From: Candidatus Ratteibacteria bacterium
GTDB lineage: Bacteria; CAIJMQ01
NCBI GenBank assembly: GCA_028715665.1
Contig: JAQURI010000002.1
Location: 1 to 60,556, forward strand
DNA length: 60,556 nt
Direction: 5' to 3'
In this document: positions 1-60,556 of the stretch, piece after piece
Layout: every line of letters starts with the position of its first letter
Position numbering within the stretch: the first letter of the stretch is position 1
The notes under the pieces: generated by a model
What the model saw: the letters and a program-made list of their open reading frames with translations, nothing else
Databases searched by the model: none
Told to the model about the DNA's origin: nothing
Position numbers and translations under genes: made by a program

Positions 1-14
1 CATGTGCCCTGATA

Positions 15-476
15 TCATGTACATCCAACGAATGGATGATAGCTTAGATATAACCACAACTGCCCATTATATTCAAAGGGATTTTTAACTTTTGTATATT
101 CACTTGTCGGGGCACCGTGCAAGCGAACATTATCAATTTCTACTGCTTTCCGTAGCAGTTCATCAAACTCCTTTCGTGTCAATTTCAGTTTTTTGCAGAT
201 TGCAGACCGGATTTTAATTATCGAAACAAATATCCGTGGAGGCATCCAGTGAACTATCGGGTTTTTCATCTGGTGATATGTTTCAAGAAATGCAGCCCAG
301 AACTTACCATAATCAGTAACAGGATGTTTGAAATGAGAACAAAGCATACCAAGGTTTGCATCGCACATAATGCATTTACCACAGCCTTTAAAATGGTCTC
401 TCCTCTCATGACCACATTCACATATTTCTATACTTGTTTCTATACATTTTCCCATATAATCCCTATGTACGTACAT
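15..476 (-). CDS. hypothetical Cys-rich protein (putative zinc-binding)
   Basis: 153-aa ORF at the end of a minus-strand chain; N-terminal Cys/His cluster (CECGH..CGKCIMC); ATG at 455 is an alternative start. Confidence 0.55.
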   Translation of the reverse strand: MYVHRDYMGKCIETSIEICECGHERRDHFKGCGKCIMCDANLGMLCSHFKHPVTDYGKFWAAFLETYHQMKNPIVHWMPPRIFVSIIKIRSAICKKLKLTRKEFDELLRKAVEIDNVRLHGAPTSEYTKVKNPFEYNGQLWLYLSYHPFVGCT

Positions 477-624
477 TCGGCTCTTTGCCCCATAGCTGTT
501 CTGCTTTCTTTCTCAGTTCCTGATGTGCGGCATATTTATTGTCTATGTCTATCTTTTCTTCAGGAGTCAGGTCTTGGTAATATTTATGGTAATACGTTAT
601 ACTAATGTCGTCTTTTGTTATCAT
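463..624 (-). CDS. small hypothetical protein (53 aa)
   Basis: hand-translated ATG(624) to TAG(463): MITKDDISITYYHKYYQDLTPEEK...; fills a gap in the same-strand chain; below track cutoff. Confidence 0.35.
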   Translation of the reverse strand: MITKDDISITYYHKYYQDLTPEEKIDIDNKYAAHQELRKKAEQLWGKEPNVRT

Positions 625-639
625 GTACCTCCGGGGTTT

Positions 640-795
640 TTAGATTCTGAAACATAAAAAAGAAGTAAAATGAACATCAGACCAGTCTAAATCTTTATTC
701 TTACCGGGACATCTTTGGCATCCGTAGTCACTCTTATCGTTTTTATCGAATGCTCTGCAATAATGTTTTTTCTCTACCCCATCCTGTTTTCCCAT
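640..795 (-). CDS. small Cys-rich hypothetical protein (51 aa)
   Basis: hand-translated MGKQDGVEKKHYCRAFDKNDKSDYGCQRCPGKNK...; same strand, fills a gap. Confidence 0.35.
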   Translation of the reverse strand: MGKQDGVEKKHYCRAFDKNDKSDYGCQRCPGKNKDLDWSDVHFTSFLCFRI

Positions 796-808
796 AGCTT
801 TTCTCACT

Positions 809-1117
809 TTAATATATCTTATACGATTCCGTTGTCTCGCATCCCGGATGGTAAAAATTAACGCCGTCTTCTGACGTTAAATTTTTAAAGTAATCCCATT
901 GGTGGCATTCTATACATTGTTTTTTAGTGCCATGTTCCGATAAATCCGGAAAATTATTAATATTAAATTCGTCCTTTTCTTCCACAATGCATTTGTCCGG
1001 CTCCCCTGATTTTTTCATGTCCATCGTATCCTCCACCTCCATTCCTGTGCAGATTTTTCCAATAGACATACCATTATCTTGAGACTCAATTACAACATCG
1101 TTTATATTTATTCTCAT
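809..1117 (-). CDS. hypothetical protein
   Basis: 102-aa ORF; its start overlaps the stop of the upstream ORF by 4 nt (1114-1117). Confidence 0.5.
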   Translation of the reverse strand: MRININDVVIESQDNGMSIGKICTGMEVEDTMDMKKSGEPDKCIVEEKDEFNINNFPDLSEHGTKKQCIECHQWDYFKNLTSEDGVNFYHPGCETTESYKIY

Positions 1118-1341
1118 GGAACCTCTATTATTTTATTACCAATTTTGATTGATATCATCTTGTAGTTAAATACAAAAATCAACCACGCTATCCATGGACT
1201 AAATATTGGTATTAGATACCACCATTCAAATGTTCTGAGTTTGCTGAATCCCGATATTATCAATGTGTATAATATCAACGCAACCATATAAGCCGCAGCA
1301 TTGAGTAATATGTTGCGCCAGTTAAATTTAATGGTTTTCAT
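1114..1341 (-). CDS. small membrane protein (2 TM)
   Basis: 75-aa ORF with two hydrophobic helices (AAYMVALILYTLIISGF; WYLIPIFSPWIAWLIFVF). Confidence 0.55.
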   Translation of the reverse strand: MKTIKFNWRNILLNAAAYMVALILYTLIISGFSKLRTFEWWYLIPIFSPWIAWLIFVFNYKMISIKIGNKIIEVP

Positions 1342-1358
1342 TTTTTAAGTTCTCCAAG

Positions 1359-1697
1359 TCATTCAATTGACGTGTTCCAGTTATCAGGCACCTTTGGCTC
1401 GTATCCCTCGTAGTGCCCTTGTTTCCATAGTTCATGGAAGATTGTGTTCAATTCCTTCCAAGACGGGTCGAATTCATTGACATATTCAACTATCAAATAT
1501 GCGAGGGTTATACTTTCATCCCCGCGTAAGCATTTTAGTAACCGGTTTTCGCATTTTCTACAGTGATACCAGTCTCCGGAGACTAACATATCCTCACCAC
1601 AGCACTGTATTGCTTTTATATGGGCTTTAATTAGTGATTCATGGGGTGTCATCCAGCCCCTACCCCCGTGTATTTTGTTCTGGCTGAGTCTTTTCAT
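1359..1697 (-). CDS. hypothetical Cys-rich protein
   Basis: 112-aa ORF in chain; CC...C..C cluster. Confidence 0.5.
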   Translation of the reverse strand: MKRLSQNKIHGGRGWMTPHESLIKAHIKAIQCCGEDMLVSGDWYHCRKCENRLLKCLRGDESITLAYLIVEYVNEFDPSWKELNTIFHELWKQGHYEGYEPKVPDNWNTSIE

Positions 1698-1703
1698 AGG
1701 AAT

Positions 1704-2036
1704 TTATTTCTCCTGTACTATTAAAATATCGTCATATGAAGTAATAGTCATTATTCCGTATTTAGAAGCTGTTTCTTGTTTAACAATTTTCTCTTCATAT
1801 TCTTTTTTTTTGGCATATATTTGAAGATTGTTTTCGAACTGAATCCCGCAGATTTTACATGCTTTCTGGTCTTTTTCAAGTATATGCGGACACCGTGTTT
1901 GGATGTGCCAAATCGTGGCATTGATTATTTTTAGTTCTTTTTCTTTTTGTCTTTGAAGTAAATTCATGTCCTCCAGAAGCCCTTTTATTCGTTCCGGGGT
2001 TAATTTTCCTGTCATGATTCTTTTTTGTACTTCCAT
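1704..2036 (-). CDS. hypothetical protein
   Basis: 110-aa ORF directly downstream of the type-1 promoter motif at 2061-2087; CPH..CKICG motif. Confidence 0.55.
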   Translation of the reverse strand: MEVQKRIMTGKLTPERIKGLLEDMNLLQRQKEKELKIINATIWHIQTRCPHILEKDQKACKICGIQFENNLQIYAKKKEYEEKIVKQETASKYGIMTITSYDDILIVQEK

Positions 2037-2060
2037 GGTTTAATTCCATGTTCATCTTTT

Positions 2061-2087
2061 GAAACATAATTACGATAAAGCTATCGG
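2061..2087 (-). promoter_or_regulatory. type-1 promoter motif (BRE/TATA-like, 27-nt conserved)
   Basis: minus-sense CCGATAGCTTTATCGTAATTATGTTTC about 40 nt upstream of the ATG at 2036; one of 9 near-identical copies in the window. Confidence 0.6.
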
Positions 2088-2092
2088 TTAAA

Positions 2093-2103
2093 GGTTCTGT
2101 TAA
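2093..2103. repeat. partial copy of the SET-cassette terminal repeat
   Basis: ggttctgttaa followed by gttaaacgggggag, resembling the left end of the 51727 element; lies 6 nt from the type-1 promoter. Confidence 0.35.
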
Positions 2104-2184
2104 AATAAGAGGTTAAACGGGGGAGTGGGAGTGACTGTGGTAGACAAAAATATCCCGCCTAACCAATATTAAAGATTGGTGGTA

Positions 2185-2568
2185 TTATTTATATACTTTT
2201 TGTTTAGATATATTCTGTACGTGCAGGAGTTCGATATCGCCACGGTTTGAATATGCTGCCATTGCGAGCACATAAGCAGGGACTTCTACCTGACCTTTAA
2301 AATGCGCTGTTGCATTGAATTTATTCAGTGATGTGTTGAATGTCAGGTTTGAGTTCAGGTTTATCTTATCTCCGTTTAATGGGTTTTTAAATGATGTTAT
2401 TGTTTTTGAGTTCATGTCCGTTGATGGTTTAATGTCTCCGAACCCGCCATGAACGTCGGCTTCGAAATTGAGAACTACAGGCTGGATTGCAAGTAAGGTG
2501 AACGATAATAGCAGAACTGATATTAACATGATGCTGAACCCGAAATAGAGTACCCTGTCATTGGTCAT
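2185..2568 (-). CDS. secreted/membrane-anchored hypothetical protein
   Basis: 127-aa ORF with an N-terminal hydrophobic signal-anchor (LYFGFSIMLISVLLLSFTLLAI). Confidence 0.55.
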   Translation of the reverse strand: MTNDRVLYFGFSIMLISVLLLSFTLLAIQPVVLNFEADVHGGFGDIKPSTDMNSKTITSFKNPLNGDKINLNSNLTFNTSLNKFNATAHFKGQVEVPAYVLAMAAYSNRGDIELLHVQNISKQKVYK

Positions 2569-2661
2569 AAAGATGTATAAACTCCATGGTCTATTGTAGT
2601 TGTTCCAGTTAATCGTGGATTGTTATGTAGGCGATGAAACAACTTTTAATGTCTCCCCAGT

Positions 2662-2955
2662 TTATGTTCGTTGTTCGCATAACACTTTTTTCGTCCACTG
2701 CTCGACTAATGGTATTCCGTCATTGGATATTTCAATTACTCGATACCAGTTATTGATTTTTTTCTTATCCCAGCGTTCTGTAACAATCGCTATATCCGTT
2801 AGGATATCTATACATATCGAAATTGTGTTCCTCGATATCCTGCCGTTCAAGAGCTTAACTAGAGTGCTGAAACTGTGCGGCTTTGTTTTTTTTTGGGCTG
2901 AATATATCTCAATTGCTACTTTGATAACATTCTTACTTACATCCTTTCCGTTCAA
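2662..2955 (-). CDS. winged-helix DNA-binding protein (putative)
   Basis: wHTH-like segment FSTLVKLLNGRISRNTISICIDIL; TTG at 2955 is preceded by GGAGGA; the track ORF runs to 3081 but overlaps the upstream gene. Confidence 0.5.
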   Translation of the reverse strand: MNGKDVSKNVIKVAIEIYSAQKKTKPHSFSTLVKLLNGRISRNTISICIDILTDIAIVTERWDKKKINNWYRVIEISNDGIPLVEQWTKKVLCEQRT

Positions 2956-3241
2956 CGTAATCCTCCAAAGCTCTCCTGAACGCCTTCTCCTGACCGATGA
3001 CGGGGTTCTCAATATCGTTCTTGTTGCGGATTGTGACTCCAAGGATAAAATCTGTCCAGAGTGGACTCCACCACGGAGCACAGAATACTATACATAACGT
3101 TGCTCGTGGTGTGTGTCGTCGATACCTCACCACTTTCGCTTGGATTTTTAGTCCGCTTTTCTGTTCGACTTCAGCCAGAATCCTTTTTTCGTTTGGGTTC
3201 AGCGGTCTTTGTTTTTCGTCATATTTTTGCTGGTTTCTCAT
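2933..3241 (-). CDS. hypothetical protein
   Basis: 102-aa ORF; AGGAGG 7 nt upstream of the ATG at 3241. Confidence 0.5.
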   Translation of the reverse strand: MRNQQKYDEKQRPLNPNEKRILAEVEQKSGLKIQAKVVRYRRHTPRATLCIVFCAPWWSPLWTDFILGVTIRNKNDIENPVIGQEKAFRRALEDYVERKGCK

Positions 3242-3376
3242 TGATATTTCCTCCTGTTATATCTTGTTGTTACTTCAACAAAGGGAGTCCATCGACTCCC
3301 CCATCTATAGACCCTCGTATATACAAACAAGGAATCTACACTTGTTGACCATTTTGCAAAAGATAGTATGAACATC

Positions 3377-4120
3377 CTACTCTTCCTCTACCCGTGGGGC
3401 TATCATAAATTCAATTATTCCATGGCCTTCTGATATTGGGAATCCTATCTTGACCGGATAATCTCTACCCAGAATGATTGTCAGGTCGCTTTTTTTCTCG
3501 ACCAGTTTCTGTATTTTGATTAGATATTCAATTGCAAACAGCGATTTTGCTTTTGAAGCTTGGATGATTTTTAACCTGTCTGATGGAACTTCATAAATTA
3601 CGTCGTCGGTATCTCCCTTTGCTGAGAAAATGAACTTTGTCCCTGTTGTATCTACTTCGAAACTTACATATTCCGCGATTTTATCCACCGCTTTCATTCC
3701 GAACTTGAAATCGGCTCCACCAATCATTAATTCAACTGGAAGGCTAAGGGCTGGAATTTTTGGTTCTTTTCTTATTGTTTCGGGGTCGATAAGGCTCATG
3801 GTATATGTTAATCCCCTGAAGGTCATTTTGAGCTTGTGTTCTTTTTCATCGAGTTCAAGTGTGATTATATCTTCATCTTCCGCCATTTCTAGATAACCTA
3901 TTTGTTTGGTCAGGTCAATCGCCAGTAACATATCAGTTGCACTATACTCTTCGAAGGCTTCTTTACTAAGGCTCATTGATACCATAGCGACATTCGCCGG
4001 CTCAACTGCACGGACTGTTATTCTTTCCGGTGAAAATGTGAACCGTGCTTCATCCACCATAGTCTTTAATCCGATTATTGCTTCTTTTAATCGCTTTCCT
4101 TTAATACTTGCTTTAAACAT
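3377..4120 (-). CDS. pcn: DNA polymerase sliding clamp (archaeal PCNA)
   Basis: 247 aa; full-length resemblance to archaeal PCNA (MFKA..., EPANVAMV, C-terminal IAPRVEEE). Confidence 0.93.
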   Translation of the reverse strand: MFKASIKGKRLKEAIIGLKTMVDEARFTFSPERITVRAVEPANVAMVSMSLSKEAFEEYSATDMLLAIDLTKQIGYLEMAEDEDIITLELDEKEHKLKMTFRGLTYTMSLIDPETIRKEPKIPALSLPVELMIGGADFKFGMKAVDKIAEYVSFEVDTTGTKFIFSAKGDTDDVIYEVPSDRLKIIQASKAKSLFAIEYLIKIQKLVEKKSDLTIILGRDYPVKIGFPISEGHGIIEFMIAPRVEEE

Positions 4121-4131
4121 TTTTTGACACC

Positions 4132-4299
4132 CTAATCTTCTTTTTTATCTTTAGTGATTTGGTTTTGCTTGGCGGCAGCATTTCTCGGTTTTATGACATT
4201 GAGGTAATACTGGTTATTGCGCACCCTCTTTTCTTCTCTTTGTGCTTCACTGAGATTTAATCCGTGATTTCTTGCTGAAGCTTGTCCGCCGTGACCCAT
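4132..4299 (-). CDS. small hypothetical protein (55 aa)
   Basis: hand-translated MGHGGQASARNHGLNLSEAQREEKRVRNNQYY...; same strand, between PCNA and the upstream ORF. Confidence 0.4.
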   Translation of the reverse strand: MGHGGQASARNHGLNLSEAQREEKRVRNNQYYLNVIKPRNAAAKQNQITKDKKED

Positions 4300-4313
4300 T
4301 GTAGTTCCTCTTT

Positions 4314-4643
4314 TTATTTTCTTATTAATATGAACGTTCTCCGTTTTTTATGTGCGATTAAATAACCCAGAATCACTGCTTGCAATATCACTATTAGAAG
4401 GATTCCTGTGATTATTAATCTGGTCTGGCTCCGGTCTGATAATTTTATTGTGCCGTTCCACCACGATGCATTATCGTCTGTTGTCTGGTTAATGCTAACT
4501 GTATGTGCAGTTGGTGCGGGTTCTGCACCTCCTTGGTCATCTGCTCCAACCAGCAGTATTCCGAATACACATAATGCAAAAACCAGTATCAGATATCGTA
4601 TTGTATTCATGGTTTTATTTTTTTTGGGTTTTCTTTTTCCCAC
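4314..4643 (-). CDS. membrane protein with N- and C-terminal TM segments
   Basis: 109-aa ORF; TM helices IRYLILVFALCVFGILLV and LIITGILLIVILQAVILGYLI. Confidence 0.55.
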   Translation of the reverse strand: MGKRKPKKNKTMNTIRYLILVFALCVFGILLVGADDQGGAEPAPTAHTVSINQTTDDNASWWNGTIKLSDRSQTRLIITGILLIVILQAVILGYLIAHKKRRTFILIRK

Positions 4644-5616
4644 CTGGCAATAGTGCTCTCAGCTTTGCAAAGAGGGCGGGTTCTTCCTCTTTTTCGAAGC
4701 GGTTATCATTTTCCCATGATTTTATTAACAGGGTCTTGACTTTCGGTAATATCTTTTCGGGAACACCACACAGGATTATTTCTTTATCTAACCGGCTTTC
4801 ATCGAATTCCGTGTTCTCAAGGAGGGCTGCGATTTTTGTGCTGATTTCTGTGACCCAATCCTGTGCTGATACTGGTGTCGTGGCTACTTTGAGTGGTTTT
4901 GTCATGTCGGTAGCGTCTTTGCCAGCAGCAACGTGTTTTTCCATGTTATTTAGAATTGTTTTTGCTCTTTCCGGGAGCAATTCTTTTACTTCTGCTGTTA
5001 TAATACCCGGATGGTCTTGCATTAGTTGTGCCATTTTTGAGTCCGGATATTCCATCTCCGGGATTGGTTCTGACAGTCTCATGTCTCCACTAATTATTAC
5101 CGGGGTGTTCTTCAAGTCCTCTCCAACCTGTTCAGCCCGGTTCTGCATATCTAAAGATGCTTGTTGTGCCTGAGCTACTGTTGTATTGTCCGGGGGTAAT
5201 ATTATTCTTTCCTCTGGCTTCGGTGGTACCTGTAGTTGTTCTTCTTTTCGTTCTACTGATTGTTCTTTCTGTTTTTCTGTGTCGGGTAGCACGCTGCTTG
5301 TGATGCCAGCAGTAACCGGCAATTTTATTATTGTTGGTTCCTTTTTCGGGGATATCAGGAGCTTGAAATCCTGTAGTGCAGCCGTGTGCCTGAAGTCTAT
5401 CAGGTCGAAACGCTGTTTTGCGAAATCATATTCCTGTTTTGCTTTTTCCCAGAGTTCTTCGGTTTCGTAATATTTCGATAGTACGACTTTCATCGCTTCA
5501 AAAGTATCGAACGGGACGGGTTGGATATTGAATACTTCTGTCTTTCCATCAGTATCGACCTGTATGGCGTGTATCATGCCACTTTCCATTTTTTGTGGGA
5601 ATATTTTTAGATTCAT
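4615..5616 (-). CDS. hypothetical protein (E/K-rich)
   Basis: long ORF; ATG at 5616 is preceded by GAGGAA and overlaps the upstream stop (ATGA); the track start at 5676 is less likely. Confidence 0.6.
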   Translation of the reverse strand: MNLKIFPQKMESGMIHAIQVDTDGKTEVFNIQPVPFDTFEAMKVVLSKYYETEELWEKAKQEYDFAKQRFDLIDFRHTAALQDFKLLISPKKEPTIIKLPVTAGITSSVLPDTEKQKEQSVERKEEQLQVPPKPEERIILPPDNTTVAQAQQASLDMQNRAEQVGEDLKNTPVIISGDMRLSEPIPEMEYPDSKMAQLMQDHPGIITAEVKELLPERAKTILNNMEKHVAAGKDATDMTKPLKVATTPVSAQDWVTEISTKIAALLENTEFDESRLDKEIILCGVPEKILPKVKTLLIKSWENDNRFEKEEEPALFAKLRALLPGGKKKTQKK

Positions 5617-5777
5617 AGTTGTTCCTCTGTTATTGATTCGGTTTCGTCTGTGAACACATGGCCACAATCTATACACTGGTGTCGTTGTTTTTTCGTTCCG
5701 CCGCTCACAATTGCAAAACCATATTTTCTGAGATTTTTACTTTTACATTTCGGGCATTTTAGAGTATTTTCGGTCAT
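5613..5777 (-). CDS. zinc-ribbon protein (IS1/IS1595 transposase N-terminal-like)
   Basis: hand-translated 54 aa: LKCPKCKSKNLRKYGF...KQRHQCIDCGHVFT; ATGA overlaps at both ends. Confidence 0.5.
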   Translation of the reverse strand: MTENTLKCPKCKSKNLRKYGFAIVSGGTKKQRHQCIDCGHVFTDETESITEEQL

Positions 5778-6229
5778 AATTTTTTATCCGTTCTGTATTT
5801 CCTCATTAGTGGGCGTAATCCTATTACAAATATTTTCATGTCGTCTTCCGGCAACGCTTCTATTTCCGTATAGATTTTCGTGACGGATTCAGGGAATATT
5901 ACTTTATCACATGTTATTTTACATTTTTCTACAAGATATTTTATAATTCCGAATGTTCCGAATATCCCTAGTATGGTATATGCACAGAACGCCAAAATGA
6001 TGATAATGAAGAATGTTATTACCGACACAACGAACCTCAATGGGTTATCAACTAAACCATTGAGTTCCAACGCTATCATGTGCCCACTTACAATTATTAG
6101 TACTGATAAAAAGACAGTATATAAAAATACAACTCCCCCATGGACGACGAGCTTGCCATCTTGATAGATGCTTTCTTCTCTACATAGATACTCCTTTATT
6201 ACTTTTAAATATCTGTCGAATGTACTCAT
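5774..6229 (-). CDS. membrane protein
   Basis: 151-aa ORF with 2-3 long hydrophobic helices. Confidence 0.6.
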   Translation of the reverse strand: MSTFDRYLKVIKEYLCREESIYQDGKLVVHGGVVFLYTVFLSVLIIVSGHMIALELNGLVDNPLRFVVSVITFFIIIILAFCAYTILGIFGTFGIIKYLVEKCKITCDKVIFPESVTKIYTEIEALPEDDMKIFVIGLRPLMRKYRTDKKL

Positions 6230-6525
6230 GATATCACATCAATTGTTACTGGTTCCGTGTCTTGTTCTTCCGGGACTGAATTGTAATACTCCTGTATCCT
6301 TGCAGCGACCCACGCTTCATTAATGAGTTCATAGAAAATCACGACTATTATGCCAGCAGCGAATACCACTGCTGCCATAACAAAAAACAGATTGTCTATT
6401 TGGAAAACCAGAGTTAGTATCATCAACACTGTGGCTTCAATTGCAATCATAATTTTTTGCTCTTTCTGTATTATTATCATTTTTTTATTTAGTTCCATAG
6501 TCTCATCCATCAATAAATCAATCAA
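6226..6525 (-). CDS. membrane protein
   Basis: 99-aa ORF with two TM helices; 4-nt overlap with the downstream gene. Confidence 0.6.
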   Translation of the reverse strand: MIDLLMDETMELNKKMIIIQKEQKIMIAIEATVLMILTLVFQIDNLFFVMAAVVFAAGIIVVIFYELINEAWVAARIQEYYNSVPEEQDTEPVTIDVIS

Positions 6526-6543
6526 TCATTAACAGTTGGTATT

Positions 6544-6568
6544 AAACATAAAGAATATAAAGATATCC
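6544..6568 (-). promoter_or_regulatory. type-1 promoter motif
   Basis: minus-sense GGATATCTTTATATTCTTTATGTTT about 35 nt upstream of the ATG at 6525; nearly identical to the copy at 57959. Confidence 0.55.
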
Positions 6569-6569
6569 C

Positions 6570-7007
6570 TTAGAAAATAGCGTCGGTTGCTGTGTGAAGC
6601 ACGTTCGCTATGAAAATTCCAACTATCAACATCAATATTTCGAACGGGTGGGTCAGGATAAAGGTAATATCGGGTATGGGAAGTTTCAAGACGAAGGCCA
6701 GACCCGTCAGCAACCCGATAATTAGAAGAATGTACATGATTCTTGTGACCGTGCCCCAGAGCCAGTGGTGGGAGGTGCCACGGTGCTTTGACATCATTGT
6801 ATATGGTTTACATATAATTCCACACTTTTGAGCGGGTTTGCTTTTTGCTGAATCTAAATCCGGATTTAATACAATAGTTCCTAAAAAATAACCGAATATA
6901 GCTATACCTAGCTGGGTGTCTGTAAGAAAGGGATTTTTTTGATAAAAAAATAATAATATTAAAGCCGCTGCAAAATTGGCAATGAGGTGGTTTGTATAAG
7001 AGGGCAT
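6570..7007 (-). CDS. DUF2227-like putative metal-binding membrane protein
   Basis: pattern PDLDS...KPY...HRGTSHH..GTVTR..Y matches my recollection of the DUF2227 family; flanked by TM helices. Confidence 0.55.
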   Translation of the reverse strand: MPSYTNHLIANFAAALILLFFYQKNPFLTDTQLGIAIFGYFLGTIVLNPDLDSAKSKPAQKCGIICKPYTMMSKHRGTSHHWLWGTVTRIMYILLIIGLLTGLAFVLKLPIPDITFILTHPFEILMLIVGIFIANVLHTATDAIF

Positions 7008-7010
7008 CTT

Positions 7011-7214
7011 TCAGTCCGTTGGGGTTGAACCAATCAATCCTACCCGACGTGCCCATTCCTGCCAACGCATTGTTCTCTTATTGGCTTTCAAGATGCTTTT
7101 TTTAATATCGGCCTGCATTTTATGTACATTGAGCGTGCCATCCTGATTTAACCAGTTTTTCCGTGTTTCTTCTGCATTTGCAATGTCTTCCGGGGTTATA
7201 TTTAATTCAATCAC
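7011..7214 (-). CDS. hypothetical protein
   Basis: 67-aa ORF; GTG start preceded by AGGAGT. Confidence 0.5.
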   Translation of the reverse strand: MIELNITPEDIANAEETRKNWLNQDGTLNVHKMQADIKKSILKANKRTMRWQEWARRVGLIGSTPTD

Positions 7215-7319
7215 GTTTACTCCTATTCTGATTCGTGTAATCCCTCTGCTACTTTAATGTCCCGTACCCACATGCTGCCCAGTTCTTTGACCTGCAATAT
7301 CTATCTTTAAGATGATTTT

Positions 7320-7523
7320 TTAGCGGTCGAACCAACCGTTCTGTTGAGCTGTAATCCATAGAAATTCCACTCCTAGGAGCAAACAAAAAAACAAAAGTAC
7401 ACCCACATTTTCTTGGATGATTTTGTTAATTAGTAAATACCGAATTGTATATCCGCCAATAATGGCTGGAACCGTCAAAAACAGTGCAATTGATACAGAT
7501 GAAATTGTTTCTTTTTTTTTCAT
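7320..7523 (-). CDS. small membrane protein
   Basis: 67-aa ORF, two TM helices; overlaps the upstream stop. Confidence 0.5.
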   Translation of the reverse strand: MKKKETISSVSIALFLTVPAIIGGYTIRYLLINKIIQENVGVLLFFCLLLGVEFLWITAQQNGWFDR

Positions 7524-8065
7524 TTCTTTGATTTGTAATGGCTCTTTCTTAATATATATTCTTCCTCGTCTTTGCTTTGACTATATATACAAACTCCGAT
7601 TATAATAAATAGTAACGATGCCGCCCCTGCTGTGGCGTAGAATTTATTGTCTGGATATCTTGATATTCCGGGCGGGGCTGTTATACTGTTCCTACCATTA
7701 CCATTATCGAGCAGGGTTTCCCTGAGTTTCATGAGGATATTGCTTTTCTCAAGCGAGGTTGCATTTTGTGGGGTTGATTCGAGTTCGGCTAGTGAACTAT
7801 GCATGTTATTGTACCAGAACCTGATATCTTCGTCCGGTGTCCTGTATAGGATTGATGTGTACCCAGTAGTTAAGCCGCTGGATTCCATTTGCTGAACGAC
7901 CGTTCGCATTTCTTCGGTTGCCAGTTCGATTGTATTTGCGTCCGCTGCTCGTTTCATGTGTCCACCAATATTTATATCGAACATTGCTCCCGCATAAGCA
8001 ATTGCTATTATCCAGAAAATTATTGGCAGGCACATTAATAGTCCTAATACTGATTTAAGGTTCAT
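7520..8065 (-). CDS. membrane-anchored hypothetical protein
   Basis: 181 aa; N-terminal and C-terminal TM helices; downstream of the type-1 promoter at 8096. Confidence 0.6.
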   Translation of the reverse strand: MNLKSVLGLLMCLPIIFWIIAIAYAGAMFDINIGGHMKRAADANTIELATEEMRTVVQQMESSGLTTGYTSILYRTPDEDIRFWYNNMHSSLAELESTPQNATSLEKSNILMKLRETLLDNGNGRNSITAPPGISRYPDNKFYATAGAASLLFIIIGVCIYSQSKDEEEYILRKSHYKSKK

Positions 8066-8095
8066 GATTTATTGGCTCCATTTACACATAAGTTA

Positions 8096-8127
8096 AAACA
8101 TAAATACGATAAAGATATCGGTCAATC
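8096..8127 (-). promoter_or_regulatory. type-1 promoter motif (extended)
   Basis: minus-sense GATTGACCGATATCTTTATCGTATTTATGTTTT; preceded by TGCACATACA, a variant of the TGTACGTACA palindrome. Confidence 0.6.
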
Positions 8128-8144
8128 TAATGTATGTGCAGATA

Positions 8145-8321
8145 CTACTCTTTCTTAAAAGACAACCTTTCAGCGATTGTGTTTTTTGATATGGCTACGA
8201 TAATTAATTTAATGGTCTTGTCGTCTATCTTTATTTTGTCTCCCTGAATCGATTCGATTGTACCTTCATACAATAATTCGTTCTTTCTATATAGAACCCT
8301 GTCGCCGATTGTTAAATTCAT
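8145..8321 (-). CDS. small hypothetical protein (58 aa, SH3/Tudor-like IGDRVLY motif)
   Basis: hand-translated MNLTIGDRVLYRKNELLYEGTIESIQGDKIKID...; ATGA overlap with the upstream stop at 8318. Confidence 0.4.
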   Translation of the reverse strand: MNLTIGDRVLYRKNELLYEGTIESIQGDKIKIDDKTIKLIIVAISKNTIAERLSFKKE

Positions 8322-8575
8322 GATATGAATGATGATAAGGTTTTTTTAGTCTTTGATTTCCTTTTCTCCCCTCGACCTTCCGGGCAATTCGGGCATCCGC
8401 GTGGATGCCATGATTTTGATGCTTCTGCTGCGGCTATAAAATACCAGAGACCGCTCCTCGATTTTGCGAAATCTAATGACCAAGCTCCTTCATTAAGAAT
8501 GGCCGCTATCTTTTCTGCGTACCCTGATAGCAATGCAATTTCTTCGTCGGTCTCTTCATTCATTTTGGTAAGCAT
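8318..8575 (-). CDS. ATP-grasp-like protein, C-terminal part (downstream of frameshift)
   Basis: this frame stays open upstream of the ATG (..SCHHPYWPEEAIRFSPGTDPVDGWEN-MLTKMNEE..) and continues the 8590-9099 ORF after a 1-nt shift. Confidence 0.5.
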   Translation of the reverse strand: MLTKMNEETDEEIALLSGYAEKIAAILNEGAWSLDFAKSRSGLWYFIAAAEASKSWHPRGCPNCPEGRGEKRKSKTKKTLSSFIS

Positions 8576-8589
8576 ATTTTCCCAGCCAT

Positions 8590-9099
8590 CTACCGGGTCG
8601 GTGCCGGGACTGAACCTAATAGCCTCTTCAGGCCAGTATGGGTGGTGACAGGATATTTGCCATTGTCGGTGAAGTATCGTCGCTCTGGCGAAATTGGTAG
8701 CCCTTTAAAAGCCTTAAACAACCAGTCAAGTTCAATATGTTCTCTGAGAATAATAGAGGTCATTGGCTGGTCTTTAAGAGCGGAATCTTCAACGATGCGG
8801 TACAGGTGTCGTTCCAGCACAGCTTCATTCTGGACATAACAAGTGTCTTCATAGTTGTGTTTTCCCGATGTGTATGAATTTTTCATGAAGAGTGGATAAC
8901 CCATCTTGTTCGCTGTATCATGTAAGAGTTTTAAGTCTTTTTCTGATAACATGGCGCCATCAAGAAAACTCCACCATTCTGTGGGGTCTGTTCGAGTGAG
9001 GATGATTTTTGTTTTCGGCTTCGGGATATCTAAATGTTGTATCTTGGGATACCAGAAATCCATTGAGGATAGAGGGAATAAGTCGTGTGGGGTGTCCAT
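8590..9099 (-). CDS. ATP-grasp-like protein, N-terminal part (upstream of frameshift)
   Basis: 169-aa ORF; ..PERRYFTDNGK resembles the E-x-R-x-F strand of ATP-grasp folds; the frame is lost at the A-run near 8656-8658. Confidence 0.5.
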   Translation of the reverse strand: MDTPHDLFPLSSMDFWYPKIQHLDIPKPKTKIILTRTDPTEWWSFLDGAMLSEKDLKLLHDTANKMGYPLFMKNSYTSGKHNYEDTCYVQNEAVLERHLYRIVEDSALKDQPMTSIILREHIELDWLFKAFKGLPISPERRYFTDNGKYPVTTHTGLKRLLGSVPAPTR

Positions 9100-9108
9100 A
9101 TCTTCCTG

Positions 9109-9243
9109 TTATATAAAATGATGACAATCGTTTTTTTCAAATGGTTTTACGATATGCAAATGGAGTCCGCATTTTGCGTAGTTTCCACAGCATTTGCATG
9201 AATGCGCTGGATAGTTTGGCGAAGATTCGGTGGGAGAGCCCAT
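9109..9243 (-). CDS. small Cys/His-rich protein (44 aa)
   Basis: hand-translated MGSPTESSPNYPAHSCKCCGNYAKCGLHLH... Confidence 0.35.
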   Translation of the reverse strand: MGSPTESSPNYPAHSCKCCGNYAKCGLHLHIVKPFEKNDCHHFI

Positions 9244-9281
9244 ATTCACCTGTCGAGTTTTATTCTTCAGTCTTTAGCTGT

Positions 9282-9704
9282 TTATGGTGTTGTTGCTTTG
9301 ATTGTTTTTGATACAACCCGGTCTCCGGTTAAAGATGTTAAGGACGTGGTAATCCCATATCCACTTACTTTAATATGGACTATTTTTCCTCCGGCCTGAG
9401 CGTCTTTGAACCACTGGTAATCTTGCGGTGAGATTGTAGTCTCCCATACTTCTGAGCTTGTTGAGAATTGGTTTGAGAATGCATTTTGAATTCTGATGTA
9501 TTTCTGTTCTCCAATGTTCAGGAACCAGTAATGTGTTCCGACTTCCAGAACTTTTACATCTGCTTCTGTATTTGAATAGTCGATTTTTAGAAGGTTTATC
9601 TCGTGGCCTATAAATCCGACTAATGTTATAAAGACTGCAATTAAGAGTAAATATCCAATCAATACACCTAAAAGATTTGTGAGAGCTGGGGTTTGTCTTT
9701 GCAT
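9282..9704 (-). CDS. membrane-anchored/secreted hypothetical protein
   Basis: 140-aa ORF with an N-terminal TM helix; downstream of the type-1 promoter at 9718. Confidence 0.55.
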   Translation of the reverse strand: MQRQTPALTNLLGVLIGYLLLIAVFITLVGFIGHEINLLKIDYSNTEADVKVLEVGTHYWFLNIGEQKYIRIQNAFSNQFSTSSEVWETTISPQDYQWFKDAQAGGKIVHIKVSGYGITTSLTSLTGDRVVSKTIKATTP

Positions 9705-9717
9705 AATATTTACTATT

Positions 9718-9747
9718 AAAACCTAATTATGATATAGGTATCGGTCG
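9718..9747 (-). promoter_or_regulatory. type-1 promoter motif (variant)
   Basis: minus-sense CGACCGATACCTATATCATAATTAGGTTTT about 30 nt upstream of the ATG at 9704. Confidence 0.5.
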
Positions 9748-9856
9748 TTTCCTCAAAGTATTACAACACGCAACCAGCGTTTCCAGTTTGTCGGATATTT
9801 CATATCTTTGATATCTTGCAAGAGTTGTTTTTGTGTTTTCTATAACCATAATGTTT

Positions 9857-10312
9857 CTATCGGTTCGTGTTTTGTGTCGAACCACCCACACCGATATGAT
9901 ACCGCTGTCTATCCTCTAATTCTTGAACTTTTCCAGAATTCCATCCGCTTACTGCTTGAATGTAACCAGTAACTCGTGAAAGCTGTTCTACAGAATGATT
10001 CCCACAGCACGGACACATGGGCATTTTGCATATCGGACAGGTTTTTATTCCCGAAACGGTTGTTTTACATGACTTTGAACCCGTTTCTTCTGCGTAAATG
10101 TGTACAGGACAATCAGTGCCTTTCTCGATATTGAGAGATACCAGTCCCATATGAGCTTCATTGAATCTCAGGCATTTTTCAGCGAACTGTTCCACGGTCA
10201 AGACCTGAATGATTTTGGGTTCGACCGTACTTCTTTGTACTCCAACTTGAAATTGAGCACTCGATGGTGCTATTGTTGCTATAGATTCCATATTTTTACA
10301 CCCTTTGAACAT
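9857..10312 (-). CDS. stand-alone NrdD C-terminal domain protein (zinc ribbon + glycyl-radical motif)
   Basis: C-terminus CPICKMPMCPCCGNHSVEQLSRVTGYIQAVSGWNSGKVQELEDRQRY matches the class III RNR (NrdD) Gly-radical tail; only 151 aa, no catalytic barrel. Confidence 0.7.
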   Translation of the reverse strand: MFKGCKNMESIATIAPSSAQFQVGVQRSTVEPKIIQVLTVEQFAEKCLRFNEAHMGLVSLNIEKGTDCPVHIYAEETGSKSCKTTVSGIKTCPICKMPMCPCCGNHSVEQLSRVTGYIQAVSGWNSGKVQELEDRQRYHIGVGGSTQNTNR

Positions 10313-10479
10313 TTAATTGACATGAAAAGAAAAGCGAATGACAAAAACATTATTGTTTCATAAAATTCTTGACTGGAAAAGAGATAGACCATACCGATAC
10401 CGAACGAGGGAATGATACCTAGCAAGAACATCAGCAAAAAAATTAAAATATATCCTGATTTTCTCGCCAAGGAAATCAC
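10279..10479 (-). CDS. small membrane protein
   Basis: 66-aa ORF (GTG start), two hydrophobic helices. Confidence 0.45.
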   Translation of the reverse strand: MISLARKSGYILIFLLMFLLGIIPSFGIGMVYLFSSQEFYETIMFLSFAFLFMSIKCSKGVKIWNL

Positions 10480-11187
10480 CAGTCCGACCCAAAAATTGAA
10501 TATCCTGTTTTCGATTTATTAACCATTCTAAAACCTGTATTCAGATGGAACTCGCTATAAATACATAAACCTTTTTTTTACTGTACATGCAGAGAAATCT
10601 GTATGTGCATGGGACTGGAACCCGGATGGAAGATTGAAACGGTTGTGTGGTGTTTTGGCTCAATCCCGACCGTTGGGGTCAACGGAGAGTTGTAACGGAG
10701 AGGCTTTTTTGGTGGATATTCGCATGCTCCTTGTTGTATGTGCAGATGCCGGGTTGAAACCACGTTCACCTGCCACTATACATTATGTATGCAGACCTGT
10801 TTTTTCTGAGAAACTGTATATATCTTTTGGGTGATTACTTTCCAACTGTTGCAGTGGAAGTAATCGGGGGGGTTGTAGAGACATCCTTGTGTCTTTAAGT
10901 TGAATTTCCAATGGAGAGTTTGTTTGAGGCATATCATGCCACGCCAATAAAATGGATGATTTGACCGGATTTTCGATTGGATTGATAAAATAATATCCCG
11001 GATATGAGATTTTATACGATAAATTCGATATTGAACGAAGGAATTTTTTGAGTAACGGATTTTTACGTCAGGTTCTACAGCCTACTGGGGGTAACGGACT
11101 TTTTTTATGCTCCAGTTGAAATTCAGGTGTTTTTTTCCCGTTAACGGACTAACTTCCTAAAAACCCGTCGGCTTTGGGAGGCGTTTT

Positions 11188-11225
11188 GTGCGTCCTTTTT
11201 GGGTTTGTAACGGGCTTGGACGCAC
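11188..11225 (+). repeat. hairpin 1 of a tandem pair (gtgcgtcc / ggacgcac)
   Basis: 8-bp perfect stem, 22-nt loop containing GTAACGG, followed by TTTTT. Confidence 0.6.
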
Positions 11226-11269
11226 TTTTTGGACACACGTTTCCTTCCGTCGGTATGCTGTGGCTGTTT

Positions 11270-11306
11270 GTGCGTCCTTTTTTGATGTAACGGGTTTTGG
11301 ACGCAC
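11270..11306 (+). repeat. hairpin 2 of a tandem pair (gtgcgtcc / ggacgcac)
   Basis: same 8-bp stem and GTAACGG loop box 82 bp downstream of hairpin 1, followed by TTTT. Confidence 0.6.
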
Positions 11307-11311
11307 TTTTA

Positions 11312-11336
11312 GATATCTTTATCGTAATTAAGTTTC
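11312..11336 (+). promoter_or_regulatory. type-1 promoter motif (plus orientation)
   Basis: GATATCTTTATCGTAATTAAGTTTC about 30 nt upstream of the ATG at 11349. Confidence 0.6.
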
Positions 11337-11348
11337 TATCTTGAAAAC

Positions 11349-11693
11349 ATGGACTCGGTAAAAACTATAACTGCACGGAGAAAGGGGGGAACCTGTATAA
11401 TCGCTTCAAAGACTCATTTTAAGGCTGGCGAAAAGTATATCGTTTCTTCTCCCGCCCACACAGTTCTAAAAATTCAAAAACTTCCGGGGCATAAGGTTGT
11501 GAACTCTACTTTTCTAAAACCGAAGATTTCAATTGCCAGAAATGATAGACGTACCGTTACTCTTTCCGTTGGAAAGTATTTAAATCCCGGTGAGAAAATT
11601 GAACTATTGCGTTTTACAACAAATGAATTTGTTTTTAAGATTATAGATAGGGAAAGAAAAAATGATATCCTTGAAACGAAAGAAGATTATTGA
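11349..11693 (+). CDS. AbrB/SpoVT-like two-domain DNA-binding protein (putative)
   Basis: 114 aa; two swapped-hairpin-like halves (ARRKGGTCII..GEKYIV; VTLSVGKYLNPGEKIELL); a paralogue is split across 12346-12627. Confidence 0.55.
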   Translation: MDSVKTITARRKGGTCIIASKTHFKAGEKYIVSSPAHTVLKIQKLPGHKVVNSTFLKPKISIARNDRRTVTLSVGKYLNPGEKIELLRFTTNEFVFKIIDRERKNDILETKEDY

Positions 11694-12465
11694 AAATTGG
11701 AATAAACAATATCAGCCAATTTTGTTATGTATTAAAGACAAACATACAATCGGTTCGATGTCAAAAGTGCTTAATATCCCAAGAAGCACCTTACGTGACC
11801 GATTAAGTCGTCTTGAACAGAATGATATAATTACCATGACGGAAACGAGGGTTATTGGGAGCAAATGCCTTACATTTAACATCATAAGTGGTTGGGAGAA
11901 CAGGCTTATGGAAGATACTGATAATTCCAAAACTGAATTAATTTGCGATAAAACTATTGTTTCGACTTCTAAATATACAAGTCTTATCAAAACCCATAGA
12001 GCAAAACTATCACAGCGTTTGCGTTTTAAACTTCTTCGTAGAGATGGGTTTCGTTGTCAATACTGTGGCCGGACAGCAGACCAAACCACGTTAGAAATTG
12101 ACCACATCGTTCCACTGTCTTTGGGTGGTTCGGATAACACTGATAATATGATAACTTCTTGTACAGACTGCAATCAGGGTAAATCGGCAGAGCCAATAAT
12201 CCCATTAGATAGTAAAATTATAATAAATAAATTTGAAGATAAAGTTGCAATTGTGGAGCCGATGTTGTTCATGAAGGCGGAGAAAAAAAAGACCAGTATT
12301 GTGCGTAAAAATAGGAAATCTCGCCTAAGAACCACATCCTTCATGACGGCAAGAAAAAAGGGTGGAACTTGTATTATATCGAATGTATGTTTATTTAAAT
12401 TGGGACAAAAATACCTCGTGCATTCTCCTGAAGCTAATGTTCTGAATATCACATTATATCAATGA
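11662..12465 (+). CDS. wHTH-HNH endonuclease fused to an AbrB-like half-domain
   Basis: HNH motif RRDGFRCQYCG...EIDHIVPLSLGGSDNTDNMITSCTDCNQGK; N-terminal HTH; the C-terminal 40 aa are paralogous to the N-terminus of 11349-11693. Confidence 0.85.
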   Translation: MISLKRKKIIENWNKQYQPILLCIKDKHTIGSMSKVLNIPRSTLRDRLSRLEQNDIITMTETRVIGSKCLTFNIISGWENRLMEDTDNSKTELICDKTIVSTSKYTSLIKTHRAKLSQRLRFKLLRRDGFRCQYCGRTADQTTLEIDHIVPLSLGGSDNTDNMITSCTDCNQGKSAEPIIPLDSKIIINKFEDKVAIVEPMLFMKAEKKKTSIVRKNRKSRLRTTSFMTARKKGGTCIISNVCLFKLGQKYLVHSPEANVLNITLYQ

Positions 12466-12468
12466 GAT

Positions 12469-12627
12469 ATGACTTATTCAGAGTATCCAAAATCCGTAAT
12501 TATTGCCGCAAGGAGGGATGGAAATACCGTTGCTTTGTCTCTGGGTAAGTTTTTAGAACCGGGCGATACCGTGGATATTATTAGACAAAACGAAGATGAG
12601 ATTTCATTAAAAGTTACTCGTAAATAA
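12469..12627 (+). CDS. AbrB-like half-domain protein (52 aa)
   Basis: MTYSEYPKSVIIAARRDGNTVALSLGKFLEPGDTVDII...; in the same frame as the HNH ORF, separated only by TGA-GAT. Confidence 0.45.
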   Translation: MTYSEYPKSVIIAARRDGNTVALSLGKFLEPGDTVDIIRQNEDEISLKVTRK

Positions 12628-12757
12628 TCGGGTTCTCAGTTCCATGGCAATTTCTTGTGCTATGATTGCAGGTATATCATTTCCGCTCCTATTCCTTTGA
12701 ATCAATACCAGCTTTCCAATTTCTTTAGTTCCACATGAAGCCAAGGGGTGGGTCTGT

Positions 12758-12783
12758 GGATACCTTTATCGTAATTGTGTTTC
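12758..12783 (+). promoter_or_regulatory. type-1 promoter motif (plus orientation)
   Basis: GGATACCTTTATCGTAATTGTGTTTC upstream of the 12809 small ORF and the 12931 gene. Confidence 0.55.
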
Positions 12784-12808
12784 AAGTATTCGTATAGGAA
12801 GTAAATTA

Positions 12809-12934
12809 ATGAGAATCAAAATCAGATATGGATACCAGAGGCAACCAGAGCAGAACGACGCTGGTTTCGTCAAGATTTCAGCACCTAATTCGAAGCCTTT
12901 ATCTTCTTTAGCTCCTAATATTGCTTTCCCATGA
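12809..12934 (+). CDS. small leader ORF (41 aa)
   Basis: ATG about 25 nt after the promoter motif; its stop overlaps the ATG of the next gene (ATGA). Confidence 0.3.
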   Translation: MRIKIRYGYQRQPEQNDAGFVKISAPNSKPLSSLAPNIAFP

Positions 12935-13293
12935 AATCCATAGAATTGCGAACGAAAATACTTGAGATGTTGCCTGTGTTCCAGCAGGATGTTTGGCAGA
13001 GACTTGGGCTTGAGCACAGGCAGGTCTCTAAAGTCGTGCTAAAGCTGGAAAAAGAATTGTTCCTGACCCGGACAAAGGATAAATGTAGTTTCTATCTCAT
13101 TATCACTCCTGCCGGAAAGACCGAACTAAAGAAATTAGTCCCGGAAAAAGAACCGGTGGGTATATATGCGAAACCGAAGAGTCGGTTCGCCCCACTTGTA
13201 TCAAATGGGGTTTTCTCGCCATGTACCGGATGCTCTGTTATTGAATGCGACCCCTGTACTTGTGTTCCGCTTGGAAACTGGGTATTAATATGA
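12931..13293 (+). CDS. winged-helix transcriptional regulator (MarR/ArsR-like) with Cys-rich tail
   Basis: 120 aa; wHTH pattern ILEMLPVFQQDVWQRLGLEHRQVSKVVLKLEKELFLTR. Confidence 0.6.
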   Translation: MKSIELRTKILEMLPVFQQDVWQRLGLEHRQVSKVVLKLEKELFLTRTKDKCSFYLIITPAGKTELKKLVPEKEPVGIYAKPKSRFAPLVSNGVFSPCTGCSVIECDPCTCVPLGNWVLI

Positions 13294-13314
13294 GACAATC
13301 GGCGTTGATTAAAT

Positions 13315-13740
13315 TCAAACCCAGCCAGCGAATTGTTTTCCCCGCGTGAATGAGTTCTTGGAGCCCGGAGCCGGAACCATAATTGTTGTTGTTACTCGCC
13401 GATGTGGTAAAAGTTGTGATAATATCTTTTTGATTTTCGGGACTCTTGCTCTTCCTGATTCGTTGACCTGTCCGGTTGTTCCGTCTGGAATAAAGCTGAT
13501 AGAAACTGATAGTAAGGGTCTTCTAATATTAAGATGTGGATATAATAAAGTGCCAAGCCGCATTCTATATGATTTTGGGATTCTGTTGAAAATTGATTGC
13601 GCTTCCTGTTCAGTTTCGAAAACAATATCTACCTTGAATCCGAACTCATTTCCTTCCTGTACACGAATTGTATTCAGGGCATTTTCATATGATATCCTTT
13701 GTGCTGTCTGATTTTCAGTTTCCATCATAATTATAGTCAC
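13315..13740 (-). CDS. hypothetical protein
   Basis: 141-aa ORF, convergent with the plus-strand island. Confidence 0.5.
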   Translation of the reverse strand: MTIIMMETENQTAQRISYENALNTIRVQEGNEFGFKVDIVFETEQEAQSIFNRIPKSYRMRLGTLLYPHLNIRRPLLSVSISFIPDGTTGQVNESGRARVPKIKKILSQLLPHRRVTTTIMVPAPGSKNSFTRGKQFAGWV

Positions 13741-13835
13741 CTTATTTACTATTACCGATACAGGGATGTTCTTCCGGTAAAGCAGTTCTCCGTCCGGTGT
13801 GTAATTCCATAATCAATTAAGAGTTCACAGATGAA

Positions 13836-14219
13836 TCATTGATTTTTTTTTCTGAACCACCCAAAATTTAAACCTTCCGGTTCATATTCAATCATATCCC
13901 CGATTCTTATATGTATGTTCTTTTTTGCTATTACATGATATTCCCGCTCGTCTCCAAATAGCAATGTTCGATTGCCATCTCTTTGTATACGTTTTACATA
14001 CATTTTTCGCTTATTTAATGTTGTTTTTAGCCGTGCAATCGTTTGTTTAGCCAGAAAAACCGTTGTTTCTTTTGCCCGTTGTTCCACATCTTTTAAATCC
14101 CAATAGTGTATCCATATTTTATTTTTTGGGGACATACCGATAAATTCATTTACTGTACCTTTTTGACTCAAATCCCTATATATTTTTATATTATTTATTT
14201 GTTTAATATATTTTTTCAT
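13836..14219 (-). CDS. hypothetical protein
   Basis: 127-aa ORF overlapping the end of the upstream ORF. Confidence 0.55.
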   Translation of the reverse strand: MKKYIKQINNIKIYRDLSQKGTVNEFIGMSPKNKIWIHYWDLKDVEQRAKETTVFLAKQTIARLKTTLNKRKMYVKRIQRDGNRTLLFGDEREYHVIAKKNIHIRIGDMIEYEPEGLNFGWFRKKNQ

Positions 14220-14517
14220 ATTGTATCACATCGGGTTCTGTAAAGTTGTCGGTTGCTTTAGTCGTTTCGGTTAACATACCCGGTAAGGGAAAAACGATAA
14301 TAATAGCCTTTGGTGAGTTTTTCCACATCCGGGCGTACTTCTTAACGTAATCTGGTAAATCATCTATTGAGGTTATTGTTGATTTTACGTTAGCTTTATT
14401 AAAACAGGATTGGCAATACCGTTCTCCACCAAGTCTTTTGGAGTCTTTTTTGTAGACGGGTGCTTCGCAGCCCGCACAATTTATTGATTCCCAGTTTCTC
14501 CAGTTCCCTCGTGCCAT
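14203..14517 (-). CDS. zinc-ribbon protein
   Basis: 104 aa; CAGCEAP...YCQSC. Confidence 0.55.
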   Translation of the reverse strand: MARGNWRNWESINCAGCEAPVYKKDSKRLGGERYCQSCFNKANVKSTITSIDDLPDYVKKYARMWKNSPKAIIIVFPLPGMLTETTKATDNFTEPDVIQYEKIY

Positions 14518-14964
14518 TTATTTTGCCGCCTTATCTACTGCTTTTTTTAATATTGGAAGATGCAGGAAGTTCTTTACCCCTTCCGGTGCTTCTGCATCAT
14601 AATGACGTCCGTTATGATATACCCACAAGTGCCCGCCTAAATTTACATCCCTCTTTACTTTTGCCGGTAAATTTCCATATACTGATTTGAAATTTCTTTG
14701 TAAAATACCGTAATCTCCGAACATATCTGATGCTAGAATAAACGTTCTGTCGGTCTCTCCGCCGAGTTTTACTAACAGGACTTGCACAAACTCTTCACAC
14801 CCGCCGTTATTAATATCATATGGTGTTCTGTATCCATTACCGCTTGAAATGAATTCTTCTATAGTGCGATTAATAATAACAGCTACTTTACGAGCCTGCT
14901 TCATCTCATATTGATACCTATCCCGGCTTTTTTGCTTAAGTGTCCGCATATGTGATTTTACCAT
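14518..14964 (-). CDS. hypothetical protein (possible Cys-His-Asp hydrolase fold)
   Basis: 148 aa; NNGGCEEF ... GGHLWVYHNGRHYDAE spacing resembles papain-like or transglutaminase-like folds; weak. Confidence 0.5.
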   Translation of the reverse strand: MVKSHMRTLKQKSRDRYQYEMKQARKVAVIINRTIEEFISSGNGYRTPYDINNGGCEEFVQVLLVKLGGETDRTFILASDMFGDYGILQRNFKSVYGNLPAKVKRDVNLGGHLWVYHNGRHYDAEAPEGVKNFLHLPILKKAVDKAAK

Positions 14965-15806
14965 TTCCAGCTCCTTACCATAATGATTAATGACATGATG
15001 ACCAGAATCCCTTCAAAACCCGGTATCCCTTTTACCGGGGTTTCTGTTGCTGTTGGGGCTGGAACAAAGGTCAGGTCACTATCATCGGTACTTGTTTGTT
15101 GAACTGGCGGAACTGTTGTTATCACGGGTGTTCCTGTATGTACAGGTGTTGCCGTCACCGTTGGTGTTATTTTTATTTCCGCTGGTGTCGGGATTGGTGC
15201 CCCGGCATCATAAGGCTGGAACGTTATTGTTGGTTCCGGGGTTGTGATTACTGTTACCTCTTCAATCGGTTCTGATATTACCGTTGCTGTTCCTCCTGTA
15301 CCTGCACTGGGGGGAGGGGTTGGAGTTGGATTGATACCGGTTCCAACAATAACGGTAAAATCCTTGGCCGTTCCGTTCATTGTCTTACCGCCTTCTTTCA
15401 GGAAGATTACTGTTTCCTGTAGCCTGTATTTATACGTCCCCTGTATGTTCATTTTAAGAGTAATGCTGTCCGAGACGCTATGAATCAATCGCCATGAATT
15501 TCCCCGCGCTATTACTTTTCCGGTTTCAGTGTTGATTAGGTCATAGTTGTACTGGTAATAATCAAGGTCAGGCCAGTACCATTGTCTGCCGTTCCATGTG
15601 TTTACTACATAGGATATTGTTACCGTTCCACTCACGGGCGTCTTGTATTCTGTTACTACGCCCCCGGTGATAGTTCCGAGATTGAGTGACTTTGGATTAT
15701 TGATTATTACGAAAATCGCTATGACAAGTATGATAATTGCCAGCAAAGCTACAACTCTTGTCTGGTCTATCTGTTTTTCCTGCTTTTGCCGGGTTTTTCG
15801 TTTCAT
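14958..15806 (-). CDS. surface (glyco)protein with PGF-CTERM archaeosortase signal
   Basis: N-terminal TM, T/P-rich linker, C-terminus ..KGIPGFEGILVIMSLIIMVRSWKW (PGF + TM + basic tail). Confidence 0.75.
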   Translation of the reverse strand: MKRKTRQKQEKQIDQTRVVALLAIIILVIAIFVIINNPKSLNLGTITGGVVTEYKTPVSGTVTISYVVNTWNGRQWYWPDLDYYQYNYDLINTETGKVIARGNSWRLIHSVSDSITLKMNIQGTYKYRLQETVIFLKEGGKTMNGTAKDFTVIVGTGINPTPTPPPSAGTGGTATVISEPIEEVTVITTPEPTITFQPYDAGAPIPTPAEIKITPTVTATPVHTGTPVITTVPPVQQTSTDDSDLTFVPAPTATETPVKGIPGFEGILVIMSLIIMVRSWKW

Positions 15807-15913
15807 ACCATATTCCTGTTTTTAATCCATGCCTTGAATACTTTTGCTATGATTTACCTCTTTGAGAGTTTTCTTTGTAGAGATTATCCCCCAACCTTTA
15901 GCTGGTGTAATAA

Positions 15914-16117
15914 TTATTTCTGGTTCAATGGTATTAAGATTGCCTGAATGACCACTTTTCCTGTCTTCTTTGATGTTGCTATCCGGGCAATTGTTCCTGC
16001 TGGATATATACCCCTTGCTTTTGTATGTGAAATCGGCACAGTATAATATGTTCCCTCAACGAGTGTACTTGGCGGTCTGCGCCTGATATGTTTATATTTT
16101 GCGTCTTTGAATGGCAC
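15914..16117 (-). CDS. hypothetical basic protein
   Basis: 67-aa ORF in chain. Confidence 0.45.
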   Translation of the reverse strand: MPFKDAKYKHIRRRPPSTLVEGTYYTVPISHTKARGIYPAGTIARIATSKKTGKVVIQAILIPLNQK

Positions 16118-16120
16118 AAT

Positions 16121-16663
16121 TCACCTCTCAATTAATTTCAATAACTGGTCTGGTTTCAGAAATATTGCATTTGCTGTTAATGCAATGGCTGGTGAAATAA
16201 CATAAATAAAAATATATAATAAGTGCCCGTGAATTCCAAGACCATTCCATATCCATCCTAATACACTGTCTACTGCCGTGCCTGACAGGGCTTCTTGGTT
16301 CAGTATGAGAAAGTTCCCGTTCCATCCATAAGCAAACGGTGGTTGCCATAAATCCAAGAGTGCAAAAAGAGTGAAGGAAGTAATTCCGCCAGATATCATT
16401 CCCCTTATTGTTATTTCGCCTTCAAAGAAATAATCTAGCGGTATTCCCAATATTCCTGTAAGCATCACTACTGAACCTATATTATATATAATATATTGCG
16501 ATGGCGGATTAAGCTCTAAATACCATTTGTTCCCTGTCAGTATTGGAACTATAACTAACGACCAGACGACTCCGAACAAAAAAAAACCCACTATTATCAT
16601 CCATTCTAAATTTGATACTTCATATTTTCCCGATTTATGTTTTTTCTCCGGTCTTGCTTGCAT
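16121..16663 (-). CDS. polytopic membrane protein
   Basis: 180 aa with 4-5 hydrophobic helices. Confidence 0.6.
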   Translation of the reverse strand: MQARPEKKHKSGKYEVSNLEWMIIVGFFLFGVVWSLVIVPILTGNKWYLELNPPSQYIIYNIGSVVMLTGILGIPLDYFFEGEITIRGMISGGITSFTLFALLDLWQPPFAYGWNGNFLILNQEALSGTAVDSVLGWIWNGLGIHGHLLYIFIYVISPAIALTANAIFLKPDQLLKLIER

Positions 16664-16672
16664 GGTCTTCCT

Positions 16673-19600
16673 CTAATTTTCTTTTAATAAATCTTCAAAC
16701 GATAGCTGTCTGGACGGAGCTTCCTCTTTTGTGAAGTCTCCGATGTCGAGGTATACATCATAATGCCTTTCTTTTGGTGTTATTTCGTCGTCTTCCCGTG
16801 CTGTGATGTATCCTGAGGCTGATTTTATAATGCCTTTTCTTACTCCATCGTTGCCTTCCCGCCGGAATATTATCCTGTCTCCGATTTTGAATCCTGTTGG
16901 TTTGAACTTCCCGGATTCTATTGGGAAATCTCCTGCGTTATAATATTCTAGTATCTGGGCATATGTTTTGGCGAGATTGTTATCGTCTACGAATATTTCA
17001 CCTTTTAGGTATTTCGGTTTTACTTTATCGAGTTTTCTGATTATTTTTTCTAACGGAACGTAAATAATAGTAAAACCGTCTGCCCTCTGTATCTCTATTG
17101 ATGTTGACCCGAAATGACCTGTCTTCTTTATTGTTCCTTTCTTTTCCTCATTAAAATAAGAATCATTATATAAAACAAGGTCGCCTATTTTGTAACCGGT
17201 GAAAGTGTACGTTCCGGCGTTAATTGCTCTCTGGAGGTCTTCAATATCGTCGTATTTCTCTATCATCTCTTTATAGGTAATTAGTTCCCTGCTTATGGCC
17301 TGACGATAGATATCGCTCAGTGTCATCTTCCTGAGCGCAGGGACTTCCTGTTTCTCGACTTGGCCTTCCGTTCCTTTTGTCACTGTGATAACCGTCTTAT
17401 CGCCTTTCTGGACTCCTATACGGTCTCTGGCCTTCTTGTTCAGACCGTCCAAAGAATCGGATATCCTTGATGATGCCTTGAATTCGGCTATGACTGAATC
17501 GAATTTAGAATCTACTATAACGATAGCCTTATAGTGGTCTGCCGTATCGTCTTTTGTCTTGTATACAAGATGAGCCAGTTCATGGGAGAGTGTTTTTCTG
17601 ATTTTTGAGAATACTGCTATATCTCCCATGCCGATTGATTTTGATTCTAATGGAAAATCGTTGTATTCAAGGAATGGATAAAGGGCTTTTACACCTGTAT
17701 AATCCGTGGTTCCGTCTGCTGTGCCGAATCCGATTTTACGCTGGAGATAGATTGAATTCGTCGATGGTTCTGCATATGCCACGAGTCCGAATTCTTCATC
17801 TATTTTCTTATCAGTCTTCTGGATTCTTATTACCCTGCGTCCCGTAATATTTGCAATAACTGTTTTTACGTTGTTATAGCCTGCTGCATCAAGGAATGCC
17901 CGCATAATGAACTCTATCCTTCGCTCCTTTGCATTCTGTGCTCCGGGGCTGGATATCTTCGGGATTAAATGCATACTGCTTTCAAGTTCGCTGATATGAA
18001 CGAAGTTGTCAAACGCTTCAAAACCCATTTTCTGGAACTTGTTCTCTGCGATGGCTATATTGATTCTATAGTATCCCGCCATTTTCAGAGTATCGGCGTA
18101 CTGCTCTACGTCTTTGCGGTCGCACCAGAAGGTTTCTTTCTTCCATTTAGCGAATGTCATTCCTCCGCCGCTTCTTGCTTCGAGAAATTCATTTACTTTT
18201 TCTACTACTGTTTTTTGTTTCTTTTCCGTTGCTTCTTTCTCTTCTTTCAGGTCTTGCTGCTTCTCGTTGATTACGTCCTGTTTTTCCTGTACGCCCTGCT
18301 GCTCAGGAGTTGGTTTGGATGAACGTTCGGGGTCTGGCTGTTGTTCCGCTTTCTCCTGTTGGAGTTTTGCATGTTCCTGTTCTAACTGTTTTTGTTTTTC
18401 ATTATATGCTGCTGCATCTATTTTCGGGCTGTAATCCTTGGCTCTTGAGACAGCTTCATTTAATTTTGACGGGGATTTCAGGATTTCACTCATGTGGAGT
18501 TTGAAGTTCTCTTCCGAGAGGTCTTTATGTAAATCCCGTTCGACTTTTGTGACCAGTTCTACGATTTCCGGTTCGATAACCTCGAACCTGATATGGTATT
18601 TTATATCGTTGAATGTTGTGTATCTACTGATAAAATGCTGGACTTTTTCTATCTGTGAATCTGATAGTATATCTATCAATTCTATTGCATAGTCCCGTGC
18701 GAGTTCTTTAATGAATTTTTCAGTTCTTTCAATCCTGTCGTCGGTAATCCAGCCGTCCCTGCTTTTATTCGCCTGACCGTAAAAGGTATGCATAATGTTT
18801 ATATTACCCATCATCGCTGGAAGATTACCATACCTGTTATCTACGACTTCTTTTGATATGCTCCCGACCGGGGCACCATGGTCGAAGAGTTTTATATAAT
18901 CATATTCCCCGCCTGCTGTAAAGTACCCGATTATGCCTTCTTTTTCACCGTATTTCTTTTCGACCCTGACGTATCCGTATGGGGTTTCGTTGAAATTAAT
19001 TTTGTTGTTTGCAAGTTCGCCGTTAATTGTTATTGAACGAACTGGCATGGTTTTTGCAATTTCTTTTGCGATTTTAATCGCTTTTTCTTTATTATATGAT
19101 GGAAGCGGTTTCGTGAATTTTGCTATGAATTTTTGTTTTGCGCCCAATGTTTCATCCGATGAGTATTCTGCAACTTTGTAAGCCTTCATCATATCAAATT
19201 TTGGGTCTTTCTTATATTGTTCTTCAATCCAAGCAAAATCAAACTCGGCGTCAATGTCATTTGAAATTACTTCTACTTTTCCAAAAAGAAGGATAAATGA
19301 GATAAAACCTTCTCCGAACGGTTGTGTCTCTTCCCCTAAATGTTCATATCCTGATACTCCAAGATTAAAAACGGTATCAATATTGTTTTTATTGACGCCG
19401 CCTGCATTGTCTTCTATAGTATAAGAGTCATCATTGAATGTAATCGTTATATCTACAGGTACTTTTCTGTCACGGGATATTCGTTCACTGTTCTGAAGTG
19501 TTTCCCTAATAATTGTATATGCTCCTTGATATACATATCGACGCTCGATGAATTGTTCCACTGGATTTTTCGCAACGATGGGTTTCTCTTTTATTACTGG

Positions 19601-19765
19601 CGCAGTATTGTCTACCATGACAAGAGGCTGTCTGAGCACGTCTACGAGGTCTTTCTTAACGCTCACCTCATAATGTCTAGGAGCCTTTTCCTGAACTCCT
19701 TTCCGAGTTATTATTGTCTGTGGTTTTTCTTTCCACCCCGGATTCTTTTTTTCTGGGTTCGTCAT
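16673..19765 (-). CDS. 1030-aa multidomain protein: GHKL (Bergerat-fold) ATPase-like N-domain, K/E-rich coiled coil, HExxH zincin-like motif, duplicated SH3-like C-terminal modules
   Basis: ETLQNSE (N-box), IEDNAGGV (G1), QPFGEGFISF (G2, cf. Hsp90/MORC GxFGxGFxS); SHELAH; TGYKIGDLVLY / TGFKIGDRIIF repeats. Confidence 0.75.
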   Translation of the reverse strand: MTNPEKKNPGWKEKPQTIITRKGVQEKAPRHYEVSVKKDLVDVLRQPLVMVDNTAPVIKEKPIVAKNPVEQFIERRYVYQGAYTIIRETLQNSERISRDRKVPVDITITFNDDSYTIEDNAGGVNKNNIDTVFNLGVSGYEHLGEETQPFGEGFISFILLFGKVEVISNDIDAEFDFAWIEEQYKKDPKFDMMKAYKVAEYSSDETLGAKQKFIAKFTKPLPSYNKEKAIKIAKEIAKTMPVRSITINGELANNKINFNETPYGYVRVEKKYGEKEGIIGYFTAGGEYDYIKLFDHGAPVGSISKEVVDNRYGNLPAMMGNINIMHTFYGQANKSRDGWITDDRIERTEKFIKELARDYAIELIDILSDSQIEKVQHFISRYTTFNDIKYHIRFEVIEPEIVELVTKVERDLHKDLSEENFKLHMSEILKSPSKLNEAVSRAKDYSPKIDAAAYNEKQKQLEQEHAKLQQEKAEQQPDPERSSKPTPEQQGVQEKQDVINEKQQDLKEEKEATEKKQKTVVEKVNEFLEARSGGGMTFAKWKKETFWCDRKDVEQYADTLKMAGYYRINIAIAENKFQKMGFEAFDNFVHISELESSMHLIPKISSPGAQNAKERRIEFIMRAFLDAAGYNNVKTVIANITGRRVIRIQKTDKKIDEEFGLVAYAEPSTNSIYLQRKIGFGTADGTTDYTGVKALYPFLEYNDFPLESKSIGMGDIAVFSKIRKTLSHELAHLVYKTKDDTADHYKAIVIVDSKFDSVIAEFKASSRISDSLDGLNKKARDRIGVQKGDKTVITVTKGTEGQVEKQEVPALRKMTLSDIYRQAISRELITYKEMIEKYDDIEDLQRAINAGTYTFTGYKIGDLVLYNDSYFNEEKKGTIKKTGHFGSTSIEIQRADGFTIIYVPLEKIIRKLDKVKPKYLKGEIFVDDNNLAKTYAQILEYYNAGDFPIESGKFKPTGFKIGDRIIFRREGNDGVRKGIIKSASGYITAREDDEITPKERHYDVYLDIGDFTKEEAPSRQLSFEDLLKEN

Positions 19766-20145
19766 GATTTTAATTTTCTCTCCATCACCGGTAATCCCGT
19801 TTTATCATTGTAATAGTTTGGGAATTCTGTGATATGGGCAAGAGCAATTTTTCCTACGGTTAATTCATCGTCGTTTGTAATGTTTGTTACATCTCCGCCT
19901 TTGCGCCCGTGCTCACCAAGTTCCATATTTAGCCCGACCCTGTACTCTTTAACAGGTGTTCTTGTCCAGTCAACTCCCAATATGTTGCCTATTCTTTTAG
20001 CATCCTGTAAGGTGAATTCTTTTCTGTACATTGGGGTTTTTAAGATTCCTTTAACAACTTTTTTATTTGCTGCTGCTTTGTGGCCGGGCGTATCCCCGTG
20101 CCAGCCTTTGCCTTTCTTATACTTCATCGGGGTCTCTTCGGCCAT
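19762..20145 (-). CDS. DUF5661-like protein
   Basis: 127 aa; GWHGDTPGHKAAA N-motif; LGVDW..YRVGLNMELGEHG..TNITNDD..GKIALAHITEFPNYY. Confidence 0.6.
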   Translation of the reverse strand: MAEETPMKYKKGKGWHGDTPGHKAAANKKVVKGILKTPMYRKEFTLQDAKRIGNILGVDWTRTPVKEYRVGLNMELGEHGRKGGDVTNITNDDELTVGKIALAHITEFPNYYNDKTGLPVMERKLKS

Positions 20146-20224
20146 TATTTACCACCATGGACTGTACTTTTTCATGCCGCTCCCCAATAAATATCTCACA
20201 TAGCGCAAATCGTCTTTATTCATT

Positions 20225-21829
20225 TTAAGTTCCACCCGGTTTCCTTTGTGCCTCTTCCAGACTCTGTTTTGCTGTTTTTATTTGCTCCATTACCCACACA
20301 GCACCATGCTTTTCTATAATTTCTTTTGCAGCCGATTCCGATTCGTCTTTTGATTTTCCAGACGTGAACTTTAGCCCCGTTGTCACTTCCGTTGTATGCC
20401 AATCCGAACCTTCAAAATGCGAAACGAATTCTATAGTTGCATATTCGAATGGATAGGGTTTTTTGATTAGTTCTTTAACGTATTTTCCATCTTTCGAAAC
20501 AATTTTATAATATGACTTCTTATCTGATTTTTCCGGCTCGGATTTCTTCTTTTCAGCGGCCAGTTCTTCATCGATTTCCCGGCTTATTCCTTTCGCTGCT
20601 GTTGCGAAGGTCTCTTCCAAACCTCTGCCGAGTTCGGCGTATTGTGCGTATCCGTTTTTGCCGTCTTTTGCTTTCAAAGAATCAACGTGTGCGGCTACTG
20701 TATTAAATCCTTCCTCTTTCGCTTCGGCCAACCAGCCTTTGAACTGCTGACGTGCCCACTTTGTTGTTTTATCATCAATACCTATCTTTCTCAGGTCTAT
20801 TGCATTTTCCGGGGAGGTCAATGCCCCGTGCTCGCCACAGGATAATTTCGAATTGCTGTTAAATACCAGACCACGGTAATCTTCCGGACACCTGAATGCT
20901 GTCTTGCCTTTGAATGCACCGTCAAGCATTCTGAACCTGATACCTTCTGAATCGTCAATGTAAAGCCCTTCTAAGTCAATGCCTGCTCTCTTTGCCCGTT
21001 CCAGTGTGGAATGGTCGTCTTCATCGGGCTTTGGTTCGGATTCTTTTGTAAAATCCCTTATGACCTCGAATTTATAGAGTTGTTTTGTATTTCCACCCCG
21101 CATACTCTCGAACTCATATCGCCCCATCTTAATTCCCAAATATTTATATTGGAGTTTATACTTTTTATGAATTACAATGTCCCCAATCTTTAATTCCAGT
21201 TTCTCAAAGAGGTCATCTATCTCTTTATCCGTTCTCTCCGGTGTCTCTACGTATTCGTTCGAGGCTAATAGCTGTTCTCCTTTTGACTTTAACCAGCCCT
21301 GTATTTCATTGAGTTCTTCTTTTTTGAGATGCTTCGTTACCATTGGGGTTGAAATGTTTATTCTATCTGATGATGACCTATAAACATCCTCTCCAATTGG
21401 TTTTTTCTCTATAGTAATTCTGTCTCCGAACTCTGCAAAATAGAATTCCGATGGGTTTTGTATCTGCTCTTTCGTGAATATATCCCTGACCGGTTTTGGA
21501 ATGATACCTTTTGTTTCTGTACGTACAGGTTTGACGGGTTTTTCCTTTTTCATCGGCTTCCTGAGCACAACTTCAGATTCTTTCTTTATGGCCGCTTTAC
21601 GGTGCTTTGGAGCCACAACCTTGATTCCTTCCGGGGTAGAGGTTGGTTCGCCCTTCTCAAACCATCCTGAGCCGTTCTTGGCAATCCATTGGGAAATTTT
21701 CCGCTGCTCCCCTTCATCCAGTTCATCCCACGACACTTTCAGGTATGCTGAGGACATGTGCAGGGCTGAGAGCATTTTCTTTGCCTTGTCCGGCTGCTTT
21801 TTTAGTGTTGTCCATTGTGATGCGTTCAT
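20225..21829 (-). CDS. large hypothetical protein
   Basis: ORF of 534 aa from the ATG at 21829, which overlaps the stop of the upstream Zn-ribbon ORF (ATGA); the track start at 21853 is less likely. Confidence 0.65.
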   Translation of the reverse strand: MNASQWTTLKKQPDKAKKMLSALHMSSAYLKVSWDELDEGEQRKISQWIAKNGSGWFEKGEPTSTPEGIKVVAPKHRKAAIKKESEVVLRKPMKKEKPVKPVRTETKGIIPKPVRDIFTKEQIQNPSEFYFAEFGDRITIEKKPIGEDVYRSSSDRINISTPMVTKHLKKEELNEIQGWLKSKGEQLLASNEYVETPERTDKEIDDLFEKLELKIGDIVIHKKYKLQYKYLGIKMGRYEFESMRGGNTKQLYKFEVIRDFTKESEPKPDEDDHSTLERAKRAGIDLEGLYIDDSEGIRFRMLDGAFKGKTAFRCPEDYRGLVFNSNSKLSCGEHGALTSPENAIDLRKIGIDDKTTKWARQQFKGWLAEAKEEGFNTVAAHVDSLKAKDGKNGYAQYAELGRGLEETFATAAKGISREIDEELAAEKKKSEPEKSDKKSYYKIVSKDGKYVKELIKKPYPFEYATIEFVSHFEGSDWHTTEVTTGLKFTSGKSKDESESAAKEIIEKHGAVWVMEQIKTAKQSLEEAQRKPGGT

Positions 21830-21957
21830 TTCCGTTTCCTCCCGCCAATACATATTCTACCGCACTTTTTACATTTCCACCTCTGGAATCTTCCTGTTTT
21901 TTTAATGTGTACACCGGCTTTGATGGTGTCCGGGGAATGACAAAAATGACATCTCAT
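21826..21957 (-). CDS. zinc-ribbon protein (43 aa)
   Basis: hand-translated MRCHFCHSPDTIKAGVHIKKTGRFQRWKCKKCGRICIG; first ORF after a TATA-rich intergenic region. Confidence 0.45.
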   Translation of the reverse strand: MRCHFCHSPDTIKAGVHIKKTGRFQRWKCKKCGRICIGGRKRK

Positions 21958-22032
21958 ATAAGTGGTTATTTACTTACTTACTTATATAGATTCTCTAAGT
22001 ATAGACTGAAAATTGTGTTTGAAAAATAGAAA

Positions 22033-22239
22033 TTAATTTTTTGAGCTCAGATACTTTTGATTTATCACGTACCCGCTAAAACACATAGCTAGGGCAAATA
22101 CGGAAAGATAATAAATAGGATTTTTTAACTGGTAATAATAGGACTTGTTCGTAATAGCGATTGCAATTAAACTGATTTCCATTGTTACTAATACTATTGT
22201 CATAGTCACAATGGGTCTATTTAGCTTTTCCCAATCCAT
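22033..22239 (-). CDS. small membrane protein
   Basis: 68 aa, two TM helices. Confidence 0.5.
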   Translation of the reverse strand: MDWEKLNRPIVTMTIVLVTMEISLIAIAITNKSYYYQLKNPIYYLSVFALAMCFSGYVINQKYLSSKN

Positions 22240-22326
22240 AATATCACAACCCTATCGCTTTCTTCACCATGCTCCGGTTGTTTTACGACTTCGTTCTTTT
22301 CCATTTACGAGTGGGGTGGGCATGAT

Positions 22327-22533
22327 TTAGGGTTTATTATTTATCTTTTCCAGTATTTTTAAATGGTCTTTTTCTTCGTTCAGGATATGCAGAAGTGACC
22401 GCTTATCGTTCCCATTTTCTATTTCAGGAATCAAATATTCATAATACGTGATTGCGGCTCGTTCATCCTGAATTCCTTGGGAGATAATATTCTTTAAATA
22501 ACTTCTCGGTAATTTTTTTCTTATAGTTTTCAT
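22327..22533 (-). CDS. half-ferritin-like protein (putative)
   Basis: 68 aa; QDERAAITYYEYL ... NEEKDHL resembles one ExxA..Y/EExxH helix pair of ferritin-like proteins; weak. Confidence 0.4.
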   Translation of the reverse strand: MKTIRKKLPRSYLKNIISQGIQDERAAITYYEYLIPEIENGNDKRSLLHILNEEKDHLKILEKINNKP

Positions 22534-22537
22534 AATT

Positions 22538-22672
22538 TCACTTCATTACGATTTCAATTATCCATATTATCACAAGCGCAAATACTATTATCACGAGTGG
22601 GTTACTCCATGTGAAGAATTCGTCCTCTTTTATGGCTTTAATCGCCTTATTTGCTTTTGTTTTCCATTTCAT
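22538..22672 (-). CDS. small membrane protein (44 aa)
   Basis: hand-translated MKWKTKANKAIKAIKEDEFFTWSNPLVIIVFALVIIWIIEIVMK. Confidence 0.35.
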   Translation of the reverse strand: MKWKTKANKAIKAIKEDEFFTWSNPLVIIVFALVIIWIIEIVMK

Positions 22673-22745
22673 TAGAATGCAACTCCTATTAATTCCAATT
22701 TAAGGTCTATTTGTATCGGGGTTGTAAATTTTCCGCTTGCCATGA

Positions 22746-22982
22746 TTACCTCCTACCCGTGTGGGATTTTTTCATAGGGAGATGTGTTTCTCCCGTTACA
22801 AGATTTGCATAACCTTGTGTACCTTTTATTTTCCTTATACGATATCTTTGAGGATGGTTAGCTCTTGCTTTTTTATCTTTTGCAAAGCGTATGGCATCTG
22901 GTTTTTTTTCCGTTGCCCCATGTCTTTCAAATTTTGACCATCCTCTTTTGTCGTATGTTGAAATGTATATTGCATATGGCAT
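22746..22982 (-). CDS. hypothetical basic protein
   Basis: 78-aa ORF in chain. Confidence 0.5.
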   Translation of the reverse strand: MPYAIYISTYDKRGWSKFERHGATEKKPDAIRFAKDKKARANHPQRYRIRKIKGTQGYANLVTGETHLPMKKSHTGRR

Positions 22983-22983
22983 A

Positions 22984-23229
22984 TTACTTCCTCCGTTTCA
23001 TTTTTTTAAGTGTGTGCGCTAGTACCGCTCGCTTTTTCAGTAATGGTGTGACATGAATTATACGGATACCGATTGGATATGGGTTTGTTACTTCCGTGCC
23101 GACAGGTGCTTTCTTGATTTTTGTAAGCAGACCCATCGGGATATCTTTCTCTTCAGGAATCTGGAGCATTCGTGATAATGCGCCCGTTTTTAGTTTTGGG
23201 AGCCATAGTTTCTTCTTTTGGTTACTCAT
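22984..23229 (-). CDS. hypothetical basic protein
   Basis: 81-aa ORF; overlaps the end of the upstream gene. Confidence 0.5.
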   Translation of the reverse strand: MSNQKKKLWLPKLKTGALSRMLQIPEEKDIPMGLLTKIKKAPVGTEVTNPYPIGIRIIHVTPLLKKRAVLAHTLKKMKRRK

Positions 23230-24463
23230 ACCACATTTTTCCTCCTTTATTCTTTAGTGATTTAGTCATTTTCTTTTTCTGTTTACCTTTCTGTACGTAC
23301 ATATTTGTGTAGGCCACATAGCCTATGACTGATATAACTACCAGAATTATTCCGGCTAATCCGATGTTGTAAATGATTTTGTTCCCTGTTAACGGTTGTG
23401 GGTTTGATGCTTGTGAATCGTTTATTCCTGATACTGATGACCTGAAGGCATTGGCGATATCTTGCGGGTTTGCCGTTGTTTCTGCGATTGGCTGTGAACT
23501 TGCTTTAGTTCCTGCTCCAGTTCCCCCTGAACTTGACCCGGATGATGGCGCCTGCTCTTTTAACGATAAATTTGTTTCTGATACTGTCGGTTTCGGGGTT
23601 GTTCCCGGCACTGTCGTTGCAGGGATGGGTTCCACCGCCGGAACAACGACTGCCACTTTATTCATTGTAATTATGAACGGAATTGTTGAATAAAAAGATA
23701 GTCCTTTCATTACCGTAACATATCCTGCCTGACTGAATACTAAAATTTTTGTCTGGCCGGTCTCTAATACAAAATCCTTTGCTGTTACTCCTATTGGCGA
23801 GTTGAGATACGTTATTGTGGCGTTTGTTGGTATTGTATCTACTAGAATCGTTTTTGTCTGGACTGGAGTTACTGCTTTAGGTGTTATATCTATTTCGAAT
23901 CTTCCTTCTGATGACTGTGAGTCTACGCCTGAGACCCAAATTCCTGTCGTCCTGTCTTTTACGTCTTCTTTTATAAAATAAAATCGCTTCCCCGCCGGTA
24001 ATGTACCCGGTATTATGAAACCTATTTGTTTTGAGGTTGCTACTGGAATTTGTGAGTCTATTATCTCTGCTGCCAATACCTGCTGGGATTCGGTATCGTC
24101 ATATATTCTAAATCTGTGTTGAGCGAACCCTGTTCCCCCTGTAAATCTGGGAAGATTCGGTGCTTGAGCCTTAAAAGTATAATTTGCGGTCTGACCCTCG
24201 TTTATAGTCAGCCCTAATGGTAGTTCCGTTATTGTGGCTTTTGAAAGTAATGAACCCGATTTCTTCCAGACCCGTTCCTGCACTCCGCCTTCATAAGTGA
24301 CACGATAAAGTCTATCCCCGATTCCGAAAAAGTCGCCTATAACTCCGTATTGGCTTTCTATACGTTCTTCCTTTATGATTTTCCTTAGTTCTTCTGCTGA
24401 TACGAACTGGGTTGATGTCAGGAGAACCAGTGTCGCTACCAGCATGAAGAACTTCTGTTTCAT
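23222..24463 (-). CDS. PEGA-domain surface protein, type I membrane anchored
   Basis: signal peptide, PEGA-like segment (TIPTNATITYLNSPIGVT..AGYVTV), S/T/P linker, C-terminal TM + Lys-rich tail; paralogue of 25161-26387. Confidence 0.7.
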   Translation of the reverse strand: MKQKFFMLVATLVLLTSTQFVSAEELRKIIKEERIESQYGVIGDFFGIGDRLYRVTYEGGVQERVWKKSGSLLSKATITELPLGLTINEGQTANYTFKAQAPNLPRFTGGTGFAQHRFRIYDDTESQQVLAAEIIDSQIPVATSKQIGFIIPGTLPAGKRFYFIKEDVKDRTTGIWVSGVDSQSSEGRFEIDITPKAVTPVQTKTILVDTIPTNATITYLNSPIGVTAKDFVLETGQTKILVFSQAGYVTVMKGLSFYSTIPFIITMNKVAVVVPAVEPIPATTVPGTTPKPTVSETNLSLKEQAPSSGSSSGGTGAGTKASSQPIAETTANPQDIANAFRSSVSGINDSQASNPQPLTGNKIIYNIGLAGIILVVISVIGYVAYTNMYVQKGKQKKKMTKSLKNKGGKMWYE

Positions 24464-24481
24464 TTTAAGTTCCGGTTCTGA

Positions 24482-24691
24482 TTACCAGCCTGTATTACCT
24501 TTTGCGAACATGAATCCCCGAAACCATGCTCTTAGTTCAACCAATGTCATGTTCTGGCTATGGTCTCTGCTGCCGTCCATGTCTGTGATTTTGTGCCGAG
24601 TCCAGCCGTCTCCGGGAGACCATTGGCTTACTCTTAACCCGTACTTCAGAAGGTCTTTCTCTATTATTTTTACACCGATATCTTTTGCCAT
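24482..24691 (-). CDS. hypothetical protein
   Basis: ATG at 24691 (MAKDIGVKII..) avoids overlap with the upstream ORF; the track start is 24769. Confidence 0.45.
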   Translation of the reverse strand: MAKDIGVKIIEKDLLKYGLRVSQWSPGDGWTRHKITDMDGSRDHSQNMTLVELRAWFRGFMFAKGNTGW

Positions 24692-24704
24692 GATTTGTTT
24701 CCCT

Positions 24705-24902
24705 CTACTTTTTTCTAATCCACTGTTCATATCCTTGTGGTGTTTTGATAGTTCGTACCAAATATCCACTTGCTCTGAGTGAGTTTGCAGTCATTTCTAA
24801 ATGGTATTTTTTATCATGTGTAGGGTTATAATACGCCTCACTGAACTCGAATATTTTACCATTGAATTTTCTTGTTCTTTTTGCGGTAGACATTGTTTTC
24901 AC
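24705..24902 (-). CDS. hypothetical protein
   Basis: 65-aa ORF in chain. Confidence 0.45.
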   Translation of the reverse strand: MKTMSTAKRTRKFNGKIFEFSEAYYNPTHDKKYHLEMTANSLRASGYLVRTIKTPQGYEQWIRKK

Positions 24903-24917
24903 ATCCTTAGTGACTGA

Positions 24918-25157
24918 TTAATTTCTGCCTCTTTGGTGAGTACGCATCCAATCCCGTGCAACTTGTATTGCTTTGGTCATTCCATATGATTCTATCCCCG
25001 AAATCGGAGTCACTACAAATTTATTGTTTGACCCGGTTAATGGGTATATTGTAATGTGTCGCCCAGTCATCTCATTTACCCACTGATGCTGGGCATAAGG
25101 TATATCGGATATTATCTGAAGATGTTTTACTTTTCTCCATCCATGTATTTTTGCCAT
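24918..25157 (-). CDS. hypothetical protein
   Basis: 79-aa ORF in chain. Confidence 0.5.
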   Translation of the reverse strand: MAKIHGWRKVKHLQIISDIPYAQHQWVNEMTGRHITIYPLTGSNNKFVVTPISGIESYGMTKAIQVARDWMRTHQRGRN

Positions 25158-25160
25158 GAT

Positions 25161-26387
25161 TTACGTCCTCTTCTTTCCTTTGCTCTTTCCTTTGCTCTTA
25201 CCTTCCTTTATGTGAAGTTTTGTGTAACCTATGTAAACGATGGCTATTGCGATGATGGCTATGAGAATATTCGTGCTCGTCAGTATTGATTCTTTTTCAT
25301 AGGTTATTACTGCGCCCCCGGATGGTATTTCAGTTTCAACGATTGCTGAACCTGTTTCCCCGGATGCAGTTGATGTTGGGGCTGGCTCATTTGGCGTACC
25401 CATCGTTGGAACCGGCGTTGGGGTTTGAGTCGGTGTAATTGCGCCAATTGCAGGGGTCGGTGATGCTGATATAAATACTGCGCTTACTGGTGACGCTGTA
25501 TTGATATCTACACCTTTTGCTACTGAAGTGTAGCCCGCTAATGTAAATGTCAATATCTTCGCTGAACTTGAATCGAGGCTTAGACTGAATGGGGTTGTTC
25601 CGAGGGTCTGGCCTGATGAAGTTACTGTGGCTCCTGATGGACTTGATATCACCTGAATTGTTTTTGTAGACACCGGGATTGGTGTTGGAGTGGCAGCTAC
25701 GGTCGGTTGTGGTACCGGATATTTACAATTTCCTCCTGTTAATGCGCCCCTTCCAGCTCCTGACTGGTATGAATTATACCATATTATATTTAACATGTAT
25801 GTCGATGTTACTCCCCATCCGGGGTTTGCCAGCCGAACCCATGTTCCGTCTTTTTTCATCTGGTATTCTACTACCATGAAAGGAATTGTCTGGCCAGCAG
25901 TGTATCCACGGTATGGGATTTCTATACTATATGGTGTTGAAATCGTTGATGATGACTGGAACTGATTGGAGTCATATACTTTATTTGTCGGGAAGTTTGC
26001 TAATAATAAATCTACACTTCCGCCAAGGTCGTTTTCCCATACTTCTATCCTGTGGGTGTCCGTAAAACTATTTGCACTGTCCTGAATCGTTTTAACTCTT
26101 ACATTTGTTTTGGCATTATAACATACACTGGTATCAATGTTGGTGCCGCTTGGAATTTCTGTTATCGCTCCAAGACTTAATGTTTTTCCTGATATGGAAA
26201 CCTCTGCTGTTGTTCCGTCACTGTACGTCACTTTATAGATTTGATTTCCGATTCCCAGCACGCTTGTAAAGATTCCGTACTGGTTATCTATGAGTTCTCT
26301 CTTTACAACAGTAACTTGCCCTGCTGCCGATGCGAATGGGATTAATGCAATAAGCACTAATACCAGCCAGAATTTCAGTTTACTCAT
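25161..26387 (-). CDS. PEGA-domain surface protein, type I membrane anchored
   Basis: signal peptide; SSPSGATVTSSGQTLGTTPF..AGYTSV PEGA-like segment; C-terminal TM + KSKGKSKGKKRT tail; N-domain paralogous to 23222-24463. Confidence 0.7.
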   Translation of the reverse strand: MSKLKFWLVLVLIALIPFASAAGQVTVVKRELIDNQYGIFTSVLGIGNQIYKVTYSDGTTAEVSISGKTLSLGAITEIPSGTNIDTSVCYNAKTNVRVKTIQDSANSFTDTHRIEVWENDLGGSVDLLLANFPTNKVYDSNQFQSSSTISTPYSIEIPYRGYTAGQTIPFMVVEYQMKKDGTWVRLANPGWGVTSTYMLNIIWYNSYQSGAGRGALTGGNCKYPVPQPTVAATPTPIPVSTKTIQVISSPSGATVTSSGQTLGTTPFSLSLDSSSAKILTFTLAGYTSVAKGVDINTASPVSAVFISASPTPAIGAITPTQTPTPVPTMGTPNEPAPTSTASGETGSAIVETEIPSGGAVITYEKESILTSTNILIAIIAIAIVYIGYTKLHIKEGKSKGKSKGKKRT

Positions 26388-28167
26388 TTTGCTTCCTCCA
26401 TATCAGTAATAACCCTAACAGGATTATCAGACCTGCAAGAACCTTTGCGGAGTTGGTTTCATACCAGTTCAATCTGGTCGCCTCAATCAATTCTCCTGAT
26501 GGGACACCACCGCTATTAGTGCCTTTACCTGTCGTGTTTGCAGTTGTTGTACACGAATATTTTCCACTATTATAATCCAATGCTTTACCAGTACAATCAA
26601 GGGTAATGGTTTCTCCATACCCGTCCTGATTACAGGTATACACTATTTTACTATCAGTTCTCGTTGTCCCCGGTGTACATGCTTTCGGGACGGTCATTGT
26701 GATTGTAAAGGTTTTAGTAGCGTAATTGCTCGGTTTGTTGTAATCATATACTTTCATCGTAGCTGTTTCTGTCTTTGATATTGCTGTTGCTCCGTGTCCG
26801 ATATAGACCGCTATTGTGCCGGTTGCACCCGGAGCCAATGTTAGTTTTGCCGATTCAACGTTGCTTATTGGCGAGAATGTGCTGGTCGCCGGGAATGTTG
26901 CTGAGAACGTGCCTGTGCCTGACCCGGTGTTTTTTACAGTTACTATTGCTACACCTTTATTATCTCCGCTTGAGAATGATGGTACATCTATTGATACGAT
27001 TTCAGGTTTTCCGACTGGTATTAGAACACCCAGTTTGTCCGCTTTTACAATTAATTGTAATACGGGACTGGCTATTCTCCGGTCTGTTGATTCGATTACA
27101 GTTCCGTCATTAAGACCACCAGTAATTGATTTTACTATTTCGCCGCCGCCGGTAGATGAAACGTCTGTGATTACCGAGTCCTGAGATTCCAGAATATCTT
27201 CGTTTGCATTGTATACATTGATTGCGGATAACAGGTCATCTCGTGGTTTTGCACAATATGGGTCATTAGTATCGATGTTCTTATAACAGGTATCTATTTT
27301 CGACTGGACGACTGCTAACTGGGCTACTACATCTTCCCTGTTTGAAAGGTATGGCGTTAGATACTTTTTATCTGCAACTTTCCATTTCGGTGTTGTGTAG
27401 CTGTATGTCGGTATAAAATTATTCTGGTTCGGCCACGCCTGACCTGTGAGTAAATTCCCAGCCCATGATGCATGAACGATTTGTTCACCTGCACTGTTCT
27501 TGAAATCAAGCGACCCCGCCGATTCAGCGGAACCGATTGTTTGTGTTATTGGAATGCTGTTTATGCTTACAGTCATCTGGCCTTTCCATTGATATTCCGG
27601 GTTTCCGAACGAACCGTAAACTCCTACAGGCACTTCATCAACAAGAATAACCATATCATTACCTGTTCCCGAATATCCTGCTATATCTTTCACGACAATA
27701 CAGGATGCGTGGGAACCAAGACATTGTGCACCATTCCAAAAGTCTTTTCGATATACTTTTGTAAAAGTATACCGGGTAATCTGGGTTCCGTCGTTCCTGA
27801 TTGGATATTTCAGGGTTTCAGAGATTCCGCCCATGCTGATTTCTAATGGATACTTGACGTCAAGGTTCGGCAACCATCTCTGAAAGTCCGATTCTCCGAT
27901 TGTTCCCACTATCGACTGGCCACCACCGTTTACCGTGACTGAGATTAAGAAATTGGCATTAGCGAGGTCTTGGTCGTTTGAGATTATCGCTGGTGATGTG
28001 ATACTGTTCACTGTAAACCCCGATGACCCGGTGATTGCACCGAGTTTCAAGTTCCTGATATCTACAATACCTGTGCTGACAAGTAGTGCAGCAATAACTA
28101 GGACTAATAACGCTGCGATAATAACTGGCGTCGCAATGTTTTCGCTCTTGTTTACTACTCTCTTCAT
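26380..28167 (-). CDS. large membrane-anchored surface protein
   Basis: 595 aa; N-terminal TM then LKLGAITG.. module shared with 28601-30553 and 14958-15806; C-terminal TM. Confidence 0.7.
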   Translation of the reverse strand: MKRVVNKSENIATPVIIAALLVLVIAALLVSTGIVDIRNLKLGAITGSSGFTVNSITSPAIISNDQDLANANFLISVTVNGGGQSIVGTIGESDFQRWLPNLDVKYPLEISMGGISETLKYPIRNDGTQITRYTFTKVYRKDFWNGAQCLGSHASCIVVKDIAGYSGTGNDMVILVDEVPVGVYGSFGNPEYQWKGQMTVSINSIPITQTIGSAESAGSLDFKNSAGEQIVHASWAGNLLTGQAWPNQNNFIPTYSYTTPKWKVADKKYLTPYLSNREDVVAQLAVVQSKIDTCYKNIDTNDPYCAKPRDDLLSAINVYNANEDILESQDSVITDVSSTGGGEIVKSITGGLNDGTVIESTDRRIASPVLQLIVKADKLGVLIPVGKPEIVSIDVPSFSSGDNKGVAIVTVKNTGSGTGTFSATFPATSTFSPISNVESAKLTLAPGATGTIAVYIGHGATAISKTETATMKVYDYNKPSNYATKTFTITMTVPKACTPGTTRTDSKIVYTCNQDGYGETITLDCTGKALDYNSGKYSCTTTANTTGKGTNSGGVPSGELIEATRLNWYETNSAKVLAGLIILLGLLLIWRKQNE

Positions 28168-28595
28168 ATTCCAATCACCTTTGTTTCTTTAACTGTTGTG
28201 CCTTCATATAAAATCAGAGTCGCTTTGTTTTCCGATAGCGGAACGTCTTTCAGGACTATTCGTTCCTGTTTATCGAATGCTACTGTTACGTCGCCCACTT
28301 TAATGATTTTCTTTACCGTTTCGGTTTGTGCCGATACTGATACATCGCCTGCCTGCAACCCGAATATGGCTCCCAAGAATCCGGGAGATTCCCATAATGT
28401 TGAGGGCTGAACCCGTGCAGTGACCTCAATGAGTTTCGGACTGGCGAGGATTTCTTTCTGTACCGTAAAGTCAATGTATACGTCTTTAGTATTTCCGAAC
28501 GGTATTGTTATCGCCGCAAAATATAGTACTAGTATAGCTAGAACCGCTATTGCAAGGGTAACATTCGGGTTGCTATAGGTTTGTTTTGATGCCAT
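28164..28595 (-). CDS. membrane-anchored hypothetical protein
   Basis: ATG at 28595 (MASKQTYSNPNVTLAIAVLAILVLYF..) sits 6 nt after the upstream stop; the track start at 28682 overlaps the upstream gene. Confidence 0.55.
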   Translation of the reverse strand: MASKQTYSNPNVTLAIAVLAILVLYFAAITIPFGNTKDVYIDFTVQKEILASPKLIEVTARVQPSTLWESPGFLGAIFGLQAGDVSVSAQTETVKKIIKVGDVTVAFDKQERIVLKDVPLSENKATLILYEGTTVKETKVIGI

Positions 28596-28600
28596 AATAG

Positions 28601-30553
28601 TTATCTCCGTTTCAAGTATATGTAGTATCCGGCACCTACTATCCCGACAACCAGTAGAGCTATCAGGGCGTTTATTACCCATGCGTATCCACTTCCAATC
28701 AGGTCTTCAAGGAGTCCCGTCTGTTTCTGTAGTTTTTCGATTTCAGACGGCAATGTGTTCTTTGAAATGTTGATATTTACTGGCATTGATGTTTTTGATA
28801 ACGGGTTGTTCTTTGATTGCATTACTATTTTTGCAGAATAGTTTCCTGCTGCTCCGCTGAATGGGATGGTTGCTGTGCTTTCACCATTCGCCGGCAAGGT
28901 AAATGTTTGGACTCCACTTGACAGCGATGGCTTTGACTGTAGTGAGATATCAAACGAGTCCGGTACTTTTCCTATATTCTTGAATTTCACTATTTCATAT
29001 GAGGTTACCCCCTCTGTGGACGTCCCTCCATCTACGGATAGGATTTTCGGAATTCCGGCGTCTATTTGCATTGCAATTGTTTTTGCTTTTATTAGTAGCT
29101 GGAACTCAGGATATGTCACCGGATAGGTCGGCCTGCACACGACGGATAAAGATGGTACATCCAGAACACAATCTCTTGGTGTTGTTGTTTCCGTGGACAT
29201 GAGACCAAGCATGTTATTCAGGGTATTTTCTTTATCCGTAATCGTTTCCCGGCCTACTCCGGGGTCTCTGGCAACCGGTGCTGCCGGGGGGAGTGGGGCT
29301 GGCGGGACTGGTGGCGGTAACAGTGCCATGTTTATTGCTACTTTATTGATTGTTGGCATTGTGTTTATTTCCTGTACGAAATCCCTAAACCCTGTTGTTT
29401 TAGCTGTTATTGTATGCCTGCCTACAGTTACGTCCGGGATTGTTACCGGCGTAATCCCTGCTGCCCTGTTATCAATGTATATCGTCGCTCCGACCGGAGT
29501 TGAATTTATAACGAGAGAGCCTGCTAAGTTTGCCCAGCTATACACGAAATAGTTATTATCGAAGTTTACCAGTTCATCCAGTGTCGTTTTGTAATTACTG
29601 TATCTGGGCTTTGTGACGAATTTCAACTGGTCTTTTACCGGTGTTCCTTCCACGCCCTGAACAACGGCGAAATCAACGCCGGGCTGTGGCGGGAATACTG
29701 ATTCTATCCTTCCACCAATTGCTTTTATTCTTGCAAAGTCTCCAAGGTTACTGACCCTGTTCTGTTCGTCCATCGTAGTCTGGGCGAGAATTTCATCGTC
29801 TCTTGATAATGTGAATTGAACCTGATATTTATTGAATGGCATTGTGTCAATTAAATACCCACGGTAGTACGGCACACCGCCAAAATGTGTTACCCACCAG
29901 TTCCCGCTCTTATCTGCGCCGAACGGAATGTTTGATGCTTCCGGCATAACGTATGCCCATCTTCCGATATCGACCATGAGATTAACGTCCCCTCCAGATG
30001 GGAAATTACCGAGATGATTCATCTTTGGTGCCTGTCCGTTCGGGTCTACATACGTGCCCAGAGCGGATGCACGGGTTGTGAGCTTTGTGGCTTTTGAGTA
30101 TGGTACTGGTTGTGAGAGGTCTGCTGTTGCCGTGCTTTCGTATACTTTGTACATCACAACATCGTTATACAGTTTATACTGTAGTGACATATCCTGAAGC
30201 TCTACTGAAAGTGTAAGGTTTCCAAGCAACGTGTCCGGGATACCCATCCTGTTCAGGTCGTCCTGAGTTACGGTCGCTTTGATGCACTCCCCGCCCTTAT
30301 CTGCACGTACAGTTACCAAGTAGATTTTTTCATTGTTAAGTGTGGGTTCGTTGCTGATTGTCTTGATATCACTGACTCCGATAACTGTGAAATCACAGGT
30401 AGGTGCAGGGGTTATCGAGCCAAGTTTCAGGGTTGTTCCGAACAGGCCGAAATACGCCCCGGCCAGCCCAGATATTATTAGAACTGCGGCTATGATTGGT
30501 ATATATCCTGAATATTTATTGCCTTTTGATTTTCTCGATGTCATTTTAATCAC
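28601..30553 (-). CDS. large PEGA-domain surface protein
   Basis: 650 aa; clear PEGA motif INSTPVGATIYIDNRAAGITPVTIPDVTVGRHTITAKTTGF; proline-rich linker; N- and C-terminal TM. Confidence 0.8.
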   Translation of the reverse strand: MIKMTSRKSKGNKYSGYIPIIAAVLIISGLAGAYFGLFGTTLKLGSITPAPTCDFTVIGVSDIKTISNEPTLNNEKIYLVTVRADKGGECIKATVTQDDLNRMGIPDTLLGNLTLSVELQDMSLQYKLYNDVVMYKVYESTATADLSQPVPYSKATKLTTRASALGTYVDPNGQAPKMNHLGNFPSGGDVNLMVDIGRWAYVMPEASNIPFGADKSGNWWVTHFGGVPYYRGYLIDTMPFNKYQVQFTLSRDDEILAQTTMDEQNRVSNLGDFARIKAIGGRIESVFPPQPGVDFAVVQGVEGTPVKDQLKFVTKPRYSNYKTTLDELVNFDNNYFVYSWANLAGSLVINSTPVGATIYIDNRAAGITPVTIPDVTVGRHTITAKTTGFRDFVQEINTMPTINKVAINMALLPPPVPPAPLPPAAPVARDPGVGRETITDKENTLNNMLGLMSTETTTPRDCVLDVPSLSVVCRPTYPVTYPEFQLLIKAKTIAMQIDAGIPKILSVDGGTSTEGVTSYEIVKFKNIGKVPDSFDISLQSKPSLSSGVQTFTLPANGESTATIPFSGAAGNYSAKIVMQSKNNPLSKTSMPVNINISKNTLPSEIEKLQKQTGLLEDLIGSGYAWVINALIALLVVGIVGAGYYIYLKRR

Positions 30554-30834
30554 CGATTATATAGCATTCTTGCATCATTATTTCTTAACGGTCTATCTGT
30601 TGGATTTAGTGCGTTCAAAAATTTATGAACGTCACTAACCCGTTTCATGCGCCTATATGCATTGAGTGCCATCTCTTTATCAGTATAATTTCCTCTTTCA
30701 ACCTGTGTGTAGTTGTTTTTCAGATGGACGGATACTTCGTAAAATTGTGTTTGTCTTGTTCCTTTGATAAATCCCATGAATAAAATCAGGTATTTTCCTA
30801 TTGTTTTGGTTCTTTCCTCTGTCATTTTAATCAC
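30550..30834 (-). CDS. hypothetical protein
   Basis: 94-aa ORF (GTG start; ATG at 30825 is an alternative); 4-nt overlap with the downstream gene. Confidence 0.5.
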   Translation of the reverse strand: MIKMTEERTKTIGKYLILFMGFIKGTRQTQFYEVSVHLKNNYTQVERGNYTDKEMALNAYRRMKRVSDVHKFLNALNPTDRPLRNNDARMLYNR

Positions 30835-30959
30835 CTTAACCGTTCGCCTTTATGTGTACTAGCACACTTCTTGCATTTATAGATTTGATATTCACCTGTC
30901 AGATTCTGGTATTTACCGTGCTTGATAATTTTTGTAGAACCACACTTCTTGCATCTCAT
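30831..30959 (-). CDS. zinc-ribbon protein (42 aa)
   Basis: hand-translated MRCKKCGSTKIIKHGKYQNLTGEYQIYKCKKCASTHKG; first ORF after the TATATATATA box at about 30985. Confidence 0.45.
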   Translation of the reverse strand: MRCKKCGSTKIIKHGKYQNLTGEYQIYKCKKCASTHKGERLR

Positions 30960-31076
30960 GCTTAGGGACTATATGGTTGTCTATATATATACTTATGTGT
31001 GTGGTTAGAACGTTGAAATAGATAACGAATTTTTGTTAAAAATAAGTATTAAAAAAAGATATAACGGTTGGTTGGT

Positions 31077-31349
31077 CTATTTCTTGCTTAGACCAATCAA
31101 CCCACCGAGTCCACCGAACAGTGCTGCTATTCCACCAACCCCGATTGCTGGGAGGATGAAATACGCACCAACCATGATGACAACCAAAACTATGATTATC
31201 GTCAGGAATGAGCCGACAAGGATTGCAAGCATGTTAGTATATAGAATATACGCTACTGCTGCCACTGCAATTAGTAATGCTATTCCCTTAAAGTTCAGTT
31301 CTTTTTGTTCTCTTTTATTATTTGTTCTTTTTGCCATAGATATCACCAC
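31077..31349 (-). CDS. membrane protein
   Basis: 90 aa; three hydrophobic, Gly-rich helices. Confidence 0.55.
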   Translation of the reverse strand: MVISMAKRTNNKREQKELNFKGIALLIAVAAVAYILYTNMLAILVGSFLTIIIVLVVIMVGAYFILPAIGVGGIAALFGGLGGLIGLSKK

Positions 31350-31681
31350 TGAAATGTTCTAGATGTCAACAACCACGGGAAATCATGTCTTGTCGGTTTG
31401 AATGGATATACATCTGACCTGAATTCAACGAACCTTTCATACGCATGGCCTTCCACATCTATACCGTACCAATATTGCCCATTAGAAACATCTTTGCTTC
31501 CAATAATTGTCAGGGTTTTTATTCCTATTTTTCGTTGTTTCCAGCTTTTGTTACCAGCAATGTGCATATCGTATACACTTGCTCTTCTTTTTATATTGGT
31601 TCGATTATCAACATTTAAAACGTCTTGAAAGCCATGAATTGCTGCTTCTCGTAAATTACTGTGTCTTGTCAATTTAACCAC
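31343..31681 (-). CDS. hypothetical protein
   Basis: 112-aa ORF overlapping both neighbours. Confidence 0.5.
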   Translation of the reverse strand: MVKLTRHSNLREAAIHGFQDVLNVDNRTNIKRRASVYDMHIAGNKSWKQRKIGIKTLTIIGSKDVSNGQYWYGIDVEGHAYERFVEFRSDVYPFKPTRHDFPWLLTSRTFQW

Positions 31682-32567
31682 CAGCTTTCTTCTCCATCTC
31701 CATCCAGAGGTTCATGAGTTTCATAGAATCCTGCCACGATAATTTCTTTTTCGTGTTAATGCTTTCTGCCAAGCCTTTCAGTTCATCAAACTGGCCTTGT
31801 GTTGGGAATATATAATAGTCCGGGCTGCTCAATATCATCTCGTCTGATATTGTAACTTCTTTTGAACCGAGAACAATTGCGTATTGTTTTCCTGAACCTT
31901 TAACGGTCATCATTGCTGTCCTGAATGGAACATAAGATATTGCAGTTGATTTATAGGTCTGTACCATATTCGCAGTTATTGCTTTTGGTTCCTCTACTTC
32001 CGCTTTCAGCCCGGATTTGTTTATCGCATTCTGTAATCCGATTTTTGCCTGTGCCGGCATTTTTTCAGAAACCAATAGTTTTCCCAGTACATCGAAGTTC
32101 TGGCGTTTTACGGCTTCGTATATCTTTTTCTTACTGGAATTCGTATCGAATTCTTTACATGCAGTAATTTCACCTGTTTCTGTATCTGCACATCTGGGCT
32201 TCAGGTCTTCCAGTGCGGAATCTATCTCCATTCTTTTTGTCTGGAGTTTCTGTAAGATTTTGGCTGCATTCTTACTGTTTTGTGTTTTTGCATCGATTTC
32301 AAGCTCTTTTATCCGGGCATTGAGATGTGATTGTTTCAGTAAGAGTTTCCGGGTCGGGTCACGTTCTATCAATTCCTGAATGTCTTCTATGGTCGTCTTA
32401 ACGTCGTACAGGACGTTTCCAGGAGTGATAGCACTCATTGACCAGTCTACTTTATTAAGCTGGTTGCTTATCGATGATGTCGATGTCGTTGCTTCCTGTG
32501 CCATTGCAGGTACTGCTGCAAAAGCTATCAGGAACAATAGTATATATATTGCTTTCATGGTTTTCAT
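31674..32567 (-). CDS. secreted coiled-coil protein
   Basis: 297 aa; signal peptide MKTMKAIYILLFLIAFAAVPAMA. Confidence 0.6.
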   Translation of the reverse strand: MKTMKAIYILLFLIAFAAVPAMAQEATTSTSSISNQLNKVDWSMSAITPGNVLYDVKTTIEDIQELIERDPTRKLLLKQSHLNARIKELEIDAKTQNSKNAAKILQKLQTKRMEIDSALEDLKPRCADTETGEITACKEFDTNSSKKKIYEAVKRQNFDVLGKLLVSEKMPAQAKIGLQNAINKSGLKAEVEEPKAITANMVQTYKSTAISYVPFRTAMMTVKGSGKQYAIVLGSKEVTISDEMILSSPDYYIFPTQGQFDELKGLAESINTKKKLSWQDSMKLMNLWMEMEKKAGG

Positions 32568-32917
32568 CTCTCATGCTTCATAGGCGATTTTAATAGTGAA
32601 TCCGATTCGGCTCTCGCCGCACTTAAACCTCCCGTGCAACTGCCGGATGGTGGGTATATTTTATTCTTTTTTGGAATTAGTCTAATTATATCAGCTACTT
32701 TCTTGGCTTCTCCTACCTGAGTGCTTGTCGTCTGGCTTATGAAGTGGCCACCGTCTTTCGTATAATCCAAGACGATTTTCTTTCCAGCCCCATCAGTCAA
32801 TCCGATTTGTAAATCATATGAGAACAGATTTAACCCGTCTGTACTCATCGTTTTCTCTCTTGCCGGGTGGTTGTGTTTCCATGCTTCAACTATTCTTTCA
32901 TGTGATTTTCTTGACAT
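32564..32917 (-). CDS. hypothetical protein
   Basis: 117-aa ORF, 4-nt overlap downstream. Confidence 0.5.
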   Translation of the reverse strand: MSRKSHERIVEAWKHNHPAREKTMSTDGLNLFSYDLQIGLTDGAGKKIVLDYTKDGGHFISQTTSTQVGEAKKVADIIRLIPKKNKIYPPSGSCTGGLSAARAESDSLLKSPMKHER

Positions 32918-33108
32918 TGTTTAATTTCCTCCAAATTTTTCTTGGGTTTTGTCTCATAAAGTTTCTGGCATTAAGAATATAAGTATCTTTGTACCGTTAT
33001 CGTTCTCATATTTATACAGGTCTTTACGGTTCTGGTCAATCTTTTTCCGCGTTCCTATTCTTGCCATGATTTTATCTCTTTTTTCCTTTCTTTAATTTGT
33101 TTTATAAG

Positions 33109-33378
33109 TTATCGCATCTGTGGGGATTTGGAGACGTCTTTTATATTTTTCTTGGTCGCTGCCTTGACATGCTCTGGAGCCTTGCCCGAAGCATCTGCGA
33201 GTTCACGCCAGCCCACGTTTTTCTTGCCTTGTTTCAAAACCTCATCTGCTGACGTATCCATCAACATAACTGCTTTTTCAAGTGTTTGCACTCCTTTTTT
33301 AATAATTTGTCGTCTTCGTTTTTCTTCTTTTCGCCGTCTATTCCATGCGATAATTTTTGATTTAAATGAGTCAGACAT
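33109..33378 (-). CDS. hypothetical protein with GW..APEHVKAATK module
   Basis: 89 aa; C-terminal GWRELADASGKAPEHVKAATKKNIKDVSKSPQ repeats a module of the next gene (DNA repeat 33115-33200 / 34125-34205). Confidence 0.5.
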   Translation of the reverse strand: MSDSFKSKIIAWNRRRKEEKRRRQIIKKGVQTLEKAVMLMDTSADEVLKQGKKNVGWRELADASGKAPEHVKAATKKNIKDVSKSPQMR

Positions 33379-33389
33379 AAGCAGCCTCT

Positions 33390-34319
33390 TTAGTTTGTCC
33401 CGTAAGCTATCGCACCCGATGGAAGTTCTAATTCTGCACCGTCATAATTATCGAGGAAATGGGATACACCGTCGGTGTCGATTGCATCTTCCGCTGCCTT
33501 TTCGATATCGATTCTTATAAAGCTCTGTTTCATCAGGTCTTCTCTGGAATAGATGCCCTGCTGTTCAACGAAGTATTCTACAGGGTCTTCAAGGGCATCT
33601 TGAATCTGGTCTGATTTACTTGACCTCAGTGAGTCTTTTGCCTTCTCAATGAGGTCGTCCTGTTTTGTCCGAAGCCCTTCCAACTTTCCTTCAACGTCTT
33701 CGCTTTCAGATTCAAATAATTCGTTCTTTTTAACTTCAAGGTCGTTCCATTCTTCATCAAGACCGGCTTCTTTGACCAATTCTTCGTCGTCCATTCCTTC
33801 AATCTGACTGTCTGCTTCTTCCCCGGCGATTATCCTTTTATCTGTATCATATACCGTAATGAAGTTCTGTAACCAGCTTTGAGTGAATACTTCTGGTTCG
33901 TTCTCAAGGTCTTCTTTTACTTTTGCTTTTGCTGCTTCCCGTGCATCATCTTCATCCTTGAATACAATCCATTCCCGTTCTCCGTTACTGCCTTCTCCTT
34001 CTGTAGATTCCAGTGCAATTGCTCCAAGGTCTGTGTAATACTGGTAATTACTGAGTTTGGTCTTTACTCCAAGCTCTTTTTCCAGTTCCTTTTTGGCGAC
34101 TACTTTCCAGTCCTTCTCTTTCTTGACCTGTGGGGATTTGGAGACCCCTTTAACTTTGTTCCGGGTCGCTGCTTTGACGTGTTCTGGAGCTTTTCCTGAA
34201 ATGTCCGGGGCTTCTTCCCAGCCTTTGTTTTTTATTACTTTTCCGGAAGGTAATCGTATATTTTTTCCTCTTAACTTTTTCGAGGCTTCTTCCCATGTGA
34301 TTGTTTCTTCTTTTACCAT
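33390..34319 (-). CDS. acidic hypothetical protein with GW..APEHVKAATR module
   Basis: 309 aa; N-terminal GWEEAPDISGKAPEHVKAATRNKVKGVSKSPQ; D/E-rich remainder. Confidence 0.6.
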   Translation of the reverse strand: MVKEETITWEEASKKLRGKNIRLPSGKVIKNKGWEEAPDISGKAPEHVKAATRNKVKGVSKSPQVKKEKDWKVVAKKELEKELGVKTKLSNYQYYTDLGAIALESTEGEGSNGEREWIVFKDEDDAREAAKAKVKEDLENEPEVFTQSWLQNFITVYDTDKRIIAGEEADSQIEGMDDEELVKEAGLDEEWNDLEVKKNELFESESEDVEGKLEGLRTKQDDLIEKAKDSLRSSKSDQIQDALEDPVEYFVEQQGIYSREDLMKQSFIRIDIEKAAEDAIDTDGVSHFLDNYDGAELELPSGAIAYGTN

Positions 34320-34321
34320 AA

Positions 34322-34528
34322 TTATTCCCTCATAATTTGTCCATGTGATTTCAGGTATCTTATTGCGATATCCGGCAGATATACGTCTTTTCCTGTGCCC
34401 CAGTATCTTTTTCCACCTACTGATATTTCAAAGGCACCTGAGTTCCCAAACTGTCTTTCGTGGGTTGCCTTTCTCTGGATTGTTCCTATGAACTGGTTTG
34501 TGCTTTTTGACAATACATCTAGTTTCAT
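34322..34528 (-). CDS. hypothetical protein
   Basis: 68-aa ORF in chain. Confidence 0.45.
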   Translation of the reverse strand: MKLDVLSKSTNQFIGTIQRKATHERQFGNSGAFEISVGGKRYWGTGKDVYLPDIAIRYLKSHGQIMRE

Positions 34529-34534
34529 TTTCAG

Positions 34535-34729
34535 TTACCTCATTGGCGTTATCGTTGCACGTTTTCTCGCCCAACGACTTAGTTCTTTTAGACTTGCTTT
34601 GGCTGCACTTATTGAACAATAAGTGTAATTAATATACCCGCCCATCTGAGATGGATAACGCACTTTTGTCTTTATTCCATCTTTGTAATATTTTCCACCA
34701 ACGCTGTGTATTATGATTCCTTTTGGCAT
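34535..34729 (-). CDS. hypothetical protein
   Basis: 64-aa ORF in chain. Confidence 0.45.
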   Translation of the reverse strand: MPKGIIIHSVGGKYYKDGIKTKVRYPSQMGGYINYTYCSISAAKASLKELSRWARKRATITPMR

Positions 34730-34734
34730 GTTAT

Positions 34735-35283
34735 TTACCTCAATTTCAGTCTATCTAGCGTGTACGCTATCGTATCCTCAAGATACTCCCTGAGCATATG
34801 TTTCTGGTTCAGCCTCTGGGCGTCCTGACCGTTAAATTCGAGCTTGAATTCACCCATAGATTCATTCTTGGGAAATATTACTGTGAAGTCTGCATAATCA
34901 TCGTAGAAACCCCCTTCATCCATTGCATGGAATGAATTGCTTGCTCTCCATGAAGACTTTGTTTCCTCGACCGACCATCCTGAGTTTATTCCTGAGCCGT
35001 GTAGTTCTCTGATAAACCCGTTCACTTTGGCAATGTTCGGAGAGTGTGGGTGCTTGAATCCCCATGGTGCCTTACTTATAACTACAACATCATCAGGTTG
35101 CACAATTACATCGTAAGGTATTATGTCTCCTCCGGCCATTTGGTGCGTGCCGAAATTTACTGTATATCCGGTCTTTCCCCATCTGCCCTGTACCGTCCCT
35201 ATGCCTGCATTTTTATGGAATTTGTATCCATGGAAACTGGGTTTTAATCTTACCTTTGTTCCGGTCTTTAGAATTTCCGGCAT
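34735..35283 (-). CDS. hypothetical protein
   Basis: 182-aa ORF in chain. Confidence 0.55.
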   Translation of the reverse strand: MPEILKTGTKVRLKPSFHGYKFHKNAGIGTVQGRWGKTGYTVNFGTHQMAGGDIIPYDVIVQPDDVVVISKAPWGFKHPHSPNIAKVNGFIRELHGSGINSGWSVEETKSSWRASNSFHAMDEGGFYDDYADFTVIFPKNESMGEFKLEFNGQDAQRLNQKHMLREYLEDTIAYTLDRLKLR

Positions 35284-35286
35284 GGT

Positions 35287-35730
35287 TTACGACCTCCGTA
35301 TTTTTCGTTCGATTTCCAGTCTTCTCCTCTCTTGGATTTGAGCCGGGGTTTCGACCGGATGATACTGGTCAATTACCCTCATGGACGCCATAATCTCTTC
35401 TAACGCTTTTGCGTCTTCCGGCCTGTCACTGTAGGCACCCTGCGCCCGTTTAGCGTATAGAGCTTGCCAGATTATATTTCGCTTTCTTCCATTCAACTGC
35501 ACTTTTACAGAAACACTGTCAGGCAATGCTTTGACCATTGTTCTTTGTCGTTCCATTATTATCCGTGCTCCAATTTTTGAGACAGGAACGTTCAGCATTC
35601 GTGAGTATTCAAATTTTAGCCCTTTTATTCGTTCTGTGGCTGTCCCTTTAGGGATGACAATATCTATTATATCAATTCGTTCCCCTGTGCTTTTCCAGTT
35701 AAATTCTACTCTAATTTTTTCTTCTGCCAT
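35287..35730 (-). CDS. hypothetical protein
   Basis: 147-aa ORF in chain. Confidence 0.55.
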   Translation of the reverse strand: MAEEKIRVEFNWKSTGERIDIIDIVIPKGTATERIKGLKFEYSRMLNVPVSKIGARIIMERQRTMVKALPDSVSVKVQLNGRKRNIIWQALYAKRAQGAYSDRPEDAKALEEIMASMRVIDQYHPVETPAQIQERRRLEIERKIRRS

Positions 35731-35752
35731 TATTATACTCTCCTTGATTTTA

Positions 35753-36100
35753 TTATTTCAACTTCCCCCAATAAGTTTTTGAGTTGCTTCTGTGTATAAT
35801 TTCATGCGTCCTGTTGTTAAGCCTGTCAAAATCCTGTGTGGCTTTTCCACCATCTGTCTGCCAGAATGATGAAAATTTATTGGTGTCGATGTTTAATCCA
35901 AAATATTTTTCCAGCCATTTTTTCGATACTCTTTTAGCCGAGATATAGAACGGGCTGTCTCTTGCTGTAATCTGAACGATAGCAAAATGTGGGTTGTTCT
36001 TTTCAAATTTGTTCTTTGCATCTGTTTTGTTTTTGCCATTTACAACTCGTTCAATGGTTGTATTTTTCGTCCAGTGCTGTCCGATTATTTCGTATCTCAT
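35753..36100 (-). CDS. hypothetical protein
   Basis: 115-aa ORF in chain. Confidence 0.5.
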   Translation of the reverse strand: MRYEIIGQHWTKNTTIERVVNGKNKTDAKNKFEKNNPHFAIVQITARDSPFYISAKRVSKKWLEKYFGLNIDTNKFSSFWQTDGGKATQDFDRLNNRTHEIIHRSNSKTYWGKLK

Positions 36101-36113
36101 ATTTACGCCTCCT

Positions 36114-36947
36114 TTAGAATCGGTCTCCTGTTATCGGGTCGTTAATATATCCCCCTTCATCCATTATTGCTCCATGAGAGAGTGCATCGACCAGTCGCCT
36201 GTCTTCGGCTGTTGCATAATACTCGCTTAGCCCTTCCCTGCCGAGCAGGAAGACTTGATAGGTATGAATTAATGATGAAATTGACTCGTAAAACTTTTCA
36301 ATATACGTCCTGTTAGGATATCTGTTCAACAAATTATCTATAAATGATGAACCAGACTCTGAAATAGAGTACCAGTTTGTAAATCTGTTAAATCTTTCGT
36401 TCCAGTCGAAACTTTCGTCAACAAAATACGGTTCATACAAACCCCGGCTGATATATATTCCTACCCCGATTATTCGATGCCTCAGCGGAGACATTTGTTC
36501 TTCTACAGATAACGAATTGTCTTTTGTTTTAACAATGTCCAGTTTGGGTATTGAACCGTTTGGAATGTTGGAGCGATGTCGCCTCAATAATCTTGAGATT
36601 TTTTCTAATGGTTCGTGAATATACCATTTCGGATTTTTTTTCTTGAATTCTATATACTCAGGCGAATCTTTTCCAAGAAGCATGAATTTATTGTATCTGT
36701 TACGAAAATTTGGCGGTATTGTTGGAGATATTATATCGTCCCACTTTTGCTGTTCTGCTATAATGAATGTTTTCAGGTCTGGTTTAATAAGAATCCCTTT
36801 TATTTCAATATCCCAGTCTTTCCCGAACTGCGGGTCGTTGTTTATTTCCATTGGTGTTCTTAATATGTCAGTTAAAGCCCCTTTGAGTGCAGCTTCTCTG
36901 TGGCCTTCTGAGTCTTCATGCCAGCCTTTTCCCTTCATCTCTTTCAT
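36114..36947 (-). CDS. hypothetical protein with N-terminal GWHEDSEGHREAALKG motif
   Basis: ATG at 36947 lies 1 nt after the upstream stop; the track start at 37022 overlaps the upstream ORF. Confidence 0.6.
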   Translation of the reverse strand: MKEMKGKGWHEDSEGHREAALKGALTDILRTPMEINNDPQFGKDWDIEIKGILIKPDLKTFIIAEQQKWDDIISPTIPPNFRNRYNKFMLLGKDSPEYIEFKKKNPKWYIHEPLEKISRLLRRHRSNIPNGSIPKLDIVKTKDNSLSVEEQMSPLRHRIIGVGIYISRGLYEPYFVDESFDWNERFNRFTNWYSISESGSSFIDNLLNRYPNRTYIEKFYESISSLIHTYQVFLLGREGLSEYYATAEDRRLVDALSHGAIMDEGGYINDPITGDRF

Positions 36948-36948
36948 C

Positions 36949-37233
36949 TTAATCAGTCCTTTTGTAATGCACGTACAGTACGTAGCCCTGAACCCCCTCC
37001 ATACCCAGTTCGTGGCCTGCATGGTTTATCCAGACCATTCGTGGGATTACTCTGGCAAGATGTCCTTGATTACGATTGGCGTCTGCTGCCCCATTCGCTT
37101 CCGATTTGCTGAGGTATGCACGGCGATACATGAATCTCTTTCTGCCGAAATATTTGGCTTTGTGCATGTCCCTGTTCTCTGTCCCGCCGGTGATGTATAT
37201 CTCACCGAATTTTCTTTTTCCTAGTGGTCTCAT
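36949..37233 (-). CDS. hypothetical basic protein
   Basis: 94-aa ORF in chain. Confidence 0.45.
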   Translation of the reverse strand: MRPLGKRKFGEIYITGGTENRDMHKAKYFGRKRFMYRRAYLSKSEANGAADANRNQGHLARVIPRMVWINHAGHELGMEGVQGYVLYVHYKRTD

Positions 37234-37236
37234 ATT

Positions 37237-37767
37237 TTAATCCCTCTGTACCCATTTGGCAGTTCGGTACTTGTTAAGAATTGCCTTTTTCTCGGTTGGT
37301 GTATATTTACTCGGTGCCTGCCATGGAAGTCCTAAGCTGCGGATAATAATACTCAGCTTTTGATTAACTATCCGGCTCTTATCATCCCAGAGGTCATCCA
37401 GCATCTTGTCGTAATGAGTATTGATATAATCCTCTTGCTGGCCTTCATGAATAATATTATGAATAAATGTTCTTGATTCCGCTTCTTTTGCCGGGAGTTT
37501 GTATGGCTTAACGTAAATCGCCCATCTATAATAGTGCGGCTGACTGAAAATAAATTCAATTTTCGCCTGAGATTTTGGTAAATGAAAGACTCGTGCCAAT
37601 GTACCTAGTTCCGTCCCGAAGTTGTTACTCTTTCTTAACTCCTCTGCTATCTTGTTTGCTGTTGTTTCATCTGATACTGCTGTGTGGAACTGGTATGTTT
37701 CTTTATCGAAAATGCGCTGGAATTTCGGTTCGCTAATTCCTGAATACGGTGATTTCTGTCTCGCCAT
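37237..37767 (-). CDS. hypothetical protein
   Basis: 176-aa ORF in chain. Confidence 0.55.
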   Translation of the reverse strand: MARQKSPYSGISEPKFQRIFDKETYQFHTAVSDETTANKIAEELRKSNNFGTELGTLARVFHLPKSQAKIEFIFSQPHYYRWAIYVKPYKLPAKEAESRTFIHNIIHEGQQEDYINTHYDKMLDDLWDDKSRIVNQKLSIIIRSLGLPWQAPSKYTPTEKKAILNKYRTAKWVQRD

Positions 37768-37769
37768 TG

Positions 37770-38231
37770 TTATGCCCTCATCCGTTTCAGTTTCTGTAAG
37801 TATTTCGCATTTACCATCGGGGTTCTCATGCCCTCTATTTTCCGGATTATATCTGCTTTTGTTATCGGCATTGCCGTCAGTGTGCCCGGTTTGTTTTCAT
37901 GTATACTGTATTTCCGGTTCCTGCGTGCCGCTTCTTTGATTGCGGCATCATAATAGTTCTTAGTCCGGCCTGTTGACATCCCGATAAGTTTCATATTCCC
38001 GGTATAGATATCTACTATTACCCAGCCACGGGTCTCGTTCGATACTATCCACCGGTGAGGCCGGGCTTCGGCGATATCTCGTAATATCTCGTCCCTTTCC
38101 CAATTGTTTTCGGCTATTATCTGTTCTACCATATTCTCAGGGAGACCTGTCCTGTGAGCAAGTTCACCTGAAATATTGCGAGCCGACATTCCGCTGGCAA
38201 GTACGTCTCTTAATGTTTTGATTGGTTTCAT
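37770..38231 (-). CDS. hypothetical protein (N-terminal HTH-like)
   Basis: ATG at 38231 overlaps the upstream stop (ATGA); SARNISGELAHRTGLPENMVEQII HTH-like segment. Confidence 0.55.
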   Translation of the reverse strand: MKPIKTLRDVLASGMSARNISGELAHRTGLPENMVEQIIAENNWERDEILRDIAEARPHRWIVSNETRGWVIVDIYTGNMKLIGMSTGRTKNYYDAAIKEAARRNRKYSIHENKPGTLTAMPITKADIIRKIEGMRTPMVNAKYLQKLKRMRA

Positions 38232-38665
38232 TCTTCTTCCTCCTCGAGGTGTAAATGTATCCGTTCCAGTCGGTCTCTCTGTAACCACCCATATTTCTTT
38301 TCGACCGCCATCAGTGCAGTATCTATATTATTCGTCCTGTTCCACGTATTGTTAAAATAGTCATCCACTTCGCTGTACGTGAATGTTCTTGCGGCGGTGC
38401 CTCTTGTTCGATATATCTGGCCTGCCCTCAAATCGAGCCACCACCCTTTTCCCAGACTTACTGCCCCGTTCGGGGGAGTGGTGCCGTGCCATGAACCCAC
38501 AATCCTGCCGTTCGGGAGTTTCCAGTGATTTAATCCACCAATATTAACTATTACCGCCCGGTGTTTTGTTTTTGATTGCCGTTCTTTTTTTCTAGCCGCC
38601 TCTTCAAGATGGACTTTCGTATATGCTTGTGCCCATGTTGTCGGATTTCTGGGAATTCGTGCCAT
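38228..38665 (-). CDS. hypothetical protein
   Basis: 145-aa ORF in chain. Confidence 0.55.
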   Translation of the reverse strand: MARIPRNPTTWAQAYTKVHLEEAARKKERQSKTKHRAVIVNIGGLNHWKLPNGRIVGSWHGTTPPNGAVSLGKGWWLDLRAGQIYRTRGTAARTFTYSEVDDYFNNTWNRTNNIDTALMAVEKKYGWLQRDRLERIHLHLEEEEE

Positions 38666-38670
38666 GGTGA

Positions 38671-38922
38671 TTAGTTCCTCCCTCTTCCCTTCGGCTTCTT
38701 TGAAGCTTTTGGTTTTTTGGTTTTAAAGGCTCGTACTCTTTGTTCCTGCCATTCATACCTATGGCACCGACTGCAAGTGAGTGGTGGAACGCCAGTTAAA
38801 TGTAGTTTAGGTGAAAACCACGAGTGGTTACATTTGAGACACACGCAGTTATCGCCGGGCTTTCTTTTTAGTTGGTTCGGATTGATGTGAATTTTTTTTC
38901 GTGCTGGGGTCTTGGATTTCAT
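38671..38922 (-). CDS. basic zinc-ribbon protein
   Basis: 83 aa; CVCLKCNH...CSRCHRYEW; first ORF after an AT-rich intergenic region. Confidence 0.55.
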   Translation of the reverse strand: MKSKTPARKKIHINPNQLKRKPGDNCVCLKCNHSWFSPKLHLTGVPPLTCSRCHRYEWQEQRVRAFKTKKPKASKKPKGRGRN

Positions 38923-39017
38923 AGTTATACTATGCTATATAATAAGACCTTTATAAGCCTTTCCTAACTACTCCTCTGAGTTATGGTTTTACACTTTCAA
39001 CGGGTTTTTAAATGTGT

Positions 39018-39209
39018 TCAGATAGCGTTTAATGAATTCGTCTTTTGTGTAGGATGTGCAATTATTATATGCATCAATCTTTGATGCATCATCCGAAGCC
39101 ATTTATTTAACCAGTAATTTTTATATATTATCTTTCTTACAAATTCTTCTGTCCAATACCCCTTTGATTTTTTATCCATACCAACCACAAAATAACTCTC
39201 AAACCCCAA
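39018..39209 (-). CDS. hypothetical protein
   Basis: 63-aa ORF abutting the upstream gene. Confidence 0.4.
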   Translation of the reverse strand: MGFESYFVVGMDKKSKGYWTEEFVRKIIYKNYWLNKWLRMMHQRLMHIIIAHPTQKTNSLNAI

Positions 39210-39941
39210 TTAAATTTTTACGGGGTCTTTCCGTTTTAATTCCATTTCGACATCGTTAGTTGTCGTATTTGCTTTCGACATAAATTCAGATTGCCACTTT
39301 TCAAACCTTCCTTCTTCGTATCCAACATCGTGATATGTCTCTTCAAGTTTTATTTCGTCGAATACCTCTGGTTGAAGCTCTTTTTTCAATTCTTTAACCT
39401 TATACAATATATCATGAAGTTCGTTTGCTACGCATATATACTCTGGGTCTGATACCACAAACGATGCCAGTTTTGCCTCAAGGATGCCCGCCTTTTCCTG
39501 TAATTCACTTAACTGAGTTATATCCTTATCATAAACCCACAATACCAGTGAAGCGTGATTGCCTTTCAGTTCGCCTTTGATAATCCATTTTATATAATTG
39601 TCAATTGTATGTATTTCATTCAGGGTTTTCTCAAATACATACCCGTTATCAGTCTTGTTCCAGCCGGGAGCCACTGTAACATCAGGCTTCCGGTCAATAG
39701 TAACCATAGGGACTTTCAATGGAGCCATCTGGTTGATTGCCCCTTTGGTTGCTGCTATAACGTGTTCAGGGGCTTTTTCATCCCCTCTGGCGTCCTTTTG
39801 TTTTCCCTCAAACCAACCGGAATTTAAGTTTGCAATACGACGAGCATCCGTTTCGCTCATCCTGTGGTAGTCTCTGAGGTGTCTGTATAGCTCAGGTTCA
39901 TCAATGAATTGTTTTGAACAGCCTTTTGGACATGATATCAT
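39210..39941 (-). CDS. C2H2 zinc-finger protein with GW..APEHVIAATK module
   Basis: 243 aa; CPKGCSKQFIDEPELYRHLRDYH; GWFEGKQKDARGDEKAPEHVIAATKG. Confidence 0.6.
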   Translation of the reverse strand: MISCPKGCSKQFIDEPELYRHLRDYHRMSETDARRIANLNSGWFEGKQKDARGDEKAPEHVIAATKGAINQMAPLKVPMVTIDRKPDVTVAPGWNKTDNGYVFEKTLNEIHTIDNYIKWIIKGELKGNHASLVLWVYDKDITQLSELQEKAGILEAKLASFVVSDPEYICVANELHDILYKVKELKKELQPEVFDEIKLEETYHDVGYEEGRFEKWQSEFMSKANTTTNDVEMELKRKDPVKI

Positions 39942-40192
39942 ATGAAAAAGAATGACATCTAAAGTAAATAAAGATATTGTGAACTACCTCACCCTGAAAT
40001 ACCTATAATCAGGACGATATTTTGTATAACCGGATTTTCCGATAATTTTTTATGATTCTCTTTGCTTGCCATGTTACCACAATTAGTTTATAATCGTACC
40101 ATTGCGATATAACTCTCGTCTCTAGCAGTGAGAGAGGTTCAATGGGTTAGTGATAGACAAAGACGATTTTATTTTTGAGGCACCCTGAAAAA

Positions 40193-40432
40193 TTAAAAAT
40201 CCGATAATTGTTTTTGGTGGCTGTCGTCGGGATGCTGGAACTCTGGTACCGTTCTCTGCATAAATTGTTCCTGTGCCTTTGGATTCAATGGGAATTCATT
40301 GTTGATTCCCACCAACTTTATTGGACATCTCTCGTTATGGTATTTTAGGTCATGATAACATCGTTCCACACAACAATATTGGATGATTTCTTCTTTTATC
40401 ACTTTCGTTTTTTCTTTGAACAAACCCACCAC
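40193..40432 (-). CDS. Cys-rich hypothetical protein
   Basis: 79-aa ORF (GTG); the same frame stays open and Cys-rich about 100 nt further upstream without a canonical start, so the true 5' end is uncertain. Confidence 0.4.
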   Translation of the reverse strand: MVGLFKEKTKVIKEEIIQYCCVERCYHDLKYHNERCPIKLVGINNEFPLNPKAQEQFMQRTVPEFQHPDDSHQKQLSDF

Positions 40433-40520
40433 ACAGCAGTTCTGGCTTGGCTTTCGGGCACATAAATCGACGCCATAGCATTTACTGCATACTGTTTTTT
40501 GGTTGAGTAATTTCGTTATA

Positions 40521-40796
40521 TCACTTTCCTTGTGTGGTTGTACGTACAGAATACTCTACTCTTAGTTGCTCGGCATTCTTCTGGTCTTCCGGTTTCAGGT
40601 ACCGCTTGTATCGCTCAAATAGTGTATTGGCTGCATCCGCCTCTTCCTGCGTGTAATCGCGCCATCCAGCCTGATACTCTTGCGTATTGCAAATTAGACG
40701 AAGGAATAAAGGGTCTATAGTTAGCAAGTCCGGGCTACGTCTGAATTGTTCCTTCTTTCGTTTAATACGATTTATAAGTGTTGACAAGTGGCTCAT
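40521..40796 (-). CDS. hypothetical protein
   Basis: 91-aa ORF, 4-nt overlap with the upstream gene. Confidence 0.5.
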   Translation of the reverse strand: MSHLSTLINRIKRKKEQFRRSPDLLTIDPLFLRLICNTQEYQAGWRDYTQEEADAANTLFERYKRYLKPEDQKNAEQLRVEYSVRTTTQGK

Positions 40797-41098
40797 TGTT
40801 TCACCTCAATATCATCTGCTTGAACTTTATCCAAATCTCTGATTTGTGCCGTGACTTTGTTAAGGATTGCAATGGGGGTGTCGTTCCTTATGAACTCATA
40901 TCGTGCTTTGTACTCATGGATTTTATGGAAAAATATCGCTAACGTGAAGCCCTGTTTGTTCTTCTTTCTTATCCATTCCCGTGCTTTTTTCTTTAAACAA
41001 TAAAGGCCGTCAGTATCTTTTTCCGCCGCAATATACCAGTTTTCTTTCTGTGACTCATTTTTTGTAATAATATTCCTCCTGATGTTAATTATTTGCAC
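40793..41098 (-). CDS. hypothetical protein
   Basis: 101-aa ORF (GTG inside a GGGTGC box); AGGAGG lies further in, so the start is uncertain. Confidence 0.45.
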   Translation of the reverse strand: MQIINIRRNIITKNESQKENWYIAAEKDTDGLYCLKKKAREWIRKKNKQGFTLAIFFHKIHEYKARYEFIRNDTPIAILNKVTAQIRDLDKVQADDIEVKQ

Positions 41099-41168
41099 CC
41101 GAAGAAAAAAAGCACGGATACAAGATAGGAAAACTAAAATATAAAAGTGAATGTCAGTTCATCCCTTT

Positions 41169-41195
41169 GAAACATAATTACGATAAACCTATCGG
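41169..41195 (-). promoter_or_regulatory. type-1 promoter motif
   Basis: minus-sense CCGATAGGTTTATCGTAATTATGTTTC, near-identical to the copy at 2061. Confidence 0.6.
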
Positions 41196-41230
41196 ATGCT
41201 AGAAGGCGGGGTATGCTTCATCCCCGTACT

Positions 41231-41380
41231 TCAGTACAGGGTATTCGCAAGTTCGTCTTCGAATTGGTGTTTTGCTATAGATAACCCTGCAATCGCCACG
41301 AATGGGTTGGGGTTTTCTTTTTTCAGAAATTCGCTTAGATGGATTAAAAATAATCCCGTTTCTTTTTGTGTATCGCTCAT
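41231..41380 (-). CDS. small hypothetical protein (49 aa)
   Basis: the ATG at 41380 follows a type-2 motif; the track start at 41428 reads through the motif. Confidence 0.4.
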   Translation of the reverse strand: MSDTQKETGLFLIHLSEFLKKENPNPFVAIAGLSIAKHQFEDELANTLY

Positions 41381-41427
41381 ATTTTGTATTTCCTGTGCGT
41401 TATAGCACCCGATGAAGAAAAAAAGCA
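41381..41427 (-). promoter_or_regulatory. type-2 cassette-boundary motif
   Basis: minus-sense T-run + CGGGTGCTATAACGCACAGGA + 10 nt + ATG(41380). Confidence 0.6.
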
Positions 41428-41532
41428 TGGGGTTGGATATCCTAAAAACGATGGTTCGAAGGAGATTGAGGGTACTAAAGAGGGATACCCAACCTGCATC
41501 TTATAGTTTGTCTGTCTTAGTATTTATATTTA

Positions 41533-41766
41533 TCACATCCTTTTATTTTTGTTGTCCCATGATATCCGTGTACTTCCTACTGTTCCTATCCGATATCTGT
41601 GACATCCCTCCCTTTCGTGTTTTAGGCAACAGTTTTTGGCTAACATGTTCCGGCATGATGCGCGTAACCGCACCGGTATTATATCCTCGACTTCCCGTTC
41701 TTCGAACAGAAGTCCTAAGATATTCCAGCGTGTTGCACAGCCGCCAATACGTGTTAGGTTGGGTAT
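41533..41766 (-). other. ORF-like open frame without canonical start (ATA at the position of the motif ATG), or ncRNA
   Basis: 77 sense codons follow type-2 motif copy 41779-41801; ATCGAAATA replaces the consensus ATTGAAATG; region is GC-richer than neighbours. Confidence 0.3.
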
Positions 41767-41778
41767 TTCGATGTGGAT

Positions 41779-41801
41779 TCCTCCTGTGCGTTATAGCACC
41801 C
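41779..41801 (-). promoter_or_regulatory. type-2 cassette-boundary motif
   Basis: minus-sense GGGTGCTATAACGCACAGGAGGA; no ATG-initiated ORF follows. Confidence 0.55.
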
Positions 41802-41807
41802 TAGAAT

Positions 41808-41872
41808 GCTTCACAATTAAGAAGATTTGCCCTGAGAAATAAAATACGATAAAATAAGGGGAATTGTGAAGC
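41808..41872. repeat. inverted repeat gcttcacaatt / aattgtgaagc (43-nt loop)
   Basis: 11-bp perfect stem; the loop carries a type-1-like TTATTTTATCGTATTTTATTTC box; the same stem recurs at 49007-49041. Confidence 0.65.
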
Positions 41873-41897
41873 ACCCGAAAAAAAAAATGTTCCGCCC

Positions 41898-42134
41898 TTA
41901 TGCTACCAAGATATTATTTTTAACAATTTCAATGCCGTTTTCAGAGATATATCGTGTTTCTATGTCTTTTGGTGATGCTCTATTTTTCAACATTTTGACC
42001 CGCTCCTTGGGGCTCGACACAGAATCTCTCCTATTAATTGTTTCTGGGTTCCATTTCGACCAGAGAATACATCCGTTACAATCTCCTGTTCCAAGCAGTT
42101 GATTCTTACTCTTACAGTTTCCGCAGTATTTCAT
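41898..42134 (-). CDS. Cys-rich hypothetical protein
   Basis: 78 aa; CGNCKS...CNGC; the ATG is immediately preceded by a type-2 motif. Confidence 0.5.
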   Translation of the reverse strand: MKYCGNCKSKNQLLGTGDCNGCILWSKWNPETINRRDSVSSPKERVKMLKNRASPKDIETRYISENGIEIVKNNILVA

Positions 42135-42172
42135 CTCAATCGCTCCTGTGCGTTATAGCACCCGAAAAAAAA
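42135..42172 (-). promoter_or_regulatory. type-2 cassette-boundary motif
   Basis: minus-sense TTTTTTTTCGGGTGCTATAACGCACAGGAGCGATTGAG + ATG(42134). Confidence 0.65.
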
Positions 42173-42242
42173 TAACTATTAAAGATGTTCCGCCTTTAAT
42201 GATTTTTCTACTTCCAAAATTAAATCATCTGCGATTCTTCTA

Positions 42243-42440
42243 TTATGACTTCCGGGGTTTGTTGCATATCCAGTACCTCTTTTTTCTTAGACCATATATT
42301 ACACTCGATACAAAGCTTCCAATAGTTAATATTATGACGTTTCTGATTACGTTTTCGTCTGTTAGTAGATACAGAACCAATGCCGTCAGCACTAAGAATA
42401 TTGCAGTTTTTCCCACTGCGTCTTTTAAGATTTCCTTCAT
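42243..42440 (-). CDS. small membrane protein
   Basis: 65 aa, two TM helices; GGAGGCAGACA precedes the ATG; preferred over the overlapping 42220-42543 frame. Confidence 0.45.
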   Translation of the reverse strand: MKEILKDAVGKTAIFLVLTALVLYLLTDENVIRNVIILTIGSFVSSVIYGLRKKRYWICNKPRKS

Positions 42441-42476
42441 TGTCTGCCTCCACTACTGACTTTTTCGTATTGGATA

Positions 42477-42641
42477 TTACGTTTTTTTCTGGCGGTCTTC
42501 TCTCCATTCTCCAGCCGGATTGACCAAATGTATCATAATACATCCCTCATCCTGATAAACAGAAAACTGTTCATCCTTTTTTGGTCTGGCTTCTTTCAAC
42601 CAGTGATTCACTGCATTTCGCACATCGGTTTTGTTTAACAT
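42477..42641 (-). CDS. small hypothetical protein (54 aa)
   Basis: hand-translated MLNKTDVRNAVNHWLKEARPKKDEQFSVYQDEGCIMIHLVNPAGEW... Confidence 0.4.
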   Translation of the reverse strand: MLNKTDVRNAVNHWLKEARPKKDEQFSVYQDEGCIMIHLVNPAGEWREDRQKKT

Positions 42642-42648
42642 TGTAGCC

Positions 42649-42858
42649 TCATTTTAACATCGCTACAAGTTCATCATCTGTGACCTTGCCTTTTCTCACC
42701 ATATCGTTTATGATGGTCGTCGAATCAACTGGCTTTCCGTTTCTGAGGACATGCCCGGCGGAATCTACCTGATAGAATTCCTGACAGAACTCCCTTATCC
42801 TGCCATTCGTTGCATCGAAATTTATTTTATCTCCGTCAATTAGTCCCATCTTTGCCAT
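42649..42858 (-). CDS. hypothetical protein
   Basis: 69-aa ORF in chain. Confidence 0.5.
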   Translation of the reverse strand: MAKMGLIDGDKINFDATNGRIREFCQEFYQVDSAGHVLRNGKPVDSTTIINDMVRKGKVTDDELVAMLK

Positions 42859-43345
42859 CTCCTGTTTCCGATATTTCGGTGTTCTTTTTATTCATTTCAA
42901 GCATTCGTTCGAACATTTCTCCGGCCTGACTGTTGGTTCCCTGATACTTATATGCCAGCAATCCGATTAACGCTGAATCCAGAGACGCATAGCCTTTGCC
43001 GGTATCCATGAAATTTATGTATGTGTGGAAAATATGATACGGGTGTGGTTCTGATGCGATATCATGAGGAACCTCAAGAATTATATATTCTCCGTTGTTG
43101 ATTATAAAATCGTTTATGCTCCTGTATTTGCCCAATTCCAGCTTGAGATATATTATCTTTTCTGGAAGTGCTGTTTCGCTGATATCTTTTTCGGTCACTA
43201 CTGGCAGGTTATTAAGAAGATAGTTGCCTGTTCCGGCTGCGAGGAAGTGGGTCAATCCACCCATGCATTTCGCTTCTTCAATTAACTGACCGAGTTCCCC
43301 GGTCGTGTTAAGTTTTACGATTCGTAATGGTTTTAAATTTCTCAT
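42836..43345 (-). CDS. hypothetical protein
   Basis: 169-aa ORF in chain. Confidence 0.55.
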   Translation of the reverse strand: MRNLKPLRIVKLNTTGELGQLIEEAKCMGGLTHFLAAGTGNYLLNNLPVVTEKDISETALPEKIIYLKLELGKYRSINDFIINNGEYIILEVPHDIASEPHPYHIFHTYINFMDTGKGYASLDSALIGLLAYKYQGTNSQAGEMFERMLEMNKKNTEISETGDGKDGTN

Positions 43346-43377
43346 AAATATTTCTCCATAGTGTACGTGAAGTGTAT

Positions 43378-44031
43378 TCAGGACGACGAGTTATCGCTAT
43401 CTGTTCTGAACCTCATTCTTTCTGCCCTTTGTTTCCGTCTGAGGGCTTGGACGTATTCAATTGAGCCTTCCGGTTTTATGGCTGGTATATTCTTCAGGTA
43501 TTCCGGGGCAACTTCGTGCATCCATTCAGATAATGCTACGATGAAATTGTCATAGTTCTCATGCTCCCGGTCTCTCCGGTTGCCTATCTCATCTATCAGC
43601 CCTGCACATCGCAGGATTTCGTTATGCAAATCCCGCCTAAGTTCTTCCAGACCCATTATCCTATGTGCGTCCAGAAGTTTACCGGTCTTTGAGTCCTGTA
43701 ATCTCCCTGAAACGTGGAAGAAGTATCGTTCCAGCATTTCTCTCGGCACCATTATACCTGCTAAGGTTACGTATTTTGAGTCAAGATATTCCCTATGTGT
43801 TTTTAGCCTGATTTTGAATTCCATATCCGTGACTTCGAAATATTTTGGATTTGACGAATCTATTATTGTTGCATCACCGTCCAGAATTGCACCTATCTGA
43901 GAGCTTGAGATGCCTCTGAAACATTTTAGCATCTCTATTGCCTCTGTGGTTTTCCGTTCGAAATGAAATAGTTGCCGGGCTAAATCCACAATGAATTTCG
44001 AAGTCACTGAAAAATGTGTGTCCTGTTCCAT
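43378..44031 (-). CDS. hypothetical protein
   Basis: ATG at 44031 preceded by AAAGGAGAA; the track TTG start at 44082 is less likely. Confidence 0.6.
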   Translation of the reverse strand: MEQDTHFSVTSKFIVDLARQLFHFERKTTEAIEMLKCFRGISSSQIGAILDGDATIIDSSNPKYFEVTDMEFKIRLKTHREYLDSKYVTLAGIMVPREMLERYFFHVSGRLQDSKTGKLLDAHRIMGLEELRRDLHNEILRCAGLIDEIGNRRDREHENYDNFIVALSEWMHEVAPEYLKNIPAIKPEGSIEYVQALRRKQRAERMRFRTDSDNSSS

Positions 44032-44374
44032 AGCGATTTCTCCTTTATCTATGATTTTTTTAGTCTTCTTCTGGTACGTCAATACAATTTAGGCCATTCG
44101 AATTTAGTGAATCCACATAAACGTGACCAGATACCAGATTTACGGCAATTGTATTTGTGTTTATAGTATTCATAAGGTGTTTCTTCTTTTAGATTTATGA
44201 TTCCGGCTGCACATTTACTGCTGTTATATTTGTTATTAATTCAGTGTATGCTTCCAGTAATATTTTTTTCGCTTTTTCTGGCTGCTTGCTATCTATTTAA
44301 TTGATAGCATCTTGCAGTTTTGTGCTTGCTGAATTAATAACATCGTTTGATATTAGTACGTATTTCATGATACA

Positions 44375-44764
44375 TCAGTCCTCAGCGGTTCCTGTTTTTC
44401 CATGTATCTCTTCTTCTGTATATAGCTGTGAAACTTCACATCGGGCGCAGATTCGCGTTCCGTCTTTGCGCCTAATAACTGAAGGTAATCTCCGTTCGCA
44501 GACGTTGCAGGCATTATGTAGCCATTTATCTTCGATTTTTAGCAGGTCTTCTGATTCTACAATACCTGTTCCATGTATTATCCTCTGCTTGCTTGCTATC
44601 TCTTGGAATATCGATTGTGCGGTCATTAATATTGCTGTTTCGATTGCATCTTCAGTGGTCTCTTCTATATCTAAAGCTGCTCTGGATTCTTCCGGGATGC
44701 CGTTCCTTTTTACAAGTTGCTTCCATACAGCTTCCTTTATTTCTCTTGGATGCCGTGTCTCCAT
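44375..44764 (-). CDS. hypothetical protein with C-terminal zinc ribbon
   Basis: 129 aa; CNVCERR...CARCE. Confidence 0.55.
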   Translation of the reverse strand: METRHPREIKEAVWKQLVKRNGIPEESRAALDIEETTEDAIETAILMTAQSIFQEIASKQRIIHGTGIVESEDLLKIEDKWLHNACNVCERRLPSVIRRKDGTRICARCEVSQLYTEEEIHGKTGTAED

Positions 44765-44765
44765 T

Positions 44766-45146
44766 TTAAGCCTCCTTTTTCTGTTCCGATGCTATTCGTT
44801 TCAACGTTCTTATTGAATCTTTTTTCGTTATAAATTTTCCACAATGAAAACAGAATCCATTGCGGTCTGTTGTTCCATGACCTTCTTTTGGACAGGCCAA
44901 TACATCTGTTACCAGACTGCTCAATGCTTCACCGAACGGGGTGTCCCTTTCTATTATCCGTGCCGGAATTCCATTCTTGTCGTTGAACCCGGCTACTATG
45001 AAAATATTATTGTGAAGCCTTGCACGCATCCACTCGTATTCCTGTGGGTCTCCGATGCTGCCCTCATTCTGTTTCTGGAGATGTATAATGTATCGTTCTA
45101 TTGTTTTTAGAGATACATCCCTGCCAGATAATGTTATTGTGTTCAT
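44766..45146 (-). CDS. hypothetical protein
   Basis: the ATG at 45146 directly follows a type-2 motif; the track start at 45170 translates the motif itself (MKHTGAIE). Confidence 0.55.
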   Translation of the reverse strand: MNTITLSGRDVSLKTIERYIIHLQKQNEGSIGDPQEYEWMRARLHNNIFIVAGFNDKNGIPARIIERDTPFGEALSSLVTDVLACPKEGHGTTDRNGFCFHCGKFITKKDSIRTLKRIASEQKKEA

Positions 45147-45186
45147 TTCAATCGCTCCTGTGTGCTTCATAGCACCCGAAAAAATT
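45147..45186 (-). promoter_or_regulatory. type-2 cassette-boundary motif
   Basis: minus-sense TTTTTTCGGGTGCTATGAAGCACACAGGAGCGATTGAA + ATG(45146). Confidence 0.65.
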
Positions 45187-45311
45187 TAGTCGGGCTTGTA
45201 TTTTTCGTAAAACTCTTCGTCCGACATCAATAATATCTCAAGAATTTTTAATCTTTTTGGTATTTTCACAGAATACCAATCTGTTTTCGTGAGGGTTTCT
45301 GCTGAGTTCAT
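45186..45311 (-). CDS. small hypothetical protein (41 aa)
   Basis: hand-translated MNSAETLTKTDWYSVKIPKRLKILEILLMSDEEFYEKYKPD; ATGA overlap with the upstream stop. Confidence 0.4.
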   Translation of the reverse strand: MNSAETLTKTDWYSVKIPKRLKILEILLMSDEEFYEKYKPD

Positions 45312-45697
45312 TTTTGCTCTGAAAATTCTATGCAGTATATTTCCCTGATTGTTGCCCTTATACGCTCTCCCCAGTTTATAAATCCTTGAAAGCTACACCA
45401 TCTATCTAATAGCTGGTCATTGCTCATTCCATTGATTTGCGAGTCTTTTGATGTATCTGTTGGGTCAAGGCCGAAACTTTCTCTAATATCTGATAGAGTG
45501 GAGTCGTGAAGTCGTTCAGTATTTGGCACGGGTCTCTCTGCTGGACAGGTTATATATGCTGTCAGGGCTGCATTTTTCATTGTGTTGAGAATATGGTCTG
45601 GAATGTCTGTATTGTGTTTTTGTATCCAGATGTACGCTTCAATTACCTGTTTCTGGTTCTCATTCAAGTTGTCTTTTGGTTTATCTAATAAGCTCAT
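45308..45697 (-). CDS. hypothetical protein
   Basis: 129-aa ORF in chain. Confidence 0.55.
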   Translation of the reverse strand: MSLLDKPKDNLNENQKQVIEAYIWIQKHNTDIPDHILNTMKNAALTAYITCPAERPVPNTERLHDSTLSDIRESFGLDPTDTSKDSQINGMSNDQLLDRWCSFQGFINWGERIRATIREIYCIEFSEQK

Positions 45698-45893
45698 TCG
45701 CTTCCTCCTTAACCGGTGTATATATCCATGTTAATCTTGTGTCTCCTTGCTTTTTTTCTACCATTCCCTTTTCTCTCAGGCGTTCGACCTGCTGGGTTAC
45801 TCCCCAATTTACGCCGAGTTCGTCTTTAATCCCGTTTCCCGTAATCCCTTCCGGATGGTTTTTGATTATTTTCCATATGTCGTCCTGTGCCAT
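45681..45893 (-). CDS. small winged-helix DNA-binding protein
   Basis: 70 aa; IIKNHPEGITGNGIKDELGVNWGVTQQVERLREKGMVEKK. Confidence 0.6.
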   Translation of the reverse strand: MAQDDIWKIIKNHPEGITGNGIKDELGVNWGVTQQVERLREKGMVEKKQGDTRLTWIYTPVKEEANELIR

Positions 45894-46016
45894 TCTTTTT
45901 TTCCTGATACTTCTTTTTCCTATTTGTTCCTGTGAAGCACCCGACGTGTTCCAATGGCGGCTTTAATGGGCTAAACCCCTATTCGCTCGGCTCGGAGCAC
46001 CCTAAAAAATAAAATA

Positions 46017-46370
46017 TTATCCTGAAACCATTTTCATAACAATCTCATGGTCACATGCCTTCGGTTCAGTTTCAGGTTTTTCTTCTGGTATAAAATCGTG
46101 AGTGGACTCTTCTTGTTTAAGTTCCGGGATTTCTCCCGGCTGTTTCGGCGTATTCATTCCAGCCCAGTCCCTTACCATGTCCCTAATGCTTTGCCAGTCA
46201 TCATATGAACCGACAATCATCCGGCCAAACTCCGGGTCGGGTTGTACCTCATCGGGCGTCCGTTCAGTTACCAATACTGGTTTTGGTTCTTCAATGACTT
46301 TATTTATTTGTAGTCTTCCTATGATGATTCCACTGAATTTCAGGTCTTTTATCGTGTCAATGAGTAACAT
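46017..46370 (-). CDS. hypothetical protein
   Basis: ATG at 46370 sits just after the upstream stop; the track TTG start is at 46385. Confidence 0.5.
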   Translation of the reverse strand: MLLIDTIKDLKFSGIIIGRLQINKVIEEPKPVLVTERTPDEVQPDPEFGRMIVGSYDDWQSIRDMVRDWAGMNTPKQPGEIPELKQEESTHDFIPEEKPETEPKACDHEIVMKMVSG

Positions 46371-46371
46371 C

Positions 46372-46542
46372 TTAGTGGCTCCCAATGTTTAGAATTCCTT
46401 CGTCAGCGAGTTCTTTCATTATCTTATTGTACAGTTCAATAAGTTCGTATACATCTTTTATTGGTAGTTTGGCGTTTGGGTCGAGTTCTGCGTCTTGTAT
46501 TGTCCACATGTGGTCGCCTACAAAATGTTTTTTTATTCTCAT
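46372..46542 (-). CDS. small hypothetical protein (56 aa)
   Basis: hand-translated MRIKKHFVGDHMWTIQDAELDPNAKLPIKDVYELIELYNKIMKEL...; preceded by CAGGACTGATTGAAAT (3' half of the type-2 motif). Confidence 0.4.
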   Translation of the reverse strand: MRIKKHFVGDHMWTIQDAELDPNAKLPIKDVYELIELYNKIMKELADEGILNIGSH

Positions 46543-46549
46543 ATTTCAA

Positions 46550-46810
46550 TCAGTCCTGTTTGGCATTACTGCCCTGTGTTCTGGCCTTATATATCTTATA
46601 TACATACCATATCAGCCGTTTAGTTTCGATTAATATCCAGAATAAAAAAATTCCAGCTATTATAAAGCTAATAAATGAAGATGCAAGTGCAGTCTTGTCA
46701 TTTGCCACTTCAGGCGTTAATGTTAGCGCATTCATAACCCCTGAGACCACACCAAAAACAGCCAGAAGATAAATGAAAAGTCTATACTTATCATAACGTT
46801 CTATTTCCAT
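46550..46810 (-). CDS. small membrane protein
   Basis: 86 aa, two TM helices; the ATG directly follows a type-2 motif. Confidence 0.5.
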   Translation of the reverse strand: MEIERYDKYRLFIYLLAVFGVVSGVMNALTLTPEVANDKTALASSFISFIIAGIFLFWILIETKRLIWYVYKIYKARTQGSNAKQD

Positions 46811-46849
46811 ATTTCAATCGCTCCTGATGCGTTATAGCACCCAAAAAAA
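46811..46849 (-). promoter_or_regulatory. type-2 cassette-boundary motif
   Basis: minus-sense TTTTTTTGGGTGCTATAACGCATCAGGAGCGATTGAAAT + ATG(46810). Confidence 0.65.
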
Positions 46850-46852
46850 TAG

Positions 46853-47323
46853 TTAAAGCAGATTAAAAACGTCTTCCTGCTTTGCCCGTCTATTCAAATA
46901 CTCCCAATCTATTTTATTAGTGTATGCCCGCTGGAGCATCTTTGCCTGCTCACAATCGTATGTGGATTTCCAGAATCTACAAGCACATAAACGGTCTACT
47001 ATCAGGTCTTCTATAGAGATTATCTTGATTTTTTTTCCTTTATACATCAAAATCTTACATCTCTCCCCGTGTAGTGCATCCTTTGGGATTTCGATATAGT
47101 GTGGATATTTATAGAAATGCCTGCCCGTTTCTTTAAATCCCCATTGCCTTAACATCGGCACCAATACACTTCTGTCTGCAATCAAATCAAGGTCTTGGCT
47201 TCTTGATGCCCCTCTTGTGTACAATTCAACCGCAGAGCCACCAACAAGGATTGGTTTTGTTTCGTCCGGGAAATACGAACTAATCTCGGCAAGAAGGTCA
47301 AACTTTCGTCTTAATCGTCCCAT
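46853..47323 (-). CDS. minimal nucleotidyltransferase-fold protein (DUF6036/AbiEii-like)
   Basis: 156 aa; ILVGGSAVELYT..SQDLDLIAD and ISIEDLIVDRL motifs typical of small archaeal NTase toxin-like proteins. Confidence 0.6.
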   Translation of the reverse strand: MGRLRRKFDLLAEISSYFPDETKPILVGGSAVELYTRGASRSQDLDLIADRSVLVPMLRQWGFKETGRHFYKYPHYIEIPKDALHGERCKILMYKGKKIKIISIEDLIVDRLCACRFWKSTYDCEQAKMLQRAYTNKIDWEYLNRRAKQEDVFNLL

Positions 47324-47484
47324 GGTAGTATTTCTACTATTTCATTTCCTTTAAATATTACTCCTTCTGAAACAGCAGCCTCCGCTAATATACAGAATAC
47401 CTCTAACTTCTGCGGGTCTCGTGGTCTTGTCCTTACCAGCCCGTCTGTTTTGTCTATCATGATATTTGTCTTATTTAATTTCAT
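47311..47484 (-). CDS. small protein upstream of and overlapping the NTase gene (possible cognate partner)
   Basis: 57 aa from the ATG at 47484; 13-nt overlap with the NTase ORF. Confidence 0.45.
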   Translation of the reverse strand: MKLNKTNIMIDKTDGLVRTRPRDPQKLEVFCILAEAAVSEGVIFKGNEIVEILPWDD

Positions 47485-47536
47485 AATATTTATACCCTTT
47501 CCGATGCTTGTTTTTTGCACCCGGAAAAAATTGCAT

Positions 47537-47556
47537 CTCCCTGTACGTACAGGGAG
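47537..47556. terminator. perfect 20-bp palindrome ctccctgtacgtacagggag
   Basis: lies 1 nt 3' of the stop of 47558-48250; followed (minus sense) by a T-run and a GGGTGC box; its centre is TGTACGTACA. Confidence 0.5.
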
Positions 47557-47557
47557 A

Positions 47558-48250
47558 TTAGAGGTTGATATATGCCATTCTTTGTTTTGTGAAGCTCAGG
47601 TCTTTTGTGAGTTCTGCTTTTACTGCTGCAATATCGTCTGTTAATATCTTTTCCCTGATTGTTTTAAGCTGTAAATCAACTTCGGGGTCGTTCAGGACGT
47701 TCACGGATTTCAGCCGTTCTATGAGATTGAGCATTGCATTCTTGCTTTTATCTGGCAATTGTCCTGCTTTCTCTCCTATTTTCTCAATGAGTTCGTACAT
47801 GATTTTGTACCGGATTGCTGAAATTACCTGTCCGTATAACTCCCCGCGCTGGACATCGTGAATGTTCAGTTCGAGAAAAATTACCTCAGCATGAAGGTTT
47901 TTCGCCAGTTTCTGGAAATCCGTTTCTGCACTTGCTGTGATTTCACGGATTTCTTTTTTCTGCGATTCATTACATAAATGTAATGGGTTCTTGAATTCCG
48001 GCGGGAAGTCCACGGTCTTGTCTCTTATCTGACCCATGTGCTTTTCCCTGATTGCGCTTATCTTATTCCTTACGTTTTTCGGATAAGTGAAATCGATTTC
48101 TCGTTTCATATCAGAAAGTTCTTGTGAACTGTCTATTCGGTTCGGTGATGCGTATTGTGTCTGCACCACGAACACACGTACTGCCGACTGTTCAGCCGGT
48201 TTTTCCTGTGTATCCGTTCTTGCCTGTGTTTCTGCCTGTGTTTCTGCCAT
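47558..48250 (-). CDS. hypothetical protein
   Basis: 230-aa ORF; the ATG directly follows a type-2 motif; AETQAETQA N-terminal repeat. Confidence 0.6.
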   Translation of the reverse strand: MAETQAETQARTDTQEKPAEQSAVRVFVVQTQYASPNRIDSSQELSDMKREIDFTYPKNVRNKISAIREKHMGQIRDKTVDFPPEFKNPLHLCNESQKKEIREITASAETDFQKLAKNLHAEVIFLELNIHDVQRGELYGQVISAIRYKIMYELIEKIGEKAGQLPDKSKNAMLNLIERLKSVNVLNDPEVDLQLKTIREKILTDDIAAVKAELTKDLSFTKQRMAYINL

Positions 48251-48292
48251 ATTTCAATCTCTCCTGATGCGTTATAGCGCCCGGAAAAAAAA
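48251..48292 (-). promoter_or_regulatory. type-2 cassette-boundary motif
   Basis: minus-sense TTTTTTTTCCGGGCGCTATAACGCATCAGGAGAGATTGAAAT + ATG(48250). Confidence 0.65.
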
Positions 48293-48299
48293 GTTAAGT

Positions 48300-48473
48300 C
48301 TATTTATTAACCTTAAACTCTATCTTAACTTCTTCCCCCATATTATATTTCTTTCTGATTGCGGTTCTTGCAGCGTTGAAATATAATTCCATTTTCTCTG
48401 GGTTTTTTTCATCAACATATTCGCTCGGAAAATCTTCGTCGATTTTTCCTGTGACTCTTAAAGTTAATTCCAT
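48300..48473 (-). CDS. small hypothetical protein (57 aa)
   Basis: hand-translated MELTLRVTGKIDEDFPSEYVDEKNPEKMELYFNAARTAIRKKYNMGEEVKIEFKVNK; the ATG follows a type-2 motif. Confidence 0.45.
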   Translation of the reverse strand: MELTLRVTGKIDEDFPSEYVDEKNPEKMELYFNAARTAIRKKYNMGEEVKIEFKVNK

Positions 48474-48516
48474 AGTTCAGTTGCTCCTGATGCTTTAGTA
48501 TAGCACCCGAAAAAAT
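48474..48516 (-). promoter_or_regulatory. type-2 cassette-boundary motif (variant)
   Basis: minus-sense TTTTTTCGGGTGCTATACTAAAGCATCAGGAGCAACTGAACT + ATG(48473). Confidence 0.6.
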
Positions 48517-48566
48517 AAAGAAAAGAAGTCTGATATGTCAAATTTCCGACTTGTCTTTTTTTAATA

Positions 48567-48860
48567 TTATGGTTCTGTGACTACGTATACGTACTCGCAG
48601 GGACACCGATATATGTTGTGTTTATTAATATCTCCGTCCATATTTATTTCCGCAGCCACTGTTTCTTTCACCAGCATTTCTCCACATACTGGACATAGTT
48701 TATCTATACGCAGTTTTCGCCAACTAAATCTCGTTTTTGGTCTGTAACATTGGTCATCGTATCTCATCTGTAATGATTTGAGACTCTTGAACTCTTCTAT
48801 TTTCTTCGACTGTTCTTTTTCTCTGGCTATACATTTCTCTTTAAACAATTCTAAATTCAT
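48567..48860 (-). CDS. zinc-ribbon protein
   Basis: 97 aa from the ATG at 48860; CPVCGEM...YRCPCEY; the track start at 48893 translates the motif. Confidence 0.5.
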   Translation of the reverse strand: MNLELFKEKCIAREKEQSKKIEEFKSLKSLQMRYDDQCYRPKTRFSWRKLRIDKLCPVCGEMLVKETVAAEINMDGDINKHNIYRCPCEYVYVVTEP

Positions 48861-48892
48861 TTCAATCGCTCCTGTGTGTTTTATAGCACCCA
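48861..48892 (-). promoter_or_regulatory. type-2 cassette-boundary motif
   Basis: minus-sense GGGTGCTATAAAACACACAGGAGCGATTGAA + ATG(48860). Confidence 0.65.
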
Positions 48893-49006
48893 ATAAGGTT
48901 TCATCCTCATCACGCGTTCACATGAGGCTTACATCTTACTACATTGTCTGGGTTCTTCTATTAACCGTCGTTAACAGCTTACACCCGTGCCGTAGCACCC
49001 TATAAT

Positions 49007-49041
49007 GCTTCACAATTAAGGAATAAGGGGAATTGTGAAGC
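49007..49041. repeat. inverted repeat gcttcacaatt / aattgtgaagc (13-nt loop)
   Basis: same 11-bp stem and flanking GGGTGC boxes as 41808-41872. Confidence 0.65.
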
Positions 49042-49045
49042 ACCC

Positions 49046-49073
49046 GAAAGGGGATGGATTCTTATCCCCTTTC
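49046..49073. repeat. 10-bp perfect hairpin gaaaggggat / atcccctttc
   Basis: 8-nt loop; directly abuts the 49007-49041 hairpin. Confidence 0.6.
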
Positions 49074-49277
49074 ACCTCTTACCTATCCTGTGTCTTTCCT
49101 ATCTTTTTTCCTATCCGGTGCGAGTTCCATTGCACCCGTGATGCTTCTCTTTTTTTGAAGGTGACTTGTTGTCGATAGAGCAGCATCTATTAGTGTCACG
49201 GGTGGAGAAACCGTGGCTGACTTTTTTACGCGCGTGAGAATCATATTAATCCATGACACGCGCACCCGAAAAAAATG

Positions 49278-49487
49278 TTATATGCCGTATATTTCGGCTG
49301 ACCATAACGCTATTCTTCTTTGTGCTTCTTTTTCAGAGTCTGTTAAATCATCTCCGTGCCTGTTTGATGATAGTAGTTTTCCCTGAGTGAGCACCTGAAT
49401 TGTTTTATCTGCTGGTATGAATGATATCTGAGCTACAGATATTATTCCTTTGAGTTCATCATATATTTGTTTAGTTATTGTTTTCAT
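49278..49487 (-). CDS. hypothetical protein
   Basis: 69-aa ORF; the ATG directly follows a type-2 motif. Confidence 0.5.
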   Translation of the reverse strand: MKTITKQIYDELKGIISVAQISFIPADKTIQVLTQGKLLSSNRHGDDLTDSEKEAQRRIALWSAEIYGI

Positions 49488-49516
49488 TTCAATCGCTCCT
49501 GTGCGTTATAGCACCC
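49488..49516 (-). promoter_or_regulatory. type-2 cassette-boundary motif
   Basis: minus-sense GGGTGCTATAACGCACAGGAGCGATTGAA + ATG(49487). Confidence 0.65.
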
Positions 49517-49534
49517 GCCCCGCTGACCCTTGTA

Positions 49535-49557
49535 CAATATATCGTAATATGTTGTAC
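49535..49557 (+). promoter_or_regulatory. type-1-like promoter motif (plus orientation) facing the ORF-poor GC-rich region
   Basis: CAATATATCGTAATATGTTGTAC shares TATCGTAAT..ATGTT with the type-1 consensus; embedded in the inverted repeat tgtacaa/ttgtaca. Confidence 0.4.
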
Positions 49558-50203
49558 ATGCGAGGCTTGGGTTCCGTTTAACCAGCACTTTGCGTGCTTA
49601 ACGGAAATGGAATTCCAGTAAAGGGAGAGGGAAAGTCCAACACCATACGAGAGGAGACTCTCCGGGTGCTTTTTGTCAGAATAATCCGACGCACTCGTAT
49701 TTCGGCACAGGGTCGCAGCCTGTGCCCTCTATTCCTTTTGCGGTTTTCGTCTTTGTCTGTCACTAACCCTACTGCGTTAGCAGTCCTTATTACTAAGCTA
49801 CTGTGTTTTTCATCACAGTAACCCCGGAATTCCGTACTTTCGAGCGTCATTTGCGTGCTGCCGTCGGGATTAACCTACCTCAGCACAACATCAGCAAAGG
49901 GGGGCTGTCTTGCCGCTTTGTGTCTGCCTTTGTGCGGTGTGTTAAACCGCCCCCTGGCAAACCCCTTATCAATTTCAGTCTCGCAAACATCACACCCGAA
50001 GGGATTTTTGGTCGGGTGCTCATAACTTGGGAGTTGCCCCCTTTCAGGGGCATCTTCCTGTACGTACATATTAGTTGATTGGTTGATATATACCTTACGG
50101 TTGGTAGTATATATCGTGGGACAAGTTGGGTTTATATAGTCCTTTGGTTGGGACGAGTCGTGAGACTGTTGGTTTATATACTTTAATTATTAAATAATGT
50201 TTT

Positions 50204-50470
50204 ATGACAACAGTTAGACATAACCTGAAGGCTGACGATGAAGCTCTTGCTTTGATTAATAAAGTTCGTGCTGCCCTTAGACAGCGTGGTGTAGGCAATC
50301 CAGATACGTCTGATGTTATTAGGGAGTTATATTCAGAAAGGAATCTCAGTCAAAAACTGTGCAGCCGGTTAATTAATTTTGCCGGTGAATATGGTGATAA
50401 CGAGGGGGCTGTCGATGTCCTTGACAGGCTCCTGCATGAACTGGCTGACCTGCGAGCTAAAACTCACTAG
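50204..50470 (+). CDS. hypothetical protein (possible ribbon-helix-helix)
   Basis: 88-aa ORF; N-terminal TVRHNLKADDEALALINKVRAAL resembles a strand-helix RHH start; convergent with the RNA ligase gene. Confidence 0.45.
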   Translation: MTTVRHNLKADDEALALINKVRAALRQRGVGNPDTSDVIRELYSERNLSQKLCSRLINFAGEYGDNEGAVDVLDRLLHELADLRAKTH

Positions 50471-51542
50471 ACTTGAATAGTTCAAAGTCCGGTTTAAGTG
50501 CCTGCCAGATTAATTGTGTTGCTTTTTTGCCATCTCCGTCAATGAGTGCAAATACCGCCCCGCTGATAGGCTTGGCGTGGTTCAGGATGTATTCTGCCTG
50601 CTCCCTCCGGGTCGTGAGACTGCTGGCCTCCTGTGCAACTCCCTGTGCCTTTGTCATAAGTGCATCTTTTGCTGTCGTCAGGTCTTTCTCGCATGACCGT
50701 ATCGAATCGTACATTTCATCCGGAGCAATAGCAATGATGAGGTCAAGTGATTGCCCCGCCTTTAGTGATTCCCAGATATCCCTTGCTGATAAGCCAGTCA
50801 GGATTTTATGAATTCTCCGGTAATCGTCTGATTTGATTTTGACTCGCAGGCCAGTATCGTATTTCATTACCAACCCTTCCCGCTCGTCTCCTTTGAAATC
50901 TTTCAACCAATTGATGGCATCATCGATTTCTGTGAACGGAAATTCCTCTGCATACGAAAAACCGAGTTGTTGGGCTTCCCTTATATAATCCAATTCGTCT
51001 TTTCCGTTGTTATTTAGAACTGCCAGTAGAATAAGTTCCGACCGTTCCCCGTAATCAATAACGATTTTACTTCCCGGATACACTATTTCAAAACAATATG
51101 TGTATCCTTCCCAGAAGTCGTCCATCGAGAATCCTTTTTTCCGAATCCAGTCTGTCGCCCACACTGCATATTCAGATTTGAAAGCTCCTCTCGTAGAGAT
51201 TGCCGATAGCTTTTTCTCCGGATACAGAATTCCCAAAACCCCGTCATATTTTTCTGAGAAGGTCGGGTATCCCAACCTTTTGCGGTTCGGAAGATTTTCT
51301 ATTTTCGTTTCCGGGACTTCATTGAGATTAAAGAATTTCTTAAATGGACGAGCCACTATTTCTCCATCTGAATCCAGTATCAGACCCCGACACATCTTTG
51401 TATACTCGTCCCAGAGAGAATCGTACTGCGTCCGTTTCGTATAATTGTATATCGTCAGGTCGAGGTCTGGATGTCTGGTAGCTTTTATTCGGCCTGATGC
51501 TATACGGGCATTGAGTTCGTTTATATTTATTGTGTTTTTCAT
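50457..51542 (-). CDS. ATP-dependent RNA ligase, T4 Rnl1-like
   Basis: 361 aa; MCRGLILD..GEIVARPFKKFFNLNE, nucleotidyl-transfer lysine motif EKYDG, FEIVYP, EGLVMKY..KIKSDDY all parallel T4 Rnl1. Confidence 0.85.
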   Translation of the reverse strand: MKNTININELNARIASGRIKATRHPDLDLTIYNYTKRTQYDSLWDEYTKMCRGLILDSDGEIVARPFKKFFNLNEVPETKIENLPNRKRLGYPTFSEKYDGVLGILYPEKKLSAISTRGAFKSEYAVWATDWIRKKGFSMDDFWEGYTYCFEIVYPGSKIVIDYGERSELILLAVLNNNGKDELDYIREAQQLGFSYAEEFPFTEIDDAINWLKDFKGDEREGLVMKYDTGLRVKIKSDDYRRIHKILTGLSARDIWESLKAGQSLDLIIAIAPDEMYDSIRSCEKDLTTAKDALMTKAQGVAQEASSLTTRREQAEYILNHAKPISGAVFALIDGDGKKATQLIWQALKPDFELFKSSEF

Positions 51543-51726
51543 ATTTTATTTTTCAAGTGTTTTTTAACTGCCTCAAAAATCATTTTGTGTCCTTCTCTAT
51601 TCGGATGAAGACCGTCTGCCAATAAATATTCATGGTCTTGTTCCTTTTCGAACTGCTTGAAGATATCGATGTAATGAATGTTTAATCTACTGTCACCCCA
51701 TACTTTTTCTTTACAACGTGATTTAA
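51539..51726 (-). pseudogene. SGNH/GDSL hydrolase, C-terminal fragment (displaced by cassette insertion)
   Basis: frame reads (L)KSRCKEKVWGDSRLN...LLADGLHPNREGHKMIFEAVKKHLKNKI*, i.e. block V DxxH; no start codon; its stop overlaps the RNA ligase ATG. Confidence 0.8.
51719..51726. repeat. target-site duplication tgatttaa (left)
   Basis: identical 8-mer at 52375-52382, immediately outside both terminal repeats. Confidence 0.8.
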
Positions 51727-51746
51727 GGTTCTGTTAAGTTGTCGGG
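51727..51746. repeat. left terminal inverted repeat ggttctgttaagttgtcggg
   Basis: the reverse complement of 52355-52374 differs at one position. Confidence 0.85.
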
Positions 51747-51759
51747 TGCTGGATGGGGC

Positions 51760-51777
51760 TGTTAACCATCGGGAGTT
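51760..51777. repeat. left subterminal inverted repeat tgttaaccatcgggagtt
   Basis: 16/18 match to the reverse complement of 52324-52341. Confidence 0.65.
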
Positions 51778-51817
51778 TTTATTACTAATTAATTAAAATA
51801 AGATATTGAGGTATAAA

Positions 51818-52339
51818 ATGAATAACATGGTATTACATCCAGATATTATATTAAAAAGAAGTTCAGTAGCGGGATTCGGTCTATTTGCTTCAAAAGATAT
51901 TCCAATCGGAACAGTAATATGGAAATACGGAAACGTCAGGGTATATACAAAAGAGCAATACGATAAATTCAGTGAGCGATATAAAGCAATTCTAAGGCAT
52001 TTCTGCTATGAGGGTAGTAACGAGACATTAGTTTATTGTACCGACAATAGTAAATATTTTAATCATTCCTGCGACCCAAATACAATGTCCATAGATACTG
52101 AAAAAGACATCACAATCAAAGATGTTTTCGCAGGAGAAGAACTCACTTACGATTATGGGTATTGGTATCTCAAATGGAATGATGCTTTTATGTGCCACTG
52201 TGGCTCAGATGATTGCAGGCGATACATCAAAAGAGAACCACAGGAATCACCAACTATAAGAAATTTAGAAACAATGGTAAAGAAGGCATGGGAAAACTCA
52301 ACGAACGTAATCCAACCCCTATTAACTCCCGACAGTTAA
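51818..52339 (+). CDS. SET-domain protein lysine methyltransferase
   Basis: GFGLFA, YFNHSCDPN, GEELTYDYGY and post-SET CHCGSDDCRRYI motifs; ATG at 51818 preceded by GAGGT (the track TTG start is 51806). Confidence 0.9.
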   Translation: MNNMVLHPDIILKRSSVAGFGLFASKDIPIGTVIWKYGNVRVYTKEQYDKFSERYKAILRHFCYEGSNETLVYCTDNSKYFNHSCDPNTMSIDTEKDITIKDVFAGEELTYDYGYWYLKWNDAFMCHCGSDDCRRYIKREPQESPTIRNLETMVKKAWENSTNVIQPLLTPDS

Positions 52340-52341
52340 CA
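52324..52341. repeat. right subterminal inverted repeat
   Basis: aactcccgacagttaaca; encodes the last residues and stop of the SET ORF. Confidence 0.65.
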
Positions 52342-52354
52342 AGGGTTCTTAACT

Positions 52355-52374
52355 CCCTACAACTTAACAGAACC
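52355..52374. repeat. right terminal inverted repeat ccctacaacttaacagaacc
   Basis: supplies the artificial ..GSVKL* end of the truncated hydrolase ORF. Confidence 0.85.
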
Positions 52375-52869
52375 TGATTTAATAAGTTTATTATAATACA
52401 ATATATACTTGTTTAAATACGACCTGTTATCGTCCCACGGTACTGGTGTCGTTCTGGATTCATCTACCATTCCTGCACCAACGAAGAGCATATAGTTAGA
52501 ATACCTTTTGGCGGCGTTAATTAAATAGCATAACGTAGTATCAAAGTCATACGGACTGGTAACGAATCGGTTCTCTCTCTTGAGGATACAACAGTCATTC
52601 ACTCCAATATTGAAAATGAAAAATATGTTTTCACCTTCATCCTTTTCGACCAATTTGGCATCAGTCTCGTCCTTAAACCGGTTCAATACATCAGTTATGG
52701 TATTACCTGATATTCCAAGATTATATATCAATGGAAAATCAGAGTTCCAGAATTCGGGCTTTGATACTGTTTTTTTATCAAAATATTTTCTCAGCCGCTG
52801 AACCCACCCGCCTTCTATATCCCACGCTCCGTATGTGATACTGTCACCAAAAACAAGTATTTGTGTCAC
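52357..52869 (-). pseudogene. SGNH/GDSL hydrolase, N-terminal fragment (truncated by cassette)
   Basis: MTQILVFGDSITYGAWD (block I GDS), NLGISGNT (block II), FNIGVNDC (block III); the ORF ends inside the right TIR. Confidence 0.8.
52375..52382. repeat. target-site duplication tgatttaa (right)
   Basis: identical to 51719-51726. Confidence 0.8.
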
Positions 52870-53330
52870 AAATTACACCGACTTTTGATTGGGCTATCCG
52901 ATTTAAATAACCCTCTTCTTATCGGTTCAATCTTTCCTTTATCCGCTAGGTTCTCCAGTGTTATGTACAGCCTATTTGCAAATAAGGAACCGTCTATGCC
53001 ATGATAGTTTGCTCTTCCGAGCGCAAGTACCATATCGCATAAGTCACCAAACTTTAATACCCCACCATTTTCTTTGAGTAAACCCATTACAACATCCTGC
53101 CTGATATCTTCGCATAATGTGGAAAGCATGGTGTCTGCATCTTTTGACAGACCTTCCCTTTTATAACAAATGCCTTTATCTCCTCCGCTTGCCACTGTAA
53201 TATAAATGTAATAATCCGGCATACAATCGGTCGGTTTTGGTTCACTGTCTGATTTGATATGATACGTATTTGCCGATACCAGTCCGAATCCGATTTCGTT
53301 CAAATCTTTTAAAAACTGTGCGAATCCCAT
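52866..53330 (-). CDS. hypothetical protein (C-terminal wHTH-like)
   Basis: 154-aa ORF; 4-nt overlap with the hydrolase start. Confidence 0.55.
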   Translation of the reverse strand: MGFAQFLKDLNEIGFGLVSANTYHIKSDSEPKPTDCMPDYYIYITVASGGDKGICYKREGLSKDADTMLSTLCEDIRQDVVMGLLKENGGVLKFGDLCDMVLALGRANYHGIDGSLFANRLYITLENLADKGKIEPIRRGLFKSDSPIKSRCNL

Positions 53331-53333
53331 GCT

Positions 53334-53612
53334 TCACTTCCCGTAATATGTTATTGAATAGAACTTCCCGTTCGTTTCTGCGAGAATGTGATGTTCCACA
53401 CATTTCTCCAGTGTCGATTTCAAAAGGTCTTCAGTATATTTTATTCCTTGATTCAGTTCGTTTTTCAGTGCTTCAACCGTAACGCCTTCGTGCGGCATCC
53501 CTATTGGGATTTTCCTGTTGATAACAAATATTATCCCTTCAATGCTTATCGCCAGCCGTACTTCTTCCGGTGTGAATCCTAGTTTGTTTAGGAGATATTC
53601 CAGTTTTGGCAT
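53334..53612 (-). CDS. hypothetical protein
   Basis: 92-aa ORF in chain. Confidence 0.5.
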   Translation of the reverse strand: MPKLEYLLNKLGFTPEEVRLAISIEGIIFVINRKIPIGMPHEGVTVEALKNELNQGIKYTEDLLKSTLEKCVEHHILAETNGKFYSITYYGK

Positions 53613-53681
53613 GTTTGAGAAAAAAATATGTTAAAGATGCTCGGACGTTGTTTTATACGAACATCTTTACGTGCAGGTTGT

Positions 53682-53969
53682 TTACTTCTTCGGGGTCTCG
53701 ATGCCGACCTTTTTCACGAACGGTTTCTTTATTTTCTCTGGCATCCATGCAGGTCTTTTTTCCGGTGCGGCAACGATTGCATGATAACCTGTGAATACGT
53801 GTATTTTCTTCGTGCCACGTTCCCTTAACCTGATTGTTTCTGGAGCTTCTTTCGTTCCGTTACCGGCATTAGCTGCTTTCAGTGCCGCTTGTCTTGGGGC
53901 TGTGCCTGTGAATGTTCCGCCTTCAATTCCATCTTTACCTACAATAACGTAGTTTTTCGTTTCACTCAT
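53682..53969 (-). CDS. chromatin protein MC1 homologue
   Basis: from the ATG at 53969: MSETKNYVIVGKDG..GTFTGTAPRQAALKAANAGNGTKEAPETIRLRERGTKKIHVFTGY..APEKRPAWMPEKIKKPFVKK, colinear with Methanosarcina MC1; the track start at 54059 is too far upstream. Confidence 0.9.
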   Translation of the reverse strand: MSETKNYVIVGKDGIEGGTFTGTAPRQAALKAANAGNGTKEAPETIRLRERGTKKIHVFTGYHAIVAAPEKRPAWMPEKIKKPFVKKVGIETPKK

Positions 53970-54153
53970 ATATTCTATTCCTCCGATTTTATTTTCGGTA
54001 TAAGGAACGGCCATTGGCCTTTCCCATGTTATGTTTATATTTAAAGTATATATACGCATCGGTTGAGTTTGACTTTACTAACCCGTGCTTGTTCTTACCA
54101 TAGAAACTTATATATATTGCCTATCAAAATCTATTGTACGAGGTGTCAATTAA

Positions 54154-55188
54154 ATGCCAGACAATAAAGAAATAAACCGCCTTATTGGTGTAAAAATCGG
54201 CAGCACGTATTCTGTTTCTGCTGCTCGTGAAGAACATGAAACTCCTGTAACGAATGTGATTAAATCGTGTGTTTCTCCAGTTACCGACCCCGATACTACT
54301 GTTTTGAATGATACTTATATCGGTGTTGAGCGACCTGATTCGGTATTCCCGCTCGATAAGGGTATTATCGAAAATGATGCAAATATCCTGTTAACGATAG
54401 CGATTATTAATAAACTTAATATCCCTCCCGGAGCCTATGTCGTTGCAGCCATTCCTGCTCTTGAACTAACCGATGGACGGGCGCGGTTGAAGAGGGCTCT
54501 TCTGGAATCACTCAAACCTGCGAAGATGGTATTGTCCCCGGAAGTATATTGTGGGGCGGTTACTGCTCTTGGATATTCTGAGATTAACGGGAAGCAAAGA
54601 CTGAAGGCACTCCATTCTGATTTCCTTGCCCTTAACCTTGGGTCAACCACAACTGAAGTCCTTATCGCTCTTCATGGGGAACGTAAATATCTCAAAGCGT
54701 TCACGAAGGTTTGCGGGAATATGGTCGATTCTGAACTATTCGATACATTGCATAACACGTTCGGAAAAGTGCTAATCACCATGCCCCAGATAAGGGATAT
54801 AAAAGAACAGTTCAATATGATAAACCAAAAAGACGTCATAGTGAATGTCTTGACCCATAGCGACGGTGTGAAAAAAGTTCCCGTTCAGAAAGTCGTTATG
54901 AGTGTACTTGATAATTACGTGTTCAATGTATCCGATTTACTGGTGAATATCCTGAAAAACAATCTTACTCCTGAGACTATTGCCCAAGTCCTTGATACCC
55001 CTATCGTCCTGACCGGTGGAATGAACAATATTCCCGGATTGGCTGAACGGATTGAAAAGAAAATGCGTGAACTACTGCATTACGAGAAACTGACCGTCTT
55101 GAAACAGGTCGATGGACATATCGCCCCGGCAATTGGTGCACTTACTCTGTCCACTGAAATTAACTGGGAGAAGATTCCGGTTGCTTAA
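54154..55188 (+). CDS. actin/MreB/ParM-superfamily ATPase
   Basis: 344 aa; phosphate-1-like IGVKIGSTYS, phosphate-2 ALNLGSTTTEV, adenosine motif IVLTGGMNNIPGL. Confidence 0.7.
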   Translation: MPDNKEINRLIGVKIGSTYSVSAAREEHETPVTNVIKSCVSPVTDPDTTVLNDTYIGVERPDSVFPLDKGIIENDANILLTIAIINKLNIPPGAYVVAAIPALELTDGRARLKRALLESLKPAKMVLSPEVYCGAVTALGYSEINGKQRLKALHSDFLALNLGSTTTEVLIALHGERKYLKAFTKVCGNMVDSELFDTLHNTFGKVLITMPQIRDIKEQFNMINQKDVIVNVLTHSDGVKKVPVQKVVMSVLDNYVFNVSDLLVNILKNNLTPETIAQVLDTPIVLTGGMNNIPGLAERIEKKMRELLHYEKLTVLKQVDGHIAPAIGALTLSTEINWEKIPVA

Positions 55189-55316
55189 TTTTCATGGGCG
55201 TATTATGAAATCAACACAGTTTCAGGGCTTATTGATAGAATCTTGGGGTTAAGGGATGAGCGCAAACTCCCGGCTTCAGCCGTGGGAGAGGTTCAATCAA
55301 GGATATGAGAGGTACC

Positions 55317-55790
55317 ATGGCTGAAAAAACACTTCCGTTGTTGGTTAAGGAGCGGGTCTGGGATACATTGACCTCCGGGCTTGACCCGGAGGACGACCCG
55401 TGTGGGGATATCGACGATATCAAAGATAATACCAGCTATGCGATTGATATTACTATTTATGAAACTGCTAAATCTATCTTGGAGGATATCGAAAAGGCTG
55501 ACGACCCGAAGAACAATGCTATTCTTGTCCGATTAAAGAAACGATGGCTTGTGCCCTGTCCCCTTGACCCGAAGGATGATTGCGCCTGTGACCGGTGTGG
55601 AGTTGCGGACGCTATAGTTCGTAAACATAAAAACGACAAAAGCTCGTTCGGGGAACCGATATATAAACGGATAAAACATTCTGATGGGAGCGTGACCTAT
55701 ACAAGAAGGAAAAAACCTCTAAAGCGAACCACCAAGAAGAAAAAACGGAATAGCGATGGAAGAAGGGAACTTGGTGATGATAATCGGTAA
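55317..55790 (+). CDS. hypothetical protein with basic C-terminal tail
   Basis: ORF downstream of the actin-like gene; GAGAGG precedes the ATG at 55317 (alternative ATG at 55305). Confidence 0.5.
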   Translation: MAEKTLPLLVKERVWDTLTSGLDPEDDPCGDIDDIKDNTSYAIDITIYETAKSILEDIEKADDPKNNAILVRLKKRWLVPCPLDPKDDCACDRCGVADAIVRKHKNDKSSFGEPIYKRIKHSDGSVTYTRRKKPLKRTTKKKKRNSDGRRELGDDNR

Positions 55791-55795
55791 TAAAC

Positions 55796-56245
55796 ATGCC
55801 TGACGATAATGAAGATTCTATAGTCTGGATATTTATGTTTTTTTGCCCTTACTGTAAAAGCAAAGATACTATCTGGTATGGAAAAAGGTATAATAAAACC
55901 GAAATTAAATCGAAACGAAAATGCAAATCCTGTAGACGGGTTTATACAAATCAACCGTCCAGAGCTAAAGGTAAAAAGAATACATTGGAATCAATAAATC
56001 TCGCTATCAATATCGCAAAAGACCATAGCCTGAGAGAGACCGAAAGTATTCTGAAGGAGAAATATGGAATCCAAATAACCCATGCTTCGATATCTAATTG
56101 GAAAAAACAGCATGAGGCATTGCTTAAAAAAATTGAGATTGTAGAGAAAGATGACCCGGATTGGATATATAAACCGATATTGAAAACAAATACACGACCT
56201 GATTATGATGGAAATAAAATAGAAGCTGAGTGGATGGACGTATGA
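55796..56245 (+). CDS. zinc-ribbon + HTH protein (IS1/IS1595 transposase N-terminal-like, no DDE domain)
   Basis: FCPYCKSKDTIWYGKRYNK...KRKCKSCRRVYT, then an HTH-like SLRETESILKEKYGIQITHASISNW. Confidence 0.55.
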   Translation: MPDDNEDSIVWIFMFFCPYCKSKDTIWYGKRYNKTEIKSKRKCKSCRRVYTNQPSRAKGKKNTLESINLAINIAKDHSLRETESILKEKYGIQITHASISNWKKQHEALLKKIEIVEKDDPDWIYKPILKTNTRPDYDGNKIEAEWMDV

Positions 56246-56592
56246 AAAACAAAAGAGATAGCTTCCTGACACGATATCTTGAACTCAGGGATGAAGTCGA
56301 AGATAAATACGGTATTAAACGACCCGACCCCATCGCTATTCTTGTGTATTACCTTCATAATTTTACTGAAATAAAAGAACCACGGGCAATGAGACGGTTG
56401 CTGGATGTCCCGCTCGACCGGATACTTGATAGGCTCTGTAAAATGGGATTCATTTCACTTCCTGAAAAGCCCACTAAACCTTTAAAAACAAAACTCCAGC
56501 AGTTCGTTCGAGATGAGTTACCTTCTTTTGGTAGTATTGAACATAAAGAAAAAAGTGATGAAGAAAAGCTAATGGATTTCGTGAGTACCTGA
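56242..56592 (+). CDS. hypothetical protein (wHTH-like)
   Basis: the ATG at 56242 overlaps the upstream stop (ATGA); the track GTG start is 56230. Confidence 0.5.
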   Translation: MKNKRDSFLTRYLELRDEVEDKYGIKRPDPIAILVYYLHNFTEIKEPRAMRRLLDVPLDRILDRLCKMGFISLPEKPTKPLKTKLQQFVRDELPSFGSIEHKEKSDEEKLMDFVST

Positions 56593-56598
56593 AAAATA

Positions 56599-56898
56599 TT
56601 AGAACCCAAAATGTTTTCTACCGAGTTTTTTATTCCAGTCGTTGAGCATCTGTTCGATGTACTCTTCCTGACCTGCGACAGCACCGAAGCTACCGTGGAA
56701 TACGTCTAAAATTGATAAGTCCTGCTCATCCAACCATTTCTTTTGTTCAGGCGTCCTCAGATGTGCTTTCACGAACTCTACTGCATATTCTTCATAATTC
56801 ATGAACGCATGAACTTCTTCGATATTGATTCCTGTATGTTTTGATATCTCTTCTTCAGCGAGTTCTTCTGCTGATTTTAGTGTTCTCTTCTTTTCCAT
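56599..56898 (-). CDS. hypothetical protein
   Basis: 99-aa ORF in chain. Confidence 0.5.
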   Translation of the reverse strand: MEKKRTLKSAEELAEEEISKHTGINIEEVHAFMNYEEYAVEFVKAHLRTPEQKKWLDEQDLSILDVFHGSFGAVAGQEEYIEQMLNDWNKKLGRKHFGF

Positions 56899-56900
56899 CT

Positions 56901-57257
56901 TTAGACCCTTGAACCCAGTGGGCTTAAAAGTTCTGGATTCTCTAAGATATTTCCAACGACTTCTAGTTCCTTTAAGTCATTCATTTCAGTTATAAAATGG
57001 TCATACATCCATCCTTTTCTTGCAATCATAATTCCCGCCTGTTCTTCCGACCATTTGATGAGATAGAGATTGTTATCGTCCTTTAAAAAATCGCCTTCAT
57101 AAATCTCTTTGCCTTTCTTGTCTTTTTTGCCTGTGAACAGATAACTTTCATGCTGATTTATGGTGAATTGAATTTTACCCCCTCTAAACCCCCAATAATG
57201 CCATTTTGTAAGTTTTCCATCTTCCCAAATCGGTTGTCTGAATTTTATTTCGTCCAT
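56901..57257 (-). CDS. YopX-family protein
   Basis: KFRQP..., DKKGKEIYEGDFL, EVVGNILENPELL are hallmark YopX motifs. Confidence 0.8.
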   Translation of the reverse strand: MDEIKFRQPIWEDGKLTKWHYWGFRGGKIQFTINQHESYLFTGKKDKKGKEIYEGDFLKDDNNLYLIKWSEEQAGIMIARKGWMYDHFITEMNDLKELEVVGNILENPELLSPLGSRV

Positions 57258-57264
57258 GATATCC

Positions 57265-57561
57265 CTAAAATACTATTTTCTTAATATAAATATCGCTTTT
57301 TTTTCGGTTTGAATATCCGTTTTTCGTATTTATGAGAACAGTTGTGTCAAGGTCTTTTTCAATTACCCCTGTATGAAAAGCATAACTAGCGTCAACAACG
57401 TCAAAAAAAATCTCCATCCCAACAACGGTATTTACAATTTTGTTTGCGAAAGACAAAGGTACTTTTTCAAATACTTCACATTCTATCGTGGTAAATTCCC
57501 TGTCTTTTATCTTTAGTGGCATAGAATCGTTGTTTTGCTGGGATGGAGAAGCTTTTATCAC
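57265..57561 (-). CDS. hypothetical protein
   Basis: 98-aa ORF; 4-nt overlap with the upstream gene. Confidence 0.45.
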   Translation of the reverse strand: MIKASPSQQNNDSMPLKIKDREFTTIECEVFEKVPLSFANKIVNTVVGMEIFFDVVDASYAFHTGVIEKDLDTTVLINTKNGYSNRKKSDIYIKKIVF

Positions 57562-57935
57562 TTGTTTTTCGCCAGAACCCGGAGCTTATTTAATGTGGCT
57601 TCTTTTTTGTTCGCTTTTTCGTTTATTTCAGCTTCCAAGTCTGCAACAATGGCAGTGAACGGTACTTTCAATGTATATACCTTGTTTGGTCTGCCTTTTC
57701 CGCTGGTCTTTTTCTCATATGTTTCCGAGACCCAGCCCCGTTTTATCAAGGACGTGACCCCGATACTGACTTCCGGTTGCCTTAGACCGACCCTCTGTTC
57801 GAGGTCTATCGCTCTTGTTGTTCCGAGGCTGTGGAGTCCTGCCAGTGCCAAGGCTGGTGCCCTTTTAATACCAAGACTTTGTAATCCGCTTGTTATATCT
57901 TCTTCTGTTTGGTTCATTCGTGTTATATCTTTCAT
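57558..57935 (-). CDS. TrmB/ArsR-like winged-helix transcriptional regulator
   Basis: GLQSLGIKRAPALALAGLHSLGTTRAIDLEQRVGLRQPEVSIGVTSLIKRGWV; directly downstream of a type-1 promoter. Confidence 0.65.
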   Translation of the reverse strand: MKDITRMNQTEEDITSGLQSLGIKRAPALALAGLHSLGTTRAIDLEQRVGLRQPEVSIGVTSLIKRGWVSETYEKKTSGKGRPNKVYTLKVPFTAIVADLEAEINEKANKKEATLNKLRVLAKNK

Positions 57936-57958
57936 TTAAATCACCATCCTAATTATTT

Positions 57959-57983
57959 AAACATAAAGAATATAAAGATATCG
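57959..57983 (-). promoter_or_regulatory. type-1 promoter motif
   Basis: minus-sense CGATATCTTTATATTCTTTATGTTT about 40 nt upstream of the ATG at 57935. Confidence 0.6.
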
Positions 57984-57989
57984 TTATTG

Positions 57990-58009
57990 GGTTCTGTTAA
58001 GTTGACGGG
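57990..58009. repeat. solo copy of the SET-cassette terminal repeat
   Basis: ggttctgttaagttgacggg, 19/20 to the left TIR at 51727; no inverted partner found nearby. Confidence 0.6.
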
Positions 58010-58031
58010 GTATTTCTGCACATACAGTTAG

Positions 58032-58508
58032 TTAAAACAGATTTAAACTTGTTTTAAAATAAAATAATAATATTATTACGATTGAATACTTAATGAGCTT
58101 CCCGAAAAAAACTATCATAATGAATTTTTTAGCCTGCATTTTACAAGCCCCTGCAAGTATAGTGAGAAAATCTACAGGAAGATAAATTGGTATTAGAAGG
58201 GCAAAAAATAATCCCACATCCCCATGCTTTTTAGAAAATAACTCGGCTTTTTTTAGTTCGTGTTCATAACGAGGGAACTTTGACTCAAACCATTTAAACC
58301 CGATGATACCAATCCCATAATTCATTAAACTCCCAATCACCGAACCGATGGTTGCCACTGCTATGAGTGATATTGGAGGAATATTTGTTATAGATAATAC
58401 TGCTAACGATACCTCAACCGAGAATGGAATAAATATTGTTGAACCAAAAACAGACGTTATGAACAGACCGATTAGCTCATATTGTTCGATTTCCGTTAAC
58501 ATCATCAA
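58032..58508 (-). CDS. DedA/VTT-domain-like membrane protein (putative)
   Basis: 158 aa, 4-5 TM; loose match to the DedA pattern (..IPFSVEV.., ..LPVDFLTILAGACKM..). Confidence 0.45.
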   Translation of the reverse strand: MMMLTEIEQYELIGLFITSVFGSTIFIPFSVEVSLAVLSITNIPPISLIAVATIGSVIGSLMNYGIGIIGFKWFESKFPRYEHELKKAELFSKKHGDVGLFFALLIPIYLPVDFLTILAGACKMQAKKFIMIVFFGKLIKYSIVIILLFYFKTSLNLF

Positions 58509-58873
58509 TCAGCATTCGTTGAAAATGGTACAGGACTATGAATCATCTCTAATTCAAGGCACAGCATTTGCCTGTGATTCATCAGCCCTGTCAGAGCCAA
58601 TTGTAATGCCAAGTCATTTGGATATCTTTTAACGAGTCTCATATTATCATGAATTAAGGCGTCGACCTGAATTAACTGGTTTTGAAGAAATCCTTTCTTT
58701 ATTATTCTTTCTTCCTTCAAAACGGGATACGCCCATGTATCCCCACATTTTCGGCACCTATAATGTTCAAAATCCGCATCAACCGAAACCGCACCGGAAT
58801 CACATCCTGACTTACAGGTTTTACAATATTTTCTTCTGTTCTTTTCTTTCTTTAATTCTTTATTTTCATCCAT
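58505..58873 (-). CDS. zinc-ribbon protein
   Basis: 122 aa; YCKTCKSGC...YRCRKCG. Confidence 0.5.
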   Translation of the reverse strand: MDENKELKKEKNRRKYCKTCKSGCDSGAVSVDADFEHYRCRKCGDTWAYPVLKEERIIKKGFLQNQLIQVDALIHDNMRLVKRYPNDLALQLALTGLMNHRQMLCLELEMIHSPVPFSTNAD

Positions 58874-58889
58874 ATGGTTGCCTCACTCC

Positions 58890-59270
58890 TTATGTTTCTT
58901 TTTGATTCTTACATCTTGTTTTAAGAACATATACTGTAGCTGCTCCGAGAATAAGGATAAGCATAATACCCAGCAATATATAACCCGTCAGGTTTTTTTC
59001 CGGGACGAACGGAATTGTAATTACCGGTGGTGCTGTTATCGCTGGTTGAACCTGTTCTGCCGTAACTTCCACTTGCTCTTTCGTGGGTATTACCCCGCTC
59101 CGTTCAACAATCGCAAACGATGAAAAACCTGATGACTGTGATTCATAATAGGTATATTTGTTATCCTTACTGATTATTGCAGTCGGAAGGTCTTTCCATA
59201 CTCCGTCATTCCAGCGTGCCATGGCAATAATAAATATAAGCTGTTTGTTCCTGTTTTTATTCCTGTTCAT
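58890..59270 (-). CDS. C-terminally membrane-anchored hypothetical protein
   Basis: the ATG at 59270 lies downstream of the type-1 promoter at 59314; the track start at 59360 would translate the promoter. Confidence 0.45.
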   Translation of the reverse strand: MNRNKNRNKQLIFIIAMARWNDGVWKDLPTAIISKDNKYTYYESQSSGFSSFAIVERSGVIPTKEQVEVTAEQVQPAITAPPVITIPFVPEKNLTGYILLGIMLILILGAATVYVLKTRCKNQKET

Positions 59271-59313
59271 TCTATTCCTGTTTGAATTTTTTAATATTCC
59301 AAACAGGTTATGT

Positions 59314-59346
59314 GAAACATAATTACTATAAAGGTATCGGTCAATC
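59314..59346 (-). promoter_or_regulatory. type-1 promoter motif (extended)
   Basis: minus-sense GATTGACCGATACCTTTATAGTAATTATGTTTC, immediately preceded by TGTACGTACA (59350-59359). Confidence 0.6.
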
Positions 59347-59446
59347 AACTGTACGTACATGTTGCATAACTGAGATGAAAAATAGATGCCCCGCAGGAAT
59401 TGTATGGATTTGATATGTTAGTTAATGTACGTATCGGAAAGTTTAA

Positions 59447-59740
59447 TCATCCTTGTTCATATTCCCAAATACCGCCGGGAATCGGTGTACCTATATATGT
59501 TCTTGGCGGGATTAATACTTTTTTTGTTTTAATAATTCCTCGTCTGGTTTTTGGTTTTTCAGCATAGATGTATACCACATAATGACCTTGTGCTGATTTT
59601 TTTAGAACGAACCAAACCTTCCGGCTGTTCCCATGATACATTGCAGAATTCGATAATCTATTGAACTCCTGTATTCCGGCTGTTTTTGTTGTCGGCACAC
59701 CGCCTGCCCCAATATAGTGTGGACTTAATCGGATTGGCAT
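59447..59740 (-). CDS. hypothetical protein
   Basis: 97-aa ORF. Confidence 0.45.
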   Translation of the reverse strand: MPIRLSPHYIGAGGVPTTKTAGIQEFNRLSNSAMYHGNSRKVWFVLKKSAQGHYVVYIYAEKPKTRRGIIKTKKVLIPPRTYIGTPIPGGIWEYEQG

Positions 59741-59832
59741 AATAACTCATCTTAATGCTATTGATAAGGTGTCATTTTGTTTTTGATTCCTTTTTTTTCC
59801 CATACTATAACCTCTGCAATGCTTTCTTGTGT

Positions 59833-60192
59833 TTAATATCTTCTTGTATATTGTATTTTACTACGTCTCTTAGCTTCTTCTTTAGCTTGTTTTTTAGTAT
59901 ATCCGCTTTGTATTAAAAGATGTATTTCTTTATTATCTATCCCACCACTCACGCCTTCGTGATAGAAGATGTTCTTCTGTTTCCAGTCCTTGGTTATCCC
60001 AACTAACCATATGCTCCATTCTGGATGTGCCAGCTTTGTCTCTTGATAAAGTGCCAGCATCCGTTTGTACTTATGCTCGTCATCCATCTTATGGGGTCTG
60101 ACTGATTGTGTGCCTGCACCTCTTTTGAGTTCTTCAGTCAGGTATTGAACTGCCCATTTTACGTTCTTTCCGCTTGCCCTTTTTATTGCCAT
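59833..60192 (-). CDS. hypothetical basic protein
   Basis: 119-aa ORF. Confidence 0.5.
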   Translation of the reverse strand: MAIKRASGKNVKWAVQYLTEELKRGAGTQSVRPHKMDDEHKYKRMLALYQETKLAHPEWSIWLVGITKDWKQKNIFYHEGVSGGIDNKEIHLLIQSGYTKKQAKEEAKRRSKIQYTRRY

Positions 60193-60197
60193 AGTAT

Positions 60198-60446
60198 TTA
60201 CACTCTCTGCAATTTTTTCTCCATATCAGCCAACTCTTGTTTTAGTTTACTAATTTCTGTTTTTATCCGGTTTGCTTCTGGAGATGTGCTGGTCGTTGCC
60301 TTCTCGTGTTCCTCTATTTGTAATGGGGTTCCAAGTTTATCCATCTTAAACTTTCGGGAAATATGAGTTGGGGTACTGATAGTCATCCCGGATTCCCATT
60401 TTTTATGTACTTCCTTGTATTCAAAATCGGGTTCTGTCAAGTCCAC
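60198..60446 (-). CDS. hypothetical protein
   Basis: 82-aa ORF (GTG start), coiled-coil C-terminus. Confidence 0.45.
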   Translation of the reverse strand: MDLTEPDFEYKEVHKKWESGMTISTPTHISRKFKMDKLGTPLQIEEHEKATTSTSPEANRIKTEISKLKQELADMEKKLQRV

Positions 60447-60556
60447 GTTTGCTCGACATACCTGTCCAAATTCGTTTGCTGAACGATTCTAAAAATAAAT
60501 TAAGTATTAATTCCTAATAATTTATCTAAAATATCATATTTTTTTATACCTGAAAC

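Follow-up and report, generated by a model that had tools for sequence, protein, structure and literature searches.

The variable small-gene block described here lies on the minus strand of a 60,556-nt stretch of DNA (hereafter the window), which is an extrachromosomal element of archaea of the order Methanosarcinales, probably associated with Methanoperedens, and an uncharacterised mobile element of methane-cycling archaea. The host is taken to be archaeal because the window encodes salactin, MC1, SET, PCNA and a fusexin-like protein, and because the nearest named relatives of its MC1 and Rnl1 come from Ca. Methanoperedens and Methanosarcinaceae. A conserved platform (structured RNA, ligase, salactin) lies beside the highly variable array of small genes. 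With regard to the counter-defence role suggested originally, which is speculative, the sole match in the block is a DUF6036 nucleotidyltransferase, itself weakly AbiEii-like, and the remaining genes are orphans. Features are listed in Table 1.

Table 1. Features of the small-gene block, in the direction of reading; E values are those of the motif covariance model.
Feature	Position	Strand	Basis
Canonical TATA box GGTATATATC before the structured leader RNA	50085..50094	-	read from sequence; conserved in L007, L009, L020
Predicted transcript start, inside palindrome TGTACGTACAG	~50060-50069	-	archaeal TATA-TSS spacing (PMC5378194)
Conserved structured non-coding RNA/leader, running into first module copy	49517..50065	-	conservation and RNAalifold
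Module copy 1: GGGTGC-TATAAC-GCAC hairpin, AGGAG, ATG; opens 69-aa gene 49278-49487	49484..49528	-	E = 1.7e-8
Non-coding stretch opened by T7 and GGGTGC (49267), leading into copy 48891	48861..49279	-	sequence and folding
Module copy, GGGTGC at 48891; opens 97-aa CxxC gene 48567-48860	48857..48903	-	E = 1.1e-8
Module copy, T6, GGGTGC at 48508; opens 57-aa gene 48300-48473	48472..48520	-	E = 2e-10
Module copy, T8, GGGCGC at 48282; opens 230-aa gene 47558-48250	48249..48294	-	E = 7e-10
Degenerate copy, T6, GGGTGC at 47522; opens 57-aa gene 47311-47484 and DUF6036 nucleotidyltransferase 46853-47323	47486..47534	-	E = 1.8e-4
Module copy, T7, GGGTGC at 46842; opens 46550-46810, 46372-46542, 46017-46370	46809..46854	-	E = 2.4e-12
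Double unit: T6 and GGGTGC (46002) hairpin, then GGGTGC (45942) with extended stem UGCUUC/GAAGUA	45894..46014	-	sequence and folding
Genes opened by the double unit: weak wHTH-like 70-aa gene, then two more	45681-45893; 45308-45697, 45186-45311	-	
Module copy, T6, GGGTGC at 45177; opens about nine genes, 45146 down to 42243, no internal module	45143..45189	-	E = 2.8e-9
Module copy, T8, GGGTGC at 42163; opens 78-aa gene 41898-42134	42131..42175	-	E = 5.6e-11
T10 and GGGTGC (41876), 15-bp stem, then standard copy (41801)	41770..41887	-	E = 0.012
Module copy, GGGTGC at 41410, T7 7 nt upstream; opens 49-aa ORF 41231-41380	41379..41422	-	E = 1.8e-5
Degenerate copy, T7, GGGTGC at 41100; opens 40793-41056 and 40521-40796	41065..41112	-	E = 1.6e-4
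Last, weak T-run and GGGTGC (40185), end of block	40180..40198	-	sequence; below significance with the model

Each unit of the block is opened by a portable gene-boundary module of about 45 bases. The nine near-identical minus-strand copies listed in the original prediction, which gave the base preceding each ATG as the coordinate, were all recovered where it had placed them, together with its degenerate variants, whose GGGTGC boxes we located at 41100, 41876, 45942, 46002, 47522 and 49267; those at 49137, 49045, 49000 and 40185 had been overlooked. At E <= 0.012 the covariance model has 11 significant matches, every one of them on the minus strand within 41065-49528, which bears out the claim that the motif is confined to this block; two of them (47486-47534 and 41065-41112) were outside the training set, and the best match below the 11 had E = 0.097. 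In addition, TTTTTNGGGTGC occurs 7 times (0.06 expected), always on the minus strand, from 41871 to 49273, and 12 of the 13 runs of at least six T on the sense strand of the block abut GGGTGC or sit 4-7 nt upstream of it. A search for a literal 29-mer with up to 3 mismatches recovers only 2 copies, since indels of 1-6 nt in an A/T-rich stretch set the copies apart. The module pattern is absent from IMG/VR and from 185,579 GTDB genomes, and was found only in related metagenome contigs.

The stretch at 48861..49279 holds four further GGGTGC-closed hairpins (49267, 49137, 49045 and 49000), with the stems GCGCGUG/CACGCGC, GGUGC/GCACC, a 14-bp GGUGCUUCACAAUU stem and GUGC-UACG-GCAC, and L009 has a homologous multi-hairpin stretch. 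Homologues of the double unit at 45894..46014 are present in L007, L017, L019 and L021, where the loops differ and the stems are kept. A leader remnant, CAGGACTGATTGAAATATG, is located before 46542, inside the unit opened by the copy at 46809..46854. The standard copy at 41801 (model match 41770-41813) has a Shine-Dalgarno (SD) element and no start codon; no ORF follows it on the minus strand, and downstream there are about 350 nt of non-coding sequence that end in a hairpin and T7 at 41424.

The first copy follows a ~550-nt RNA that is conserved, covarying and structured and has its own canonical TATA box. It is 66-79% identical among four elements whose flanks have diverged, and RNAalifold gave 118 pairs, 32 of them with compensatory double changes, with many G-U pairs in the minus-strand orientation. 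No Rfam family matched it. The sequence AGCACCCG occurs twice within it; this is complementary to the GGGTGC box, which stands in plus orientation at 49664 and 50014.

The order of parts in the module is a T6-T10 run, 0-2 nt, a hairpin, an unpaired AGGAG, about 8 nt and the ATG. GGGTGC (GGGUGC in the RNA) is the 5' arm of the hairpin, GCAC, GCAUC or CACC is the 3' arm, and TATAAC (UAUAAC) is the loop. To read the TATAA element noted 24 nt before the ATG as a TATA box, with leaderless use of the ATG, is not supported, as the A/T-rich stretch is 3-12 nt long and loses its TATA-like sequence in L020 relatives (AAGAAT, ATAAA). That stretch always lies between the two complementary arms and is therefore the loop of the hairpin, not a TATA box. 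Nor is the TATAA-to-ATG spacing fixed; what is conserved instead is the distance from the SD, nearly constant between AGGAG and ATG, while GGGTGC stands 18-32 nt from the start. The upstream T-run counted as part of the conserved motif is lacking from the first copy (GGGTGC at 49516), which in the window, as in L007, L009 and L020, consists of hairpin and SD directly after the structured RNA.

Every short copy has the GGUGC/GCAYC stem as its minimum free energy fold (-5 to -7 kcal/mol), with SD and AUG free, and U4 and G5 are paired in 100 of 114 units, compared with 59% when the tails are shuffled. The 3' arms vary while complementarity is kept (GCAUC 20, GCAC 17, NCACC 16), and wherever a wobble pair occurs it is G-U in the sense strand, as in 20 of 20 GCAUC units. 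Across nine related contigs the hairpin is conserved, with loops from 3 to about 240 nt, and extended stems, which enclose loops of 13-240 nt, show covariation (TTCACAATT/AATTGTGAA, TTCACGT/ACGTGAA, TGCTG/CAGCA, ATTGTA/TACGGT, TCCGAG/CTCGGA). The 5' arm is invariant, so there is no true covariation in the short stem, and the argument for a structure relies on variants of the 3' arm and on units with long loops. Despite being unpaired, G1 and the C before it do not vary, nor often does G2, which suggests that some factor (protein, nuclease or polymerase), left unnamed in our best explanation, recognises the sequence.

The T6-T10 run resembles an archaeal terminator-type U-tract and is predicted to end the upstream unit. 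In archaea, Methanosarcina mazei included, the terminator signal is a U-tract of 4-7 U without a preceding hairpin, and such tracts are bound by aCPSF1/FttA (PMC8716108, PMC11616081). Internal partial terminators were found in 38% of Methanococcus operons (PMC10450193).

The related elements retain the module, down to 43% protein identity in L020, and differ by whole cassettes, permuted order included, each with its own motif flavour. The 230-aa gene (47558-48250) is the one cassette present in most of them, and across elements it has at least 4 different left and at least 4 different right neighbours. In L019 the sets F9 F6 F10 and F3 F2 are swapped, L018 carries the cassette of the 57-aa gene and the DUF6036 nucleotidyltransferase, and cassette F21-F24 of L007 bears a leader of the L020 flavour, with homologues of F21-F24 located in L020. 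The comparison shows that the module also supplies the homology for gain, loss, reordering and import of whole cassettes, as the same sequence of about 40 nt flanks every unit, and each element homogenises its own flavour. The recombination scaffold suggested originally fits these relatives, in which the motif is conserved and the content differs cassette by cassette, and the idea of a dedicated boundary or leader class of a modular accessory block is likewise supported.

We consider it moderately probable that the module acts mainly at the RNA level, as a portable boundary of an archaeal mobile element made of a terminator-type U-tract, a hairpin and an SD, with a second role in cassette exchange. 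The block would be entered from the canonical TATA promoter at ~50.09 kb through the ~550-nt structured leader; the U-tract at each boundary would cause partial termination or 3'-end cleavage, and the adjacent hairpin would mark the following unit on its 5' side, protect it there and leave its ribosome-binding site exposed, with a series of separately dosed units as the outcome. Against this, twelve successive U-tracts would strongly attenuate read-through, so distal units, for which we see no canonical promoter, need inefficient termination or starts of their own. Moreover, a second repeated upstream motif (class B) that looks like a promoter class occurs elsewhere in the window, with one canonical promoter-like box at 41170-41193 before the degenerate copy at 41065..41112, and by analogy it raises the chance that the module (class A) is a promoter class too.

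Such a promoter class, dedicated to one temporal phase and combined with an operator, is possible but unlikely. The A/T-rich T-run (often TTTATTTTTT) would be the TATA box, and GGGTGC a short way downstream of it an element-specific promoter or regulator site, read for example by the divergently encoded 88-aa protein or the wHTH-like protein; transcripts would begin at the conserved C|A that immediately precedes GGAG and so have very short leaders. The T-run region is indeed the sole TATA-like signal near the module, an invariant hexamer with unpaired G1 and G2 suits recognition by a protein, the inverted copies lie in the control region, and other modules of the genome use a different repeated BRE/TATA-like upstream box, as expected for temporal promoter classes; the haloarchaeal virus HGTV-1 also repeats a promoter motif before most early ORFs (PMC3950731). 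However, no TATA-like signal stands at -34 to -20 from GGGTGC. In Methanosarcinales the TATA box lies 19-22 nt from the transcript start (PMC5378194), and with the T-run as TATA box the RNA would begin inside or after the SD, yet nothing is better kept than the SD and its distance from the ATG. Also, the 5' arms of T-run units take part in conserved stems with G-U pairs and loops of up to 240 nt, which would have no role if untranscribed, the first copy is a whole leader without a T-run, and a dimeric operator would not tolerate an arm spacing of 3-12 nt.

More doubtful is a narrower version of the RNA-level boundary, in which the U-tract is where aCPSF1/FttA or some other nuclease cleaves and the hairpin blocks 5'->3' digestion, so that the polymerase is not dislodged and downstream units become hairpin-capped monocistronic mRNAs. 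U-rich RNA is bound by FttA, whose cut falls about 22 nt behind the polymerase; for termination the enzyme must go on to digest 5'->3' (PMC11616081). The hairpin begins 0-2 nt past the U-tract and spans 16-22 nt, and the invariant G1 and preceding C are as expected of a defined cleavage junction. Nevertheless, such a cut is putative, a small hairpin of 4-5 bp may fail to stop an exonuclease, and we know of no precedent for punctuation by U-tract and hairpin, which also counts against it.

It seems very improbable that the module is an integron-like site of site-specific recombination, although like attC it is an imperfect inverted repeat whose ends are conserved and whose centre varies (3-240 nt), the T-run-less first copy beside the conserved platform could be an attI, and the small cassettes of the array are co-oriented and permuted between relatives. 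No tyrosine/serine recombinase or HUH enzyme was found within 60 kb, there is no attC core GTTRRRY, and the repeat, located 5' in the cassette, is locked to SD and start codon and thus tied to expression; ordinary homologous recombination at a 40-nt repeat suffices for the exchange. A selfish, small REP/MITE-like palindrome that has multiplied in intergenic spaces and does nothing for the element is hardly credible, since, for all the resemblance of the long-stem variants (49045, 41876, L009, L018) to small palindromic insertions flanked by GGGTGC, the copies keep strictly one orientation and a fixed position between stop codon and SD/ATG, are confined to one block, are conserved in relatives to the 43% level of L020, and have no associated transposase that we could find.

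Stem-loops at 5' ends or between cistrons are known to stabilise mRNA segments, and RNase III punctuates the early polycistronic transcript of T7. The module resembles these in its unit-boundary hairpin beside an exposed ribosome-binding site and in one repeated RNA signal shared by many small early genes, but the enzymes differ from the T7 case, cleavage at the module is putative, and we know of no archaeal example. With archaeal U-tract and internal operon terminators that work with aCPSF1/FttA (PMC8716108, PMC10450193, PMC11616081), it shares a sense-strand T6-T10 right after stop codons and no need of an upstream hairpin; unlike in them, no more than 0-2 nt separate the putative terminator from a conserved hairpin and SD downstream of it, a feature not described for host terminators. 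In HGTV-1, a haloarchaeal tailed virus, a TATA-like box and an inverted repeat precede most ORFs of one genome arm, according to the account in PMC3950731, by which its authors had already likened their motif to PeSLs (Sencilo 2013 via PMC3950731). One motif is thus repeated before many small early-type ORFs of an archaeal virus, as here. The HGTV-1 motif, whose sequence we read directly, lacks an SD and has, some 33 nt upstream of the ATG, a canonical haloarchaeal BRE/TATA, CGAAAgGTTTAAGTAGT, so its mRNAs are of leaderless type, whereas the module has no BRE/TATA box and carries a T-run, a GGGTGC-closed hairpin and a strong SD.

In behaviour, but not in anatomy, the module matches the promoter-early stem-loops (PeSLs) of T4-type phages (PMC2839356, PMC4122927), which combine terminator and promoter in one cassette and bring about modular shuffling. 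A PeSL has a bacterial sigma-70 -35/-10 promoter preceded by a stem-loop that is the terminator, while the module, with an archaeal host, has no recognisable BRE/TATA, and its terminator-type signal is a bare T-run followed by a stem-loop within the translation leader. Both are composite regulatory sequences of ~40-60 nt repeated between the small orphan genes of a hyperplastic block, combine a stem-loop with expression signals, are rare in structural-gene regions, mark the places of indels and replacements between close relatives, and come in lineage-specific flavours.

All nine near-identical copies and every degenerate variant listed in the original prediction are present, and four further GGGTGC copies had been overlooked. 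GGGTGC is concentrated on the minus strand, with 19 occurrences (one of them as GGGCGC) within 40185-49516 and only 4 across the other ~51 kb of that strand; TTTTTNGGGTGC occurs seven times, against 0.06 expected, and every one of these copies lies at 41871-49273 on the minus strand. A literal 29-mer search with 3 mismatches recovered only 2 copies, because short indels separate the copies, and was replaced by regular-expression and covariance-model scans. The covariance model, trained on 51 units from nine contigs and run unfiltered over both strands of the window, gave 11 matches at E <= 0.012 (three of them outside the training set) and the next match at E = 0.097; with all 11 on the minus strand at 41065-49528, the proposed confinement to one block holds. 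The plus-strand GGGTGC at 51744 seems to be a chance occurrence. The genes of the block are for the most part orphans. One cassette, common to the window and the related contig L018, is a toxin-antitoxin-like pair made up of a 57-aa gene and, overlapping it, the gene of a DUF6036 nucleotidyltransferase (Pfam E = 8e-9; PADLOC gives a weak AbiEii-like match, E = 7e-4).

The window is an incomplete contig; terminal repeats are absent, and an NCBI metagenome contig reaches 1.2 kb beyond the window start. It encodes Salactin, MC1, a SET-domain protein, PCNA, a T4 Rnl1-type RNA ligase, HNH nucleases, PEGA-domain proteins and a fusexin-like protein; no recombinase or RNA polymerase gene is recognisable in it. 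The closest named relatives of MC1 (63-66% identity) and the ligase (53%) belong to Candidatus Methanoperedens and Methanosarcinaceae, and no resembling record was found in phage and plasmid databases or in IMG/VR, including by protein search for close relatives. Hence the window belongs to a so far undescribed extrachromosomal element, or virus, of Methanosarcinales, whose signals are to be read by archaeal rules. The fusexin-like protein (595 aa) matches NCBIfam Fsx1 at E = 9e-19, under the family cut-off, and Pfam HAP2-GCS1 at E = 3e-5, and its gene is flanked by those of PEGA-domain proteins.

On the sense strand, a typical copy of the module runs from a stop codon through T6-T10, an optional C, GGGTGC, 3-12 A/T-rich nt, a 3' arm (GCAC, GCATC or CACC), AGGAG and ~8 nt (CGATTGAA) to the ATG, and the 34 T-run copies from five contigs have the consensus wwTTwATTTTTTC directly before GGGTGC. 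GGGTGC stands a variable 18-32 nt before the start codon, and AGGAG a nearly constant distance before the ATG. A T6-T10 run follows the stop codon in 66 of the 114 units across relatives; copies lacking it are nearly always the second hairpin of a T-run-opened unit, or else the first copy of an array, and the T-run is absent from the first copy of this block (49516).

In every short copy, the minimum free energy fold is a stem of GGUGC and the 3' arm that leaves the Shine-Dalgarno sequence (SD) and AUG unpaired (-5 to -7 kcal/mol at 37 °C), and U4 and G5 of the box are paired downstream in 88% of 114 units from nine contigs, compared with 59% with shuffled tails. The 3' arm is GCAUC in 20 units (5 bp including one G-U), GCAC in 17 (4 bp) and NCACC in 16 (4 bp via G2-G5, the flavour of the distant relative L020), and all three forms retain complementarity to the box. 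In long-loop units, the bases adjoining the box pair with those adjoining the 3' arm, with pair identity varying between families (see the table); a search for helices unit by unit over 300 nt, with shuffling as control, was too permissive, and only the long stems reached significance. The wobble pairs in module stems are G-U on the sense strand, which points to RNA (or that single DNA strand) and not to a duplex-DNA site. Judged from sequence, the sole feature common to all units appears to be a hairpin with a GGGUGC 5' arm, not a TATA box. The TATAA element that the original prediction placed 24 nt before the ATG turned out to be a variable loop between complementary arms, its sequence being lost in L020, where the loops (AAGAAT, ATAAA and similar) are without TATA-like character; there is no case for the suggested leaderless use of the ATG. 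The AGGAG-to-ATG spacing is the best-kept distance.

In archaea including Methanosarcina mazei, transcript 3' ends lie after hairpin-free U-tracts of 4-7 U, and aCPSF1/FttA binds U-tracts and cleaves nascent RNA (PMC8716108, PMC11616081); in Methanococcus, partial terminators inside operons are common (PMC10450193). Of the 13 runs of T>=6 on the sense strand of the block, 12 abut GGGTGC or sit 4-7 nt upstream of it, typically within a few bases 3' of a stop codon, and they have the form of an archaeal intrinsic or FttA-dependent terminator, in which a transcription unit ends in 4-7 or more U and a hairpin is dispensable. From their sequence and the established knowledge of archaeal U-tracts, the T-runs can be read as putative end signals of the upstream units. 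Avoidance of sense-strand T-runs in long operons was uninformative as proof of termination, with ~3 runs predicted by composition alone and 2 seen.

Between the ligase side and the first cassette lies a non-coding region of ~550 nt with 66-79% identity among four diverged elements, for which RNAalifold gave 118 pairs, 32 with compensatory changes, and many G-U pairs in the minus orientation. A canonical TATA box of its own lies upstream, and Rfam gave no match at the gathering score over the whole window and only a chance-level SECIS at 49400-50250 (E = 0.95). This region is a candidate for a new large structured RNA or leader. Two plus-strand GGGTGC boxes read as AGCACCCG in this minus-strand RNA; both are conserved and are exact complements of the leader start CGGGUGCU, one is in a predicted single-stranded stretch, and they may act as an "anti-box" that pairs in trans, or be inverted sites for protein binding. 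Divergent from the structured RNA, behind TTTATATA boxes, is the gene of an 88-aa protein kept in the related contigs L007 and L009; its N-terminus is ribbon-helix-helix-like by eye, a family search gave no match, and it is a candidate regulator of the array.

We favour a model in which transcription would start from the TATA box of the structured RNA and proceed through that RNA into the array, where the U-tracts would be partial terminators or cleavage sites, because the first copy in four elements has a full hairpin and SD but no T-run, and directly follows the conserved structured RNA. The same first copies speak against a promoter/operator rival, in which the T-run acts as a TATA box with a start at each copy. 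The T-run is indeed the only TATA-like signal near the module; by the archaeal promoter criterion applied (A/T-rich TATA ~19-27 nt before the transcription start, purine-rich BRE on its 5' side; in Methanolobus of the Methanosarcinales, BRE/TATA lies 19-22 nt from the start, PMC5378194), transcription would begin inside or just after AGGAG, discarding the best-conserved translation signal and leaving the 5' arms untranscribed although they are part of conserved stems. We regard this rival as rather unlikely. Read-through has its own cost, as a dozen serial U-tracts should attenuate strongly, and it gives no account of the invariant unpaired G1/G2 and preceding C. The possibility that a TATA box is hidden 26 nt ahead of GGGTGC was rejected, as the 34 T-run copies from five contigs have no TATA-like signal, TTTAWATA or positional A/T enrichment at -34 to -20 from GGGTGC, and what looks like a TATA ahead of the first copy belongs to a covarying hairpin. 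Also rejected was a general model of leaderless mRNAs in which TATAAC would be the TATA box and GGGTGC the BRE, because the distance to the ATG is 18-32 nt, too short in the window's own copies, the L020 loop is not TATA-like and long-loop units lack TATAAC. The bacterial reading, in which TGCTATAAT-like strings, similar to an extended -10 box (TGnTATAAT), would serve as such, was dismissed since the gene content is archaeal and the box is lost in the L020 flavour.

Going further than read-through, we consider it improbable, although worth stating, that all parts act jointly: a single long transcription unit with the ~550-nt RNA at its head would be punctuated by U-tract and GGGUGC hairpin sites, at each of which aCPSF1/FttA or an element factor would cleave without being able to terminate, and the two anti-boxes could pair with every leader, tuning the whole block in trans. 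If true, a mobile element would have repurposed host terminators as processing sites from which hairpin-capped mRNAs are set free. The module is also a natural system for studying the modulation of archaeal U-tract termination.

Eight more distinct contigs, drawn from six or more samples, were recovered by searching with the ligase, with the 230-aa block protein and with the motif, and all have T-run, GGGTGC hairpin and SD units in a single orientation, downstream of salactin, MC1, the ligase and the structured RNA; the motif is missing from the distant ligase relatives L010 and L011. Cassette maps of the nine contigs show different gene families, in permuted order, between the units: next to the 230-aa gene there are at least 4 different left and at least 4 different right neighbours, F9-F6-F10 and F3-F2 stand in reversed relative order in L019, F17 comes early in the window's array but late in that of L019, F4 and F5 are in one unit in the window and are split and reversed in L007, and AAA-ATPase and DUF1257/DUF2997 cassettes of six relatives are missing from the window. 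Module flavour is GCAC-AGGAGCGATTGAA in the window and L009, GCATCAGGACAAGTGATTGAA in L007 and CACCAACGGAGGAATTTAAA in L020; since the L007 cassette F21-F24 has an L020-type leader and its homologues are located in L020, cassettes travel with their own leader. A leader remnant, CAGGACTGATTGAAATATG, marks an old junction, and indels, replacements and rearrangements between the nine contigs coincide with the motif. Contigs L019 and L021 start no more than ~50 nt from a module copy, which suggests cassette polymorphism at the population level. The prediction of a modular accessory block with a dedicated leader class is borne out by conservation in the eight further contigs, and that of a recombination scaffold by cassette-wise gain, loss and permutation with leaders moving along. 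The pattern TTTTTNGGGTGCTAWAA...GCAY.AGGA is absent from IMG/VR and from 185,579 prokaryotic species (one genome each) and occurs in JGI metagenomes in six stretches only, all of this element family, so it is not a generic host signal.

Other repeats were observed as well. The class-B motif ccGATAtCTTTATCGTAATTATGTTTcaa has 6 matches at <= 3 mismatches (0 expected) and looks like a canonical BRE/TATA promoter class for other modules (PCNA/HNH region, right end). The palindrome (C)TGTACGTACA(G) has 21 strand-hits, compared with 0.46 expected; one is at the predicted start of the structured RNA and another is the hairpin after the 230-aa gene. Two module-opened units are without an ORF, one of ~350 nt ending in a hairpin and T7 and the other consisting of five GGGTGC-closed hairpins, and these may be small RNAs or decayed cassettes. 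In long leaders of L007 and L020, two GGGTGC hairpins enclose ACCTCC (anti-SD), and the second box is abutted by a GCAGGGY...RCCCTGC hairpin, an arrangement that may sequester the SD (riboregulation). Downstream of the MC1 gene, a T7 run between the class-B-like box ATCTTTAAC and the next ATG, 7 nt off, is a further compact terminator/promoter-like junction, without GGGTGC.

Coordinates of the module, its relatives and neighbouring features (window positions unless a contig is named)
Feature	Position	Strand
Overlooked GGGTGC copies	49137, 49045, 49000, 40185	-
Model matches outside training set	47486-47534, 41065-41112, 41770-41813	-
Extended stem TTCACAATT/AATTGTGAA	49045, 41876	-
Extended stem TTCAC/GTGAA	L009	
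Extended stem TTCACGT/ACGTGAA	L018	
Extended stem TTC/GAA	four contigs, ahead of wHTH-like gene	
Extended stem TGCTG/CAGCA, spanning ~240 nt	L017, L020	
Extended stem ATTGTA/TACGGT	L007, L019	
Extended stem TCCGAG/CTCGGA		
Related contigs	L007/L008/L015; L009/L013; L012; L017; L018; L019; L020; L021	
Structured RNA (candidate)	49517-50065	-
Structured-RNA homologues	L007 7040-7640; L009 11420-12015; L020 3140-3865	
TATA box of structured RNA	50085-50094	
Plus-strand GGGTGC in structured RNA	49664-49669, 50014-50019	+
88-aa protein gene	50204-50470	+
Leader remnant	ahead of 46542	
57-aa/DUF6036 pair	46853-47484	-
Units without ORF	41430-41800, 48861-49275	-
Long leaders with ACCTCC	L007 8932-9020; L020 4096-4180, 4903-5000	
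Class-B sites	2062-2085, 6544-6567, 8096-8119, 9719-9742, 41170-41193, 57959-57982, 59315-59338	-
Class-B sites	11312-11335, 12759-12782	+
Palindrome sites	465, 2215, 15134, 21517, 23291, 30301, 36968, 40538, 47541, 50058, 59349	
T7 junction after MC1 gene	53620-53626	-
Fusexin-like gene	26380-28167	-
PEGA-domain protein genes	25161-26387, 28601-30553	

Among known systems, the module is most like the promoter-early stem-loops (PeSLs) of T4-type phages, since it is likewise a repeated intergenic motif whose copies cluster in a hyperplastic stretch of small orphan genes, with breakpoints at the motif and cassette exchange as described for those phages (PMC2839356, PMC4122927). PeSLs differ in carrying a sigma-70 -35/N17/-10 promoter, whereas the module is in an archaeal host and has no BRE/TATA at the right distance, and in that the PeSL terminator stem-loop precedes the promoter, while the order in the module is reversed (T-run, stem-loop, SD). 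The PeSL comparison was already proposed for a repeated motif of the haloarchaeal virus HGTV-1 (PMC3950731), but in the HGTV-1 genome itself this motif proves to be a canonical BRE/TATA (CGAAAgGTTTAAGTAGT) that lies ~33 nt ahead of the ATG and is not accompanied by an SD, an anatomy unlike that of the module. Integron attC arrays need an integrase and an attI/Pc platform, and no recombinase domain is found in the window or in the relatives' flanks; additionally, the attC core is RYYYAAC...GTTRRRY, while the module arms are GGGTGC...GCAY(C). REP and MITE elements occur in either orientation with a RAYT or IS transposase, unlike the module with its one orientation, one block and no transposase. 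The module is probably a composite regulatory boundary cassette of archaeal parts in a new arrangement. Its T-run with GGGTGC is a metagenome marker for the variable accessory block of this element family, and it could be used in Methanosarcina genetics as a compact portable archaeal expression module. Its U-tract fused to a leader hairpin and Shine-Dalgarno is an anatomy that differs from those of the bacterial and haloarchaeal examples. The module would be a clear counterpart, in archaea, of the "mobile regulatory cassette" concept from phages, and the element family that carries it is undescribed and tied to methane-cycling archaea.

Follow-up and report, generated by a model that had tools for sequence, protein, structure and literature searches.

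A transposase-less cassette carrying a SET-domain methyltransferase gene interrupts an SGNH hydrolase gene in an archaeal mobile element

The window, that is, the whole 60,556-nucleotide stretch of DNA analyzed here, contains an SGNH/GDSL hydrolase gene that is divided in two by a 648-bp cassette (51727-52374) without a transposase gene. Terminal inverted repeats, each accompanied by a subterminal repeat, and two copies of an 8-bp direct duplication delimit the cassette, the sole cargo of which is a gene for a SET-domain methyltransferase (Table 1). An initial annotation of the sequence had reported the terminal and subterminal repeats, the perfect duplication and a single SET open reading frame without a transposase, and our inspection bore out each of these: SET is the only sizeable open reading frame of the cassette, and tblastn with the cognate transposase found neither the gene nor a remnant in the whole window (E>1). 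Terminal overlap, which would be a sign of a circle, and tRNA genes were likewise sought in the window, and none was found.

Table 1. Features of the cassette, the interrupted gene and related sites in the window
Feature	Position	Strand	Basis or remark
Solo terminal repeat	14234-14253	+	18/20; at synteny breakpoint
T4-type RNA ligase gene	50457-51542	-	PF09511; translationally coupled to SGNH
SGNH 3' part, block V, DGLHPN with catalytic Asp/His	51539-51726	-	now severed from start codon
Left target-site duplication copy, TGATTTAA	51719-51726	.	identical to 52375-52382
Left terminal inverted repeat, GGTTCTGTTAAGTTGTCGGG	51727-51746	+	19/20 vs right end
Left subterminal repeat, TGTTAACCATCGGGAGTT	51760-51777	+	16/18 vs 52324-52341
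AT-rich leader with GAGGT ribosome-binding site (51808-51812)	51782-51817	+	read from sequence
SET-domain methyltransferase ORF, 173 aa, sole cargo	51818-52339	+	PF00856, E=8e-16
Right subterminal repeat	52324-52341	-	16/18 vs left counterpart; IRR-type module
Right terminal inverted repeat, reverse complement GGTTCTGTTAAGTTGTAGGG	52355-52374	-	19/20 vs left end
Right target-site duplication copy, TGATTTAA	52375-52382	.	identical to left copy
SGNH/GDSL hydrolase 5' part, blocks I-III	52375-52869	-	ORF calls and excision
MC1 chromatin-protein gene of mobile element	53682-54059	-	PF05854, E=9e-31
Solo terminal repeat	57990-58009	+	19/20; intergenic, upstream of TrmB/MarR-like gene

Removal of the cassette together with one copy of the duplication (51727-52382) in silico yields the junction ...AACGTGATTTAATAAGTT... 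and joins ...YYNKLIKS in frame with RCKEKVWGDS...DGLHPNREGH..., restoring a protein of 224 aa where the initial annotation had predicted approximately 225. The restored protein matches positions 1-208 of the 208 in the Lipase_GDSL model (E=5e-21), whereas the truncated open reading frame covers positions 1-152 only; as called (52357-52869), the latter runs for five codons (GSVKL) and a stop into the terminal repeat. The alignment with the homologue P0087 is contiguous across the junction and gapless over 224/224 residues (67% identity), and the junction is also spanned by alignments with additional homologues, 211-224 aa in length (mostly 211-219), at 96-100% query coverage. All of the invariant residues are present (G8, D9 and S10; N50; G89, N91 and D92; D200 and H203), and blocks I (GDS), II (G), III (GxND) and V (DxxH) occur in one polypeptide only after excision. 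Because block V with the catalytic Asp and His is severed, the insertion has presumably inactivated the enzyme. The SGNH stop codon TGA overlaps the RNA ligase start codon as ATGA (51539-51542), as had been noted before, and expression of the ligase may possibly be affected by polarity from the insertion. A syntenic empty site exists as well: in a related contig (L159), an intact SGNH gene is followed directly by the RNA ligase gene, and the tblastx match between this contig and the window breaks exactly at 52378/51727. The earlier claim of a clean insertion into the SGNH gene of an archaeal mobile element is thus well founded.

Each end of the cassette is a module, approximately 55 bp long on the left and 51 bp on the right, in which the terminal 20-mer is combined with the subterminal repeat 28 nt inward; the two repeats presumably represent two transposase-binding sites per end, and the left terminal repeat would be the putative outer site. 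In the left subterminal repeat, the TGTTAA-N-TCGGG core recurs at an offset of 33; counting one flanking base lengthens the terminal pair to 21 nt. By our calculation, the chance of a 19/20 inverted pair within 1.3 kb is approximately 5e-5 and that of an adjacent 8/8 duplication approximately 1.5e-5; the terminal 20-mer occurs four times in the window against none expected from shuffles. Three sequencing runs gave the same assembly of this arrangement, and the three cassette-bearing contigs, being 100% identical, also to the window, and of one lineage only, give no population information. We found neither a second copy of the SET cassette nor an empty site of the same lineage.

Searches with the cassette ends uncovered both further copies and a cognate transposase. 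The terminal 20-mer had 39 genome matches, 36 of them archaeal, in addition to 109 metagenome stretches, and the same ends lie at about 150 archaeal genome and metagenome loci. About 20 elements, ranging from 395 to 5240 bp, are bounded by these ends and by perfect 8-bp duplications of unrelated sequence; several other repeat pairs lack duplications. A subterminal TGTWAA-N3-5-YSGG at an offset of 32-33 is present in 41 of 125 unique family ends (0.1 expected), and the subterminal repeat is therefore a trait of the family. A transposase gene is found in 30 repeat-bearing loci, and its product (347-409 aa) contains SWIM, zinc-ribbon, HTH and DDE_Tnp_IS240 domains. The autonomous relatives are 2.2-5.2 kb in length, and nearly all of the relatives carry passengers, such as restriction-modification systems and Abi; across the family, the cargo includes SET, an SGNH esterase, Abi, restriction-modification systems and a PAPS-reductase-like enzyme. 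One close autonomous relative occurs in at least three different flanking contexts, and these changed flanks are a sign of its activity. The clade extends over several phyla, with members in Methanoperedens, Bathyarchaeia, Nitrososphaeria, Nanoarchaeia and Aenigmatarchaeota. At E<=1e-20, 5,983 transposase homologues were retrieved, 120 of which were inspected; the nearest named homologues belong to Candidatus Methanoperedens, and the only NCBI name among the homologues is 'DDE-type integrase/transposase/recombinase'. In the literature, the repeat string turned up only in unrelated primer sequences.

Comparison with the autonomous elements shows where the SET gene resides. The right-end module matches the IRR of L101 at 49/54 positions and the IRRs of L108 and L147 at 46/54, versus only 38-40/54 for the IRLs of the same three elements. 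The left end matches the autonomous elements at 40-43/54 positions and is not clearly IRL-like; its best match is an end in a Methanoperedens MAG (L011, like the other genome-collection loci a fixed 8-kb piece). The last SET codons and the stop (TPDS and stop, 52325-52339) lie inside the right subterminal repeat and match the tail of the L147 transposase, KTPDS and stop. With an IRR-type right end and a SET gene that ends on the last codons of the transposase, the cassette has SET in the place of the transposase gene.

The start codon of SET is the ATG at 51818, which corrects the initial annotation, and the leader in front of it is a putative SET promoter; homology with other SET loci begins only near 51814. 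The protein scores 58.8 bits against PF00856 (cut-off 22.4) and possesses the SAM-binding and catalytic motifs (GxG, NHSC, ELxYDY) as well as a post-SET cysteine cluster, CxCx4C. The closest solved structures are the SET and post-SET domains of KMT2/SETD2, and the alignment with KMT2D extends over both domains, including NHSC, ELTYDY and CHCG..C. SET is the only item that the window shares with unrelated carrier contigs. The SET homologues in L001-L007 and L174-L178 are free of flanking repeats, and the link between SET and the cassette is therefore lineage-specific, L179 apart; in L179, a family repeat lies 82 nt upstream of the SET homologue, with no recognizable right end and no duplication. 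Scans of viral contigs for the repeat and for relatives of SET found nothing. The MC1 protein encoded in the window is a candidate substrate.

The window and a sister mobile element, L161, carry a different cassette each, and neither has an insertion at the site occupied in the other. The cassette in L161 (9899-10722) contains an SGNH gene as its single gene and is flanked by the duplication CTTAATGC; at the orthologous position, the window has the corresponding empty site. Presence and absence at orthologous sites have thus been seen for two cassettes, in indirect support of their putative mobilization in trans. These mutually empty sites in sister elements with different cassettes indicate that cassettes actively remodel archaeal virus and plasmid genomes. 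In addition to the cassette ends, the window contains two solo terminal repeats. The homology with L161 ends 13 nt from the solo repeat at 14234, and an open reading frame there (14203-14517) corresponds to no more than the N-terminal ~85 aa of a protein of 316 aa in L161; a subterminal repeat proposed inside this solo end was rejected, the stretch being coding sequence homologous to L161. Matches to a 12-mer at 2093 and 60430 were set aside as chance level (about 0.8 expected by estimate).

We consider it highly likely that the cassette is a non-autonomous derivative of an archaeal IS6-like, cargo-carrying clade. The classification as a mobile insertion cassette, already put forward in the initial annotation, agrees with the IS-derived ends, the target duplication and SET as the only gene. 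In the course of its origin, the two end modules of a transposon would have been kept and the interior exchanged for the SET gene, in the orientation of the transposase and fused in frame to the last four transposase codons and the stop. A transposase acting in trans, supplied by an autonomous relative in the host, would then have inserted the cassette into the SGNH gene of a virus- or plasmid-like element, creating the 8-bp duplication. By analogy with IS26, the route may have been a replicative cointegrate followed by recombination between the two copies. The carrier would thereby have gained a predicted lysine methyltransferase, probably active and presumably expressed, which, on the model of Go1-SET and the chlorovirus vSET, would methylate chromatin proteins, for example MC1, of the host or of the element itself.

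For the route, other accounts may be considered. The cassette might be of the cut-and-paste type, or recombination between solo ends might have placed it. Alternatively, it might be more than a passenger: the two-ended cassette and the solo ends might serve as integration handles by which a host IS6-like transposase would fuse the entire circular element to IS copies of the chromosome, as in IS26 'translocatable units'. The archaeal clade is indeed distant from IS26, in which bipartite ends and a SWIM domain are not features, and a rearrangement breakpoint coincides with the solo end at 14234; the family's repeat pairs without duplications are likewise as expected after IS26-like secondary events. 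However, an integrated copy of the element flanked by IS copies was not seen, and the window is without a terminal overlap indicating a circle. We regard these departures from replicative cointegration as unlikely.

The assignment to an IS6-like clade is based on the transposase and on the repeats. The transposase scores 59-61 bits against PF13610 (DDE_Tnp_IS240; cut-off 27) and, over positions 1-201 of 202, 122.8-123.5 bits against the NCBIfam IS6 model NF033587, slightly short of the curated cut-off of 125. The start of the repeat, GGTTCTGTTAAGTTG..., agrees at positions 1-9 with GGTTCTGTT of the IS6/IS26 consensus and diverges from position 10. The initial annotation had attributed the cassette to an IS1595/IS1-type element, with zinc-ribbon open reading frames of the window, such as 55796-56245, as transposase remnants. 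In favor of this attribution, the 8-bp duplication would fit either family, a weak IS1/IS1595-like zinc-ribbon signal is present at the N-terminus of the transposase (24-26 bits, cut-off 28), and IS1 ranks second among the models; nevertheless, IS6 leads by a wide margin over IS1 (50-56 bits, cut-off 100) and IS1595 (20 bits, cut-off 75). The open reading frame 55796-56245 was rejected as a transposase, as it shows only sub-threshold zinc-ribbon matches and no transposase similarity, and the IS1595/IS1 attribution is accordingly very improbable. A reading of the repeats as a recurrent motif for regulation or protein binding, of SET as an ancestral resident and of the insertion as coincidental can be dismissed: the two other copies of the 20-mer in the window, both on the + strand, do adjoin gene ends, and most SET homologues elsewhere lie in operon-like arrays without repeats, but this reading is refuted by the perfect duplication with its exact in-frame restoration of a conserved enzyme, by the related contig with the uninterrupted gene pair, and by the family, in which, across many archaeal phyla, the same ends bound some 20 elements with unrelated duplications and a DDE transposase.

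Passenger-gene transposons were stated in 2019 to be undetected in archaea (PMC6563490), and the IS6 family is credited with one passenger-carrying member and two MITEs (PMC7986276). The window and the related loci point to an abundant clade in which the carriage of cargo is routine and single-gene cassettes are shed. Since related cassettes carry other single genes, they look like a route for genes between archaeal viruses or plasmids and chromosomes. We tentatively suggest, as a possibility that we would not yet favor, that IS6-like cassettes and their passenger-laden autonomous relatives constitute a general archaeal gene shuttle built on a standard pair of ~50-bp ends. If so, single accessory genes would be swapped between chromosomes and viruses or plasmids, the shuttle would correspond in archaea to integron cassettes or phage morons, and the delivery of SET would be a means to rewrite the chromatin of the host or the element. 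With a mobile SET gene next to an MC1 gene, the idea that chromatin modification is transferable cargo in archaea can be tested on a concrete case.

Among known insertion sequences, the IS6/IS26 group provides the closest comparison. Its repeat consensus, GGTTCTGTTGCAAA, and 8-bp duplication (PMC6807381, PMC7986276) are echoed here by the duplication of the same length and by a repeat that opens with GG and has G at position 7; the archaeal IS6 consensus is reported to extend to at least 18 bp (PMC7986276, PMC6807381). In the cognate transposase, too, an HTH precedes the DDE_Tnp_IS240 core. In contrast to IS6/IS26, this transposase bears a SWIM domain and a zinc ribbon in front, the ends are bipartite, and the cassette itself is without any transposase. 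Classical IS6 elements are 0.7-0.9 kb in length with a single transposase gene, and passengers, the rule in the archaeal clade, are known there in one case, ISDsp3, beside the MITEs MITEBth2 and MITEHarch3 (PMC7986276, PMC6807381). The size of the autonomous relatives and their passenger genes speak for a clade distinct from classical IS6, and Harmer and Hall have argued that archaeal 'IS6' elements may form a separate family.

Bacterial mobile insertion cassettes are represented by MIC231 of Bacillus cereus, which belongs to the IS231/IS4 family. The qnrD 'mic' of Proteeae is another (PMC3913671). Both share with our cassette IS-derived inverted repeats around a single gene unrelated to transposition, the absence of a transposase, a target duplication and presumed mobilization in trans by a related IS. 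The present case differs from them in the IS family, in the archaeal setting, in the virus- or plasmid-like target, and in a cargo that is a predicted protein lysine methyltransferase fused to the terminal codons of a transposase.

With regard to the cargo, vSET of Paramecium bursaria chlorella virus is a precedent for a virus-borne SET enzyme that modifies host chromatin. Similar to our SET protein, vSET and Go1-SET of Methanosarcina mazei are small stand-alone SET enzymes; Go1-SET methylates MC1-alpha (PMC3980110), and an MC1 homologue is encoded in the window as well. Unlike either of these two enzymes, the SET protein described here has a post-SET CxCx4C cluster like that of KMT2/SETD2 and is delivered by a transposon cassette.

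The SET cassette is a true insertion into the SGNH hydrolase gene. The SGNH protein restored in silico aligns with its homologue P0087 over 224/224 residues with 67% identity and no gap, and further SGNH homologues, 211-224 aa long (most of them 211-219), likewise align through the junction with a query coverage of 96-100%; across this alignment, GDS, G, GxND and DGxHPN are invariant. P0087 is encoded in contig L159, directly upstream of an RNA ligase 76-86% identical to that of the window, and in a translated comparison the match between L159 and the window stops exactly at 52378 and restarts at 51727. In a related lineage, L159 therefore provides the syntenic empty site. An identical SET protein is encoded by three public contigs, which match the window at 100% identity; thus, the arrangement has been assembled three times, yet in a single lineage.

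Inspection of 51300-53100 bore out the initial annotation of the target-site duplication, the terminal and inner repeats and the lone SET ORF (see the table). The terminal 20-mer was observed four times in the window and not at all in shuffles of it. Excision of 51727-52382, a check that had been proposed with the annotation, gives a 224-aa minus-strand ORF matching the Lipase_GDSL profile from end to end (1-208/208, E=5e-21); in the unrestored ORF the match ends at profile position 152. The restored ORF ends in a TGA that overlaps the start codon (ATG) of the T4-type RNA ligase gene downstream (ATGA, 51539-51542).

Features of the SET cassette and solo ends in the window, and passengers of related elements in other contigs (L-numbers)
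Feature	Position	Strand	Length	Detail
Target-site duplication TGATTTAA	51719-51726 and 52375-52382			Both flanks of the SET cassette
Terminal inverted repeats	51727-51746 and 52355-52374			GGTTCTGTTAAGTTGTCGGG on the left; 19/20 against the reverse complement of the right
Inner inverted pair	51760-51777 and 52324-52341			16/18
SET-domain ORF	51818-52339	+	173 aa	PF00856, E=8e-16; single real ORF of the 648-bp interval
IS-derived parts of the cassette	about 51727-51781 and 52324-52374
Cargo segment of the cassette	about 51782-52323
GAGGT ribosome-binding site, in an AT-rich stretch 5' of the SET ATG	51808-51812
Solo terminal repeat	14234-14253			18/20; exactly at the synteny breakpoint with L161
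Solo terminal repeat	57990-58009			19/20; intergenic, between genes for a VTT-domain membrane protein and a TrmB/MarR-like regulator
L101 element			4075 bp	C5 DNA methylase and NgoFVII-like restriction enzyme
L140 element			5240 bp	Type I restriction-modification M and S subunits, assigned by sequence without profile scan
L102 element			2277 bp	PAPS-reductase-like enzyme
L070 and L142 elements				Proteasome-like proteins; weak matches that do not exceed the curated cut-off
L108 and L147 elements				Small zinc-finger proteins and proteins of no assigned function
L032 element			1287 bp	Transposase-less; Abi_alpha gene
L093 element			1328 bp	Transposase-less; 148-aa gene of no assigned function
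Several Bathyarchaeia elements			about 400 bp	Transposase-less; conserved ~70-aa membrane ORF

A search for further copies of the ends and for a cognate transposase had also been proposed with the annotation. An exact scan with GGTTCTGTWAAGTTGWMGGK found 39 places in one-genome-per-species contigs, 36 of them archaeal (Methanoperedens, Bathyarchaeia, Nitrososphaeria, Aenigmatarchaeota and Methanothrix), as well as 109 stretches in metagenomes; there were no matches in IMG/VR viral contigs. Each match was treated as one end, followed by a search for a relaxed inverted partner downstream and then for the same 8 bases as upstream, which delimited about 20 elements, 395-5240 bp long, whose perfect 8-bp duplications are unrelated in sequence. 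Of 125 unique family ends, 41 have a subterminal TGTWAA-N3-5-YSGG motif at offset 32-33 (0.1 expected by chance). In the window cassette the left motif is at offset 33, and the core-to-core spacing is 28 nt on both sides. A protein of 347-409 aa, which combines a SWIM zinc finger, zinc ribbon and HTH with a DDE_Tnp_IS240 core, is encoded in the larger elements, and this transposase is present in 30 of the repeat-bearing loci; none was found in a search of the whole window. It scores 59-61 bits on PF13610 (cut-off 27), and its best NCBIfam model is IS6, matched over the full length at 122.8-123.5 bits, just under the curated cut-off of 125, against 50-56 bits for IS1 and 20 bits for IS1595. The IS6/IS26 terminal-repeat consensus is GGTTCTGTTGCAAA, in which G1, G2 and G7 are nearly invariant, and these elements generate duplications of 8 bp; in archaeal members the repeats are longer, and a separate family may be warranted for them (PMC6807381, PMC7986276). 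The window's terminal repeat agrees with GGTTCTGTTGCAAA over the first nine bases. Given the ends, the transposase profile scores and the repeat consensus, the IS1595/IS1 origin initially assigned to the cassette is not supported: the cassette is best placed as a non-autonomous derivative within an IS6-like clade of archaea. This family placement is based on profile scores, and one of these falls just below its cut-off.

The build of the cassette points to its parentage. In autonomous elements, the transposase gene points to the right end (IRR), with its stop codon 38-52 nt short of the tip, within the subterminal repeat. The right module of the window matches the IRRs of L101, L108 and L147 at 49/54, 46/54 and 46/54 positions, respectively, and their left ends at 38-40/54. 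SET is transcribed towards this IRR-type end; its similarity to homologues elsewhere stops at ...QPLL, and its last codons, TPDS and the stop, are the right subterminal repeat itself, identical to the tail of the L147 transposase (KTPDS*). SET thus stands in for the transposase gene in both position and frame, which fits an internal deletion in a passenger-carrying parent, IRL-SET-transposase-IRR, or an equivalent replacement. We infer that the AT-rich stretch before SET is a putative promoter. The left module is best matched (49/54) by an end in a Methanoperedens MAG (L011), and the nearest named transposase homologues, at 82% identity, are also from Methanoperedens, which suggests this genus as host of the helper transposase.

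By the precedent of IS6/IS26, a helper transposase acting in trans would replicatively join a donor replicon with the window's element, and recombination between the two cassette copies would then leave a simple insertion. A cut-and-paste route instead of replicative joining is possible, as the clade is distant from IS26. Whichever route was taken, block V (DGLHPN, with the catalytic Asp/His) is severed from the rest of the protein, so the SGNH enzyme should be inactive. The operon continues with the translationally coupled RNA ligase gene, on which the insertion of an opposite-strand gene may have a polar effect.

The SET protein has the GxG, NHSC, ELTYDY and post-SET CxCx4C motifs and resembles the KMT2/SETD2 catalytic domains; it is probably active. 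An MC1 chromatin-protein gene (53682-54059, minus strand; PF05854, E=9e-31) lies 1.3 kb from the cassette, divergent from a Salactin/MreB-like actin gene (54154-55188, plus strand). Go1-SET, the one characterised archaeal SET enzyme, methylates MC1-alpha (PMC3980110). By this analogy and the nearby MC1 gene, it is a reasonable hypothesis, albeit one we consider rather doubtful, that the SET protein might methylate MC1 or another chromatin protein.

Contig L161 (also L162 and L163) derives from a sister of the window's mobile element and is syntenic with 6500-17000 at 58-80% amino-acid identity. It carries an SGNH gene (P0089, 53% identical to the restored SGNH) as an 824-bp single-gene cassette at 9899-10722, bounded on each side by a terminal and a subterminal repeat and by a copy of the perfect duplication CTTAATGC. 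In the window, the orthologous intergenic position (~8127-8170) is unoccupied and L161 lacks the SET cassette; hence, each sister element has one cassette that the other lacks. SET is the sole sequence common to the window and the large virus-like contigs L001, L004 and L007, whose homologues are 65-75% identical. In L179 (GCA_040960625.1, JBFOMW010004890.1), a family-type terminal repeat at 2919-2936, identical to other members at 18/18 positions, lies 82 nt upstream of a SET homologue 67% identical to that of the window; no right end or duplication is recognisable around it, and the locus could be the decayed remnant of an older SET cassette. From these comparisons, SET looks to have been transferred.

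The two solo ends in the window are best read as scars of past events with the same transposon family. At the first, the ORF at 14203-14517 corresponds only to the N-terminal ~85 aa of an L161 protein of 316 aa, which has a weak Pfam match to ART-PolyVal, and past the breakpoint the window lacks about 4.4 kb of genes present in L161; for the second, no partner end was found. Elsewhere in the window, a 1030-aa ORF (16673-19765, minus strand) has a weak HATPase_c_3 match as its sole match, and its C-terminal end is kept in L161 with 80% amino-acid identity over the overlap. A 595-aa protein (26380-28167, minus strand) has a sub-threshold match to HAP2-GCS1, the gamete fusogen/fusexin family (E=3e-5; 23 bits, cut-off 27), and is flanked by PEGA-domain proteins at 25161-26387 and 28601-30553; the 25161-30553 region may be an archaeal fusexin-like module of the mobile element.

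Passenger genes occur in every autonomous family element that could be delimited. Defence-type cargo is carried by L101, L140, L032 and L102. MITE-sized members from Bathyarchaeia and metagenomes (L029, L043, L128, L131, L149 and L031/L051) are about 400-840 bp long (L149, 1204 bp) and have 8-bp duplications. Each of them codes for a conserved hydrophobic protein of ~70 aa (MAISLL.DL..RAI.II.LTD...) that has no Pfam match. Near-identical copies of the L108 element occur in at least three different flanks in the metagenomes of one study, which indicates that close autonomous relatives are active.

Functionally, the cassette is a mobile insertion cassette, as is MIC231 of the IS4 family in Bacillus. 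The qnrD mic is a counterpart in Proteeae (PMC3913671). According to a 2019 survey, no passenger-carrying DNA transposons had been detected in archaea (PMC6563490), and a targeted literature search found no later report of them. In its ends and its presumed helper, the cassette resembles IS6/IS26-like elements, a family for which the literature consulted lists only two MITEs and one passenger-carrying member (PMC7986276). The clade differs from classical IS6 in its domain-rich transposase, its bipartite ends, its size and its routine carriage of passengers.

Follow-up and report, generated by a model that had tools for sequence, protein, structure and literature searches.

A SET methyltransferase gene on a transposase-less mobile cassette interrupts the MC1 operon of an archaeal mobile element

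The window, that is, the whole stretch of 60,556 nucleotides analysed here, encodes a putative SET-domain methyltransferase and an MC1 chromatin protein, with 1,342 bp between the two genes. Our best overall explanation is that SET and MC1 differ in their histories and lie close together by an insertion accident (probability of roughly 0.6), and the structural and evolutionary part of this explanation is highly probable. The SET gene arrived on a separate mobile cassette, as the sequence-only reading had recognised, and this is confirmed by terminal inverted repeats (TIRs), a target site duplication (TSD), an interrupted open reading frame (ORF) which is restored by excision, and a homologue with an empty site in a related contig (L158). 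The cassette inserted recently and in antisense orientation into the MC1 operon, where it inactivates another gene; this looks accidental and not like a built module. The sequence-only reading had further proposed that the element carries a substrate-and-writer pair. This did not hold up, given the lack of conserved co-occurrence, an asparagine at position 37 of MC1, the antisense, gene-inactivating insertion and the different GC background of the two genes; we found no support for the pairing, for which an insertion accident is the best reading.

The SET gene is located as follows:
51818-52339, plus strand: SET and post-SET protein-lysine methyltransferase gene, 173 aa, identified by Pfam and PDB matches

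The start codon of the ORF, an ATG, is preceded by GAGGT 7 nt upstream. The Pfam SET profile PF00856 matches over its full length (positions 1-105 of 105) with 58.8 bits and an E value of 8e-16, against a cutoff of 22.4 bits, which bears out the earlier assignment of this gene. All expected motifs are intact, namely GxG (GFGLFA), NHSC (NHSCDPN), ELTYDY, which includes the catalytic Tyr, and the zinc-site motif CxCx4C of the post-SET region (CHCGSDDC). A PDB search aligned the protein end to end with the SET and post-SET domains of KMT2D/MLL1 (E 4e-14). Since every catalytic motif is present, we infer that the protein is a putative active, AdoMet-dependent protein-lysine methyltransferase. The AlphaFold model, for which a 13-sequence alignment served as input, was poor (pLDDT 59.7, and below 50 in the catalytic core).

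The SET protein belongs to a small clade; in a search of 1.84 billion proteins, only six representatives reached E<=1e-30. Close relatives, 65-75% identical, were found at 15 other loci, most of them on virus-like contigs with a GC content of 25-34%, versus 40% for the window. Only distant relatives were retrieved from IMG/VR (at most 38% identical) and from the GTDB species genomes (31-34% identical, in Methanomicrobiales), and none of the 85 SET relatives carried a Methanosarcina name. The four motifs are invariant across the clade in the 13-sequence alignment, which at 65-75% identity points to purifying selection on the enzyme function somewhere.

The cassette and its borders consist of:
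51719-51726, unstranded: left TSD copy, TGATTTAA, 8 bp, directly abutting the left TIR
51727-52374, unstranded: mobile insertion cassette, 648 bp, recognised by its TIRs, its TSD and the host ORF restored by excision
51727-51741, plus strand: left TIR, GGTTCTGTTAAGTTG, 15 bp, exact match
52360-52374, minus strand: right TIR, reverse complement of the left TIR, exact match
52375-52382, unstranded: right TSD copy, TGATTTAA, 8 bp, directly abutting the right TIR

The 15-bp TIRs are perfect inverted repeats, and the two TSD copies are identical. The 648 bp contain a single ORF, SET, with an AT-rich promoter-like leader, and encode no transposase, which fits the definition of a mobile insertion cassette (MIC). 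Like MIC231 and other MICs, the cassette is a transposase-less unit with IS-type inverted repeats and a passenger gene (definition in PMC3129680). Over both cassette junctions, the sequence shows 100% identity to an independent Logan assembly (L007). The GC content is 36% in the cassette as well as in the SET coding sequence, 46% in the MC1 coding sequence and 40% in the window.

The insertion splits a hydrolase gene located in a group of minus-strand genes:
50457-51542, minus strand: T4 Rnl1-type RNA ligase (Pfam RNA_lig_T4_1, 75.6 bits)
51539-51726, minus strand: SGNH/GDSL hydrolase, C-terminal fragment with catalytic block V, DGLHPNREGH
52375-52869, minus strand: SGNH/GDSL hydrolase, N-terminal fragment with a Lipase_GDSL match
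52866-53330, minus strand: orf154, an accessory gene between orf92 and the hydrolase
53334-53612, minus strand: orf92, conserved, directly downstream of MC1

The ORF called for the N-terminal fragment (52357-52869) runs into the TIR and stops there. Deletion of 656 bp yields an in-frame, full-length SGNH/GDSL hydrolase of 224 aa, which matches Pfam Lipase_GDSL with 76.2 bits over positions 1-208 of 208; the truncated ORF reaches 46.8 bits over positions 1-152. Intact homologues, of which there are hundreds with about 211-224 aa, cover 97-100% of the restored protein. One of them, in L158, is an uninterrupted hydrolase of 224 aa (P0216, 67% identical), colinear with the restored ORF; it adjoins an RNA ligase gene, and there is no TIR motif at the equivalent site. 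In the window, the hydrolase stop codon overlaps the start codon of the RNA ligase, and orf154 shares 4 nt with the start of the hydrolase gene. The operon closes with the RNA ligase gene, which lies downstream of the insertion and has syntenic counterparts in L050/L051 (62% identity) and L158 (77%). Of orf154, the N-terminal part alone is common to L052 and L158. Syntenic counterparts of orf92, with 59-69% identity, occur in L050, L051 and L052; in L157, a gene of similar size follows MC1.

Further copies of the left TIR sequence, and a gene for a possible DNA-binding protein, lie elsewhere in the window:
2093-2107: near copy of the TIR 15-mer
14234-14248: near copy of the TIR 15-mer
57990-58004, plus strand: exact TIR 15-mer standing alone, with a repeated promoter-like box at a distance of 7 nt
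60430-60444: near copy of the TIR 15-mer, in one orientation with the exact solo copy, as are the other two near copies
55796-56245, plus strand: orf149, a zinc-ribbon and helix-turn-helix protein with weak NCBIfam matches

Allowing up to three mismatches, the 15-mer has eight matches in the window, compared with 2.1 expected, and none of 100 shuffles reached eight. The solo copies (four to five) all have the same orientation, and a simple single insertion does not explain them. For two of them, the distance to the repeated promoter box is 7 nt. A scan of IMG/VR with the 15-mer returned 98 single hits, which is the chance level. These copies could suggest that no transposition took place, and that the SET gene was captured by recombination between copies of GGTTCTGTTAAGTTG, the motif being a regulatory site of the element. 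The motif is indeed found at further places, one exact (57990) and three near (14234, 2093, 60430), in a single orientation and twice beside the promoter box, and orf149 could be a regulator binding it. This protein shows a weak similarity to the DNA-binding N-terminus of IS1 and IS6 transposases (NCBIfam transpos_IS1, 24 bits, and transpos_IS6, 20 bits, both far under the cutoff); it lacks a DDE domain, and Pfam gave only hints of a Zn-ribbon. However, the exact 8-bp duplication at both ends and the precise restoration of the ORF are hallmarks of DDE transposition, the homologue in L158 has an empty site without the motif, and the ends recur beside SET homologues of unrelated contigs. Capture by recombination is thus extremely improbable.

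TIR-like ends were detected beside SET homologues of three other contigs, in L037 82 nt upstream of the gene, in L155 13-22 nt past its stop, and in L029 at a position that overlaps the stop codon. They lie at an equivalent distance from the SET homologue, in unrelated genomic contexts. A convincing right end was missing from L037 and a left end from L155 and L029, and we found no transposase adjoining the three SET loci. Such remnant ends beside three other SET genes provide a concrete route for the spread of SET among archaeal viruses and cells.

The ends of the cassette resemble those of the IS6/IS26 family, whose TIR consensus is GGTTCTGTTGCAAA (PMC6807381) and whose members generate 8-bp TSDs (PMC6807381, PMC7986276). 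The first nine TIR bases, GGTTCTGTT, equal the first nine of the consensus, so that the cassette shares with this family the GG tip, the cTGTt motif and the length of the target duplication. Its 648 bp are also close to the approximately 700 bp of a small archaeal IS6 member (PMC6807381, PMC7986276). In contrast, the inner half of the TIR is AAGTTG, with AAGTT at positions 10-14 versus GCAAA in the IS6 consensus, and the inner "caaa" and G10 are absent. Archaeal IS6 members have been reported to be loosely related to the TIR consensus. Because the inner half differs from the consensus and no cognate transposase was found, we treat the assignment of the ends to IS6/IS26 as provisional. IS1 repeats begin with GGTGATG, and an origin of the ends from this family was set aside, as the IS6 consensus gives the better match. 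Among the 101 ORFs of the window, we found neither a transposase nor an integrase. The cassette differs from known MICs and IS6 elements in having a SET methyltransferase as passenger, an archaeal element as host and no cognate transposase in the window. A review of the IS6 family mentions two MITEs and describes no passenger-carrying cassette (PMC7986276). The archaeal mobile element provides a cleanly documented example of an IS-type cassette without transposase whose only passenger is the gene of a protein-modifying enzyme.

The MC1 gene lies upstream in the interrupted operon, facing a salactin gene:
53682-53969, minus strand: MC1 chromatin protein gene, 95 aa, identified by Pfam MC1 and PDB 1T23
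53970-54153, unstranded: divergent MC1/salactin promoter region, conserved in four elements, with GCGTATATATACTTTAAAT and the ribosome-binding site (RBS) GGAGGAAT
54154-55188, plus strand: salactin (actin-like) gene (Pfam Salactin, 131 bits; NCBIfam salactin, 137 bits)

The MC1 homologue reported earlier at this position stands, with 107.7 bits to Pfam PF05854 (E 4e-31, profile positions 1-93 of 96, cutoff 23 bits) and a match to Methanosarcina thermophila MC1 (1T23, E 8e-35, residues 2-91). The ORF has GGAGG upstream, and its start codon at 53969 is backed by the RBS and a TATA element kept in four related elements. Salactin and MC1 are transcribed divergently. The synteny of salactin extends to L050, L051, L052 and L157, and the whole block of salactin, MC1 and orf92 is conserved in L050/L051, L052 and L157. 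The nearest named cellular MC1s are those of Methanoperedens and Methanosarcinaceae (63-66% identity). In a neighbor-joining tree of 120 MC1 hits, the window MC1 falls inside an exclusive, element-specific clade of eight tips. Most likely, judging from its sequence and neighborhood, MC1 is a resident gene of the element family.

Compared with M. thermophila MC1 (PDB 1T23, 2KHL, 2NBJ), the protein keeps the equivalents of the DNA-bending residues Arg25, Gln26, Pro72, Trp74, Met75, Lys86 and Ile89 (residue list from PMC6776556), and the equivalents of Lys22-Gln23 are replaced by Thr-Ala. It most likely bends and compacts the DNA of the element or of the host. Unlike M. thermophila MC1, it is carried by an extrachromosomal element, falls into a separate clade and is always next to salactin. 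An IMG/VR search with the single MC1 sequence gave no match, and one with an MC1 alignment as query gave eight distant loci. These eight contigs, and the MC1-like architectural protein of Mimivirus, which condenses DNA (bioRxiv 10.1101/2024.02.22.580433), likewise have an MC1-type protein encoded by a virus or mobile genome. However, they are 33-56% identical at best, and none lies beside salactin. The pairing of MC1 and salactin suggests a module for DNA organisation or segregation. Horizontal transfers of MC1 have already been inferred for archaea (PMC7613761), and the presence on elements of a specific MC1 clade paired with salactin makes mobile elements plausible vehicles for them.

The idea of a pair stems from Methanosarcina mazei, whose Go1-SET (AAM32541) methylates MC1-alpha in vitro, at Lys37 inside the motif RGKG, according to Manzur & Zhou 2005 as relayed by PMC3980110 and PMC6776556. 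As in M. mazei, a small SET protein of archaeal context and an MC1 are encoded in one genome, and the window MC1 is canonical, 63-66% identical to the MC1s of Methanosarcina and Methanoperedens. The window SET differs in its post-SET zinc motif, in an extension of 35 aa at the C-terminus, in its membership of a small clade mostly found on virus-like contigs, and in its location on a cassette within a mobile element that carries both genes.

Could the SET of the element nevertheless methylate its own MC1, and thereby tune genome compaction or expression? Apart from the in vitro activity of Go1-SET, both genes are intact, 1.3 kb apart and each equipped with promoter-like sequence. By position alone, the chance of a cassette landing this near to MC1 (within 1.3 kb and in the MC1 operon) is about 5%, which may indicate selection for linkage of SET and MC1. 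The sequence-only reading had proposed to check the target lysine in the element MC1; residue 37 is Asn, in AGNG, so that both the reported acceptor and the RGKG motif are absent. Absence of this lysine combined with inactivity of SET on the element MC1 was one of the grounds on which that reading would fall, and this ground is present in part; the other, a lack of profile support for the SET and MC1 assignments, is not. Lys31 and Lys40, nearly invariant in MC1 and both kept in the window protein, could be alternative acceptors, as suggested by the alignment. Co-occurrence in related elements, which that reading had proposed to survey, was not observed either, as none of four other contigs (five loci) with parts of the MC1 operon has a SET gene: L050/L051, L052 and L157 carry salactin-MC1-orf92, and L158 the hydrolase-ligase end. 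Conversely, no MC1 was found within +-10 kb of the 15 other loci with close SET relatives, which have a different GC content, a result limited to these flanks, as MC1 could lie elsewhere on these large contigs, among them Ga0376277_0000941, JBINOA010003490.1 and Ga0172379_10000820 with 72-134 kb. Together with the recent, gene-disrupting transposition antisense in the MC1 operon, this makes a dedicated partnership quite unlikely.

A precedent for a viral SET protein acting on chromatin is vSET of Paramecium bursaria chlorella virus 1, a minimal SET without post-SET domain that targets eukaryotic histone H3K27. Similarly to vSET, the window SET is a minimal SET on a viral or mobile genome which could act on chromatin proteins of a host; it differs in its post-SET domain and lies on an element that may be a virus or a plasmid. 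By analogy with the methylation of host histone H3 by vSET, the SET enzyme might methylate the loop lysine of a host MC1, with the Asn37 MC1 being refractory and serving the DNA of the element. The RGKG with Lys37 in Methanosarcina MC1 (P0170), versus AGNG in the window, would agree with this, as would the distinctness of the element MC1 clade from cellular MC1s. However, position 37 is variable (N in 42, G in 31, K in 20 and E in 16 of 120 MC1s), and Asn, the commonest residue, needs no special explanation. Furthermore, the equally near Methanoperedens MC1s have Gly at this position, five of the eight MC1s of the element clade have Lys37 yet no SET nearby, and the SET clade resides mostly in contigs of 25-34% GC, whose hosts are probably not users of Methanosarcinales-type MC1. 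We therefore regard a takeover of host MC1 as improbable.

An extended version appears similarly doubtful, in which SET would move on IS6-like cassettes among archaeal viruses, mobile elements and cells as a portable chromatin writer and would methylate host MC1, whereas the Lys37-less element MC1 would escape and organise the element DNA together with salactin. If true, it would be an archaeal, MC1-based counterpart of the viral epigenetic takeover by vSET. For the wider question of SET and MC1 chromatin in archaea, the element provides useful reagents: a SET enzyme, a Lys37-less MC1 and close Lys37-bearing MC1 relatives.

A further alternative is that the cassette benefits only itself, as a selfish or neutral hitch-hiker, and that SET has no role in the biology of the element. 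For the element, the cassette would then be neutral or harmful, with the hydrolase knocked out and probable polarity on the RNA ligase. The perfect TIRs, the intact TSD and the lack of decay in both halves of the hydrolase gene point to a very recent event, the antisense insertion breaks a translationally coupled operon, and it is absent from the relatives (L050/L051, L052, L157, L158). On the other hand, the invariance of the SET catalytic motifs in the clade suggests purifying selection somewhere, and the insertion is present in both independent assemblies of the element. A purely selfish passenger is accordingly rather unlikely, though less so than either MC1-directed role. 

Returning to separate histories of SET and MC1, the following sequence of events can be proposed. 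MC1 is the first gene of a minus-strand operon comprising MC1, orf92, orf154, the SGNH hydrolase and the RNA ligase, divergent from salactin and resident in archaeal extrachromosomal elements of about 40-44% GC, where it would compact and bend the DNA of the element or of the host. The SET cassette, mobilised in all likelihood by a transposase supplied in trans and not encoded in the window, inserted antisense into the hydrolase gene of this operon, duplicating 8 bp of target. With it came the AT-rich promoter-like leader of the cassette. As to the substrate, our tentative guess is that SET would modify abundant basic nucleoid proteins of any host it reaches, with no dedicated partnership with the element MC1.

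As for the element as a whole, no capsid, terminase, integrase or transposase was recognised in the window with PHROGs and Pfam, no DNA match to phage databases was obtained, and there were neither tRNA genes or Rfam matches in the window nor terminal repeats at its ends. The related family of archaeal extrachromosomal elements has a GC content of about 40-44%. A host of the Methanosarcinales type, as suggested earlier from the presence of MC1, is a reasonable guess in view of the 63-66% MC1 identity and the 40% GC of the window.

The SET gene of the window was brought in by a transposition-type insertion of a cassette carrying SET only, with target duplication, which disrupted a hydrolase gene. 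The 648-bp unit (51727-52374) is bounded by the 15-mer GGTTCTGTTAAGTTG at 51727-51741 on the plus strand and by an inverted copy at 52360-52374, and an identical 8-bp sequence, TGATTTAA, is found immediately outside both copies. The genes concerned are:

51818-52339, plus strand: SET gene, 173 aa, with a GAGGT ribosome-binding site 7 nt 5' of the ATG
52357-52869, minus strand: truncated GDSL/SGNH hydrolase ORF, matching Pfam profile positions 1-152 of 208 only
53682-53969, minus strand: MC1 gene, 95 aa, Pfam MC1 107.7 bits (cutoff 23)

The last six codons and the stop of the hydrolase ORF are supplied by the inverted repeat. When 51727-52382 was removed in silico, this ORF joined 51539-51726 in frame as a 224-aa protein, which regained the missing catalytic block DGLHPNREGH and matched the profile from 1 to 208 (76.2 bits). 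Intact homologues number in the hundreds (about 211-224 aa) and cover 97-100% of the restored sequence. The closest, P0216 (224 aa, 67% identical), is encoded on contig L158, directly 5' of an RNA ligase gene 77% identical to that of the window. L158 represents an empty-site homologue, because its intact hydrolase is colinear across the insertion point and lacks the repeat motif. An independent Logan assembly of the same element (L007) is 100% identical over 13 kb spanning both cassette junctions. The sequence-only reading had placed the SET gene on a separate mobile cassette, and this is borne out by the inverted repeats, the 8-bp duplication, the restored ORF and the empty site.

The cassette resembles the IS6/IS26 family in the outer nine bases of its terminal inverted repeat (TIR), which equal the consensus GGTTCTGTTGCAAA, and in its 8-bp duplication, a family hallmark (PMC6807381, PMC7986276), but differs in the inner TIR bases. 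No transposase or integrase was found among the 101 window ORFs. With IS-type ends, a passenger gene and no transposase among these ORFs, the unit qualifies as a mobile insertion cassette, which is defined by IS ends and a passenger gene without transposase (PMC3129680). It would be mobilised in trans. Like ends are present at the equivalent position next to three further SET homologues whose surroundings are unrelated:

L037: 82 nt 5' of the SET homologue, on a contig that looks cellular (archaeal flagellin and DUF356 genes)
L155: 22 nt past the SET stop codon, adjoining a tyrosine integrase gene
L029: overlapping the SET stop codon

One recognisable end is left on each of these three contigs; the window holds the sole complete copy. 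In the SET clade tree, the genes that have an end of this kind, four in all, are spread over three sub-branches. That the SET segment was instead captured via recombination at a repeated motif of the element's own is most improbable; the window does hold further copies of the motif, and the capture has to be set against the target duplication and the ends shared with unrelated loci.

These solo copies, exact or near, are all intergenic and on the plus strand (2093-2107, 14234-14248, 57990-58004 and 60430-60444). Two of them lie 7 nt 5' of a promoter-like box that recurs (GATATCTTTAT... in minus-strand reading), and the site at 14234 has about 50 nt in common with the left end of the cassette. 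Old insertions may have left these copies behind as inverted repeats, or they may serve as a regulatory site. The product of orf149 (55796-56245, plus strand) combines a zinc ribbon with an HTH and lacks a DDE domain. It matches the N-terminal DNA-binding regions of IS1 and IS6 transposases weakly and below threshold (24 and 20 bits, respectively). One possibility is a transposase fragment, domesticated or in decay, that binds the GGTTCTGT... motif.

The gene coordinates and family assignments of SET and MC1 in the earlier reading proved exact. The Pfam SET profile is matched over its full length at 58.8 bits (cutoff 22.4), and both assignments are far beyond chance. The SET/post-SET domains of human KMT2D and MLL1 align end to end with the window protein (E 4e-14). 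Furthermore, the motifs GxG, NHSC and ELTYDY and the post-SET CxCx4C cysteines are present and invariant among its closest relatives (13-sequence alignment). We infer that the protein would have lysine methyltransferase activity and that its expression would be driven by the cassette's AT-rich leader. It belongs to a small, isolated clade: 1.84 billion cluster representatives, searched exhaustively, gave only six at E<=1e-30, and there is nothing closer than 34% in GTDB species genomes and nothing closer than 38% in IMG/VR. At 65-75% identity, the remaining close relatives are ordinary genes, co-directional with those around them, on large virus-like contigs of 72-134 kb. D5-type primase, HNH and CCA-adding-enzyme genes are present on these contigs, and repeats are absent.

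A 116-kb virus-like contig (33% GC; GCA_043956695.1 JBINOA010003490.1, Logan SRR22315508 and SRR22315509; L004/L005/L006), unrelated to the element, was found in the sequencing runs in which the element itself is present. It has a resident SET of the same clade, 65% identical to the window's and without repeats, and is a possible source pool for the passenger.

MC1 is a resident gene of the element family. The window and the related contigs L050/L051, L052 and L157 share a conserved block in which salactin and MC1 are divergent and a gene of about 92 aa (orf92) comes after MC1. Identities to the window are:

salactin (L050/L051, L052, L157): 64-77%
MC1 (same contigs): 69-74%
orf92 (related contigs): 59-69%

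The MC1/salactin intergenic region is also conserved; the MC1 start was set at 53969 because a TATA-like GCGTATATATAC box and GGAGGAAT precede the inner ATG. The protein matches the solved M. thermophila MC1 over residues 2-91 (E 8e-35). From the list of residues with which the latter kinks DNA (PMC6776556), the equivalents of Arg25, Gln26, Pro72, Trp74, Met75, Lys86 and Ile89 are kept, and only Lys22 and Gln23 are altered, to Thr and Ala. Among the 120 best matches, the eight MC1 proteins nearest the window's form an exclusive clade (neighbour-joining, no bootstrap), and adjacency to a salactin gene was confirmed for four of the eight, the window's included. MC1 would bend and compact the element's DNA, perhaps in concert with salactin-based segregation.

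The salactin is actin-like and divergent from MC1 in the window (at 53970-55188) and in each of L050, L051, L052 and L157; the orf92-type gene is conserved, with a winged-helix-like C-terminus. Salactin, MC1 and orf92 may together make up an actin-type module for DNA segregation or organisation, with MC1 or orf92 as the DNA-binding partner.

The cassette lies antisense within an apparent MC1 operon, since MC1, orf92, orf154, the hydrolase and the RNA ligase run consecutively on the minus strand, with 4-nt overlaps at orf154/hydrolase and hydrolase/ligase. The hydrolase gene is destroyed by the insertion, and a polar effect on the ligase is probable. The stretch from orf92 to the ligase varies among relatives, and the landing site is an accessory region. 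A neutral or harmful hitch-hiker would suit the loss of the hydrolase, and we consider it an unlikely but serious alternative, to be weighed against catalytic motifs that are invariant in the SET clade and against the presence of the insertion in both independent assemblies.

The ligase (50457-51542, minus strand) is of the T4 Rnl1 type, and HD-domain enzymes of the CCA-adding or poly(A)-polymerase type are encoded on several SET-bearing virus-like contigs (L001, L002, L036). Such genes point, tentatively, to a role of these archaeal elements in tRNA repair.

SET and MC1 had been read as a substrate-and-writer pair. According to secondary sources (PMC3980110, PMC6776556), the SET methyltransferase of Methanosarcina mazei, Go1-SET, acts on MC1-alpha in vitro, with Lys37 the "likely" site of methylation. 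The context of this lysine is ANRGKGTK in Methanosarcina MC1 (P0170) versus ANAGNGTK in the window, where both Arg35 and the reported target Lys37 are missing. Position 37 varies among 120 sequences (N 42, G 31, K 20, E 16), Lys31 is invariant in them and Lys40 is kept in 117. Therefore, the loss of Lys37 is real but unremarkable, and other lysines remain. A takeover of the host in which the element's Asn37 MC1 escapes methylation would fit the substitution and is improbable, given how freely this position varies.

Co-occurrence of the two genes fails in both directions. SET is absent from five related loci jointly carrying parts of the MC1 operon, and MC1 is absent within +-10 kb at all 15 other loci with close SET relatives. 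Base composition also separates them: the window has 40% GC, its relatives 42-44% and the MC1 gene 46%, versus 36% for SET and 25-34% for most SET-bearing contigs. With Lys37 missing, no co-occurrence and different GC, the pair is not supported; a dedicated pairing of SET with the element's MC1 has the proximity and the Go1-SET precedent in its favour and is improbable, and only analogy makes a functional link possible. The comparative evidence points to coincidence. SET targets may be abundant basic host proteins, and not the window MC1 specifically.

SET, MC1 and mobile insertion cassettes are each of an already known kind. What is new is that an IS6-like cassette carries SET as its passenger in an archaeal element, that a small SET clade is located mostly on virus-like contigs, and that an MC1 clade specific to elements goes together with salactin.

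The view that MC1 constrains the host lineage is reasonable. The nearest named cellular MC1s (63-66% identity) are from Methanoperedens, Methanosarcinaceae and Methanosarcina, the GC content of the window fits these groups, and the relative L157 carries a multihaem-cytochrome-like gene (L157:9733-10362), a tentative pointer to a host of the Methanoperedens or ANME type. The constraint is a soft one, as the element MC1 falls in a clade apart; MC1 is also found in haloarchaea and marine group II archaea. Element genes include PCNA, HNH, YopX, NrdD-like and RNA ligase; no capsid, terminase or integrase genes are recognisable in the window, and its ends have no terminal repeats. On L157, an AAA ATPase gene (L157:13659-16562) is interrupted by an intein with a LAGLIDADG endonuclease.

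About 550-600 nt at ~49520-50110 (minus-strand reading) hold no credible ORF and have a raised GC of 0.45. Long blocks are conserved at the DNA level with L050:12190-12860 and L052:2590-3240; RNAalifold on the three sequences predicted 137 pairs, 26 with compensatory changes, and Rfam gave no match even at E<=1. This is probably an undescribed structured RNA of the element family. Intergenic spots at 41370-49520 (repeat families D1, D5, D6) share a ~35-nt motif, GGGTGCTATAACGCACAGGAGCGATTGAAATG (minus-strand reading), located 5' of at least eight small minus-strand genes and made up of a TATA-like box, GGAG and the start codon. This resembles a promoter and 5' leader common to an early-gene block.

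A 595-aa ORF (26380-28167, minus strand), with PEGA-domain proteins on both sides (25161-26387 and 28601-30553, both minus), resembles the archaeal fusexin Fsx1 and the eukaryotic gamete fusogen HAP2. NCBIfam Fsx1 matched about 360 positions (67.2 bits, E 9e-19, far under the equivalog cutoff), Pfam HAP2-GCS1 gave a sub-threshold 23.1 bits (cutoff 27.4) and the HAP2 structure PDB 5OW3 an E of 0.04. A fusexin, if real, on a 40% GC Methanosarcinales-type element could outweigh the SET/MC1 pairing in interest.
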